Of a stretch of 64,000 bases of DNA, positions 1 through 64,000 are shown piece by piece; within the stretch, counting starts at the first letter, position 1; each line of letters opens with the position of its first letter. The DNA comes from Macrostomum lignano. Its lineage: Eukaryota. The notes below the pieces were generated by a model. That model did no database searches. It was not told the DNA's origin and saw nothing but the letters and a program-made list of their open reading frames with translations. The stretch is from the NCBI GenBank assembly GCA_002269645.1, contig NIVC01000899.1, positions 53,125 to 117,124 on the forward strand, read 5' to 3'. The translations under genes and the position numbers were made by a program.

Positions 1-130
1 TCATGACTTGCTGCCTGCGAATGCTTGCAAGGCCCCACTGTCGGTCCGTCCAGACGGAATCGACGCAAGCTAAAGGTCAATTCATGTAATCGGGCCTTTT
101 CACGCAGCGCTCTTTGAACTTTGATTTCAG

Positions 131-3100
131 GTGTCGGCTTCTGCGCCAATATAATGGCTTTCTGGCTCAACGTGTATTATATTGTCATTGTGGCCTACGC
201 GCTTTATTATCTTGGCAACAGTTTCACCATGGGCGAATTGCCCTGGAAGAAGTGCAACGAAAGCTGGAATACGCACTGCTGCATGTCCACTTTCGCCAAC
301 AATACGGGCTTCAACTGCACCATGGTCAACATCTCCTACTCCGCCACGAATTTCACCCGCGGTCTGCTGCCGACCACCCTGATCCCATCCGGCTACAATG
401 ACAGCTGGGGCCCAATCTCCGTGATTGGGACAACCAGCGAGATGGAGCAGTGCCAGCTGTGCGGCAAGGACAGCTGGAACTCGCCGGTGGCCGAATTTTG
501 GGAGTGAGTTGCTTTTTCAATCTGTTTTGTACTCGTATGATGCCTGTGCACTGTGGGCTACTCAGGCGGATGGAGGCATGGGCCCATGCCTGAACGGGTC
601 CAGAAGTATTGAGCCATTTTATTAATTTCAACCTCTCCAGACGCCAAGCGCTGAGCATGTCCACCGACATTGGAGAGGCCGGAGGGCTGCGCTGGCAGCT
701 GGTGCTGACGCTGGGCATCGCTTGGATCGTCTGCTACTTCTGCATCTTCAAGGGCGTTCAGTGGACCGGAAAGGTTGTTAATTTGGTTGAGCTTGCTAGT
801 TGTGTGAGCGCTTTGCTGCGGGAAAAAAGGAAAATAGTTGAATGCTTTTCTGGAAGATATACTGGTTAATAGCTTTAGGATTGAGAATTTGAAATTCCTA
901 ATAATGACTTGGGCTGTGTAATCTTGTGGAACTCACGTCCAACAGCTGTCAGAATCCGCTTGGAACTGATTGCAGATAGTGTACGTCACAGCTCTGTTCC
1001 CGTACATGCTGCTCATCATCCTGCTGTTCCGGGGCATCACACTGGACGGAGCGAGCATTGGCATCGAGTACTACCTGAAGCCGAACTTTACCAAAATTCA
1101 GGAGTCAAAGGTGGTCTTTAATTTTTAACCAATAATAATTCCAGCAATGTTAAATTTTAAGTCAGTTATGTCAACAACAGTTAATCAAATCGAATGAAGC
1201 TGAACTTGAGTTTGCATTCCCACTCGCAGGTGTGGCTCCAGGCCGCCTCTCAGATATTCTTTTCCCTGGGCCTAGGCCTCGGCACGCACATAGCTCTTGG
1301 CAGTTACAACCCGCTAACCAACAACTGCTACAAGTGAGTGCCTGGCAATGCTCCGTTTTTCGTTGCATGCACCCAGGGTCTACCCTATTTGCTTATTCCG
1401 TCAATGCTTTTTATCAACTGCAACCACAAACTGTCTTCCGCAAAGGGATGATGAGTTGGCTCATTTGTCTCTGTGTCTCTCGTTCTCCTTTTTTGTATTT
1501 TTTTTCCATCAGGTGCTTTACACATGTAGCTTCAGGGTATAGTGTCAGGTAATCGCGTATTCTCTTTGAATATAGCCCCACTGTCCCGCTCTAACCCCCA
1601 CCCTCGTCTCTCCGCGCGTGAAGCCACGGAGAGGCGTCATAACTCACGGAGCCTCAGCGCAAGGCAAAGGTTCTCTATAGCTTAGACAGCTGAAGGGATT
1701 CAGTTCCCAGTTTATTCTGTTAGCTCCCGAGCCTCAGTGTCAACTAGCCATATCAGCTATGCCAGGTGTCTCATCCCGTCAGTAAGGGCTCACCGTTACT
1801 CGCTTCATTGCGCCCCAACCTGAGGCCTGGGGAAGAGTTCTCCGTTTCAGCACTGAAAAAGCCATAGGGAATTGTAAAAAAACGATTCCAAAAAAAATCC
1901 CTCTATCGCTCCACTGCAGAGATGCACTTTTGGTTGGCACCATCAACTCGTGTACCAGCATCTTTGCCGGTTTTGTCATCTTCTCAGTAATCGGATTCAT
2001 GGCCAAAGCGCAGAAGAAGAGTGTTAGCCAGGTGGCCGCGTCAGGTGAGGCTTTTGACGAGGGTAAAAATGCAGATTTTCAAACAGGAATTCAGCTCTAA
2101 AATAAAAGCCCAATGCAGCAAGGTGAGTAAATAAACTGCCAATAAGCTCTTCAAACCATTGAGCTTAAAAATAAATGCAGTTGAGGAGATGGAATAGAAA
2201 ATCGTAGGCGCTTCTCCAGGCGTAGAAGCTGCCGCCAGCTAGTCGGCTCTAGAATGCAGCACTTTTGCAATTATTCTTTTGTTCCAATTTCTCATAATCA
2301 TATGCAGTTTTGTAGTGGAAATATAACAAAACAGATGTTCGCAGATGAGTAGCTTGTTTAAATTACTCGCTGGTGTTATGCCAAAAACTACTTAACTACA
2401 GTAGCATAGTGCGATGTTTCTACATAACTTTTAGGTGAATGCCTCAACGATCTCGCAATATGATACACTATCATTTATTTGCATGGGAAATTCACTAAAA
2501 CATGATCATCACTCTCCAATCACTCTCGAATCACTTTGCAATCACTTTGCAATTACTTTGCAATCACTCTGCAATATCTCTGCAATTAATCCACAATCAC
2601 TCTACAATCACTCCACAATCACTCTGCAATTACCCCAAAATCACTCTACAATCACTCCACAATCACTCTGCAATTACTCCTCAATCACTCTGCAATTACG
2701 CCACAATCACTCTGAAATCACTCCACAATCACTCTGCAATCACTCCACAATCACTCTGCAATTACTCCTCAATCACTCTGCAATCACTCTGCAATCACTC
2801 CACAATCACTCTGCAATTACTCCTCAATCACTCTGCAATTACGCCACAATCACTCTGAAATCACTCCACAATCACTCTGCAATTACTCCTCAATCACTCT
2901 GCAATTACGCCACAATCACTCTGAAATCACTCCACAATCACTCTGCAATCACTCCACAATCACTCTGCAATTACTCCTCAATCACTCTGCAATCACTCTG
3001 CAATCACTCCACAATCACTCTGCAATTACTCCTCAATCACTCTGCAATCACTCTGCAATTACGCCACAATCACTCTGCAATTACCACACAATCACTCTAC

Positions 3101-5062
3101 AATCACTCCCCAATCACTCCGCAGGTCCGGGCCTGGCTTTCCTGGCGTATCCGTCCGCTATTTCTGAGCTGCCCGCAGCTCCGATCTGGGCTGTTCTGTT
3201 CTTTCTGATGGTCTTCTTTGTTGGCATTGACAGCCAGGCAAGTGACGGCCGTTATTTCAGGTGTTAATGTTTCTAGATCAAGATCATTTAACAACGGCGC
3301 AATGCTAAACAAATTGTAGTTCTGCACCGTCGAAGGCTTCATCACGGCGGTGGCAGACGAGTGGCCACTGCTGCGTGTGCACAGAAAAAAGTTTGTGCTC
3401 GTCCTCTGTATGGTCTCCTTCGTTATCGGCCTGTCCATGGTCAGCACGGTGAGAAGAGCGTTAAATTTTCCACAAAGATGTTCAGAATTTTTAATCCTTT
3501 GAACTCTGAATCCCTCCATGACTTTTATGCAGTTACTTGAAGTAACTGATCCTTGAAAGGCCAGTTGACATTATTGCTAGTCGCTCAGCAGGTTAAGTAT
3601 TGCTCAAATCAATCTTGAGCAATCTTGGACCCTCGGAGCTAATTAGAGGAAATTTGAACGGAATTCAGTGTCAATACTCTACTCAACGTAGTTTGATGAG
3701 ACTTGCAACCATCAGATCAGCCTCGAACTCCTCAACCGCTGCTGCCGCAGGGAGGCGCCTACGTGTTCAACATGTTCGACAGCTACGCGGCCAGCGGCCC
3801 GGCCCTTCTGCTGCTCATCGGATTCGAGTGTATCGCTTTTGCCTGGTTCTTCGGTAAATTGTTCTGCTATACTTTTATCACTGCCCTCCGGACCTGTTGA
3901 TATATAGACAACGCTTAATCATACGGGCCAACCCCCGAGGGCCCAAGAGGGCCGCCAACCCCCGGTACACAACCTGAAAATCAGATTTGAGCGCGTCTGT
4001 GTACTCAAGAGTTACAAGCCCCATTTACAATGTTTATATTAAGTTAAGTAATGTATAAACGACCTTTTCAGGTATTTTCCGCCTCCGTGAGAAGATGAAG
4101 ATGGTGATTGGACATGCGCCGCCCATTATCTGGCAGATCTGTGTAACCGTCCTGTGCCCTCTGAGTTGCTTCGTGAGTGCAAGATTTGGTTCCTTACGTT
4201 TAAGTCGAATGATAGTACTTTCTAAAACTTGACCTTGCATTTGACCTTGAACTATACCTTCATGCAGGGCGTTTTGGCCTTTTCTGTGCTGGAGTTTAAG
4301 CCGCTGATCTATACGCGGTCCACGGCCCCACCTTACAAATACCCGGACTGGGCCCAAGCCCTGGGGGCCATGCTGGCCCTGTCGTCCGTGGTTGCCATAC
4401 CCATCTACGCCATCTATTATGCCATTCGGACGCTCTGCTTCACCGACAATAAGCACAATCTGCCACTGTCTAAGGTGAGCTTGACTGAGCACACTCAGAG
4501 AGGTTGCATAAACTGGTAATTGCTCGGATTTCGTCCTTAAAAGTTTCATTAAGAAGGTTTAAATTGCAATTGGAGTCGTCCATAGTCCTTGTTACTAGAT
4601 ACTTGTCCGCTTGTGCTTTTTCTATTGGTTTTAAGTCGTAAAGTACTTCTCAAAGACACATCATGTTGAGCATTCTGTTTGGGTATGTATTTTTAATGTT
4701 CAAAAAATGATGCTTGTTGCTACCTACTAAGTGGCAAAATATTTATTTGTTACATCCGCATTTCGCTGCTGCATTGCAGCACTAAAAAAGTGTTTAAATT
4801 GCTTTGTTACAAGTCAAGTGTCAAGACAAAACAGAAACTCGTCTCAGTAATAAATTATTTCTATCTTGTAAGGTAGTTAAATCAGTAAACTATTTGAATT
4901 GCTTCTGTCCATGGTATTTGACTTCCTCCCCATTGACCTCACAACTCACTTGCATTTGGTCACACGCAGCGCATCAAGGACATGTTTCGCAAGGACATCC
5001 CTGAGATTGACGGGGCGCCGAACCCGCAACTGCAGATGAACCCTATGGCAGCCAGCCTGTGA
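131..5062 (+). CDS. SLC6A1: Sodium/chloride-dependent GABA transporter (SLC6, GAT-1-like); 5' end lies upstream of the window; 11 exons seen
   Basis: Phase-consistent exons 131-503, 641-773, 976-1110, 1230-1333, 1920-2044, 3125-3237, 3320-3448, 3751-3853, 4072-4172, 4268-4474, 4970-5062 (TGA 5060-5062). SLC6 motifs LPWxx[62 protein letters not shown] closely matches GAT-1. Orthology is by motif recall only. Confidence 0.9.
2500..3120. repeat. Intronic minisatellite of 11-bp units (caatcactctg / caatcactcca / caattactcct variants)
   Basis: Visible tandem periodicity inside SLC6 intron 2045-3124. It explains the repetitive ORFs 2435-3208 and 2502-2858. Confidence 0.92.
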
Positions 5063-6139
5063 GCATCGGGGTCTACTCATAACAGACGCAGCGCCTTCAT
5101 TTCGAGGGCAGCTCGCCGACTTTGAACCGGAACTGAACCATTCGGATGAGATTAAATTGCTATTCGGAGACTTAAAAGACTTCTGAAAAAAATTTACGAA
5201 CCACACTCATTGTGACGGCAATATATTCATTTTCAAACCTCATTTTGTTTCTTTTCCTATTAAACCTTATTTAACCCTTGACTCGCTGTTTGAGCAAAAC
5301 CATCGGCAAGTCTTATCTGCCACCTGGCAATAACTAGCAGCTTTGAGTTCTGTAAATAGGTTTTAATTTTTTTACCTTTTCTGGACGCGATGTTTATTCA
5401 CTATTTTAGCACGACCATTTTCATAGAGCACCACAATGAACTATAGATTTTCTATGTGATCCGCATTGTTTATCGGAATATTGGGACATCTTTGCCTCTG
5501 ATCTTTTAAACTCTTCAGGCAAGGTTGTCCTCCTAAGTAGTAAAAGTTAGTATTTTTCAATACTTTAGCCTGTATTCGCTATCTCTCTTATTTATAAACT
5601 TTCCTCATTTTTATTTTCTGAATCGCTGCTTAGTTTTGCCTCGCGCACGATGCATATTTTGTCAGAACACTTTTATAGTCATATACGGAAGAATTTATAT
5701 TAGATAGCATTCGATTTTTTAAAAAGAATCGCTACATTTTAATCGTGAGTCTTGACTAGCACGCATATGCTTAAGCATATCGCAGAGCAGATATTTTATT
5801 TAGCTAATCCTATCGTTATTAATAAACAGACGGCAGTTATCATACTATTATAGTGCTACAATAATTTAGCAGCCCCAGAGTCGTAAAACATCTCTAAGAA
5901 AATGTTCCTTCTGTTTTTTTTCCAGCAAGTGCCAACTACTAACTAAGTAGTATGATGCACTAGTTGATTTCACTTCCATGCACTAGATGTGAGAGTAAAC
6001 AGTTTTTAGTGGCAAAAGCAAACAACAGCATGTTGTTTAAGATTATGCGTAGAGGGTCGTGAGAAAAAGCTAAACGTTTTGACTAATTTTATAATATTTA
6101 CGACACAGTGTCTTCGAATGAACTACTGTACAAAAAAAT

Positions 6140-6440
6140 TGCAAGAAGCTGTGGACACTTTGGCGCAACGCCTTCGGCAGTTCTGCCCATTCCGCTGGCT
6201 CCTGAGCATACAAGCGCGCCAATACTGTACTCAGGCACGCACTCATGCACACGCTCACACAGGGTGTACATCGGCCCTGACTGTCTAATCGTCAAGCATG
6301 TACACTCTCTGTGCCTTGCCTAGGAGATTGGTCCTGATGGATGTGAATCTAACGACAAATTCTGGCCAATTCCCACGCAAGCCTTGAATGAATGCGTACA
6401 GAATCGATCCAGAGGTCCGAGTCAGATCGCTGAGCTACTG
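6140..6440 (-). mobile_element. tRNA-derived SINE copy
   Basis: Reverse strand begins cagtagctcagcga (A-box-like) ... ggatcgattct (B-box-like). The body ggcacagagagtgtacatgcttgacgattagacagtcagggccgatgtacac is shared with copies at 34.6, 35.0, 46.0, 47.6 and 48.9 kb. Confidence 0.7.
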
Positions 6441-6442
6441 TT

Positions 6443-6695
6443 GTATTTCCTAAGTACACACGTTAACACTCGAATGACTCACTGAAGCGGGGAGTATTTC
6501 CTAAGTACACACGTTAACACTCGAATGACTCACTGAAGCGGGGAGTATTTCCTAAGTACACACGTTAACACTCGAATGACTCACTGAAGCGGGGAGTATT
6601 TCCTAAGTACAGACGTTAACACTCGAATGACTCACTGAAGCGCGGAGTATTTCCTAAGTACACGCGTTAACACTCGAATGACTCACTGAAGCGAG
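6443..6695. repeat. 51-bp tandem repeat, about 5 copies
   Basis: Unit gtatttcctaagtacacacgttaacactcgaatgactcactgaagcgggga starts at 6443, 6494 and 6545 onward. No spacers between units. Confidence 0.95.
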
Positions 6696-7320
6696 GAAAA
6701 CTTGCCACCGATTCAGACAGATGTTTTCAGCTTTCACTATGTTGGAAAAAGCTTACAAGTTGACCGGAAAAAAAGCAATTGTTTTTCTTCGGAAAAAATA
6801 CACGAGGTAACGCAATGCGAGCACATACTACTTAAGCCAACCCCAATAGGCCCTGGACACGCAAACAGACCGTGTTGGGGCCACGAGTTTCCAGGTCTCT
6901 CAGTGCGCATGGCCCGATCAGTCCGTTTTTCCCTGCCCTACCCGACAATGCCTGGCTCTATTATTTGGTGCTCTTTCTGTTTCTTGATAAACAATCAAGC
7001 TTGGCTGGAAGGCCCTCAAAACCAACTAAGAACTGGCTGTGTTGCCGTGTATCTTGGAGCTATTTTTGGCGAACACGATCTCGTGAGAGAGATGCTGAGC
7101 GGAGAGAAAACGGAGTGAGGGCTGTTTGGGGTCATTCGGAGAGAATCTTAAGCACATGACTGTCTTCTTTCTCTCCTCTGTCTCAGCTGCTCAGCTGCTT
7201 TTCTCAACCATAATAGTGACCGATTGCGTAAAGAGTAGACAGTACCTGCAGGAGCAGAGAGGGCCCGAATGTTCTGTTTTGGACTTTTTAGCAGTAAAAA
7301 AACTGGAAAGACTGTCAGAG

Positions 7321-8223
7321 ATGTCAGAGAGAAGCGTCAGTCTCGAGCTGCTTGCGGTTGATGGACGGCGGTTTCGCTGCCGGCCCGACCCAAGGCACTT
7401 CGCTCCAGTTCAAGGCCGGTTCGGGCGCATCTTCAGAGTGCGCATCAGCGCAGCCGAGACTAGCGAAAGCACCGCAGACGAGACGGCGGCAGTTTACTGC
7501 GCGGACAAGGCCGGCAGGAAGCTGCTTAGCTGCTTCAGCATCCTAGCGCAGTTGAAGCACGATAACATTGTGCGCCTCATCGCAGCTGCCAGGGACGCTG
7601 ACAGCGCCGCCTCGGTGTGCGTCCTCATGGAGTGGGTGGGCGCTGGCAGTCTACGCGACCTCATTGACCGAAGCGGCTGTCTGACAGAACCCTTGATTGG
7701 AGCGTACGCAAAACAGGTTTGTTTTATTCGTACATAGTCATTTAATTTAACTAATTTACATTGTTACATAACAATTAAAAACAAATTGACTTCGCAAACT
7801 GCAACATGGTCTCACTATCGGATGAGCTCTTGTCAATATCTGCTTTCTCTCTGTAAACTCTGATCCCGAAAAGGCATTGTAAAAATTTACTTCAATGCGC
7901 AGATCGGATCGGCCTTGAATTACCTGCACAGCCGCAGCATTCTGCACCGCAATGTGAAATGCCGGTCCGCACTGATCACGGAATCTGGCCATACTAAACT
8001 GGCCGGCTTCACCGCCTGCTGCCTCCTTGAAGAGGACGACCCTGACGCGTCGCTAGATGTCCGTCAGTTTGGCTGCTTTCTGGTCGAGATGGCTACCGGT
8101 AGGACCGGCTGCAAGGAGGCACCGGAATCTTCGACGAACCAGCTGCGCAGTCTGTGCGAAGCGTGCGCAGAGCAGCAGCGGCCTCGCATGGAGCAGCTGT
8201 TGCAGCTCGAATTTTTCCAGTGA
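7321..8223 (+). CDS. Pseudokinase domain 1 (STE11/MAP3K-like fold); either a stand-alone gene or the first module of a fusion
   Basis: Exons 7321-7716 and 7903-8219 (or 8223 if unspliced). QGRFGRIF, LKHDNIVRL, LMEWVGAGSL, YAKQ|IGSALNYLH. HRN replaces HRD, KLAGF replaces the DFG region, no VAxK lysine, no APE. The frame is open back to 7126, so the start codon is uncertain. Confidence 0.8.
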
Positions 8224-8568
8224 GTCCTCGCTATTGCCTGAGTCTGGTAATAAAAGCTTAGAAATATCAGAATTGAGAGTGGCGTTTAGAATGGAAAACA
8301 TGGAAAGCAAGGTCTTGGTTGAAAAAATACAGAAAAATGTTTTAACCAATGTTCGACAATGTCAAGTCGATTCTATTCTAAGAAAGTATGAGCTATGAGC
8401 TATAAATATGAGCTAGAAAGTATGAGCTATAAATTAGATTGTCTAAAAAAGAACAAACACATAGACATGAACAAATGGATTTCCTCTTCTAAAAAATTAC
8501 TGAACAATCATTTCCTGTTAAAGTAATGCCATAATAATGCTTGTTTCCGCCGCTGTTGTAACAAACAG

Positions 8569-11500
8569 AACGATGCAGTCGCTTAAGCCTCTGCTGTCGC
8601 CGTCGCCTCCGACGCCGACGCAAGCCCTCAGACCGGTGAAATCTGATCGCTGCCTCCTGGGCGGCCGAGCTGAAGTAGGTGCCAGCGCACCCGAGGTCCT
8701 CCTGCCACAGCGCCGGCTTGGAGAGAGCGACGCCACCGAGGAGCTGGACGATGATGACGAGGCCGGAGCCCGCGGTCTGGACAAGTACCGGCAGACAGAC
8801 GACGAGGATGAGGATTATTTCGAGCTGGAAGGGACGGATTTTGAAGAATTAATCGAAGAGGACGAAAATGAACAAGATGAGGAGGATGCGCAGGCCTGTC
8901 AAATTGATCGAGAACGCCTGCTGGGCCGCGGCCGGTTCGGCTCTGTATTCCGCGCTGACCTGCACGGAATGCCGGCCGCTGCGTACAGAACAACGCCCGG
9001 ATGTCCAGAGGAGACGCTAAAACAGTTTCGGGCAAGCTGTCTTATTCTTGGCAAACTGAGGCACGACTGCATTGTTCGACTCGTGAAAGTGCTGAGCGAC
9101 AGCTCCGGCTGTCTGACAGTCCTCACGGAGCTAGTTGAAGGCCGCAATCTGCGCTCCATTCTGACTCAGCGAAAGGCCGGATTTAGAGAAGGCGACCTCC
9201 GATCCTACTGCCGACAGGTATCAACCATATACTAAAAATGGTCTGTCGGTAGGTAGGTATGTAGGTATGTGTGTGATCGGTTTTAGCAAAAATGGCTCAA
9301 CCGATTTTCTTCGAACTTGCACTGTTCGATCAGAAATTTTTCCGTGACGGTACCAAGGACTACTTAACAACTCCTTGTTAAGTACTGTAGTCCTTGGACG
9401 GTACATGCATCGTAACTAAGAAATTTCTCGATGCTAAAAGGATTAAATATTCGAAAAACATGCTTTTTTGCAAAGGTCAAGCAGCTCTTTCGACTTGAAA
9501 TGCATTGTAAGAATGCTAGAGAAAAAAACTGACTGGTTGAATTCTGATTCTGAAATGGATTGCATCACAATTGGCTTTTTATTTATCGTCTGTGTAGTGG
9601 CTGAATTTTGAGACTGAATTGAACTGCGTCACAGTATTGAAAATGCAGTGTGGAAGCATAGCACAATTCTTGATTTATATTGCGTAACCATATTGCTAAC
9701 TTTAATACTGGTACTGACTTGCCTAAGAAATTGATTATGTCATTACTGCTTCGTGTGACTGAGTGTTGAATTATAAGTGCTACAAATAGATATACTAATT
9801 AATTTATAAATTCGATGAGAGCTAACCTAGATGTGACCACACTGGACGGCTAATGCAGCGACCTGAGTTCGAATCTTAGTAGTGTAAAAATAAAAGTAGC
9901 ATATTTTTTTTATTTAAAGCTTTTATTAAAGGGCTAATTAAAAAGACCTGGATTATGGCGCTTGATACACCAAGGATTATTGCACTTGATAAACCAAGGA
10001 TTACTGCACTTGATAAGCCAATGATTACTGCACTTGATAAACCAAGGATCACTGCACTTGATAAGCCAAGGATCACTGCACTTGATAAGCCAATGATTAC
10101 TGCACTTGATAAACCAAGGATTATTTCACTTGATAAACCAAGGATCACTGCGCTTGATAAACGAAGGATTATTGCACTTGATAAGCTAAGGATTATTGCA
10201 CTTGATAAACCAATGATTATTGCACTTGATAAGCCAAAAATTATTGCACTTGATAAGCCACGAATTATTGCACTTGATAAACCACGGATTATTGCACTAG
10301 ATTAGAAAGGGCTATTGTACTAGCCGAGACATTGATTTTTGGACTTGTTGAGTAAATGATTATTGCACTAGATGAGAAAATGATTATTTCACTGGCTTAG
10401 AAGCTGATTATTGCGCTGTCTAAAAAAGAGATTATTGCGCTAGCTGAGACGTGGATTGTTGCACAACCTGAGAAAGCGATTATTGCATTAGCAGAGGTAA
10501 CATTTGCACTAGCTACTTGCTGTCTGGTGGATGCTTGCTCTCGAGGGGGGGGGTACCTGCTAATTGAGAGAGGGGGGGGGGTACTGGCTACATGTATGGT
10601 ATTTTTTCTATCCAGGGATGCTTGCTATTCAGGGATTCTTGCTATCTGCAGGATGCTTGCTATCTGGGGTGATGCTTGCTATATGGGTGGATGCTTGCTA
10701 TCTGCGGTTGCTTACTTTTGGAGGGGGTGCTTGCTATCTGCGGTTGCTTACTTTTGGAGGGGGTGCTTGCTATCTGCGGTTGCTTACTTTTGGAGGGGGT
10801 GCTTGCTATCTGCGGTTGCTTACTTTTGGAGGGGGTTTCTTGCTATCTGCGGTTGCCTACTTTTGGAGGGGGGTGCTTGCTATCTGCGGTTGCTTACTTT
10901 TGGAGGGATGCTTGCTATCTGGGGGATGCTTGCTGTCTTGGGAATATTTTCTATTTAGGGGGAACGTCTGTTATCTTTGTGAAAGCTATATTTTGCTGTC
11001 GATTTATTAATTTTAGAAAAAAAGAGATTCATAGCAAATATCATTGTCCGTGACTATTTTACATGAATAAGGTGATTTTTAAAAGTGAAGAAGGTATTGG
11101 TTTTAATGCTTTTTAAATTTTCTATGAACTATTTGACTCCTTGCTTATTGGGCGCCCGATTGGGGCCGCACTAGATTGCTAGTCAGTTAACTAATCGTTT
11201 TAATTAGACTTTCGGTGTGTTTCATAACTCCGCTCTTACCCACTCACCAAGCCTGCCACATCAGCAGTTTAAAAGCGTTGACTTTCGTCACGAATACACG
11301 AATTACTGGGTTTTTTAACTTCCAAAAATCCCGTTTTACATGACAACTTAAACTAAATTGATATTCCAGATAGCATCAGCTTTGCTATATCTTCACGAAC
11401 AACGCCCTGCTTTGGTGCATCGCAACGTGAAATGCAAGAGCGTTCTGCTACAGCCGAACAGCAGTCTGAAGTTGGTCGGCTTCTCGCTATGCATGCGCCA

Positions 11501-11828
11501 GCAGCGAACGGCTCGTCCGCGCGAATGGGGCTCGCCGTGCTACCTAGCGCCAGAAGTTCTGCACTCTGCAGGAGCAGAATTCACTACCAAATCCGATGTG
11601 TGGGCTTTCGGCTGTCTGGTGTTTGAGTTGGCCACTGGGCGGCCGCCGAACGCGGAGCAGAGCCGCAATTTTGACCGTCTGCACGCCAGCATCTGTGTTG
11701 GCTCAATGCCGAGCCTGCCGATCGATAGCTCAGCGGCTCTTGGCGAGCTTTATCGGCTGTGCACGCAGCGCAGGCGTAAACGACGACCCGGAGTTCAACA
11801 CCTGCTAGCGCTGCCATTTTTTCAGTGA
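8569..11828 (+). CDS. Acidic linker plus pseudokinase domain 2 (STE11/MAP3K-like fold)
   Basis: Exons 8569-9217 (acceptor aacag at 8568; alternative 8524; in-frame ATG 8573) and 11370-11824 (or 11828). LGRGRFGSVF, LRHDCIVRL, YCRQ|IASALLYLH, HRNVKCKS, KLVGF, GSPCYLAPEV, SDVWAFGCLVFELATG. Catalytic Asp, DFG Asp and beta3 Lys are absent. Confidence 0.82.
9950..10302. repeat. 24-bp minisatellite (ggattattgcacttgataaaccaa)
   Basis: Tandem units inside intron 9218-11369. The ALDKPRII ORF is a by-product. Confidence 0.92.
10620..10935. repeat. 36-bp minisatellite (tgcttgctatctgcggttgcttacttttggaggggg) with degenerate flanks
   Basis: Tandem units in the same intron. Three overlapping repetitive ORFs are by-products. 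Confidence 0.88.
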
Positions 11829-11928
11829 GCAGCTATAGCATGAGTTTTTCACCTTTATCTTTTAAGCTATATGAACAGTAGGACCTCCGAATAAATGATA
11901 TTAAAATGCCCCGCCAAAACCTCAGCAG

Positions 11929-13554
11929 GAGCAGCCGTCCCTTGCTTGAACGTCGCAACTCCAGCTGCCAGCGCAGAAAGCCGTCGCTAGTTCGACAGAG
12001 AACAACCTCGGACTCGCAGGTCGTGGAAGAGCTTCAGCTACAGCAACAACAACAGCAGAGCAAACAGCAGCAAGAGCAGCAACAAGAACAGCAAAAACAA
12101 CAACAACAGCCGTCCTTAAGGTATTTTACTGCATATAAATTCTTATATACCAGCCATCCATTACCTGCTTTCCTTTCTCATTTTTTTAATTTTCGTCGCG
12201 GTGAAATTGCGAGCGCCTGAAAATGAAATATTTACTTTATTAGCTTGGATTTCTAAAGATATTGTCTCATCAATTGTCTGAAAAAAAGTTGATTCGTCGT
12301 CGAGTAAAACTAGACGAATCTCAGTATCGTTTTGCAATCATCCACTGTCGATTGGTATGTCGGATGCTCATGTACCGTTACCTTTACTATTTTACAGGTT
12401 TCCGCTGGTAACTCCTCGGCTTCAGCAGCTAAAGCCCAAGCAGCAACAGCAAGATTTAGAAGCATTTGAATCAGTAAAAGACGATGTCTTGAAAGGCCGA
12501 TCTGAGAAGCTTCATCGGAGTAGCTCGGAAGGCGGACCAGTCATGCAGCGTGCGCAAACGGCAGCTAAGCAGCAGCAGCAGCAGCCACAGCCGGAGCCTC
12601 TATTCGAGCCGATCAACAGCCTGCCTTCCTCAAATATCTACCCTCACTGCCAGCGTCCGCATGGCTACTGCCTGCTAATTAACGTCGAGCGATTCGCCAA
12701 TCCCAGCGAATTCCCTACACGGAACGGCAGCCTCGTGGATGTGGAGCGGGTGAGCCGCCTATTGCAGCGACTGGGATACCGGGTTCGAAGCATAGCTGAC
12801 CCAACTGCAGCCGGAATCTGCAAAGCTGCCATGCGCATCGCTTTGAAGAATCATGAAAATTACGACTCGTTCGTATGCTTCCTCATGTCGCACGGCACCA
12901 ACAACCAGATCGTGGGCTCGGACGGGCAGTACATCAGCCTTGGCCGCATCGCATCTTTCTTCGATAGCGACGTTTGCGCCGGACTAGCTGGCAAGCCAAA
13001 GCTGTTTTTTATTCAGGTAAAGCGAATAACCTCATTTTTATTCCTTTTACCAGTGTATAAACATGTTTCTAGAGAACTCAAATTCCCATAATTAATCATT
13101 GTTCCGACAGGCCTGTCGTGGCGAGCGTCAGCAACGTAATTTCGCCACCACACGAGCCGTGGCCGTGGGAGCTTCTGCCGACCAGGTCGCCACAGCGATC
13201 ACCGATGACGACGATGAGGCGGAGGAGCCGAACACGGGTGGCGTCTTATTCGCGCCTAAAGGTGTCGACTTCTTCTTTGGCTATGCGACCAGCGAAAAGT
13301 ACATCGCCTACAGGGATTCGCAAAGCGGCTCGGCATACGTTCGCGTCCTGTGTCGGGTGGTGGAGGCGTATGGAGCCAAGGAGGATCTGCTGCAACTGCA
13401 CACCCGAGTGACGGCGCTAATCTCGCGCAATCCGCAGGAGAACCAGTTCGGCTCGAAACTCTTCCAGGTCCCAGACATGCGCAGCAAGCTGACAAAACAG
13501 TTTTATTTTCTTCTAGGCTCATTGAAGAAAGTTTCTTCGGATCTTACTTCATAA
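11929..13554 (+). CDS. Caspase (p20+p10, predicted active, caspase-8/3-like) preceded by a glutamine-rich linker
   Basis: Exons 11929 (or 11926; in-frame ATG 11906)-12120, 12398-13016, 13111-13554, all phase-consistent. PHGYCLLIN, RNGSLVD, CFLMSHG (His codon 12891), KPKLFFIQ|ACRG (Cys codon 13114), DFFFGYAT, AYRDSQSGSAYV, SKLTKQFYF. Confidence 0.92.
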
Positions 13555-14561
13555 AAATATCTGAGTTTCTTAAAGCTCAACTGACCAGTAAGCAAGCAAA
13601 GTTACCCCAATAACAGCTGAAGTAGAAGGCACTCGATTTTCTTAGAAATGAGCTGGATGCCGGTACAAAAACAGGGATTTTTGGATCGGATTTTTTAGAG
13701 TGAATTTTTCTCGATCGAATTTGTCTACAGTGGAACCCGGTTCAGCCTTATGCGTTCCCTAGAGAATGCTGAGTGCACCAACGATGCGACGAATAAAAGT
13801 CCCTTATCGGCCTCTTGCTTATTTCTAAGAAAATCGAGTGTACAACATCGACACAACATACAACAACCTTGACAACATCGAAATCCAATTTTAAAATTTT
13901 GAAAACAAAATAAATTAACCGCACTTTGAACAACTCGATACAGTGGTGCCACCCTCATGCACTGCCTCTCGAGTGCTCGCACAGGTGGGTTCTTGAAATA
14001 TTCGACGGCCATTGTCACGCCATTAAAGCACCGTTAATCATTTTCGGATGATACGCTTGTATTCTAAGCTTTGTAGATAATAGTATCCGTCATGTCTTTC
14101 TTTAACCTCGTTCGTGCATTCCATTTAGTCTTTAGAATTGTTTATCATTCAGATTTTCTTTTTGAACATTTTTACACATTTTGATTTTGCAATATTTGAA
14201 TGGCAATTCCTTTTTCTGCGTAATTTTGCTTGATACTGGACTCTGACAGGGTCTTTCTGTTATTGCCGATTGCTCCAAACCGAATGCCTGTACAGTTAAA
14301 CCAAATGCGATTCGTAGTTTAACCGATAGAATTGCTTTGTGAAAGATAATGCTGCTTTTACTATCATCTTTAGATTAACTTGCCAAAATCGATCTACTCG
14401 TAGAAAACTCGTAGAAAAACATGATTATCCAGATGTTACGAGTATATTTTCTGATGTGCTCTGATTCAATAGATTAAATTCATATTATTTTCAGATTCTT
14501 GTTATCGGTCGTTGCAGAATCAGTTTTTTGTTTTTTTTGCGGAAAGCCTCAGTTAGTATTC

Positions 14562-16225
14562 AACCTGCTGCCATAGACAACACCCGGATTCACCCCGCTG
14601 CCATAGACAACACCCAGATTCACCTCGCTGCTATAGACAACACCCAGATTCACCCCGCTGCCATAGACAACACCCAGATTCACCCCGCTGCCATAGACAA
14701 CACTCAGATTCACCCCGCTGCCATAGACAACACCTAGATTCACCCCGCTGCCATAGGCAACACCCAGATCCACATAGACAACACCCAGATTCACCCCGCT
14801 GCCATAGACAACACTCAGATTCACCCCGCTGCCATAGACAACACTCAGATTCACCCCGCTGCCATAGGCAACACCCAGATCCACATAGACAACACCCAGA
14901 TTCACCCCGCTGCCATAGACAACACTCAGATTCACCCCGCTGCCATAGACAACACTCAGATTCACTCCGCTGCCATAGACAACACCCAGATTCACCCCGC
15001 TGCCATAGACAACACCCAGATTCACCCCGCTGCCATAGACAACACTCAGATTTACCCCGCTGCCATAGACAACACTCACATTCACCCCGCTGCCATAGGC
15101 AACACCCAGATCCACATAGACAACACCCAGATTCACCCCGCTGCCATAGACAACACTCAGATTCATTCCGCTGCCATAGGCAACACCCAGATCCACATAG
15201 ACAACACCCAGATTCACCCCGCTGCCATAGACAACACTCAGATTCACCCCGCTGCCATAGACAACACTCAGATTCACCCCGCTGCCATAGGCAACACCCA
15301 GATCCACATAGACAACACCCAGATTCACCCCGCTGCCATAGACAACACTCAGATTCACCCCGCTGCCATAGACAACACTCAGATTCACTCCGCTGCCATA
15401 GACAACACCCAGATTCACCCCGCTGCCATAGACAACACCCAGATTCACCCCGCTGCCATAGACAACACCCAGATTCACCCCGCTGCCATAGACAACACTC
15501 AGATTCACCCCGCTGCCATAGGCAACACCCAGATCCACATAGACAACACCCAGATTCACCCCGCTGCCATAGACAACACTCAGATTCACCCCGCTGCCAT
15601 AGACAACACTCAGATTCACTCCGCTGCCATAGACAACACCCAGATTCACCCCGCTGCCATAGACAACACCCAGATTCACCCCGCTGCCATAGACAACACT
15701 CAGATTTACCCCGCTGCCATAGACAACACTCACATTCACCCCGCTGCCATAGGCAACACCCAGATCCACATAGACAACACCCAGATTCACCCCGCTGCCA
15801 TAGACAACACTCAGATTCATTCCGCTGCCATAGGCAACACCCAGATCCACATAGACAACACCCAGATTCACCCCGCTGCCATAGACAACACTCAGATTCA
15901 CCCCGCTGCCATAGACAACACTCAGATTCACTCCGCTGCCATAGACAACACCCAGATTCACCCCGCTGCCATAGACAACACCCAGATTCACCCCGCTGCC
16001 ATAGACAACACTCAGATTCACCCCGCTGCCATAGACAACACTCAGATTCACCCCGCTGCCATAGGCAACACCCAGATCCACATAGACAACACCCAGATTC
16101 ACCCCGCTGCCATAGACAACACTCAGATTCACCCCGCTGCCATAGACAACACTCAGATTCACTCCGCTGCCATAGACAACACCCAGATTCACCCCGCTGC
16201 CATAGACAACACTCAGATTCTCCGC
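14562..16225. repeat. 30-bp minisatellite (gattcaccccgctgccatagacaacaccca) with interspersed 21-bp variant units
   Basis: More than 50 near-identical units. The 573-aa and 561-aa minus-strand ORFs are repeat translations. Confidence 0.97.
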
Positions 16226-17484
16226 TGAATCGATTCCATACTCTCCGTTCCCGGATTTCGTGGGAAACATTCTTTGTATTATTCCCCTGAAACGAGGAGA
16301 ATTTCTTTGGCATCATGTACTCATTTCACAGAAATAATATTTACTAAACTACTCGTACAGTAAGTAAACGTAAATATATTTGATTAAAAGAAACAATAAA
16401 TTTGAAATATCTATCAATTTTCATAAATTCTACTTAAGTAAGTACTACATTCACCATTTTACCAAGAAATCAAAAAGCTAATCCTGCCTGCATGCTAAAA
16501 TTCACCCACAGGATTGGTAGCACGTTTCAAAGCTTTGCTAAATAGTTTCGAGAAATTGATGGTGCAAATACGAGCTCATAAAGTCCGGTTTTGATTCAAA
16601 ACACGATCAGTGGGACTTAACGGCTGCAAGTTCTGCCGCTAACTATTGTACAGTGAAAGCAGCTCATTCTGAAATTATGCACTCTAAAGGTGCTAAACGC
16701 GAGAGGGCGTGAAGCTAGCCTTTTCTATACAACGCTATTAGCTTTAAGTCTTCAAGAATGTTCGCAACGAATGAGTCACTTATTCTACTGAGTTCTGGCT
16801 CCAGCCGCCCTCTGCTACCGCTCACGCCCTCGAAGCTCGAGCTTTGCATTGACCCACAGCAGCAGCATGGCTTAGAAATGAAGAAGGCCATTCGAGGCAC
16901 AAAAGAAAAGGCGGACCAAAATTCTTCTTAGATGAGTGAGCGCTCATTGCTTACTTAGATGGCGGCGTCTCTTTTATTTAGTGCTCAATTCCTGTATTGA
17001 AACAGAGGCCAAAAAACAGAATGAGATAGTATCGGGGGACGCATTGAGAAGCTGCTACTATCTTCTGAAATGATCGGATTACAGTTGCTACTTGTTGGAA
17101 CTGCTTTAGACGGACTGTGATGGCAACTACTCTTGACTAGTTTTGAGAAATTTCGACAGAAGCATTCAGATAGCTTTCTAGATGATTTTATAAAGTGTCG
17201 AGTGTTGCTGCAGTCAACTGAAGGTTCACTGTGTCTGTGCAAAATGGCGACACAGAAAATCCACAGAATGGACAATTCTCTTCTGGTGAAATAAGTTAGT
17301 AGGAATATCAGTAAATTGATAGGGGAAACGATTGAGCATCCTGGGCCGGGCTTGGTTGTCTCTCTCTCAGTCGGGTTTCTCATCAGAACTTTGCGTGTTG
17401 TCTATGGCCCAACCCGTCTTTATTATGCACGTTTTTAAAGTCGGATATACGTCGGATAACTTATATAGCATGGCAAAAGCTATA

Positions 17485-18535
17485 CCAGGGAAGCCTCTAT
17501 GGTCGCTGCGCTCCCCAGGAAGGGACACTCACCCGCCCCACCCCACTCCGCTATAAAAGTTTAGGGGAATGGCATAGAATATGAAATGATGCTGCTGCTT
17601 ATCGATTTCTTGCTAGAGCAGTTTGTACGCGAACTTTTGTAACACCTCTCGTATTTCATAGCTAGCTAACTCGAAAAAGAATATATACACAGCCGGAGCT
17701 TCTGGAAAATGGATCTCTGCAATTCCCCGAAAGTGGACAGCAGCAGAGTTGGAGAAGTTGCGCTGCGATCCTGCTCGCTGCATTTTTCGGAAAGGTTCTT
17801 TGTAACAAACTCTCAGTACTCCAACTCCATCCGTAAGCGCTCCGCATTTGCATATGCAGATGGACAAGCAAAGAAGCTGAAAAATCGACGGTTGGTTGAC
17901 TTCTGATGCCGTACCCAGCATCTTTCCAAACGCGCCATCCTACTTCATCGAAACTGTTCCTGAGAAGCGACCTACCACAATGACATCTGCTCAGACTCGG
18001 CGAGAGAGTGCCATGCGTCGCTGCGAGGATGAGGCACAAACATTTTGAAGTCAAAACTATCTGAGAAATGAGCTATAGCTCTGATGTATACTCGTAGTAG
18101 ACTTTGCTTTTGTTTTATAGAGTCATACAAAGTATTTTTATACAGCTTTCCCCAGCAATTTCTGCTCTGTAGGTAAGTTAATTTCACTCTCTTTTGCTTG
18201 ATTATCACCTAAGGGTAACCAATTAATTTTTTATTTCATATTTTTGCATGGCCTGAAGGTTGTGAAGTATTTTTCTCGCACTAACAAAACGGAAGATTTT
18301 TGAATAATACAACTTAACCTTGGAGACCTAAAGTTCTGAATTTTTTGCGTTGAATAGTGCAAACCGCATCTTTCTATGACTTTTAGTTAAAAAGTTATCA
18401 ATCATAGAAATGAAAAAAACGTTGCATTTTCCTATTCATTCACTGCTTTCCAATTGGGTTTTTACCCCTAAAATTGTATGCTGCCTAAACTAGTGTCCCT
18501 CCTTGGGAGCGCAGCGACCATAGAGGCTTCCCTGG
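17485..18535. mobile_element. Non-autonomous DNA transposon, ~45-bp TIRs, 5-bp TSD (CTATA)
   Basis: 17485-17529 ccagggaagcctctatggtcgctgcgctccccaggaagggacact is nearly the reverse complement of 18492-18535. ctata flanks both ends (17480-17484 and 18536-18540). No intact transposase ORF. Confidence 0.8.
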
Positions 18536-19311
18536 CTATACCTACTCGTACAAAAACAGAATATTAAATGGTTAAGTTCTTTCATGCAGCAGCTATCAGT
18601 GGCAAAGTGCACCGTATGGGGAAACGTATTAAAACTTCAGTCATTGTGCACTGTGTAGAAAAATTGGAGGACTTGAGGCTTCTCAAGTTTGGTCGCACTG
18701 AGTACGCTGAGAAGCTGCCAGCTGCACCAGGGCAGTGAGGTCGGCTGGGTGTAGAAAGTATGGTCAAATGGACGCAGATACTCGTACTGCGTTTGAATCC
18801 GGCTGAACATAGTGGCAGACAAGAGGGGCAGCAGAGAATCTGGGAAACCCCACCGCCATTGTGTTGACGTGCGTTTGTGCGACCACCTCGGGCTCAGCAA
18901 GCGGCCTGCCCAATTAGATTCGCTTCTCTGTTAAAGAGCAGAGCACATTGTGGAGAGAAGCACAGTTCGGTTTACGCTGGCTTTCTTGCTTGCTCACCGC
19001 AGAAGCAGATACAGATGCGCACACGCTTTGACAACACAAGCGCGTGTAAGTGTTCCAGTCCATGTATCTTTCCAGCGTATATCTATTCAGTTAGAAGGCT
19101 ATATGGAAGTGCTGCCGTATTCCTAAATAAGTAAGCCAGGCGCAGAAACAGAAAAGCTTGGCTGGAATAGAAATGTTAGAGAAGAACGCGTAGGTGAAAG
19201 CTGTTGCAGGTGAAACTCCCTCTACTCCAATCACAGAGGGAACACTGACAGCTCTCAGCTGGGACACTAGCGAGGGGAGCCGAGCTCTAAGGATTGGAGG
19301 TCCTTCTCAGC

Positions 19312-22300
19312 ATGTCTACAGGAAACCTATCAGGACCAGCGACAGCAGCACCCTACTGCCGTACCACCCTGTGGCAGATTGTTGTCGGCTCCGCAGCTGG
19401 TGTGTACTTTGCGGCGCTGCTCACCGCAGCTGCCTTCCATCTAATTAATGACGCGTGCTCCAAGCGGAACAAGGAGGTTGAAGACATGAATCGGCGCAAG
19501 CTGTTTGGCAAAGATCACAGATCTTCGCTTCAAACGCGAATCCATCTGGAGTGCATGGCGCTTGTCAAGGGAGCAAACAATGCCGGCAAAGTACTGGTGA
19601 GCCATTATAATAAGTTACAAGTTACACCACACATCGATCCTAATGGTGATATTCTTGAGTTAATTTGTCACATAAATATCCAACAGCCGCACACTGCACC
19701 TTTCAGCTCGCACTGTACTCCATGTGCGTCGTTGTTTCGTTCATAGTTTACGTTTTTATGACGTACTCATTCTCATCGGCTAATCCGGGCCTCTCGAAAA
19801 GCTTGCAGTCCTGTCACTCGAGCAGCCGGTTCAACGCAATTCATGTTGACTTTGCAATTAACGTGTTTTATAGCCTTGTGTTCGTCTGCAGAGTAAGTAG
19901 AACTTGCTGGTTTCGTTTGGTTGTTGTTCTCTGTTATTTTAGTGTAATTATTCCGTTTAATTTCTGTTCAGCTAATCGCAAGCGATTCGAAGCTCAATTT
20001 TTTCTTGTCCATGGAGACGATAGCCGATCATTTGACCTTGATACCATCATTTATCATGTACTTTATGGATAAGTATATGATTGGTGAGTCAAAATATCTT
20101 TTTAGGAAAATTAGGTACAAATCAATCAAGCATTCAGACTGGTGTCATTTTCAATCGAACGGTTTCAGTGTTCCAGTTCGCCCGGCTTGGCGGCCTGAAG
20201 TTCTTAGTGAACGCATTGATTTACTGCCAAATACTAAAAGCAGAGCGGGAAATTCGCCTGATGAAGCTGCTGCTGCAAATCATCATAATCTGGCTCGCTA
20301 GCGCCGGGTTCTTCCAGTTGGTAGGAATTCCTTTTGCTCCAATGTTGACAGGAAAACGTGAAATAGATTTAACTATCATTGCTTGTTCGGGACGCATGAA
20401 TTCAGATCGAATCGGTCGGTGATTTTTGGAACGAGGACGGTGGCTTGCTCTCCTCATCGTTTCTGGACTTTCACAACTGCTTTTACACCATGCTGATCAC
20501 CATGAGCACCGTGGGCTACGGCGACTATTCGCCCAGAACTGTTCTGGGGAAATTCTTCATCATTATATTCGTAATACTGGCACTGGTGAGCAATTAGTAA
20601 AGTATGCAAATTAACTAGTAGAGTATGCAGAATTCCCCAAACGACAAGCCTGATGGACTGGATTGCTCAAATTGCAGGGTCTGTTCACCAGCATAGTGCC
20701 TGAAATATCTGCAATCATGATGGAGAGTAAAAAGTACCGGAGAAACAAGATTCACCTTATGCACGGAAGAAGGTGAAGAATCGGCTGAAGTAAAAAGTGT
20801 TAATCATTAGTTAATCATTGCATTCAATAAAATTTTAGACATGTTGTTTTAGCCGGAAACTTCGATGTGCCTACGGTGGAGACTTTTTTCAACGACTTTT
20901 ACTCGAACGGACGAGACGAAAATAAAATGGAATTTCTTGCAATGATCGGAGAGTAAGTACCATCAACTGTTCAGTAAAACGAGTCAATAGCACTTATTTT
21001 CCTGGTTCAAAAGGTAGAAAATGTAAAAAAATTGTTGAATCACCATTTAGAGTCATTTACATTTACAAATTAGTTATGTGTATATGCATATTTTTCGGCG
21101 CTTTGCTTTTATTTGATGGCTCAGTTGATGTCCGTGTGAACAAGCCATATGGAAAAGTGGTCGCTTGCAAAACCCATTTGCAAAAAATAACGGTAAGTCA
21201 AATAGACACCACGACACGCAGGCAAAAAACACAGAAAAGCATCACACCATCAATAATTTAGAGAGGAGCCGAGTCCTGAGATGCAAGCCCTGTTAAAAAC
21301 GCGAGAACTTTACGTTACTTACCTGCACGGCAACGTGATGTCGCTTCGAGACCTAAAGCGCGCCGAGCTCAAACTGGCCACCGCCACAATCATACTGGCT
21401 GACGGCTTGACTAATGACCCCGAGGACGAAGACGTAAAGAACATTATGCGAGTCATCGCTATCAAGGACTACTGTCCAAATATACGTATAATAGTGCAAC
21501 TGCACCTGTACAAGAGTAAGACTTATTTAAGAAACATACCGGACTGGAGCGCCGTTCATGGTGACCAGGCGCTGTGCATAAACGAAATGAAATACGGAGT
21601 CCTTGCTCAGAGCTGCCTCGCTCCTGGAGTATCCACCCTATTGGGTAATCTGCTGACGTTGCGATCATTCAAGCCGATGAAAGACAAAGAGAATCGCTGG
21701 GAGAATGTGTACCTTGAAGGCGCAACATTCGAATTCTACAAGGTAAAGTTTGCACCGATTTTTCACGGCTTAACGTTCCAGCAGGCCACTCGAATATGCT
21801 ACGATCTGTTAGAAATCATGCTTCTGGCCGTTCAAGTCACGAACGATGGATCGCGACAGACCGTCATCAATCCGGGTTCGCAGCTGATAATCGATACGAA
21901 CACAATGGAGGCCTTCGTCATTGCCAAAGACAAAAAGCAAGCAAAAGGGTGAGTAGTGAATTACAGCTCCGTTTTAATATTTCCAATATTTACAAACTTT
22001 TCTAGTGCAAAAAATCTTATTCCATACATTTAGCGTATCTCATCTTCGTCTAAGCTCTGAGGATGAAGCGCAAAGTACATCTACGGAGGCATACTTTTCG
22101 CTGCAGCGGCGCAGCAACCAGCGGTTGCACGAGAACAATAACAATAACAGAGTAAATTCGAAGCCGTTTCACCAGCACCAGCTGGCTCTGGAAGAGCAGG
22201 AGGGATATTTGCATGATCAGACTGAAGACTGGATGGAGAGTCAAAACGACGAAGTGTCGGAGAGTCCAGTGCAGCAGATACGAAATCCCAAACAGATGTC

Positions 22301-25300
22301 GCAGATTCAGACGGATTTTTCGTCAGACTTTGAGCACAGCTTCCCGACTGAACAGCTCGAAGTCAAAAGTGTCGATAGCAATCCCACAGATCCCATAGGT
22401 GAGATCGAGATATCACTCTGTAACTTAGTTACAAGCTCTGCTCCGTTTTTAGACACCTGGTTTCAGGATCAATTCTGAAAAGCACGGACTTAGATGGTCC
22501 GACCGGGCGCAGCTTGGTTGGGTGTTAAACAAGTGGGACGTGGCTCTTGTGCGTTGGTGCGGGGGATGGTGAAGCCTTGCCTAGGTCACGTGGCCCCGGT
22601 TTGGGTGGCGTGTATTTAATACACGCGCCAAGCGCGTATCGACTCGTAAAATGCGGCCAGGCTCGAACCTGCGCCACTCGTGCCAACTGCCTTGACTTCG
22701 TCTCACTGGTTTAAATGAAGTATAACTGATCGAAAACTATTTTCTGTTGTTTTTATATGTAGAATATTTCTAGTTACTTTTTTACTTGCAATAAAGTTTG
22801 TTGAAAAGCATGAGTTTTGGGGGTAAATAAAAGTTTTCAATGTTATTACATGTATGTCGAAGCGTAGCCACACCAAAAAAGCAATCTCCAATGAGCAAAA
22901 GTATGCATACGGGCTACAAGTAATTTGCAACAATTTTGAAAATTTCATTTAAAGCAAGCACTAATAGGTAATTTAATGAATAATTTCTCAAATTTCAGAA
23001 AGGCTTTGCAGTCGACCAACCAGTGCGGGCGAACCGAGACCGCTGTCGCAAAGTGAATCGTGAGTTGATTATCGCCGGATACGATGAAGTCGAATCGCTG
23101 TGTATGTAAGTCGATCCCAAACCACACCCTCGCCATTCAGACGTGAGTCCAGTCAGAGGCTGCAGCCCGAGCTGCCCGGCGATCAGGAGCTGGACTCCAG
23201 CGGCTATTTCCACTGGGTCTCCAACCGCTCGGCTGGTACAGTCGTGCTGAACAACCACAAAGTCCACCAATTCCGAAATCACATTGTTGTGTGCGTTGTT
23301 GAGAAGCGTTCCGACGTTCTGCTTAACATTACTTCCTTTATCATGCCGCTGCGAGCGAGCACAATACCGAAGAGAGAGCTCAAGGATATTGTTTTCGTAG
23401 GCAACATCGATCTCATATTCAACGAATGGAGCGTTATCCAGAATTTTCCTGGAATCTATGCTCTCAACGGTTCCACGTTAAACCGAGCCAATCTCAAAGC
23501 CGTCAACATCGAATACGTTGACTGTTGCGTGATACTGTCGCCGAAGGCGAACTCATTACAAGCGAACGCCCAGGCTGACCGGGAGACAGTGCTGTGCACT
23601 CTCAACATCAAAACGATGCGGCACCCGGAGACTGGACGCCGCCTCGGCGACACAATTCACATTGTGACTGAGCTGAACAGCGTCGGCTCAATCGAGTACC
23701 TTGATCAGGATGACGAAATGGAGGTTGAGGAGCCGTTCATGACGCAAGCATTTGCCACCGGGCGGACCGTTTACCTCAGCTTGCTCGGCTCCATCGCTAC
23801 AACGGTAACGATAAGCTCCAAACCACTTTATTCTATGGTTATTAAATTTCACGAAAATTTAGGTAACTTTTGAGCTTATGAAAACGTAAATTTTTGAGAT
23901 GAAGTTCGATTCAGAATGAAAAGTTTTAATACGATTTACTGTACGATGTTACTTACGATCTTACTGTTCCGTCGAGTTTCTTAAAGTTGAAAAAGCACAA
24001 GAAGCAGTTTGGTCTTCGGAATGATTTTACAGGATTTATATAATAAAGTAAAGTTTGAAAAGCCATTTAACATCATCAAATGATGTACAAAGCGACAACA
24101 TATATGCAAAATCACGCAAAACTTAGTCAAACTTAATGGCGATGTGAACGAGTTTTACATACATGTGAGATCAGGTTCGTTCGACACATAGGAACGAAAG
24201 CACCGTTTTGATGTTGAACTAACGACGTACGGGAATTAAACTGAAGCATCAAAACTCTTTCGTTACCCACAGATTTACTTCAACGAGCCGGCCCTAAACT
24301 TTCTGAGAACAATACTCACCACAGTCGATTCGGACAATCTAGAAATCGATCTCAACGAGCAGGGTTTTCATTTCATGTCTCTAGAGCAGACTAACGAATT
24401 GATGAGACCGCGGCTGGATCGGCCAGCCGATGCGAGACCCACGGGGCCGCATTTGAGAAGCAAAATTCAGCTGTTTAGCGTCTTGGAGCAACCGCTGCGC
24501 TGTCTGTACGAGTTGGAGGTGCGTTTGACTCCTACAGCCACTTTAAGTCTCAGTATGAGTAAAGCCATCACCGCAGCTACTACACTGACCTCTACTGCAG
24601 CTACTACCCCGACCTCTACTGCAGCTACTACCCCGACCTCTACTGCAGCTACTACCCCGACCTCTACTGCAGCTACTACCCCAACCTCTACTGCAGCTAC
24701 TACCCGACCTCTACTGCAGCTACTACCCCGACCTCTACTGCACCTACTACACCAACCTCTACTGCAGCTACTACCCCGACCTCTACTGCACCTACTACAC
24801 CAACCTCTACTGCAGCTACTACCCCGACCTCTACTGCACCTACTACACCAACCTCTACTGCAGCTACTACCCCGACCTCTACTGCACCTACTACCCCGAT
24901 CTCTAATTGCAGCGACCGTATCTATCTTTTAGATGTAAATAGTATTTTTAATGCAGTCGAGGCGTCAATTCAGCACATTACTAAATTTACCCGTTTCCTT
25001 CTTTTGCAGGGTACCGCAGGCTGCCAGTGGCGCGATCTTGCCGCACGGTGCTTGGACCAGCTGGAGTCGGTCTGCATCGGCATCTCCAGACTGCAGGTTA
25101 CCCAGCCGGATGCTAAGAACCACCGTTATGTAATTGCCATGCCGCCCGCTGAGATGGAGTTGGTACCCACAGACAAGGTGAGCTTTGTTGTAAATTCAAA
25201 ATGCTATAATCACAATCGCAGATGCTAAAACAATGGCTTACGGACATTTCCCCTCCGGCATTTCCCCTCCGGCGTTTTCCCTCCGGCATTTCCCCTCCGG

Positions 25301-25854
25301 CATTTCCCCTCTGGCATTTCCCCTTCGGCATTTCCCCTCCGGCGTTTCCCCTTCGGCATTTCCCCTTCGGCATTTCCCCTCCGGCGTTTCCCCTTCGGCA
25401 TTTCCCCTCCGGCATTTCCCCTCTGGGATTTCCCCTTCGGCATTTCCCCTCCGGCGTTTCCCCTTCGGCATTTCCCCTCTGGCATTTCCCCTCCGGCATT
25501 TCCCCTTCGGCATTTCCCCTCCGGCGTTTCCCCTCCGGCATTTCCCCTCTGGCATTTCCCCTCCGGCATTTCCCCTTCGGCATTTCCCCTCCGGCGTTTC
25601 CCCTCCGGCATTTCCCCTCTGGCATTTCCCCTCCGGCATTTCCCCTTCGGCATTTCCCCTCCGGCGTTTCCCCTCCGGCATTTCCCCTCTGGCATTTCCC
25701 ATCCGGCGTTTCCCTTCCGGATAGGACAACTCCAGACTGTTGAGAGCATAAAAGCATAAATACACTAACATTAATAGTACCGCTAAAACAATTTCAGGTG
25801 TATTGTCTTATGCCGGCTAATTTTTGCGAGATCCGTCAACTGATGTCTGATTGA
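19312..25854 (+). CDS. slo: Slo-family (BK/KCNMA1-like) large-conductance K+ channel alpha subunit, divergent; 14 exons
   Basis: Exons 19312-19596, 19707-19892, 19972-20083, 20169-20320, 20406-20585, 20678-20772, 20839-20952, 21262-21948, 22034-22398, 22999-23059, 23141-23804, 24273-24518, 25010-25177, 25798-25854. S0-S6 present; filter TMSTVGYGD (20508-20525); RCK1 HVVLAG and DVKNIMRVIAIK; LAQSCLAPGVSTLL; RCK2 HIVVC; LKAVNI; Ca-bowl-like TEL..YLDQDDE; C-terminal LVPTDKVYCL. Confidence 0.9.
22490..22710 (-). mobile_element. Probable tRNA-derived SINE (different body) in a Slo intron
   Basis: Reverse strand has a tRNA-like head with B-box aggttcgagcctgg (22668-22681). GC-rich block inside an AT-rich intron. 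Confidence 0.5.
24580..24900. repeat. 24-bp minisatellite (cctctactgcagctactaccccga)
   Basis: Tandem units in Slo intron 24519-25009. Confidence 0.92.
25245..25720. repeat. 14-bp minisatellite (ggcatttcccctcc)
   Basis: Tandem units in Slo intron 25178-25797. The period is not a multiple of 3, so the same 14-aa repeat appears in several frames. Confidence 0.93.
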
Positions 25855-26794
25855 TTCGGCACCGGCCGAGCACCGGACGAGCGGCAATATGTAAAGCTCG
25901 ACCTCACCCAGCTCTCCATTCTTACTCTCCCGTCCTTCATCAACCTGCTGAATGCTGAATATTGCATATTGAATGCCAGCGTTTGCTTTATGCAACCCGC
26001 GTGCCACGCTCCCTTTGCATTCGATTTTGTCCAAACTTAATTCTGTATTCTCTGGAGTCTTCATTGCACACTGGATTCAATCCACGAGTGAGCTTGTAAT
26101 TGTTTTAACCGTATCAATAAAACTTCAAGATTTCCGACCGAACCGATGAGTCAAGCCTTTATCCTTCTGCCTTTACGTAGTAGTCTTTAATGGCTCATAA
26201 TTGGCCTTGTTTCTCATACCTTGCACCCACTGGCACCCCTGGCACCCACTGGCACCTCTGGTACTCCCTGGAACCCGGCCGTGATCTCCTAATACCTGCG
26301 GAAACATTGTCAACCCATTCCCCCTTACTTTATTATTCAACCTTCTTCGATCGTCAAACCCAAAGCGTCTTTGCAGGCCGCAGAAGTCGGCATTTCTCAA
26401 CGAATAATTCTCTAGGTTCAGGAAATCCCGTACCGCAAAAGTTGCGCGTGTATTTATCACGATTAACAATCGGATCGTGGATCAGAGTTGGTGCACAGAA
26501 AAAAGCAATAACGAAAACAGAGTCAAATAAGATTAAGATGGTGACCTATGATGATATTTGTAGAATCATGCTGATTTCTGTAGTAACACAAAAATTAATA
26601 AAAGACTATCGTTTGAAACAAATAGCTGTTTAAGTACAGAGAGCGAGTCACAAATTTGACACGATAAACGACGCTTAACAAAAGGTGACTGTTAGCGCTC
26701 TCTACACGGGCTGTAAATTTAGCTCAAATGAGCAAATTATTGATTAAAACTGTCTAATATTAATAACTCGAATTTTATAACTATTTTATCCGGA

Positions 26795-29700
26795 TTAAAA
26801 GTCTTTGTCCCAGCCGGTGACGTCATCCGGCGGCTGTTCCGCATCGGGAGGATACTCGTCGAAATTGCTGGCATCCACTGGAGACGAAATCTGGAAACAA
26901 ATGTTGTAGAGGACTAATGGAGGCCAAAAGAGGACAAACAGGACTGAGTGACACACTCAGAAGGACATGGTAAGTAGTGACACGTAGAAAAATGGAGTGA
27001 CACACTAAGGACATGGTTACACACTGAGAACACAGTGACACGTAAAAAATGGAGTGACACACGCAGGCCATGGTTACACACTGAGAACACAGTGACACGT
27101 AGAAAAATGGAGTGACACACGCAGGCCATGGTTACACACTGAGAACACAGTGACACGTAGAAAAATGGAGTGACACGCAGAAGGACATGGTTATACACTG
27201 AGGACACAGTGACACGTAGAAAAATGGAGTGACACGCAGAAGGACATGGTTATACACTGAGGACACAGTGACACGTAGAAAAATGGAGTGACACGCAGAA
27301 GGACATGGTTACACACTGAGGACACAGTGACACGTAGAAAAATGGAGTGACACACTAAGGACATGGTTACACACTGAGAACACAGTGACACGTAGAAAAA
27401 TGGAGTGACACACTCAGGACATGGTTACACACTGAGAACACAGTGACACGTAGAAAAATGGAGTGACACACGCAGGCCATGGTTACACACTGAGAACACA
27501 GTGACACGTAGAAAAATGGAGTGACACGCAGAAGGACATGGTTATACACTGAGGACACAGTGACACGTAGAAAAATGGAGTGACACGCAGAAGGACATGG
27601 TTACACACTGAGAACACAGTGACACGTAGAAAAATGGAGTGACACACGCAGGCCATGGTTACACACTGAGGACACAGGGACACATAGAAAAATGGAGTGA
27701 CACACGCAGGACATGGTTACACACTGAGAACACAGTGACACGTAGAAAAATGGAGTGACACACGCAGGCCATGGTTACACACTGAGGACACAGTGACACG
27801 TAGAAAAATGGAGTGACACGCAGAAGGACATGGTTACACACTGAGGACACAGTGACACGTAAAAAAATGGAGTGACACACGCAGGCCATGGTTACACACT
27901 GAGGACACAGTGACACGTAAAAAAATGGAGTGACACACGCAGGCCATGGTTACACACTGAGGACACAGTGACACGTAAAAAAATGGAGTGACACACGCAG
28001 GCCATGGTTACACACTGAGGACACAGTGACACGTAGAAAAATGGAGTGACACACGCAGGACATGGTTACACACTGAGGACACAGTGACACGTAGAAAAAT
28101 GGAGTGACACACTCGGGACATGGTTACACACTGAGGACACAGTGACACGTAGAAAAATGGAGTGACACACGCAGGACATGGTTACACACTGAGGACACAG
28201 TGACACGTAGAAAAATGGAGTGACACACGCAGGACATGGTTACACACTGAGGACACAGTGACACGTAGAAAAATGGAGTGACACACTCAGGACATGGTTA
28301 CACACTGAGGACACAGTGACACGTAGAAAAATGGAGTGACACACGCAGGACATGGTTACACACTGAGGACACAGTGACACGTAGAAAAATGGAGTGACAC
28401 ACGCAGGACATGGTTACACACTGAGGACACAGTGACACGTAGAAAAATGGAGTGACACACGCAGGCCATGGTTACACACTGAGAACACAGTGACACGTAG
28501 AAAAATGGAGTGACACACGCAGGCCATGGTTACACACTGAGAACACAGTGACACGTAGAAAAATGGAGTGACACGCAGAAGGACATGGTTATACACTGAG
28601 GACACAGTGACACGTAGAAAAATGGAGTGACACGCAGAAGGACATGGTTATACACTGAGGACACAGTGACACGTAGAAAAATGGAGTGACACGCAGAAGG
28701 ACATGGTTACACACTGAGGACACAGTGACACGTAGAAAAATGGAGTGACACGCAGAAGGACATGGTTATACACTGAGAACACAATGACACGTAGAAAAAT
28801 GGAGTGACACGCAGAAGGACATGGTTACACACTGAGGACACAGTGACACGTAGAAAAATGGAGTGACACACGCAGGACATGGTTACACACTGAGAACACA
28901 GTGACACGTAGAAAAATGGAGTGACACACGCAGGCCATGGTTACACACTGAGGACACAGTGACACATAGAAAAATGGAGTGACACACGCAGGACATGGTT
29001 ACACACTGAGAACACAGTGACACGTAGAAAAATGGAGTGACACACGCAGGCCATGGTTACACACTGAGGACACAGTGACACGTAGAAAAATGGAGTGACA
29101 CACGCAGGCCATGGTTACACACTGAGGACACAGTGACACGTAGAAAAATGGAGTGACACGCAGAAGGACATGGTTACACACTGAGGACACAGTGACACGT
29201 AAAAAATGGAGTGACACACGCAGGCCATGGTTACACACTGAGGACACAGTGACACGTAAAAAATGGAGTGACACACGCAGGCCATGGTTACACACTGAGG
29301 ACACAGTGACACGTAAAAAAATGGAGTGACACACGCAGGCCATGGTTACACACTGAGGACACAGTGACACGTAGAAAAATGGAGTGACACACGCAGGACA
29401 TGGTTACACACTGAGGACACAGTGACACGTAGAAAAATGGAGTGACACACGCAGGACATGGTTACACACTGAGGACACAGTGACACGTAGAAAAATGGAG
29501 TGACACACGCAGGACATGGTTACACACTGAGGACACAGTGACACGTAGAAAAATGGAGTGACACACGCAGGACATGGTTACACACTGAGGACACAGTGAC
29601 ACGTAGAAAAATGGAGTGACACACTCAGGACATGGTTACACACTGAGACACAGTGACACGTAGAAAAATGGAGTGACACACGCAGGACATGGTTACACAC

Positions 29701-32700
29701 TGAGGACACAGTGACACGTAGAAAAATGGAGTGACACACGCAGGACATGGTTACACACTGAGGACACAGTGACACGTAGAAAAATGGAGTGACACACTCG
29801 GGACATGGTTACACACTGAGGACACAGTGACACGTAGAAAAATGGAGTGACACACGCAGGACATGGTTACACACTGAGGACACAGTGACACGTAGAAAAA
29901 TGGAGTGACACACGCAGGACATGGTTACACACTGAGGACACAGTGACACGTAGAAAAATGGAGTGACACACTCAGGACATGGTTACACACTGAGGACACA
30001 GTGACACGTAGAAAAATGGAGTGACACGCAGAAGGACATGGTTATACACTGAGGACACAGTGACACGTAGAAAAATGGAGTGACACGCAGAAGGACATGG
30101 TTACACACTGAGGACACAGTGACACGTAGAAAAATGGAGTGACACGCAGAAGGACATGGTTATACACTGAGAACACAATGACACGTAGAAAAATGGAGTG
30201 ACACGCAGAAGGACATGGTTACACACTGAGGACACAGTGACACGTAGAAAAATGGAGTGACACACGCAGGACATGGTTACACACTGAGAACACAGTGACA
30301 CGTAGAAAAATGGAGTGACACACGCAGGCCATGGTTACACACTGAGGACACAGGGACACATAGAAAAATGGAGTGACACACGCAGGACATGGTTACACAC
30401 TGACAACACAGTGACACGTAGAAAAATGGAGTGACACACGCAGGCCATGGTTACACACTGAGGACACAGTGACACGTAGAAAAATGGAGTGACACACGCA
30501 GGCCATGGTTACACACTGAGGACACAGTGACACGTAGAAAAATGGAGTGACACGCAGAAGGACATGGTTACACACTGAGGACACAGTGACACGTAAAAAA
30601 ATGGAGTGACACACGCAGGCCATGGTTACACACTGAGGACACAGTGACACGTAGAAAAATGGAGTGACACGCAGAAGGACATGGTTATACACTGAGGACA
30701 CAGTGACACGTAGAAAAATGGAGTGACACGCAGAAGGACATGGTTATACACTGAGGACACAGTGACACGTAGAAAAATGGAGTGACACGCAGAAGGACAT
30801 GGTTACACACTGAGGACACAGTGACACGTAGAAAAATGGAGTGACACACTAAGGACATGGTTACACACTGAGAACACAGTGACACGTAGAAAAATGGAGT
30901 GACACACTCAGGACATGGTTACACACTGAGAACACAGTGACACGTAGAAAAATGGAGTGACACACGCAGGACATGGTTACACACTGAGAACACAGTGACA
31001 CGTAGAAAAATGGAGTGACACACGCAGGCCATGGTTACACACTGAGGACACAGGGACACATAGAAAAATGGAGTGACACACGCAGGACATGGTTACACAC
31101 TGAGAACACAGTGACACGTAGAAAAATGGAGTGACACACGCAGGCCATGGTTACACACTGAGGACACAGTGACACGTAGAAAAATGGAGTGACACGCAGA
31201 AGGACATGGTTACACACTGAGGACACAGTGACACGTAGAAAAATGGAGTGACACACGCAGGCCATGGTTACACACTGAGGACACAGTGACACGTAGAAAA
31301 ATGGAGTGACACGCAGAAGGACATGGTTACACACTGAGGACACAGTGACACGTAAAAAATGGAGTGACACACGCAGGCCATGGTTACACACTGAGGACAC
31401 AGTGACACGTAAAAAATGGAGTGACACACGCAGGCCATGGTTACACACTGAGGACACAGTGACACGTAAAAAAATGGAGTGACACACGCAGGCCATGGTT
31501 ACACACTGAGGACACAGTGACACGTAGAAAAATGGAGTGACACACGCAGGACATGGTTACACACTGAGGACACAGTGACACGTAGAAAAATGGAGTGACA
31601 CACTCGGACATGGTTACACACTGAGGACACAGTGACACGTAGAAAAATGGAGTGACACACGCAGGACATGGTTACACACTGAGGACACAGTGACACGTAG
31701 AAAAATGGAGTGACACACGCAGGACATGGTTACACACTGAGGACACAGTGACACGTAGAAAAATGGAGTGACACACTCAGGACATGGTTACACACTGAGG
31801 ACACAGTGACACGTAGAAAAATGGAGTGACACACGCAGGACATGGTTACACACTGAGGACACAGTGACACGTAGAAAAATGGAGTGACACACGCAGGCCA
31901 TGGTTACACACTGAGAACACAGTGACACGTAGAAAAATGGAGTGACACACGCAGGCCATGGTTACACACTGAGAACACAGTGACACGTAGAAAAATGGAG
32001 TGACACACGCAGGCCATGGTTACACACTGAGAACACAGTGACACGTAGAAAAATGGAGTGACACGCAGAAGGACATGGTTACACACTGAGAACACAGTGA
32101 CACGTAGAAAAATGGAGTGACACACGCAGGACATGGTTACACACTGAGGACACAGTGACACGTAGAAAAATGGAGTGACACGCAGAAGGACATGGTTATA
32201 CACTGAGGACACAGTGACACGTAGAAAAATGGAGTGACACGCAGAAGGACATGGTTACACACTGAGGACACAGTGACACGTAGAAAAATGGAGTGACACA
32301 CTAAGGACATGGTTACACACTGAGAACACAGTGACACGTAGAAAAATGGAGTGACACACTCAGGACATGGTTACACACTGAGAACACAGTGACACGTAGA
32401 AAAATGGAGTGACACACGCAGGCCATGGTTACACACTGAGAACACAGTGACACGTAGAAAAATGGAGTGACACGCAGAAGGACATGGTTATACACTGAGG
32501 ACACAGTGACACGTAGAAAAATGGAGTGACACGCAGAAGGACATGGTTATACACTGAGGACACAGTGACACGTAGAAAAATGGAGTGACACGCAGAAGGA
32601 CATGGTTATACACTGAGGACACAGTGACACGTAGAAAAATGGAGTGACACGCAGAAGGACATGGTTATACACTGAGGACACAGTGACACGTAGAAAAATG

Positions 32701-35700
32701 GAGTGACACACTCGGGACATGGTTACACACTGAGGACACAGTGACACGTAGAAAAATGGAGTGACACGCAGAAGGACATGGTTATACACTGAGAACACAA
32801 TGACACGTAGAAAAATGGAGTGACACGCAGAAGGACATGGTTACACACTGAGGACACAGTGACACGTAGAAAAATGGAGTGACACACGCAGGACATGGTT
32901 ACACACTGAGGACACAGTGACACGTAGAAAAATGGAGTGACACACGCAGGCCATGGTTACACACTGAGGACACAGGGACACATAGAAAAATGGAGTGACA
33001 CACGCAGGACATGGTTACACACTGAGAACACAGTGACACGTAGAAAAATGGAGTGACACACGCAGGCCATGGTTACACACTGAGGACACAGTGACACGTA
33101 GAAAAATGGAGTGACACGCAGAAGGACATGGTTACACACTGAGGACACAGTGACACGTAAAAAAATGGAGTGACACACGCAGGCCATGGTTACACACTGA
33201 GGACACAGTGACACGTAAAAAAATGGAGTGACACACGCAGGCCATGGTTACACACTGAGAACACAGTGACACGTAGAAAAATGGAGTGACACACGCAGGC
33301 CATGGTTACACACTGAGGACACAGTGACACGTAGAAAAATGGAGTGACACACGCAGGACATGGTTACACACTGAGGACACAGTGACACGTAGAAAAATGG
33401 AGTGACACACTCGGGACATGGTTACACACTGAGGACACAGTGACACGTAGAAAAATGGAGTGACACACGCAGGACATGGTTACACACTGAGGACACAGTG
33501 ACACGTAGAAAAATGGAGTGACACGCAGAAGGACATGGTTACACACTGAGGACACAGTGACACGTAGAAAAATGGAGTGACACACTCAGGACATGGTTAC
33601 ACACTGAGGACACAGTGACACGTAGAAAAATGGAGTGACACACGCAGGACATGGTTACACACTGAGGACACAGTGACACGTAGAAAAATGGAGTGACACA
33701 CGCAGGACATGGTTACACACTGAGGACACAGTGACACGTAGAAAAATGGAGTGACACACGCAGGACATGGTTACACACTGAGGACACAGTGACACGTAGA
33801 AAAATGGAGTGACACAAAGATAAAGAAAAAGCGGAATTTCAAAAAATGACAGTGATATAGACCAAGATGGAGAGAGTATCATACATATGAGAATATATAC
33901 AAACGGAACTATTTGAGAAACACCTAGAAGGACCCCAGGTGAACTGGGAAAACTGATGAAGAATAAGTCAATCAAAATACACAGTCGAATTATTAAAATT
34001 GAAACGGTTTAAAATTTAAATTAAACAGTTACAATTCCATAACCGGCTCACCTTCGGCAGGAACGGTGGAGTGAGGGATCGCGACTTCACCCCGGCCCAG
34101 TTGAAGCCCTCAAACCAGACGTGATGGGCCACCTCCATCACTCCGCCGCGGCCAAACCCCAGCCTCTCAGATGGACTGTCGCTGAAAAAATCAAGCGGAC
34201 AATCAAGTTATGGAAATTTAGTTCGCTTCAGGATTTAGGGGCGGGGGCAAATGTTGACTTCAGGATTAGGGGGGGGGGCAAAGGGGGTGGCAACGTGAGA
34301 GTTAGAATCGTGAAAAAATGTTTAAATTTGAGAAAAAATCGAATTTGGGAGGATTTTTAGGAACTGGCATCAAAGGAAGAACAAAATTATATATTTAATC
34401 GTTGTAGTTAAGGCATCACTGCATTCTAAGAGTATATATGACGCAAAAGTATGGGGGCGTAGTCCAGTGGTCTGGCGCAGCGCTCTGATGTGCCAGCGGC
34501 TCAGGCTCGATTCCAAGTGCAGTCACATTGATTCAGGGCTAAACTGGAATTTCGGCTTGGCTCTGCTCGTGCAATTAATGCTCTTGAGGGCCAGCCCCCA
34601 AGGCACAGTGAAGTGTACATGCCTAACGATAAATAAAGTTTAGGGCCGCTGTACACTTCTGTGTGAGTGTGTGCCTGTGCGTATGACTGCGTACGTATCC
34701 GCGCGCTTGTGTGCCTGCTCAGGGGAGTCGGCGGAATGAGCAGCAATGCCTCTCGCCGGTTGCGTGACAATGTCGCTTAAAGTACGCCAGGGTGCACACA
34801 GCCACTGCCTCTAAAAAGTGATACCAAAGAATTCGTACACATGCGCACTGTGCTCACACAGAGCGTACAACGCCTCTTGATTTTTTCTTCATCAAAGAAA
34901 TGTACTCTTCAAGGGGCAGATGTAGCAGTACCGTCTGATTCTAGCGCCAAAGTAGCTGGCCACGTTAAACTGTTTGGATTTAGTTCAATTCTCGCCCATG
35001 AGGGCCAGTACACAAGGCACTGAGTGTGTGCTGACTGACGAAAACAAAGTCAGGGCCGCTGTACAATCTGTGGGATTGTGTGCCTGCTTCCGTATCAGGG
35101 TTCAGCCAAATGGCCTGACTGCTTGTCTCTTCGCTGCCTGGGGATCGTCTTGATTTTCGGCAGCCCCAAGGCGCCCCTGCAAACAAACATACCGTACTTT
35201 GTACTTTTTCTGTCAATCTCAACTTTTGAATCCAGTAGTAAATTTGGCCCCAGCTGAAATTCTACCGCATGGTTGCGATTTCAGGGGCCGGTCTTAACCG
35301 GCTCTGTAATCGTGTTTAGCCGACGGGGCCACCCCCTCCGCCCGTCTGTGCGTGCGGCCCGCGCGTGTGCATCCCTGCCGCAAGGTGGGGTGCTGGGTGC
35401 CGGCCGGCAGGCGGGGGTGTTGGGTTGGGGGTGGGCGGCGTCGGCCCCCTTTTATTTGTGCGCTCACGCTCTCTCGTGCGCGCTGCGAGAGCGCTTTGGC
35501 TCGTAAAAAAATTTTTAAGCTTTCCCGAGCTTTAAAAAAGCTTTACGAGCCTCGTAAGCTCGGGAAAGCTTAAAAATTTTTTTACGAGCCAAAGCGCTCT
35601 CGCAGCGCGCACGAGAGAGCGTGAGCGCACAAATAAAAGGGGGCCGACGCCGCCCACCCCCAACCCAACACCCCCGCCTGCCGGCCGGCACCCAGCACCC

Positions 35701-38700
35701 CACCTTGCGGCAGGGATGCACACGCGCGGGCCGCACGCACAGACGGGCGGAGGGGGTGGCCCTGTTGGCTAAAAAATAATGACAAACCGGCACAACTCAC
35801 CGACACAGCTTCTTGATGAGGTTCTGCGCGTTGCGGCCTACTCGGCGGGGAAAATCCACGGCGTCGATGCCCTTGAGGATGATGTTGTACGTCTTCATGG
35901 GGTCCGAAGCGACGAATGGCGGAGTACCAGTTAGCAGCTCGAAGATGAGCACGCCCAGAGACCAGAAGTCCGCAGACAGATCGTGGCCCTTGTTGAGTAT
36001 GACCTCCGGTGGCACGTACTCGGGCGTGCCGCAGAAAGTCCAAGTCTTTTTGCCGAAACCGATGCGCTTAGCGAAGCCGAAGTCCGTCAGCTTGCAGTAG
36101 CCGGTGGAGTCCAGCAGCAGATTCTCGGGCTTCAGGTCCCGGTAGACCACGCCCCGCCTGTGCAGGTAGGTCAGGGCCTCCACCACGCAGCCGATATAGA
36201 AGCGAGTCATTGAATCGTCGAAATGACCCCTGGAAAAAATCATGAAAGGGGATGCTAAATATTGAATAAATACTTGAACATCTGAGCATTCAGGTACTGA
36301 ACCGAATCAATTAATACAGCAATAATTCGATGAAAGCACTCGAAGGGTCTTAGCTAGCAAAAAGAAGATTGGATGCCTAGAAGAAGAAGTATTGATCGGA
36401 TATTAAATTAATCATTATTCAGAATACATCTATCAAACAAGTTTAGCTCAAGCTAAACAGCTCTAACTTGTAAAATCTACGGGAACGGAGCAGGAAAGGC
36501 AGCTAGCTGAGCTAACAAAATATTGCAGAGATTGACAGGCTGTTCAATCAAACACGAGGATAACAAAAATAAGATATGCTTGGCAAATTAATCTTTGTAA
36601 ATTTACGTTGGATTCGCATACGTCCGTTGGATTCAGATTCGCATAACCTTTTGCTTATTGACTGCTTTGAAGTTTTTCCTACGAACAAAATGTTTTGAAC
36701 TTTTTTCGCCATCAAAAACAAGCCCTTCTAGCAGCTGCCGCTTCATATTGCAGAGCTATGAGCTTCTGCTGCGGTGTTGAGCACGAACAGAGGCTCAGCG
36801 AATGCTTGTCTCGGTTGATTATGCAGTGCTTTAAGCTTGAAAAAAGCTCTTGCGAGGTAGGCCAAGACAGGCTGCTCAGAACGGAAGCGAACGAGTCTGA
36901 GAGGCTGCGGTGGCTTCCTTGGTGGCAAAATTTTACAGGCGGGAGTGGAAACACTTGGGGTATTTGTGCATGGGAATACTAAGTTGGTATTTCAGTCTTA
37001 CGGCTAAATTGAGGAGCAGGTGCTCATCTCACCGAAGAGATACTCCATCAAGAAGTGCATTGAGATGTTGTGAGTCCACTGTTTTGCTTCAAAAAGAGTC
37101 TCAAAGCTTAGCTTTATTACAAATACTTTTCTAAGCACGCTCACTCGCTCGTAACGATTCTGATGGAGCCATTGTATTGGCGATTTTAGGCCTGCACTGT
37201 AATCGCATTTAGTCATTCTCTGGGTCGCCTCCGTAGCTAATAACCCAGTCAATTTAATAGATTGAGAAAAAAGCAATACTGCCACAATGCAGTCCTTTCT
37301 CTTGTTGAAAGTACAAAAAATCAATACGAGTACAACTGTAGTTGCAGTTACAAAAGAATCTGCAACCAATTAATTAAATTAAGGATGACCGATAAATCTC
37401 ACTTGTCTCTGAGCACAGTCCAGAGCTCGCCTCCGAGGCAGCACTCCAACAGCATGTAGAGATATTTCCTGTCCTTGAAAGTTTTGTACAATCTGGAAAC
37501 AATGCCAATGTTCAGGAAGTAAAATCCCTATTTAAAATCAGAAAACGGCTAACTTAAAAGGCAGCAAACCTACTTGACAATAAATTCGCAGTTGGTATCA
37601 GCCAGGATGCTCCGCTCGTTCATCACGTGCTCCTGCTGGCGGGTCTCAACAATGTGCTGCTTTTTTAACTGCTTCAGGGCGAAGCTGCGATTGTTGTCGT
37701 TGTTGATGCGCACCTGTTCGTGCGGGCGTGGGGAGGGGCAGCTCGCTCCAGACGGATCATCAAAGGGATTAGAGGGAGCCTTGGTCCCTGGGCGAGGGCA
37801 TAATAGCTTAGATGGGATAAATAGAATCTCCTGCTTCATCTGCTAAATAACAGTTGCTCGCTTTTGCCGTTCGCCCTATCCTTCCTTTCCAGCCTTTTAA
37901 ATAAAGCCTGCTTTGACTTATAGATTTCAGATCTCGAGTCTGTCTAGCAATTGAGGCTTCGGGATGTTAGGAAGAGACATTTGAGCCAACGATTTACTTT
38001 ACATGTAGCGATTGTGCTCTAGTTTGCTACTCAAATGGACGTATGAATGTACCGAATTATACCTACAAAAACATGCTCTTGAATCTGGACTTTAAAGGGC
38101 CGTTTTGTATATAAACAAAAGTTTATAGACGTAACTAGAGATACCAGTCTAACAGCTAATCTTAACATAATTACTCTTACCAGTTCAACTCGGCCAAAGC
38201 CACCGACTCCCAGGGTTGCCACAATGTACAGGTCTCTGAGAGCCAGCCCGCGAAATTCTTCGGAGCGTCTAAAGAGCGTTGGAGTACATTGTTTGCTTGT
38301 TTCCGTGAATTTATTGTTGCTAATAGACTACTAGGATATAATAATATCCTATAAATATGGTTGATAATGAGACAACTATTCAGTTTTAAACTTAAAAAGC
38401 TATTTCTTAGCAGTCGTGATTATTTCGCAAAAAATTTACTCAGGCAACTCACTTGGGAGTCGTATCGTCAGAGTACTTTCTCTCCAAGATGATTAGGTCT
38501 CCAATCAACTGCTTGTAAGACCTAAAAGAGATTTTTAAAAGGCTGTAAATTTCTTATATTCAACTCCTTTCCACCCAGAAAGTTACTTCCCGTCACCCAC
38601 TGAGTAACTCGACGTCACTCCCAATCTGACTCGATGTCACTCCCAATCTGACTCGATGTCACTCCCAATCTGACTCGATGTCACTCCCTATCTGACTTGA

Positions 38701-41700
38701 CGTCACTCCCAATCTGACTCGATGTCACTCCCAATCTGACTTGATGTCACTCCCTATCTGACTTGACGTCGCTCCCAATCTGACTCGACGTCACTCCCAA
38801 TCTGACTTGACGTCACTCCCAGTCTGACTCGACGTCACTCCTTATCTGACTCGACGTCACTCCCAGTCTGACTCGACGTCACTCCCAATCTGACTCGACG
38901 TCACTCCCAGTCTGACTCGACGTCACTCATTAACTAACTTATTACTTACTCGCGAGTCAGCACGAGACAGTCGACGCCTTCTGGATCTTCAACTATGATA
39001 TTGGCAGTTCGCACGTCTTCGCTGAAACGAAATTGAGGATCGAACAAGCACAAGATTGTGCGTGCATTAGTGGCTTGGATATATGGGTAAGAATTTTAGA
39101 TTAATTCTAAACTATTTACTAATATACTAAACTAAACTAATCAGCGCCCCCCCCCGTTGGGGAGCCAACAAAAAATGAAATTTTTTGAATAAACTGCATG
39201 TAGCTTCTGACCTCAGCCTTGACATCTCAGCAATTCCCCCGTAAGCCTAGCAATTCTCAATGGAATCCTCTATGTTTGAAATGATGCTTCTTTTACGTCT
39301 GACATGACGCTTCTTTTACGTCTGACATGACGCTTCTTTTACGTCTGACATGATGCTTCTTTTACGTCTGACATGACGCTTCTTTTACGTCTGACATGAC
39401 GCTTCTTTTACGTCTGACATGACGCTTCTTTTACGTCTGACATGACGCTTCTTTTACGTCTGACATGACGCTTCTTTTATGTCTGACATGACACTTCTTT
39501 TACGTCTGACATGACGCTTCTTTTACGTCTGACATGACGCTTCTTTTACGTCTGACATGACGCTTCTTTTACGTCTGACATGACGCTTCTTTTATGTCTG
39601 ACATGACGCTTCTTTTACGTCTGACATGACGCATCTTTTATGTCTGACATGACGCTTCTTTTACGTCTGACATGACGCTTCTTTTATGTCTGACATGACG
39701 CTTCTTTTACGTCTGACATGACACTTCTTTTATGTCTGACATGACACTTCTTTTATGTTTTACATAATTAATTAGACGATTAGTTAGACGATTAAATGAG
39801 TGCAAAGGCTTGTCTGAAACTAAAAAATACTTCACTCAAGGATGGTTCAAAAAGGTACACGGAAATGGGGTGCGCAGAATCATGCTCTTGAAAGTAGGGA
39901 CAATAACGGGGACTTGCATTTCTTAGTTTAAGAGCTCGTATTGTTCAATCCTAAAATTCAAGGATAGAGACACTTTTACACCTTGCAAGCCGGTAGTACC
40001 TTAACACGATACTGTATCACCAATGACATTGCCTAACTTCTGTGCCGCGTGATAGCGTGAGTTAAGGGGGAGGAGGTTAACTGTTGCTGAGTGCGAGCAA
40101 AAGTATGAGACCCCAGACTCACTCGCTCAGCGCCTTCTCGCCGAACCAGTCGCCGCGGCCCATGTTGCGCAGGAACACGCTCTCCCCGGTTGCCGAATCG
40201 CGCTTCGTCACCCTGACGGTGCCCTTGGCGATGATGTAGAACGTGTTGCCTTTGGCACCTTGCCGGATGATGTACTCACCGTCCGGATAGTGGTCGGTCT
40301 CGAGTACGTCGGCCAGATTGCTCAACGTCTCATCGGGCAGCTCCTTGAAGGCTGGAACGCTGGAGTGGAGGCGAAATTGGGACTAATTACTTGCCAAACA
40401 TCATAAATCAAGGCAGGAGCGTAGCCACAGAACAAGGGGCCCTTGGTGCTGGCGCCCTTGGCGCCCTAATGAATGATCTTGGCTACACCCCTGAGTCATA
40501 CGACTCTGTCTTATTGCCTCAAGACAATATGCCATAAGAGAAATAACAACAAGCTTTCCAAAAAAGTCGAACTAATCTCGTAAAAGGTTTCGGTGGAGCT
40601 CACCTGCTGAGAAAGTCGATGTACTCTTTCTGCTTCAGCATGCCCGTCTTCATCATGATCGATTGGAAAGTCTGCCGATCGATAGCCCAGAGCTTGCAGT
40701 TGGTGATTGCTGCAGGAAAGGCCCAGCTCAGCATTATATCGAACTCATTTAAACTGAATATAAACATGCGAGATTTGCTCACCCTTAACTGTAGCCGTCC
40801 GCTTGCAGTTGTACAGAATGGCCAGCTCCCCGAATACTGTGCAGGGGCCGATCTCGTTGATTTTCTCGTCCTTTGTATTCGTCACCTCAGCTTTGCCCTC
40901 TGCAGTTGTTTCAAATTTATGAATTTTAAAGTTTGCCTCATCTGTTCAACAGGGATACACATCATGGACAGATTCCTCTGCTAGATCGAGTATCCCTGTT
41001 AGACAGAATACCACTGTTAGACAGAATACCTCTGTTAGACAGAATACCCCTGTTACAGAGAATACTCCTGTTAGACAGAATACCCCTATTAGACAGAATA
41101 CCCCTGTTAGACAGAATACCCCTATTAGACAGAATACCCCCATCAGACAGAATACCCCTGTTAGACAGAATACCCCTGTTAGACAGAATACCCCTGTTAG
41201 ACAGAATACCCCTGTTAGACAGAATACCCCTGTTAGACAGAATACCCCTGTTAGACAGAATACCCCTGTTAGACAGAATACCCCTATCAGACAGAATACC
41301 CCTGTCAGACAGGATACCCCTACCAGACAACAGAATACCCCTTTCAGACAGAAAAATACCCCCGTTGCATATTTAGACATGATTAAGTTCAGTGAGTACG
41401 CATCAGCTTTTTCCTATTCGACAAAACAGTGACAGCTCACCTTCCATGACGTAGACCAGCGATCCCACTTCGCCCAGCTTAATGATGAGGGCGCCAGTGG
41501 CGTGAGACAGCGGGTACATGTAGTCAATAATTTCGCAGATCTGTCCATTCTCCAGATTCTTCATAAACGCGTTCTCCATGATGGCTCGTTTGATAACTTC
41601 GCGGGTTCTGTGAAATTTATAGTTATGAAGCCGTGTGTAGCAATTAAATCGGTAGAGTCTTCATAATCTTACAGTAAATGAGAATACACTGAAAGCAATA

Positions 41701-44700
41701 GAGGCTAACGGCGCTGCTGCCTCCTGTCCCTCTTCCGCGCTCCGCAGGGCCCTGCTCAGACTCAACCGCAGGAACATCAGGCTGTCCTTGTGGCCCTATC
41801 AGCTCATGGCTGTTTTTCCAGTCATCGCTAACTCCAGGGGAATCTTCATCTGCCTCTCCGGTGTTGAGAATTCGGAGCACTATCTTTAAATGCCCCGCCT
41901 TTACTCACCTAACTCGGCCCAAACCCGGACCTCCCCGAAGTTTTCAGGCCCGAGAATTTCTGCCAGCTATTCCGTTATTTAATGGCATCACCAGAGACCT
42001 CTCTGCGCCGTACCGCAGCACTAGCTGTCCATGGTCGCCTGCGACGGCCGGAGCGGGGCCCCTCTACAGCAACGTCTAGTAAGAAGTCAGCAGACGGATC
42101 TCAAAAGCTACAATCTTGCCGGAGCCCCTCTACAGCAACGTCCAGTAAGAAGTCAGCAGACGGATCTCAAAAGCTACAATCTTGCCGGAGCCCCTCTACA
42201 GCAACGTCCAGTAAGAAGTCAGCAGACGGATCTCAAAAGCTACAATCTTGCCGGAGCCCCTCTACAGCAACGTCCAGTAAGAAGTCAGCAGACGGATCTC
42301 AAAAGCTACAATCTTGCCGGAGCCCCTCTACAGCAACGTCCAGTAAGAAGTCAACAGACGGATCTCAAAAGCTACAATCTTGCCGGAGCCCCTCTACAGC
42401 AACGTCCAGTAAGAAGTCAGCAGACGGATCTCAAAAGCTACAATCTTGCCGGAGCCCCTCTACAGCAACGTCCAGTAAGAAGTCAGCAGACGGATCTCAA
42501 AAGCTACAATCTTGCCGGAGCCCCTCTACAGCAACGTCCAGTAAGAAGTCAGCAGACGGATCTCAAAAGCTACAATCTTGCCGGAGCCCCTCTACAGCAA
42601 CGTCCAGTAAGAAGTCAGCAGACGGATCTCAAAAGCTACAATCTTGCCGGAGCCCCTCTACAGCAACGTCCAGTAAGAAGTCAGCAGACGGATCTCAAAA
42701 GCTACAATATTATGCATATTTGACATCGCTTTTGTTGAAAAGTTGCCTCATCTCGGCACAGGTCTTCATCCCCGAGTACCTGGCGCCCGCAACTTGCGCC
42801 CTCCGAACAGCTGAATGGTTGGCGATGGCGGTCGTGGACTCGCTGCTGACCGCTGTCCGCTTTACCCGAAGCTGCTGCGGCCTGCGCCACCAGCTGGCCG
42901 GAGCAGCGGCCGCTGACAGCCTTGGCGGGCTGATATCCGGCAGCTCTTACAGCAGCGACTGCAGCCGCTCGATCTGCTCCTGCATCCGCTCGATCAGGCA
43001 TTCCCGAGCGTCCAGCTCAGACTCGAGCTCGTCAATAAGCCGATCCCGTTGCTGAAGCTCCTGCAGCTTCAGTTGCAAGGCGAACTGCAACTCTCTGAGA
43101 GTACCCATGGACTGCGCTCACCTACAGCTCGAGAGCAGCTCGGCTACAAGACGCAAAAGCCTTAGCAGTTTTTCCCCGGCTGAGCCGTCCTCCTCTGACT
43201 CCTATTCCCTCCTGACTCTTCTCTCCACTCCTATGGCAGAGAAGCTGAGGATAGAGGGGAAGCGAGGAACAGAACAACTGCTGAGCTGAGCAGCACTTTC
43301 AATCTGCTTTAGCCGGGAGCGCCCGATTCACGTTTTAGGACTCTTTTATAAAGCCTTCGGTGGAAAGTCGAGAAGGTGGGCACCGCGCAGCACGAGGCGA
43401 ATTCGACGCCCCGAGCGCCTTCCTCGCTTCTTGTCTAATTCCCTCACTGTTCTCTCTCACTCAATGGAATTGAATTGCACTGGGAGTGCAGATGATTTTT
43501 TGAAGAAATTCTCTCTGAAATTGAAGTCGACGGCATGGCTCTTTGACGGGAAATGTTCAAGCAGTTGACTATGCATCTGCTTCAGGTGCATATATTCTGG
43601 CTTTACTGGCTGTGAGCTCTGACGCCCCTAACGGCCGGCAATCCCGCATGGTAGTCCCCTGCCCTTCCCACGACCTCCCCAGGGTCCTGCTTGGACTCAA
43701 CCGCAGAAACATCAGGGCGGTGACCACGGCCCTCTTAGGGAATGGCTGTTTTGCCAGGCAGCCATTGCTTCCAGGGAAAATTCGCGGTGAAAAAAAATCC
43801 TTCTGCCTCTCCGGTGCTAAAATGCGGAGCACTTCATCTGTGAATGCCCCGCCTCTGCTCAGGACAGGCTCCCCTACCTCAGCCCAAACCGGGACCTCTC
43901 CGACATTTTTAGGCCCGAGAATCTCTTCTAGTTCCTACCTAAGGGCCACCGGACGAGCGACCATCCACTTTCACCTCCTGGACTCTCCGGAGGGGGACCA
44001 CGCTGAGGAATCCGGCACCACCGGATTTCCCTGCGCGGCACCGCAGCACCAGCTGTGTGTGGTCTCCAGGGTATAGCGGAATGCGCGGCGGCGCCTCCCC
44101 GCTGCATCCGGGTGCCTGGAGCCCCCTGCAGCTGCTTGCTAATCAAAAACATAATAGTATGACTCAACTGACTTGTTGCAAGTTGCAGTAGAATAACGCT
44201 TAAAAAGTAATTTAGTGCAAAGTTTTTGACGGAGCAAAAGCTATAAATGCTAGTCACTTTATCTTGAAAAATAATAAAATCTTTGAAACTTTGAGGATAA
44301 AAACCAACCTGCAACGTACAAGACTTCGAAAACTAAAGCATTCTTAAAATAGCGGTCAATAAAATTCAGACGGACGGGAAGTACACTGTACAGGTTCCTC
44401 CTACTTCAGAAGTCCATGAAACGAAGCCGTGGAAAATAATTGTTGGAAAAAACACACGTTTTTTCAATAAACGCCCTGTACTCACTACTAGTGGCAGTAG
44501 GAGGTCATAGATTCACTCGATTTTAGCGAATCTCTCCTTGAAATAGGCTCTGCAGTACCCATGGTCATTTCTCTCCACTATCTTGTCGCACCAATTTTTC
44601 TTAATGAAATGCAGGTTTTCTGCTACTCAACTCTCTGCGCAATCACTATATTGCGCGCTTGCCTACATCGAAGGCAGAAAAGCGAGATTCTTGTGTCCGA

Positions 44701-45682
44701 CAAGACGGTGAAAAGGCCACTTTTTTGCATTTTTTTGCTATTGCCACTTTTTTGCTTGCAAAAAGTGAGGTTTGAACTTTCCTATCTTTGAAGCCTTTGA
44801 CACCAGGACACATGGACTAAGACTGGCTTCAAAGGACCCATCTCCTTATCTGCAAGCAGTCGCGCTCACTTCCATAGCGAAGCTACTGCACAAAGTTTTA
44901 TGTCTCTCTAACATTACTAGCCGTCGTAGATGTCGATCGATTTTATTGGCTTAATAGATATGAACATCATAAAATTTCAATAAAAGATACAACGAGCTTC
45001 ATTCAAGAACTTTACTGCGAAGCTTTCACTTTCGTTGGTCCCCTAGCTTTTGTCTATGGCCAAAACTGATGGATCTGTCTGGGAAAAAAGTCCTTGGTAA
45101 GAGTCCATGCAAGGTTGGACCATAGGCAAATCAGCCTCAAAAGCGCGCGCGCTAGCTTTTATAAAATATTCATAAAACCTAAGAAAAACCTCATGAGAAT
45201 ATCTCATGAAATTGATCCTGGCTTTTGTCAGTCTTTGTTGGGACCTATTTCGTGAGAAATTTACAGGATACAAGTTCCAATTTGACAAATGACAAGAGAA
45301 TAGTCTTTCTGAAAGTCTATCACAATCTATACGAGTAATATGGAGATATATCTACGATTCACCAATTGTGACGCCAATGAGACAGATCGATCCTCAATTA
45401 GCTGATTGGCACATTGTCTTACCGATCGTCCTTGGCGTGAGTCCGGCCCTCCGGCATGAGTGCCAGCGTGTCCTCATTCTGCGGCTCTGCCGAGATGCCC
45501 AAGCCCCGGTTGCGCCGGCACTGCGGCCCGTGCACTGGGGAGCCGCCGCTGCGGAACACGGACTGGTACTTGTCCAGCTGGGAGGCCAGCTCCGCTATGC
45601 GCCTGTCCTTGGCGCGGACCTCCGCGCGCAGTTCATCAACCTGATGGCGAAGGTCCTCGATCAGCTGTTGTCTGTCCGACAT
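26795..45682 (-). CDS. PRKG1: cGMP-dependent protein kinase (PKG I / foraging-like); 13 exons in the isoform using the distal first exon
   Basis: Exons (minus) 45682-45423, 41607-41441, 40899-40783, 40709-40604, 40359-40123, 39021-38950, 38521-38453, 38268-38181, 37713-37574, 37492-37403, 36229-35801, 34181-34052, 26890-26795. Leucine zipper ..LDKYQSV; pseudosubstrate GISAEP; [20 protein letters not shown]; CNB-B FGEKAL..RTANI; [37 protein letters not shown]; C-terminus [15 protein letters not shown]. Confidence 0.95.
26975..33815. repeat. ~58-bp satellite, about 118 copies (6.9 kb), in the last PKG intron
   Basis: Unit gtgacacgtagaaaaatggagtgacacacgcaggacatggttacacactgaggacaca with recurring variants. 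It lies between PKG exons 34181-34052 and 26890-26795. Confidence 0.98.
34453..34811 (+). mobile_element. tRNA-derived SINE copy
   Basis: Head ggggcgtagtccagtgg ... ggctcgattcc (34504-34514), shared central core at ~34585-34660. The 3' part matches 63814-64000 in reverse. Confidence 0.72.
34990..35110 (+). mobile_element. Partial copy of the same SINE family (central core only)
   Basis: gagggcc..caaggcac..ctgactgacgaaaacaaagtcagggccgctgtac matches the family core. Confidence 0.55.
35314..35773. repeat. Long near-perfect inverted repeat (foldback), ~220-bp arms and a 23-bp centre
   Basis: 35314-35532 is the reverse complement of 35556-35773, with mismatches only near the outer ends. Possible TA flanks. 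Confidence 0.93.
38608..38930. repeat. 22-bp minisatellite (ctcgacgtcactcccaatctga)
   Basis: Tandem units in a PKG intron. Confidence 0.92.
39285..39760. repeat. 23-bp minisatellite (ctgacatgacgcttcttttacgt)
   Basis: Tandem units in a PKG intron. Confidence 0.93.
40414..40493. mobile_element. Very short MITE-like element with 14-bp imperfect TIRs
   Basis: caggagcgtagcca ... tggctacacccctg. The termini resemble those of Harbinger-type non-autonomous elements (recall, not a search result). Confidence 0.4.
40995..41350. repeat. 21-bp minisatellite (acagaatacccctgttagac-type unit)
   Basis: Tandem units in a PKG intron. The IPLLDR ORFs are by-products. Confidence 0.92.
41735..41990 (+). mobile_element. 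Degenerate non-LTR retrotransposon ORF2 3' fragment
   Basis: Clearly related to 43600-43960 (ctcaaccgcag.aacatcagg, tgcctctccggtg, ggagcact, atgccccgcc, ggcccgagaat). Encodes [10 protein letters not shown] and a decayed EH..CPA zinc-knuckle-like stretch. Confidence 0.5.
42055..42708. repeat. 66-bp minisatellite, about 10 copies
   Basis: Period 66 (cctctacagc at 42061, 42127 and onward), in the intron downstream of the proximal PKG first exon. Confidence 0.95.
42780..43108 (-). pseudogene. PRKG1: Alternative PKG first exon (PKG-I-beta-like leucine zipper) with an in-frame TAA
   Basis: [37 protein letters not shown], then TAA at 42949-42947. The same frame continues to the pseudosubstrate-like [11 protein letters not shown] and a phase-2 donor at 42779 that matches the shared exon at 41607. 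Confidence 0.75.
43600..43960 (+). mobile_element. Degenerate non-LTR retrotransposon ORF2 3' fragment
   Basis: [22 protein letters not shown] followed, after a frameshift, by [10 protein letters not shown]. This resembles the CCHC C-terminus of RNase H-bearing LINEs (I/R1/LOA-type). Confidence 0.55.
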
Positions 45683-45864
45683 TCTGAAATTGGAGGGGAG
45701 GAGAGAGACAGGGCTTTATCATTAGAACAATCACAGCAACAACGGACGCAGCTATTTTCAAGCTATTGGGAGCAAGCTCTTGACTAATTTTGTGTTATCT
45801 TCAGCTAAAGCTTTCGCTAAAAGTCGCTAAAGCAATACAAAAAAGTTTCAACATTTTCGAAAGA

Positions 45865-46075
45865 TAAGCTAAGCCAGGTAAACGCGTCTGTCTCTCGCGC
45901 ACACGACCCCGGGTTCGAATCCGCGCGCGGCCACAATAATTTGGCGCTTCTTGTGCGACTCTCGCTTGTGAGGGCCGAACCCCAAGGCACAGAGAGTGTA
46001 CGTGCCTGACGATGAGAAAGCCAGTGCCGCTGTACACCCGGAGTGTGTGCGTGCTCAGGGTCAGCAGAATCGCCG
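45865..46075 (+). mobile_element. tRNA-derived SINE copy
   Basis: agctaagccaggtaaacgcg head, B-box ggttcgaatcc (45912-45922), then the family core. Confidence 0.75.
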
Positions 46076-47116
46076 TCACTACGTACATGTATCCTTTTGC
46101 AGGCTACGGGTCGCCTTGATTGGCGGTAAGTGCCAAAAGCCATCTGCAAGCTAACTTATTAACTAAACTAACTGAATAGGAGGTCACATATTGACGAAGC
46201 GGGAAAGAGTGCGAGTGACAGAACAAGCGCTACTTGGGAGGACTCGCTGCCGGAAAGTGCAATCCAGAAAATCCACTTCCTGAACTACATTTGCAAACTC
46301 TACACAGTGTGTCGCCTCACTTTGTTCTACCCGACATCGCGGACAGGAAGGACCAGCGCTCCTTCTTTTTGTCATTCGACATTCTGCCGCCGTCCTCCTG
46401 AGGAGCAGCAGATCGCAAATTGCAGTCAGTAAGGACAGAAAAGAGAGCTGGCTGGGAGTCACTCTTGAGCTGCCATTCTTTGCTAACTAGCAGTCCTTAA
46501 CGTTGATTAGGTTAGCCTTCTCGAAGGTGCTCAGTGAGAGGACTTGCTCTTAATCAGCGTTGCTTGGACTTCAAATTTATCGATGGCCCACTAGAGACGC
46601 TTTCACTGACAGGGCAAAAGCGGAATCTCTCATTCTCTGAGATCAGATTGACTGATCCGATATTATAGGCGAAGCAAAACGCTGTCACTAAGGGGGGTCT
46701 GGGGTTAGCAAATGGGAGGCCGGCCCACCAAAAACCAGCCATTGCGAGTGAGGTGGGGGTCTCAAAGACCGGACGGCCAACCACGCGATCTCAAGGACGC
46801 GGAGCGCACAAATTCATGGAGAGGGGGTAGAGGGCGAGGGCGAAAGAGACGGATGATGAAGTGGGCGATGAAGTAGAGTCGCTGCTCCGGCAAAATGTTT
46901 ATTTGGCTTTTTTCTCCCCACCCTTCTCCACTCCACCCCACCGAAGCGACGGCACAATAAGTGAGCAAACACTGTTAAAAGGCCCAGAGCAGGAATGGCG
47001 AGTGAGGAGTTATTCAGGGCTGACTCCATTGCCATTAACTGCCCTATTGGATACAGTGGGGCGCCAGCTGCATCTGACTAGTCTGGACTAAAAGGGAGAG
47101 ACTCCTCCCGAGCAGG

Positions 47117-47245
<129 letters not shown>

Positions 47246-47629
47246 GCGGCAGAGATGCGGGTCGCCGATAGGCGATAAGAGACTTGGGAACCGGCATAGC
47301 CTGCGAGCGATGCGGGCGCCGGGTCCATCCTGGAGGCCGGGGCTTCGGCCATCAAATAATCCCATCCTTGCTGAGCCAGCTTGCGCAAAGCCTTTGCTCT
47401 TCTCTCTCTCGCTCTAAAAAGTAGCTCGTTTCCCTTCCCCTCGAGAATCTGCTTGGGTGCCTCTTGTTTGCAGTGTTTTTACTGGCCCAGGCCTGGAAAC
47501 CTCAATTGCGTATCGGACGCTAGCTGGAATTGAAGGCGATAAAACTCCATCTAAGAGTGGGTCTTGATTAGCGCTTTGACCTGTGCGATTCGAGCATGCC
47601 TGCGACAATCATTCAATAAATATGGTGAA

Positions 47630-47830
47630 TGGTGGAAGGCACAGAGAGTGTACATGCCTGACGATTAGACAGTCAGGGCCGCTGTACACCCTGTGTGAGC
47701 GTGTGTCTAAGTGCGTTCCTGCGAACAGTATTGGCACGCTTGTATGCTCAGGATTCAGCGGATTGGGCAGAACTGTCTCAGCGCTGGTCGTAGGACAATG
47801 TCGTCGAAGGCGTTGTTCCAGGGTGCCCAA
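47630..47830 (+). mobile_element. 5'-truncated copy of the SINE family
   Basis: ggcacagagagtgtacatgcctgacgattagacagtcagggccgctgtacacc core. The 3' part matches the 6140-6330 copy in reverse. Confidence 0.7.
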
Positions 47831-47856
47831 AACTCCCCTGCAAGTATAAGATATTC

Positions 47857-48048
47857 GGCCGTATGCAGAAAGCTTAGTCCAGACTAGCTAGTCCGGACTT
47901 GGGTAGTTCAGTCTATAGTCTATGGTCTAGCTACCTTAGTTCTGTCTATAGTAGACCGGTCTAACTTTGTGTTTCTGCATACCAAATCCAAGTCCAGACT
48001 AGCTTTTCAAGACCGGATTACCCTAGACAGAGCTTTCTGCATACGGCC
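47857..48048. mobile_element. MITE-like element with 18-bp perfect TIRs
   Basis: ggccgtatgcagaaagct (47857-47874) and agctttctgcatacggcc (48031-48048). No clear TSD. Confidence 0.55.
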
Positions 48049-48710
48049 CATTGTTATTATTTTTAATCTATAGCCCAACCCATGCAAGGAGGAATAGAAT
48101 AGATTGCTAATCTACGCTCGTATTTGCTATAGAATTGGATGTCTACTCAATTCATCCCTGACTTAATCCACCTTCGTAAAACACTCCTCCATACTTCAGA
48201 TACCGTGCCGCTTCAAGTTTTACAGAAGTCAGTTGTTGCGAAATCAACCGCCATTTCAAGCAATTGCGACTGCCGTGCAGCCTTGAAGCCACTTTACCAT
48301 GCAAATTTCTGTTTTTCTCGGGCAAAAGAAGGGAAATTGGAATAAAAGAATCGAAAAAGTGTTTATCCACCGAGGCACAACCGTGACCGCGGGAATTCTT
48401 CAGCCGAAGGAAGGCCATTTTACTTCTCCGTCTTGCCTCTCCGAGATCATTGAAAGACAAGGCAAACAAGGAGGCCGGGCCCATTTGCATATCTGATGGC
48501 CCCTCCTGGGAGTTTCTCGTTTATGCTTTAAGGCACCCGAGTGGAACTAAAAATACTACTAAGAGTTTGTTTGCCTCGCCAAGCCCCGACAGCCGCAATC
48601 TCTTAATCTCTCTAGATTTTCCCAAGCTCTACTGCTCAATTTCCTTCTCATACGTTGCCTCTTTCCCGCCGTCTCAGTTTCTATTGACTTCCAATGCTTA
48701 GCTGGTGCGG

Positions 48711-49030
48711 GTCGGGCCAGCTCAGCGGTAAACGCGTCTGACTTTTGCGCCAGCGACCCCTGGTTCGATTCCACATCCGGATACACAACCCAGCCACATT
48801 AATTTGCGCTTGAAAATTGACTGGGTGTCTTCGTGCGATTCAGACCTATGAGGGCCAACTCCCAAGGCACAGGGAGTGTAGGAGGCACAGAGAGGGTCGC
48901 AGTACACCCTGTTTGAGCGTGTGCATGAGTGCTGTGCCTGCGTACAGTACTGGCGCGCTTGCATGCGCTCAGTGGAATGGGCCGAATTGCCTCAGCGCTG
49001 GTTGTTGGACCATGTCGCCGAAGGCAACTT
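48711..49030 (+). mobile_element. tRNA-derived SINE copy
   Basis: gctcagcggtaaacgcg head, B-box ggttcgattcc (48762-48772), then gagggcc..cccaaggcacag core and the shared 3' part. Confidence 0.72.
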
Positions 49031-49839
49031 TCCTGCGAATATTGTTAGTATTATTATTACTAATATTATTACTACGAGCTATATTATTATGAGCGTATTA
49101 TTATGCTTAGATTGTGCAGAACACTTTGTTAACTGCCAAGTTTAGCTATTAACAAACGAACTTATAGTTACTACAGAAAGCTCATGTCTGCCTAGTTCAT
49201 GGATATCAATAGTTAGCATCTGGACTGAAAGCGTGGGAAACTACAGCCGCAAACTTAAGACCAGGATTTAGTCAGATTTTGGGGGAAATTACAAAATACT
49301 TTTTCCGATTCAAAAGTGAATTGCGTCCAGTCGGAGTAACAGCGAGGGTTGCGGGTGTGCAAATAGTTTTCCAGACCATCTGGGTACGGATGAATTCGAA
49401 AATAGATTATTTGTAAAGATACCTCTGGCACCTGGCAGTAAAGCGGAATGCCAGTGGGTAAGAGGGGACAATAAAGTGCAGCGGATGCTGGAGGTTGTTA
49501 GGGGGTGTCCTGGGTAGCGAGTTTCCTCTTTTACCCCGCAATCCGGAGATTCTGTCAGGCGCTGGCATGAAAAATGATGCAGAAAACATTCCACAAGGAT
49601 CTGGCACACCAAACCACCAACAAGTACCGCTTTTTGAGGGCAACCCGGATCGTCCCGCTCTGGAAAGTGCAGTTAAATTCCTTCCGACAGTTGCTGCCAG
49701 CGTACAAAAAATACCTAACTGGATAACTATTGGTGGTTCAACGGGCCCAGAGACTATGCATGCGATGTAATATTTTCTGTATTCTTTAATAAACTGCCGT
49801 ACCAGACTTAATATCACACCGCAGGATCCATCCCGACCG

Positions 49840-50927
49840 CCCCTGAGGTCTCGGTCCACCCGTGTTTGCCGCTATCCCTGAGGTCTCGGTCCACCTGTGA
49901 GTGCCGCTATCCCTGAGGTCTCGGTCCACCTGTGAGTGCCGCTATCCCTGAGGTCTCGGTCCACCTGTGAGTGCCGCTATCCCTGAGGTCTCGGTCCACC
50001 TGTGAGTGCCGCTATCCCTGAGGTCTCGGTCCTCTGTGAGTGCCGCTACCCCTGAGGTCTCGGTCCACCCGTGAGTGCCGCTATACCTGAGGTCTCGGTC
50101 CTCTGTGAGTGCCGCTATACCTGAGGTCTCGGTCCTCTGTGAGTGCCGCTACCCCTGAGGTCTCGGTCCACCCGTGAGTGCCGCTATACCTGAGGTCTCG
50201 GTCCTCTGTGAGTGCCGCTATACCTGAGGTCTCGGTCCTCTGTGAGTGCCGCTACCCCTGAGGTCTCGGTCCACCCGTGAGTGCCGCTACCCCTGAGGTC
50301 TCGGTCCACCCGTGAGTGCCGCTATCCCTGAGGTCTCGGTCCACCTGTGAGTGCCGCTACCCCTGAGGTCTCGGTCCTCTGTGAGTGCCGCTACCCCTGA
50401 GGTCTTGGTCCACCCGTGAGTGCCGCTACCCCTGAGGTCTCGGTCCACCCGTGAGTGCCGCTACCCCTGAGGTCTCGGTCCACACGTGAGTGCCGCTACC
50501 CCTGAGGTCTCGGTCCACACGTGAGTGCCGCTATACCTGAGGTCTCGGTCCTCTGTGAGTGCCGCTACCCCTGAGGTCTTGGTCCACCCGTGAGTGCCGC
50601 TATCACTGAGGTCTCGGTCCACCTGTGAGTGCCGCTACCCCTGAGGTCTCGGTCCTCTGTGAGTGCCGCTACCCCTGAGGTCTCGGTCCTCTGTGAGTGC
50701 CGCTATCCCTGAGGTCTCGGTCCACCCGTGAGTGCCGCTAACCCTGAGGTCTCGGTCCACCTGTGAGTGCCGCTACCCCTGAGGTCTCGGTCCACCCGTG
50801 AGTGCCGCTACCCCTGAGGTCTCGGTCCACCCGTGAGTGCCGCTAACCCTGAGGTCTCGGTCCTCTGTGAGTGCCGCTATCCCTGAGGTCTCGGTCCACC
50901 TGTGAGTGCCGCTACCCCTGAGGTCTT
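49840..50927. repeat. 35-bp minisatellite (ccctgaggtctcggtccacccgtgagtgccgctac) with 33-bp variants
   Basis: About 30 tandem units. Confidence 0.96.
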
Positions 50928-51939
50928 GTACCTCGATCGGAACTAGTAGTCGAAGAACGGGGAACATTGAATAAGAAATCATTTCAAAGATTGTGCTCTA
51001 TTTGATAGAAGTTATATAGAATGATGACCGTTGGATCAGCATCCAGGATAAGACAGGATAATAACAGCAAGTATTGTGCTCAAATATAAAAGGTTCCTGT
51101 TCCGGTATTTTTCAAAAGACACAAGCTAATAAGATACCGGGGCTGCTGCAGGTACAGTACTGGAATTACAAGCAATACATTATGAAAACTGGATCTTCTC
51201 CAACAACTCAAGCATTTGCCACACCGGATTCTCAGCTAGCTGCTGCTCACTTACGGGTCAGTTGACTCGAACTCTCACTCCTTCATCAGTCAGCAGGGAG
51301 CCGGGCCCGAATGAATAATTAATAAGTCCTTTGCCAGAGAGTTTCTCTTCGAGAGACTCAGAACTGTCAGGATTCGCAAACACAGAGGGACAGAGAAGAG
51401 AGAGTATAGTGCTCAGCGGTGGAAAACGATATGAAGGTCTGTCGGGCAGTGGACAGCGCGGGCGGGTGAGCCGGGGTTAGGGCTGCTCCCTGGGAATCAA
51501 TAATATACGGCCAAGCCTGAACACCTAAGGCACTTTGTGGGCACGGATTTCGGCAGGAGAGGGGAGCTGCAGCCCAGTATTATTACAGACACGAGCCCAC
51601 CTCTTAAGTAGACAAGTAGACGACAATGACACGTTTCAGGTTGAATAGTACGAGTTTTTGTTCATGTCAGCGCACAAATGAGCTCAGATTTGCAAGCATG
51701 TACGCGGCCACGAAATTGAGTTAGCAAGCGAGTCCTTGGAGATATCGGGTGGCACAATGACAATTTCCTGGCCCGCTGCGCACAGATTTTCTCATTCTCT
51801 TCTTTCTCTCTCGTCCACAAAATCCCAGTAAGTACTGCCATTCGTGACTGTGAGTCTTGAGATCCCCCTGCTGGTTGAGTAGCGCTGCAAACTGCCTGGT
51901 CAGCGAGTGCACTTTAAAATCAGATCTCAACTGATTTAA

Positions 51940-52720
51940 CTGATTGCAGCAGCAGCTACCCAGCCTCCATCTGTAAACACTGATCTATGCAGCAGTATCC
52001 ATTGCAGCTGCAGCTACCCAGCCTCAGTCTGTAAACACTCTATGCAGCAGTATCCATTGCAGCTGCAGCTACCCAGCCTCAGTCTGTAAACACTGATCTA
52101 TGCAGCAGTATCCATTGCAGCTGCAGCTACCCAGCCTCCATCTGTAAACACTGATCTATGCAGCAGTATCCATTGCAGCTGCAGCTACCCAGCCTCAGTC
52201 TGTAAACACTCTATGCAGCAGTATCCATTGCAGCTGCAGCTACCCAGCCTCAGTCTGTAAACACTGATCTATGCAGCAGTATCCATTGCAGCTGCAGCTA
52301 CCCAGCCTCAGTCTGTAAACACTCTATGCAGCAGTATCCATTGCAGCTGCAGCTACCCAGCCTCAGTCTGTAAACACTCTATGCAGCAGTATCCATTGCA
52401 GCTGCAGCTACCCAGCCTCAGTCTGTAAACACTCTATGCAGCAGTATCCATTGCAGCTGCAGCTACCCAGCCTCAGTCTGTAAACACTCTATGCAGCAGT
52501 ATCCATTGCAGCAGCAGCTACCCAGCCTCAATCTGTAAACACTCTATGCAGCAGTATCCATTGCAGCTGCAGCTACCCAGCCTCAGTCTGTAAACACTCT
52601 ATGCAGCAGTATCCATTGCAGCTGCAGCTACCCAGCCTCAGTCTGTAAACACTCTATGCAGCAGTATCCATTGCAGCTGCAGCTACCCAGCCTCAGTCTG
52701 TAAACACTCTATGCAGCAGT
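51940..52720. repeat. 55-bp minisatellite with 58-bp variants
   Basis: Unit cagcctcagtctgtaaacactctatgcagcagtatccattgcagctgcagctacc, about 14 copies. Confidence 0.96.
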
Positions 52721-55281
52721 GCCCACTCAAGGCAGCACTTTCAGCTTCTTTCAATCAAAATTCAACAGCCAGCACCTATTGCTTGCGTGCACTCACGGTT
52801 TTATTCTGCCTTAATGTGCGAAGCCCCAGTTGCTTAGGCAGTCCTTCCTATCGTGTGTTGGAGCAGTGATATAGTCTCGATGAAGGCAAGGATGCTGAAT
52901 GTATGATTTGACCCTGCAATTGACCATGCACTGGCCTGGGTGAAGATAAGAATACTGGAAGAAAGTGTTAATAAACCATGGCAGCTGCAGCAAGGACTGG
53001 GGAAGAAGCTGCTGCATGGGATGGCCACCAATGACGGCGCCTTCCCTTAGCTAGCCGCAGGATCTGACGCACACGCAGGCGAATACGAGCTGTGAATCCC
53101 AGATCAGCGCGTGAGGGGGGAGGGAAATAAGTGGATAGGAGGTGGGCCAGCCCATGATCCTGGCGTAGACCGACCTCTGACTCGGGAAATCAGATGGGAA
53201 ATGAAAACAGGAGTGATTTTGAACTCAGTCCATTGTGATCGCAGCTTGATGCAGCTGGATGCTGATTCAGGAAGAAAGACACATTGAACCACAATTTGAC
53301 GGTAATCGACTGTCCCAAGAGATGTTTCAGGAAGCAATTTCTGGGTTTTATCGAAGCAAAATGTAGTCAAGCTACAAACGGAAACGCATGTCTAATAGAC
53401 TAACCCTTGGTCTGCGAAAATATTCAGGTGGTCTCACCGAGAAATCGAAGTGTTCAGTGACGCAGTTTTTCACAAAAAATCAACACATTTTAAAGCTCGT
53501 CGGAAAAAATGTGCTTTGAAATCGCTGGCTTCCTCTGCAATAATCAGCAATTAGTATGGCAAAAGGAAGAGTTAAATGGAAAGATTGAATTCGTATAAAT
53601 GCTTAATGCAGCGCCCCGGTCGCCAGGTTGCAAGCCACGCAGAAAGCAAAACTCCAATCTGGGCGGTGCGCACTTTCTTCGCGCTTCTTTTGATACTTGG
53701 TAGAAATGAAATATTCATGAACTAAATAACAATTCTCAGTTTTAGGTGTGCGCTATTAACAGAGACATTGCAGGGTATCGGCAGTAAGGCCTCAATGGAA
53801 TCCAAGACACTTACACTCGAAACTGTGCGTAGAGCGAGTCCGCATTCAGCATCTGAGCTTCATTGTGAATTCAGCCTGAAATTCTGGGGTGGCCAATTGA
53901 TCTGCCATTGGAGGGTTCTGTCTAGCTACTAAACAAACAGGTGAATATAAACTCAGGCCTTACCAATAGAGAAGTGTTGGCAGTGCAAAAATGACGTTAA
54001 AATGACGTATGATTCTTCATTATCCGCACCTGCCGAAGGGGTCACGTGAACTTAGGAAAGTAGCAAAGATCTGTTTTTCTAGGTGAGACCGCAAGTTCCA
54101 AACCTATACCGAGTCTATGCTTTGAGAAGCTCTCTTAGAGTCTTTCCCCTGGGGGATAGCAAGACGAGGGAAGGGGTGATTTTTTCAGGATCAGTGGAAA
54201 GTGCTCGGAGAAGCGAGGAATTCGATTCCTTGACGGGTTGCGGGAGCTTGGCTGAGCTGGGCAGGGAAAGGCGGATGAGAGAGAAGTTGTAAGTGGCCGA
54301 TAGGGTGCAAGGGCACACAAGCAGCTTTCAGCACAGTGGAACTGCTTTGCGCGTGTCTGCGGGGTGTAGGGGGGGTTGAACAGGGCAGGGAGGTCGGTGA
54401 GAGACCTCGCGAACTGCAGCAAGCTATACGCGGCAGGGCGTCTCCGCAGTGCAGGAGGCATGCACGCTGTGGAGTACCGCACTGGCAGCACTCGCTCATG
54501 AGCGAACAGCCATAGCTCGCGTAATTGCTTTAAACTGCGCCCGCCCCTCCCGAAGTCATTCGACTAAGATTTAGAAATACAGACGGAGACTCAGGCGAAG
54601 GCGGGAAGAGGATTCAGGGCGGGGGGAGGGAGAAAAGACAGAGCCGCGTATTAGCAGCTTGTACAGCTGGGCGGGCCCAGCGCACCCCGTCTGTTTGAAC
54701 CTACTGCTTCACATGTCAGAATTAGAATCAGAGACAATCATAGCCGGAGCATGCATTCCCTGAGCGAAGAAAGGCAATCATTTTAGCATGGGGCAAAAAA
54801 TTGACCCAGATTCAGAGATTGAAAAGCTAAGAATGCATTAGAAATTCAAAGATTTTTCTACCGCTCGAGACACGCACTCTGCCATTTTTTGAGAAGAGCG
54901 AATGAAATCATTGCCGAATTAATCTATCAGCTACCACAGAAAGAATCGAGGGACGTGCGAGCTAGTTGATTCATGCACAGCAAACTCTACTAAAAGTATC
55001 GAGAATTGATTGTGATATATTTTGCCTCTTCTCACCATTTACAGCAACCAGACCGTCAACCAATCATTGAAATGCAGGGCAAATGAAATGAGGAATGCAT
55101 AAAAATTTTGGGCATAACAGACAGCCGCGGGGAGACCCGACCCTTGCAAAAACCAAATTGTGTGAGTTTTAGGTATGTGATGCCAAATATGCTCAAAGCC
55201 ACATTCAGTCACGCCAGCATTAAGTGATTCGTAGATTTTAATTAGTCGATAAGCTTCAAAGCCAGACAGGCCCGCCGCTTC

Positions 55282-57470
55282 ATGTGTCTGCGAAGTTGGC
55301 AGTCAGCAGAGCGGCGCCGTCAGCAGCGCAGGCGAGAGAAGGTGGCGCGGGCCGCGGCGATGGTCCAGCTGGGCGCCGGCTGCTGCTCGGTGGCCGCCGC
55401 CCTGGCCTGCCGTTTCGACGGCTGTTTTGCCGATTTTCTTGCCGTCGGCGCCTGGACTGGCGGCTTCCAGGTGGCCTGCGGTCTACTGGCGCTGACCTTG
55501 CCACGTTGCCGCGGTTGCCGCGGCCGCACTGATTCTGACATCGGCCAGGACGGCGATGGCGACGACGAAGATGGGAGCGGATGCACCACCTCGGCGCTGA
55601 CTGGCGTGCTCGGCCTGCTGCAGCGCTCCTGGCGGTCATGGCGGCCGGAGTCTCCGCCGTTGGTCTCGCACTGGAAGCTGACTTGAGACGGCTTGCCTCG
55701 ACTAGCGAGAGCGGCGGCGATGTTGTGGAACGATGCAGCGGCGTCGATAGGCGAACAGCTCTGCTGGCGCTCGGACTCTGCACCCAGGCTGTACAGGTGA
55801 GCTCTGCCAGTCCGTTCCAGTTTTTTTAAGAATATTTGGGTACTTCAGTAACCATGCAATGCCCCTGACATTCAAAGGAAGCGTCTAGACTTTCGTGATG
55901 GGACCTTCCGAAATTCTGGCTGTCAGTCTACAAAAAATCGAACCTATAAACTCATCTACCGTTTTAAATCATTTTTTTACCTCCGAAGCTTTCTCAGGTT
56001 TGTTCACTCGTACTCTTAAGCTAGTAATCGTACTCTTAGTGGATTTCTAAACCATAACAAAAAAAATACCTGCCTCAAAAGCCTCCGCTCGAAGCGGATA
56101 GCATATAGTTCAATACACTCGTATGTACTTTTCCGAGATATCGGTAGCTACCGGGTGGATTTCTGGATGTAGTGGTTTGCATTTGCTACATCTGGGGCTC
56201 GCTTCGCAACCCAATAAAACAGTGCCGGCTTTATCACACCTTCAAGGATGCTCTGTAAAGATTGCGCATTGAAGGAAACTGTTTCACCACTTTATGACGC
56301 TAGACTGCCAGCCTTGCCTAGCCGGCATTAACGCTGTCAGCGCTTACTTCAGTAGTTCAGTAGTATTGGCTATTGCGTTGCTTGCCGAAGCAAATATGAA
56401 AGCATGAGCCGTGTTTTTTGATCCCCGAACTAGCTTGTAATGCTGAACCAAGTAGCTAATTTGCCTTAATTCAATCGACTTGTAACATGGTCAACCGTCA
56501 GTGTATAGTGAAGAGAACCTATTTGCCAGCGACGGCGTACGTCGAAATGTTGTTCGGCCAACACGAGTAGCTTATTTGTGTCACGACAGCGATGTCCACG
56601 TTGTCCAACCAAAGACGTTTCGTAGAGCCAAAACTTCCAGAGTGAACCAGACAGACAGCCCATGGTTGAAATTCTATTTATAAGAGCCGTAGCTATACCG
56701 TACACTGGGTATTCGCTGCTCAGGACCAGAAATTTAGCGAAACCATCTGTAACTGCTATTGAAGCTAGAACATACAGAGTATAATTTCATATAAAGGGCA
56801 AAAAAAGTAAGCCACAGTAGACTCGGAAGTCACAGTGTAGGAGTACATAACTTCTGAGGCATAATATGATGCATTATGAGACCGTAGAAGCCCTGCCCTT
56901 AAGTTTTTCCTTAGGCCCAGAGATATTTAGTTGACTTTGAACAACCCCCAACGTCTTTGTCACAACTTTCTTGTTTCTCGTCTCGTTGGTTGTTCCAGTT
57001 GTCCCTAAGATTATCCCCGATATCTCCTCGCTGCTTCGGTTCAGGTTCCCGCAGGCTGCGCCCTTTTTGCCCTGTCCCTCGTACGCCGAACTGAAGACGG
57101 CGAGGCTGAAGACCATGACGATGAAGACAACGACGAGGAGAAAGCTGGCAACTTCGAGCGATCTCGAAACAGTCGACGGATGGTAGGCGGTCCCTCGTCT
57201 GCAGACAGCGCTGTAGACGACGCAGAAGTCAGCGAGCGGCTTTTAAGCAACTTTGGCGGCGGATTCCGGGGCAGTCTGGATGAAGCGGGAGAGGATGCCA
57301 CAGGCAGCAGGAACGGGGCGGAGTGGATACCTTTGGACAACAGGCCCGCGTCGGCTCTGGTGCTGGCGAACGCTAGCGCAGAGGAGGCCGCTATTTGCAC
57401 TTGCTCGTCCAGGTCAGCTTCAGTTCGAGTCGCTCTGGCCTCTCCAGCCTCCACCCGGCGGATGCTTTGA
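55282..57470 (+). CDS. Predicted four-TM membrane protein (MS4A/CD20-like topology), two exons, apparent frameshift near 55620
   Basis: Hydrophobic segments VQLGAGCCSVAAALAC, FLAVGAWTGGFQVACGLLAL and SALTGVLGLL lie in one frame; ALLAVMAAGVSAVGLAL and ALLALGLCTQAVQ lie in another. Donor 55797 (gtgagc) to acceptor 57044 completes the last helix (VPAGCALFALSLV), followed by an acidic tail ending at TGA 57470. Family assignment is from topology only. Confidence 0.55.
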
Positions 57471-57825
57471 TTGATGATTGATGCTGTGATTGACGCTTTG
57501 ATTGATGATTGATGCTGTGATTGATGCTTTGATTGATGATTGATGCTGTGATTGATGCTTTGATTGATGATTGATGCTTTGATTGATGATTGATGCTGTG
57601 ATTGATGCTGTGATTGATGCTTTGATTGATGATTGATGCTTTGATTGATGATTGATGCTTTGATTGATGACTGATTCTGTGATTGATGTTGTGATTGATA
57701 CCCTGATTGATGTTGTGATTGATGCTGTGATTGATGTTGTGATTGATGCTGTGATTGATGCTGTGATTGATGCTGTGATTGATGCTGTGATTGATGCTGT
57801 GATTGATGCTGTGATTGATGCTGTA
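57465..57825. repeat. Compound micro/minisatellite built on gatgctgtgatt (12 bp) and tgat
   Basis: Begins at the stop codon of the four-TM gene. The INHS ORF is a by-product. Confidence 0.93.
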
Positions 57826-58294
57826 ATTGGTGCTGAGTGATGCTGATGAATCCATTAAGGGGCTTCTAACTCCTAAAAACAAGGTTTTAGCATTGGTTCA
57901 GTTTTTTGAACTGATTGAACTTCGAATGCTCCCTTATGTTCGCATCCTCTTATGTAATATTTTGTATACTAGCACTAAATAGTAAATAACTTTATCAACC
58001 GCTGAACTTCTGAACTGTGAATGTCGAAAAGTAACGTTTAAAGACAGAAAAAACGGACATCAACCAGATACGAGCAACTTTTCTTGCTTTCGTTTTGCAT
58101 TTTTTAAAAAATGTTTTGAATCAACTTCTGATAAAATTCTGAATCGACCTGAAGACAAAAGGTGTGCTGGCCTAATTTGCAATTCTGAAGTGAATTCAGA
58201 GTTAAAAAAACAAATGAACTTCATCATAGCTCGTAATTCTTGTTCTGCAGGCGAGAGAGAGAGGTAGAGAGAGAGCTCGCGTTTATCGAAGATA

Positions 58295-58576
58295 TACTCA
58301 GCAACATTGAAAAGTCGCCACTCTAAACGCCATGTGAGCGATTTCTCTTGGACTGTTCTGGAATAAAAGATACCAGAAAACTGATTGGTAGCTTTAATCC
58401 GTCCCACCCTCGCACACTGCTCCCCCCCCACTTCATTCCTCAACTCAAGTCTGCCGCGGCGTAGCTACGAGTAAGTTGCGTCACTGGCAAAGATTGAGAG
58501 ACTTTGCCTGCACTCTCAAAAGTGGCGATCACAGACAGAATCTTCTGTGATGGCGACTTTTCGATGTTGCTGAGTA
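58295..58576. mobile_element. MITE, 26-bp TIRs, TA target duplication (Tc1/mariner-type)
   Basis: tactcagcaacattgaaaagtcgcca (58295-58320) versus tggcgacttttcgatgttgctgagta (58551-58576), one mismatch, TA on both flanks. Confidence 0.65.
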
Positions 58577-60543
58577 TATATTTATTTTTAAAGTCATCGA
58601 TTTGAAATCGAATTGAATGAAAATTGTTAAATTTTGCCGTTTGCAAATAAATTTCCCATATGTTTCAATTAAATAAATGCGTGAGGAAAATCTTTTCAAA
58701 AAGAAAGTTCCTTTTCATTTTCCAAACTTCATAATCATGTTTCTTAGATGCCTTTTCCAGCACTGAGGAGCAGCATCAAGCCGGAAATGTGCTGTCCTTT
58801 CTTTGTACATGTTCCAGAGGAGTGATTCAGCAGGTTTGCGAACACTGGTTGCTGCAGTGCCTTATCAAAAGCTCGACAAGGATAAGCTTTTAAGGCCGGG
58901 TCACCGCACCAGACGTTTAAAGAACGGCTTGCTGATAAAGAATGATCTTAAATCACAAGATTGCTCCGCAGGATCTTGACATCCGCCTGACACTGCGAAT
59001 CCATTACTTATTCTTGCAGTTTTTTCGTGAATTTTTTCTGACTTGAAGAGCCTCTATTTGAGCAGAAATTCTCAAATAATGTTTTTTACCACAATTATTT
59101 GTAATTTTTCAGCTTTGCTCGTAAAATTGAGTTATAGCGATTTGATCCAAGTCCGCGAAAGTCCATCAGTCACCTTTTGAGACGATCGGCAAGCAATGAA
59201 GCACTGCAAGCCTCCAAGCCCTGGACGCTGGGTCCTAATAAGTTCCGACCCTGTCAAACTCAATGCCACATTAGCCAGGGAATTTCTCCCTATTCCAAGC
59301 GCTTTGCCATTCTCTCAGAGCCATCTTTCTTCCTTATAAAGTCGCTCGTATATCAGGCTGCATCTGCAAACTGCACAGGCTTTCTGTCCTTTTATCCCCA
59401 ATGCTGTTCCGGCCTTGATTTCCCAAGCGGGATTAGTCGAAGCGAAGACGAAGAGGAAAAAGGGGAAAACAGAGAGGGAGAGATTCGAGTATATCCTTTG
59501 ATCCTAGAATAGAGAATAGTTTCTTTAAAATAATGGAAAGTTTTACAGTAAATTAGCAGCTTAGTGTGCGAAGTGAACAGTGTGTTGCCCCGTTCCTTCA
59601 CAACCTCTGCGGCAGTTGCGCCTTGACCCAGCTACAGTCTTAGCGCAATACGAAAGGAAGCTCCAGCAAACCAATTTTACTGTGGAATTTGCTAATTAGA
59701 GCAATTTTTTTGTTTCATCTGCTTTGAAGGGCAGAAATATTTGACGTTTCATTTACAACCACCATGCAGTTTCGTCCTGGTATCATACTTCGGCTAGTCT
59801 TTTCTGCAGAAACAATGTCTCGAATAGTGAGTTCGTCAGTCGGGGTGTCCACTTTTCACCAAATTCAGCTGTGTGTAAAAATATAGTGATTATTTATTGC
59901 ATTTATTCCCATATTTTCTTCCGGCCGAAAACCGGAATGCCTGACAAACGGAAATATTCACTGAGCAGCATTATAAGGAGTAATGGGTTTTCCGTGAAGA
60001 ATAATACAACCCATCGGTTTACGCGTTTTAGAAAGCTTGAACAGCCAGGTGGGAACCAAAGCAGCTGATTGTTTTTTGTTCCGAAAATGAGAACAAAATT
60101 CACTTGAAAAGCCTGTGGTTGAAGTGAACAGAAATTTCTACCATTCGGTACATTAGAAATAGTGACCAACAGGTTTGAAAGAAGACTGAACATACTACTG
60201 GAAGTAGCTGAAAGCTAAGTTCGCTTTATATTTATTTTAACTTCCGACTGAAATGTCTAATAATAGAAAGTACGTCAAACTGTACACTTCTTGCTTTCTG
60301 GATTAAAAAGTTCAGACTTCAAGATCCCGAGCGTATGCTCGAGTGAGGGCCTTTCAGAACGGGCACTGATTCCCTTCTGTGACTCAGAGTATAAGGTTTG
60401 CCATAGACATAATGCAAGACATGCAGGGATTCGAGGTCTAACTAACATGCAACTGGCGCTGCTCGAGTCAACAAAACTTTGACAAGCTGTAGTCAAACGA
60501 GTAGAATTTTGCAAGCCTTCAGAGTCGATTCAGAGCTCGCATA

Positions 60544-62817
60544 ATGCCAGCAGCAGCCGGCCAGCAGGCCAGCAAGACGGCCAGCACAATGACTGTAGCG
60601 GCCCAGGCACAGGAGAACCAAATGCGCAAAATGTTAACCCTATTCCGAGAGGAGAGTGCAAAGTGTGAGAACTGGAAGAGCAAGTACATTGCGGACAGCC
60701 TGTTTGTCCTTGGCTCGGGAGCGTATGGAAGCGTCTTCCAGGTGAGAACAGGCCATAAGCAATTTTGAGTCGCTTTTTTGTAGCTTAGTTTATTAAAAAA
60801 TAATAATTACTCTTACTTTGCTATGGTGTCAAGAGTAAAACAATGTGTCCGGGCTAACCTACACAAAAACCTGCTTTAGGTCACAACGCGCCTCTACAAC
60901 AGCAAGCAAAAGCTGACAAAGAATCGCCAGATGTATCATCCGAACTTTATTAGCACCATGGCTTCTCAGCGCAGAGTGCGCCCGGAGATGCAGGAAAAGC
61001 TTAAGGATCCCAACCGGGACACCAGCCTGCTGGACATCGTGGCCATCAAGTATGAGATTCTGCAGCAAACTCACCTGGAGGATGGCGCCACGCGCTTCTT
61101 CTTATTTCTACGTCGCGAATTCATTGTGCTCGATGCACTCTGGCGCAAGAGCTTCCGCATCATGCACGGATTCCGGCGGTGTTCGACTTTGACTATGTCG
61201 GTGACAAAGGACAGTTCGGAGTTAACTCAAAGTACCGCAACATCTTCACTTACTTGAATATTGAAGGAGAAGAAGTAAAGTTCTTCACCGACGTGCACAA
61301 TCGGAACCTGGAGAACGTCACAAAAATCTCTTACATGTCCATGGAACTGGTTGGCCCGTCTATCGACGATATTCGCTACTTCTACGAGCCGTGGTTCTCA
61401 GAAGTCGGCATGAGAACATTCTTTAATGTTCGCACCGCGTTCATGCTGGCTGATCAAATTCTCTGCAGGCTGCTGGTGCTGCACAGGAGCGGCTTCGTGC
61501 ATCACGACATCAAGCCGGACAACATTGCACTAGGCAATGGTCGCGCCATGAATGTTGTCTACCTGCTAGATTTTGGATTTGCCAAGCAGGTAAGGCTCTT
61601 ATTGAAGTTTACTGTACTTTTATGAGGTCTAATCAACATGATACTCGCACGAGGTTTTGTCAGCTCGAGAAGTCTGATGTTTCTGAAACTTAAATAGTGA
61701 AGTTTAATGAAAATTAAAATGTCGGAAGTATTCTACTTCCGATTAGAAATTTTTTATTTAAAAAAAGCATCTCATACGTGCGTAGTGACAACAGTGCAAT
61801 TCGAGGACTTAATTGTTATTTTAAGGTGTAAACTCGAGCAAAGCCAACTCTTAAGGGCTTTTAACCCTTTAAAATTTGTACTAAAAAAATTCCATTCACC
61901 CAGGTGTCAAACAACCGTCCCCCTGAGTGGATGGGTTCGCGCAAGTTTATCTCGATAGACACCTACAGCGGTGCAAAGACAAACTACGCACAGGACATTG
62001 AGAGCTGGTTCTATCTGGTGATCTCATTTCTGTACGACGACCTGCCCTGGACAGACGATCATCTCACTGATCTGCTCGGCGATCAGGCTGACGAAAATGC
62101 CCGCTGGAACCTAGTGAGCCAGATGAAGAAAACCTGGTGGGGCGACCCATCGGAGGCAACCAGCCTCTCAGAGACGTTCAAAATGATAGCGGGCCTGCAC
62201 AGCAAAGAGATACCTGACATCAAGCAGATCATGGAGCAGCTGCACAAGCGGACTCGCGATCTGCGAGCAGTCATGCGCAGTCAGGACGATGCTCAAACTC
62301 TCAACTTCGAGCTAGCAAACAACCAGTCTGCCCTCTTCAAAGGCTACATGAGCATACGAAAAGTATTATTGCAGATTTTCAAGCTACCGAACATCGGCGA
62401 CAATGCCTATCTATGCGATGCCGAGTTCCGCTCTCTGTTGGAGACCGAGAAGAAAAGAATCTGCCCCAGTTTGAATGGGATCCGAAAAACTATCACTGGG
62501 AGTGGGACGATGACCACCACCGACTTTGGCATCAAGATGGGGCGGCAAAAATCGATGCGAACAACGCCGAGGACGTGCAGAGCTTCAAAAATCAACACAG
62601 CAGCTACGGTAGGATTGACGCTTTGCGCTCGCTTCTGGTCATGGACAGAAGTAGCCGCGTTGAGCGACCGGACGAAATCAGTTATGTATTTGACCGGGAG
62701 AGCGGCCTGCTCCGACCCAAGGCGTCTGGAATGCGACGTCTTGGCCAGCCGCCAGTGCCCTTCCATGCCAATCTGTCAGCGACACGAGACTATGAAGGCG
62801 ACTGGTCAACAATCTGA
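60544..62817 (+). CDS. Divergent casein kinase 1 family (CK1/TTBK-like) kinase; 3 exons; two apparent -1 frameshifts
   Basis: Exons 60544-60741, 60880-61589, 61904-62817. LGSGAYGSVF, VAIKYE, MELVGPSI, HHDIKPDN, VYLLDFG, GSRKFISI, DIESWFY, LPW. Restoring one C at ~61173 gives GFP, the equivalent of CK1 GIP. Restoring one A at ~62455 gives LPQFEWD and a stop at 62817. Confidence 0.78.
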
Positions 62818-63813
62818 CAAGTCTTTGAGTTCACTCTTGTGTTTTTACCTATTTATTCTCGACCATCTGCTCTCTCTTTCATCACTTGTGGCCATGATAA
62901 AATTGCATCTACTGCAATTTGCATTCAATATGAAAGGCTTGTTAGACGACCAATAAAATCTGGATCGCGGCTTTCTCTTTTCAAGCGCCGTTAAGTTTAT
63001 GATTTGAGACGCATTCATTCGGCTCAGTCAAAGTTTTGAATACATTTATCAGGAATTTTTCTGCTATAATTTTGTAACAAGAGTTCAGCTCGATTATTTA
63101 AAGTCACGGAATTACGGTAGCTTGCTCGGAAAGATCAGAAGTTCAAAATAATGGTTATAAATTATACAGTTTCATCTGAGTGGCATTTTCTGAGTGGACT
63201 AAACATCAAAATTGGCCTTGGTCATGAAGTGAAAAATGCATTTCGTCACCTTTCATTTGGAATTTCAACACGGAAAGTGTTTGCTATCCATCGCAGCCAG
63301 CTCTGGTGCTAAAGTGAGTCCCCATTTCTCATTTTATTTGGTCTGTGTAAACAACTCGCAGGGGTGTCGCACTCGCGCGGTCGCACCGGCTCCAAACAAA
63401 GCCTGCGGTGGCCACTTAAAGAATCCCCTTCGTTATCGCCTCATCCTCTTCAGGATGCGTGACTATATGAGCAAACAAAATCGATTTCGACTGCATTCTG
63501 CCGTAGTGTCTAAGCCAGCGGAGGATTAACTTAATCGTATGTTTAGTAGTTTTAGTGCATCCTTGAGCTCTTGCGTACACAGGCGTTAGTCTAGCGATCA
63601 TTCAGTTTAAATTCCGCCCGTGTGCTGATTCGAAATGATGTAAATTTATACAAAAATGAGTTGACTCACCATGCAGGTGAAGCTTTCTCTGAAAGTTTCT
63701 TATCTCCCCAGGTGTTGATGCAGTCAAGTTGATTTATTACCCTTTATTAAGAATTTCATTGGGATTTGGAAAAATTTCGACTATAGATTTTAAATTTCAA
63801 AAAACATTTTACA

Positions 63814-64000
63814 GGCAGGGGCTGTGTGCACCTGGGCGCACTTTAAGCGACATAGGCACACAACCGGCGAGAGGCATTACTGCCTATTCCGCCGACTCCC
63901 CTGAGCAGGCACACAAGCGCGCGGATACGTACGCAGTCATACGCACAGACACACACACACACTACACTTATTTATCGTTAGGCATGCACACTATGTACAC
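63814..64000 (-). mobile_element. SINE copy (3' part) running off the window end
   Basis: Near-identical in reverse complement to 34620-34811. Confidence 0.75.

Follow-up and report, generated by a model that had tools for sequence, protein, structure and literature searches.

The gene BOX15_Mlig010610g1 of Macrostomum lignano, annotated on the forward strand at positions 7321-13554 of the 64,000-nt stretch of DNA analysed here (the window), is very probably a single, expressed and selectively maintained gene for a 1024-residue long-prodomain caspase of the initiator type, the prodomain consisting of two tandem, dead kinase domains derived from a STE20-like family. Seven window exons (7195-7716, 7903-8219, 8569-9217, 11370-11824, 11926-12120, 12398-13016 and 13111-13554), with GT...AG at every boundary, match the deposited protein PAA75167.1 (P0067) exactly, and from Met 7321 the product comprises 1024 amino acids. 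A first-pass annotation had proposed one gene in place of three open reading frame units, with the order pseudokinase, acidic linker, pseudokinase, Q-rich linker, caspase; both proposals agree with a public, RNA-seq-built annotation that has this coding sequence at two loci. Its seven exons join to 3072 nt with one stop, at the end, and encode 1023 amino acids. All of its boundaries stand except the acceptor of exon 5, which it set at 11928|11929, 3 nt too far downstream of the annotated 11925|11926. This acceptor is a tandem cag|cag, and the deposited protein reads ...PFFHRSSRP... where the first-pass version reads ...PFFQSSRP....

All features lie on the forward strand. Behind the 5' leader of the annotated mRNA (7195-7320), exon 1 (7321-7716) supplies the start codon and the N-lobe of pseudokinase 1 (PK1; aa 1-132), and exon 2 (7903-8219) supplies the PK1 C-lobe (aa 133-238), ending in FFQ at a phase-2 GTGAG donor. 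Intron 2 (8220-8568, 349 nt) contains an in-frame TGA at 8221-8223 and AATAAA at 8249. Exon 3 (8569-9217) encodes the acidic linker (aa 239-345, 31% Asp plus Glu) and the N-lobe of pseudokinase 2 (PK2), and is separated by the 2152-nt intron 3 (9218-11369), which holds two minisatellites (24 bp x 14.7 at 9950-10302 and 36 bp x 7.4 at 10654-10921), from exon 4 (11370-11824), which encodes the PK2 C-lobe and ends in FF plus CA at a second phase-2 GTGAG donor. Intron 4 (11825-11925, 101 nt) carries an in-frame TGA at 11826-11828, AATAAA at 11890 and ATTAAA at 11900, and closes with the tandem acceptor. A basic, Q-rich linker begins in exon 5 (11926-12120, symmetric phase 2-2) and continues into exon 6 (12398-13016), spanning ~140 aa between PK2 and the caspase; exon 6 also encodes the large-subunit region of the protease, and exon 7 (13111-13554) the ACRG motif, the intersubunit linker, the small-subunit region and the TAA stop.

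Kinase-like and caspase domains

A Pfam search of the 1023-aa product assigns two stretches to Pkinase (202.5 bits, 1e-59) and residues 759-1008 to Peptidase_C14 (169.4 bits against a cut-off of 21.4, 1.3e-49). Neither CARD, DED nor ankyrin repeats are found in the product by this search, which gives only Pkinase/PK_Tyr_Ser-Thr and Peptidase_C14. The two kinase-like domains are 36% identical to each other (BLASTP E=5e-26). According to the alignment, the β3 Lys is replaced by Cys60 in PK1 (AVYC) and by Arg377 in PK2, and the αC Glu is absent from both domains, with Ser or Cys at that position. The HRD Asp has become Asn (HRN at 147-149 in PK1 and 471-473 in PK2), the catalytic-loop Asn has become Ser (HRNVKCRS and HRNVKCKS), and DFG reads GFT at 167-169 in PK1 and GFS at 491-493 in PK2. 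The Gly loop is degraded in PK1 (VQGRFG, exon 1) and intact in PK2 (GRGRFG, exon 3); PK1 is devoid of an activation segment and of APE, while PK2 retains APE. With the β3 Lys, αC Glu, HRD Asp, loop Asn and DFG Asp all missing, both domains are, as judged from their residues, catalytically dead pseudokinases, in line with the initial reading. Structure prediction had also been suggested as a check: the AlphaFold2 model of aa 1-243 (PK1; pLDDT 83, pTM 0.82) finds kinase folds in Foldseek at TM 0.71-0.78 (Aurora A, MST2/3 and SLK), and the truncated PK1 is thus predicted to adopt a bilobal kinase fold.

For the protease domain, alignment with caspase-3 and CED-3 bears out the retention of SHG, QACRG and an Arg/Gln/Arg pocket. 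The catalytic dyad consists of His836 (SHG, exon 6) and Cys879 (QACRG, exon 7), and the S1 pocket residues Arg779 (TRNG) and Gln877, both in exon 6, and Arg945 (AYRD, exon 7) align with their caspase-3 equivalents, which we take to be Arg64, Gln161 and Arg207. Where caspase-3 has two Trp residues flanking the pocket, the M. lignano protein has Tyr and Ala. Judged by these features, the domain appears fully able to cleave after Asp. Candidate autoprocessing sites (AITD/DDDD) are located at 906-912 in the intersubunit linker, and the Asp run D909-D912 in exon 7 sits where initiator caspases autoprocess. Among solved structures, the protease domain is matched best by caspase-3, CED-3 and caspase-6.

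Origin, relatives and earlier description

PK1 and PK2 are each other's closest relatives. They have the motifs D[IV]WAFGC and LH..P..HR.xxC in common with paralogous M. lignano kinases that retain Lys, HRD, DFG and APE (family members compared: PAA71750.1, PAA67439.1, PAA47029.1, PAA89054.1 and others), and a phase-0 intron precedes IASALLYLH (xSALxYxH) at the identical place in PK1, PK2 and a paralogous gene at a further locus (L002). The best solved-structure matches of one active-paralogue kinase belong to the STE20 group (STK24/25, MST4, SLK and STK10). With only 24-33% identity to this M. lignano STE20-like family, PK1 and PK2 are its most divergent members; their descent from it, and its expansion in M. 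lignano, we regard as highly probable jointly with the identity of the gene as a whole.

For the caspase domain, the top single-domain hit is PAA56209.1, an ANK-caspase of M. lignano (39% identity), and a neighbour-joining tree groups the domain with the ANK-caspase PAA76300.1 (bootstrap 66; the wider clade is weakly supported, at 22). Further M. lignano proteins have the architectures ANK-kinase-caspase, kinase-caspase-ANK-caspase, ANK-caspase and Ras-caspase, and ankyrin repeats are present in the paralogues P0217, P0277 and P0225. Among the databases searched, this set of fusions, which joins caspases to kinase, ankyrin and GTPase domains, was found only in M. lignano, and no orthologue of the pseudokinase-caspase fusion was found outside this species, so that long-term conservation of the fusion is not assessable.

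The kinase-caspase architecture itself is not new, although it had initially been taken as undescribed. GenBank and UniProt carry the protein as part of the 2017 Mlig_3_7 annotation, and the main text of a survey by Horkan et al. (2024) describes, for M. lignano, a caspase whose prodomain is protein kinase-like (Genome Biol Evol 16:evae204, PMC11463336). As presented in that main text, this caspase adjoins the ANK-caspases, which are sister to DED-caspases, and no further caspase with an unusual prodomain was found in flatworms (PMC11463336). It shares with the present protein the species, the PAA accession set, the kinase prodomain and the position beside the ANK-caspases, and most probably is BOX15_Mlig010610g1 or its duplicate. 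The main text of the survey does not state the tandem arrangement or the dead state of the kinase domains, nor their STE20-like origin and the several sister fusions (PMC11463336).

Possible activation and parallels in known systems

We tentatively propose that this initiator-type caspase is activated via pseudokinase-mediated oligomerisation, to which we give at best an even chance and probably slightly less; self-processing and any part in cell death or immunity are meant in the same conditional sense. Gene identity and mechanism taken together, this best explanation is evenly poised between right and wrong. Classical initiator caspases carry a CARD or DED prodomain, in whose place the pseudokinase modules would act here. 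Kinase-fold pairing of the pseudokinases with each other, or alternatively with predicted-active paralogous kinases of the family such as the ANK-kinase-kinase proteins, would gather the caspase domains, which would then dimerise and cut themselves in the Asp-rich linker D909-D912 to become active. The two linkers, acidic and Q-rich, would serve as flexible tethers.

The flatworm ANK-caspases, the nearest relatives of the caspase domain, likewise have a long prodomain that is not a death fold, but theirs carries ankyrin repeats, which the pseudokinase-caspase lacks. As in RNase L and IRE1, a kinase fold stands N-terminal to an executioner enzyme. RNase L has the order ANK, pseudokinase, effector, and the paralogous ANK-kinase-caspase PAA47029.1 shows this domain order. 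Compared with RNase L, BOX15_Mlig010610g1 has two pseudokinases and no ANK sensor, and the likeness is one of domain order only. The effector of RNase L/IRE1 is a KEN RNase behind a rigid junction, whereas here it is a caspase behind a 140-aa flexible Q-rich linker, which runs counter to the proposed mechanism.

The losses in PK1 and PK2 are of the same kind as those of STRAD-alpha, a STE20-group pseudokinase in which the β3 Lys is replaced by Arg, the HRD Asp is lost and the DFG Asp is replaced by Gly, and which has kept a partner-binding role as allosteric activator of LKB1. STRAD, however, is a single stand-alone domain, whereas PK1 and PK2 are arranged in tandem and fused to a caspase, and it is not among the best 60 solved-structure matches listed for PK1 or PK2. 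MLKL combines a dead kinase and a death effector in one chain, as does the present protein, and is switched by RIPK3; active related kinases in the same M. lignano genome provide a comparable setting. The MLKL effector, in contrast, is an N-terminal membrane-disrupting four-helix bundle, and its sequence relation to the M. lignano protein is limited to the kinase fold. Plant tandem kinase proteins (of the Rpg1, WTK/Yr15 and Sr62 type) resemble it in having tandem kinase folds with at least one pseudokinase, in their origin by duplication or fusion and in forming lineage-specific families. They contain no protease and rely on separate signalling partners, whereas the M. lignano protein has two dead domains with the executioner in the same chain; the origins in plants and in this animal gene are independent.

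MLKL/RIPK3 and the plant tandem kinases are also the models for a different reading, that of the first-pass annotation, by which the dead kinases may sense a ligand, an upstream kinase or an effector and dimerise the caspase; it is plausible, but we consider it unlikely. Here the dead kinases would pose as targets for an upstream kinase or a pathogen effector, and binding or modification of this decoy would free or cluster the caspase. The tandem of dead kinases, of which PK2 at least is under purifying selection, is consistent with such a role, as are the lineage-specific, domain-shuffled character of the family, often seen in immune and death genes, and the existence of active paralogous kinases that could act upstream. 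However, no pathogen, effector or ligand is known, the protein is devoid of a ligand-binding module such as the ANK repeats of its paralogues, and diversifying selection is not detectable from only two near-identical copies.

That the pseudokinases and the acidic linker form an autoinhibitory prodomain, which keeps the caspase inactive or mislocalised until upstream caspases cut at linker Asp sites, seems to us distinctly unlikely; the protein would then be a downstream executioner and not an initiator. The acidic linker offers 15 xxxD| sites and the Q-rich linker four, and the structural matches of the protease named above would fit an executioner, but Asp-rich acidic linkers are common low-complexity sequence. 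Moreover, the neighbour-joining tree, albeit with weak support, puts the caspase domain with the long-prodomain ANK-caspases, and the main text of the survey places the kinase-prodomain caspase beside these sisters of the DED-caspases (PMC11463336). Both placements count against the executioner reading.

Splice junctions, duplicate locus and selection

Both apparent FFQ-stop ends are phase-2 CA|GTGAG donors, and the TGA codons lie inside them, as the first-pass annotation had recognized. The deposited annotation was made from RNA-seq with StringTie/TACO, after which TBONE splits the transcripts at their spliced-leader and poly(A) sites (PMC5730564); support for the junctions is that of this public RNA-seq-guided method rather than of directly inspected reads. 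PAA75167.1 is recorded as '5' partial', its reading frame opening at 7195. The leader begins there directly after AG (ctgctcag|CTG), a possible spliced-leader acceptor; the 3' end of the M. lignano spliced leader is ATG (PMC8629364). Since polyA-like signals lie in the introns 26-75 nt past the in-frame stops, shorter kinase-only isoforms are possible.

A more radical view, which we hold to be very improbable, is that kinase, kinase and caspase are separate products of one precursor, with 3' ends at the intronic polyA signals and 5' ends made by spliced-leader trans-splicing, and that the fusion is minor or spurious. Operons and frequent trans-splicing do occur in M. lignano (PMC5730564, PMC8629364), AATAAA/ATTAAA signals lie behind the stops at 8221 and 11826 at the distances given, and each unit has a downstream in-frame Met. 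In the older ML2 annotation, a kinase (459 aa) and a caspase (357 aa) are modelled separately, but its models P0068 and P0190 also cross the first junction, joining PK1 to PK2 over intron 2. Consensus GTGAG...CAG sites are present at both junctions, and a leader AUG joined at 8569, 11926 or 11929 would, from the sequence, be out of frame. A pipeline that cuts at spliced-leader and poly(A) evidence kept the coding sequence whole at both loci.

The second locus (L001, PAA54824.1) is a colinear duplicate of ~95-97% identity and the same structure, and splicing it at the homologous positions yields PAA54824.1 exactly. Frame-breaking indels between the copies occur only in introns 1-3 and in the 5' leader; with the exact match of the spliced duplicate, this places the gene model beyond chance. 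In intron 2 the indels measure 5, 6, 1 and 3 nt, and the polyA-like signal of this intron is common to both loci. An 8-nt indel in the 7195-7320 leader indicates that the leader is not conserved coding sequence, and the sole real coding indel comprises 9 nt in the poly-Q region. The copies differ by 22 synonymous and 16 non-synonymous changes (dN/dS 0.23, p=8e-6), at a synonymous divergence of only ~3%. PK2 (dN/dS 0.10, p=0.0016) and the caspase (0.09, p=0.001) are under purifying selection; PK1, at 0.47, is not significantly below 1, and neither PK1 nor the linkers show significant purifying selection in this two-copy comparison. A decaying, non-functional recent fusion without a role of its own, as its occurrence in one species only of the databases searched, the lost kinase residues and the PK1 value might suggest, is highly improbable given the 3-kb open frame kept in both copies, the overall dN/dS and the values of about 0.1 in PK2 and the caspase, and a caspase in which every catalytic residue is intact.

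Gene model and transcript

In a window of eukaryotic composition with moderate G+C and numerous minisatellites, the seven exons that the first-pass annotation had joined between 7321 and 13554 on the forward strand sum to 3072 nt, contain a single, terminal stop and are bounded throughout by GT...AG. Both sites at which a kinase unit reads FFQ-stop are phase-2 donors of the form CA|GTGAG, and in the product Pfam detects two protein kinase domains (PK1 and PK2) and a single caspase domain. A protein search with this product retrieved PAA54824.1 (P0001, BOX15_Mlig031106g1; 1027 aa), which is 98% identical and matches the same three Pfam families. Clustered with it are PAA75167.1 (P0067, BOX15_Mlig010610g1; 1066 aa, labelled 5' partial) and a pair of older models that split the gene into a kinase of 459 aa and a caspase of 357 aa; a second protein search did not list this cluster, although it contains the query. 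Splicing 7195-7716, 7903-8219, 8569-9217, 11370-11824, 11926-12120, 12398-13016 and 13111-13554 regenerates PAA75167.1 residue for residue, and the window therefore carries the BOX15_Mlig010610g1 locus. The proposed pseudokinase-pseudokinase-caspase reading frame is thus confirmed with one 3-nt correction: all boundaries but one match the deposited protein, which differs solely in the exon 5 acceptor, placed at 11925|11926, the first AG of a tandem cag|cag (giving FFHRSS), and not at the second (exon start 11929, giving FFQSS). Since both AGs of the tandem (11920-11931) keep the frame, two isoforms one residue apart are possible.

The annotated mRNA start at 7195 lies directly 3' of an AG in the stretch 7187-7320. 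The M. lignano spliced leader has ATG as its 3' end (PMC8629364); joined at 7195, this ATG would be in frame in the window copy and add 43 residues. A duplicate locus (L001) has an 8-nt indel in 7187-7320, so that the extension is not conserved.

This duplicate lies on contig NIVC01002856.1, and the 26 kb retrieved there align colinearly with the window throughout (~95-97% identity), which fits the known duplicated genome of the M. lignano strain; splicing the duplicate at the homologous positions gives PAA54824.1 exactly. Between the two copies, indels with lengths not divisible by three fall in introns 1-3 and the 5' leader, and the only coding-exon indel is one of 9 nt in the poly-Q region. 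The coding differences comprise 22 synonymous and 16 non-synonymous changes (dN/dS 0.23; synonymous excess p=8e-6). For PK2 and the caspase dN/dS is about 0.1 (p=0.0016 and p=0.001, respectively), whereas PK1 (0.47) and likewise the linkers reach no significance with so few changes.

The Mlig_3_7 GenBank annotation is not ab initio but derives from RNA-seq mapped by STAR and assembled with StringTie/TACO, plus a de novo transcriptome; the TBONE pipeline then split transcriptional units at internal mRNA ends marked by spliced-leader reads or poly(A) tags (PMC5730564). At both loci this procedure left the fusion CDS whole, and support for the junctions comes from this public annotation; the PK1-PK2 junction is also crossed in older ML2 models, as FFQTMQSL. 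An operon, or short isoforms in place of a single fusion transcript, stays a minor rival, because operons occur in M. lignano and because the two introns with an in-frame TGA at their start (8221-8254; 11826-11905) each contain AATAAA or ATTAAA 26-75 nt downstream, although a poly(A)-like signal within 100 nt is expected by chance in ~10-20% of cases per intron. At L001 these signals are identical. If such an intron were retained, or the transcript polyadenylated within it, the product would be a PK1-only (238 aa) or PK1-PK2-only (606 aa) protein that stops exactly at a kinase domain boundary.

The older ML2/UniProt models of both loci (P0068, P0069, P0070 and P0190) are faulty. One ignores the donor of exon 3 and reads on into intron 3 (ending CRQVSSIY-stop), another skips 39 residues including the FFIQ preceding the active site, and another skips part of PK1; UniProt entries beginning A0A1I8F and A0A1I8G display 'kinase' and 'caspase' separately.

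Pseudokinase and caspase domains

Kinase residues were read from alignments to solved kinases and M. lignano paralogs. In both PK1 and PK2 HRD is replaced by HRN, with loss of the catalytic base, and the catalytic-loop Asn by Ser. DFG is changed to GFT in PK1 and GFS in PK2, with loss of the metal-binding Asp; the β3 Lys is replaced by Cys60 (PK1) or Arg377 (PK2), and neither domain has Glu at the αC position in these alignments. The earlier view that both kinase domains are dead is hence borne out by the replacement of five key residues (Lys, Glu, HRD Asp, Asn and DFG Asp) in each. PK2 has a perfect GRGRFG loop and retains the APE motif. In PK1 the leading Gly of this loop is missing, as are ~30 residues over the activation segment and APE. 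Structure prediction, which the first-pass annotation had proposed as a check, gave a confident kinase-like AlphaFold2 model of PK1 (pLDDT 83.1, pTM 0.82) that superposes on Aurora A, MST2, MST3 and SLK (TM 0.71-0.78), and PK1 is therefore predicted to be a folded, trimmed kinase-like domain. In the full-length alignment the kinase rows reach only 9-15% identity, beside two near-identical full-length rows, a basis on which predicted packing between the domains would be unreliable.

Each of the two pseudokinase domains finds its best match in the other (36% identity when the family is aligned; BLASTP E=5e-26, 89 bits, versus 81 bits between PK2 and the best solved kinase). Besides the inactivating substitutions, they have in common the position of a phase-0 intron within the fold (...Q|I·SAL·Y·H), at AKQ|IGSAL (7716|7903) and CRQ|IASAL (9217|11370), and a phase-2 intron immediately past the final FF. 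Taken together, these features point to a probable origin by duplication of an already-dead two-exon unit. The same phase-0 intron precedes ICSALQYMH (6220|6294) in the kinase of the ANK-kinase-caspase PAA47029.1, encoded at a paralog locus (L002) onto which exons were mapped from aa 444 onward. Phase-2 introns flank the domain modules of the window gene, in which exons 3+4 form one symmetric 2-2 unit and exon 5 another; phase-2-bounded modules and a common phase-0 intron fit assembly by exon duplication and shuffling.

The motifs D[IV]WAFGC and LH..P..HR.xxC are common to the paralog kinases, PK1 and PK2. Most paralog kinase domains retain Lys, HRD, DFG and APE, and the second domain of PAA67439.1 displays HRN and GFG, as in PK1/PK2. 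Among solved structures, an active paralog kinase best matches the STE20-group enzymes STK25, STK24, MST4, SLK and STK10 (~1e-38). PK1 and PK2 are thus the most diverged members of a STE20-like kinase expansion specific to the worm, and they are inactivated. Assignment to a WNK-like family, suggested by an 'HRxxKC' look and a top WNK3 match, was rejected, because equal scores are obtained with STK10, BRAF and NEK7 and because the active paralog indicates STE20/GCK kinases.

Alignment of the caspase domain to zebrafish and human caspase-3 and to CED-3 (E down to 7e-35) finds Arg779, His836 (SHG), Gln877-Ala-Cys879-Arg-Gly and Arg945 in place. The previously claimed SHG, QACRG and Arg/Gln/Arg pocket thus hold, and the domain is intact. 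The Trp pair flanking the pocket in caspase-3 (SWR, GSWF) is Tyr and Ala in PAA75167.1, which may shift subsite preference. Initiator caspases self-cleave in the intersubunit linker, and here this linker contains AITDDDDE at 906-913, a candidate autoprocessing site. Pfam identified neither CARD nor DED in the product. Intron 6 splits the active-site pentapeptide in phase 0 as Q|ACRG (13014-13122); in the L002 paralog the entire caspase domain lies within one exon.

Relatives and published record

We ran an exhaustive HMMER search with the full protein against 1.84 billion representatives and took the best 150 matches, among which all related multi-domain proteins belong to M. lignano. Their architectures, confirmed by Pfam, are ANK-kinase-kinase (PAA71750.1 and copies), kinase-kinase (PAA67439.1), ANK-kinase-caspase (PAA47029.1 at L002:3001-11202, PAA50850.1 and PAA59155.1) and kinase, Cys-less caspase-like domain, ANK, caspase (PAA89054.1; A0A1I8GZ94 group). 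The worm also encodes ANK-caspases (for example, PAA56209.1 and PAA76300.1), Ras/Roc GTPase-caspases, one of them with two GTPase domains, and tandem or triple kinases. The kinase-caspase proteins recovered are without exception from M. lignano. Neither a word-indexed search nor the best 150 matches of the HMMER search included a relative above ~40% identity outside M. lignano, and none of 17 long multi-kinase matches carried a QACxG-type caspase motif. The modular caspase/kinase set of M. lignano includes PAA47029.1 and the proteins P0195, P0199, P0203, P0209, P0210, P0217, P0277, P0331 and P0358.

Among the same best 150, the closest single-domain relative of the caspase is the M. lignano ANK-caspase PAA56209.1 (39% identity). 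In a neighbour-joining tree the caspase pairs with the ANK-caspase PAA76300.1 (bootstrap 66), and the pair sits, with weak support (22), inside a group of M. lignano multi-domain caspases, in agreement with the position beside ANK-caspases reported by Horkan et al. (PMC11463336). As neighbour-joining support is only 22-66, we do not claim a monophyletic M. lignano caspase radiation.

The first-pass annotation had known of no description of the architecture. Its novelty is refuted, since the caspase survey by Horkan et al. already reports a kinase-prodomain caspase of M. lignano (PMC11463336) and PAA75167.1 has been in GenBank and UniProt within the 2017 Mlig_3_7 annotation; we therefore count the finding as already known. 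Full-text literature searches found no mention of the locus tags or of a kinase pro-domain. The survey, in its searchable text, restricts ANK-caspases to parasitic flatworms and allows no other unusual caspase prodomain in flatworms (PMC11463336), but the ANK-caspases and other fusions of M. lignano in GenBank contradict both statements. Absent from that text are the tandem arrangement, the pseudokinase status and the STE20-like origin, as well as at least four further unusual M. lignano caspase architectures, including the ANK-caspases. The published picture of one odd M. lignano caspase and parasite-only ANK-caspases understates what the genome encodes. An Eisenia andrei kinase-caspase mentioned there was not recovered in our protein searches. 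The practical gain is modest: one splice site is corrected, and the kinases are recognized as pseudokinases of STE20-like origin.

Possible activation and genomic surroundings

Long-prodomain caspases are conventionally classed as initiators, activated by induced proximity, and initiator caspases are the textbook case of activation via death folds (CARD or DED). In PAA75167.1 only the two pseudokinases are candidates for proximity modules. PK2, at least, is under purifying selection although catalytically dead, and hence has a non-catalytic role. Kinase folds often act through pairing: SLK and STK10, which are among the closest solved relatives, form activation-segment-exchanged dimers, and STRAD, KSR, HER3 and JAK JH2 act by partner pairing. 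The best reading, in our analysis, is that the pseudokinases homo- or hetero-oligomerise, with live same-family kinases of M. lignano as obvious candidate partners, and would thereby cluster the caspase domains, which would then autoprocess. That the prodomain is a sensor or decoy, as first proposed, we consider unlikely, and an autoinhibitory prodomain less likely still. All three versions share the same anatomy and differ only in hypothetical steps. The nearest functional parallels are RNase L/IRE1, MLKL and plant tandem kinase proteins; we do not claim that the protein belongs to any of them.

Flatworms, which also have non-CARD caspases, reportedly have no FADD (PMC11463336). A dead-kinase-pair prodomain with live kinase relatives would offer a concrete, testable alternative wiring to CARD/DED. 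More broadly, one might propose a kit in which STE20-like kinases or pseudokinases, ANK and a Ras-like GTPase, fused to caspases, replace the death-fold adaptors absent in flatworms, the present protein being an animal decoy-plus-executioner; as a joint claim this appears doubtful to us. If true, the kit (PK-PK-caspase, ANK-PK-caspase, PK-caspase-ANK-caspase, ANK-caspase and Ras-caspase) would serve lineage-specific cell-death or immune signalling, and a dead-kinase sensor would fire the protease once engaged by a foreign factor or by an active kinase of the family. The protein is genuine and unusual, already catalogued, and found in a tractable animal; RNAi and transgenesis are established in M. 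lignano.

On the same strand, the gene is preceded by the 3' part of an SNF-family transporter (1-~5080), assigned by colinearity with L001, and followed by a Slowpoke/BK potassium channel (~19300-24900) with BK_channel_a and Slo-like RCK matches; the order SNF, kinase-caspase, BK is identical at L001. Minisatellites of 24 bp and 36 bp lie inside intron 3 (9950-10302 and 10654-10921), a 30-bp array of 58 copies lies just 3' of the gene (14558-16220), and a 58-bp satellite of ~117 copies occupies 6.8 kb (26976-33816) with a very strong AT skew of 0.45.
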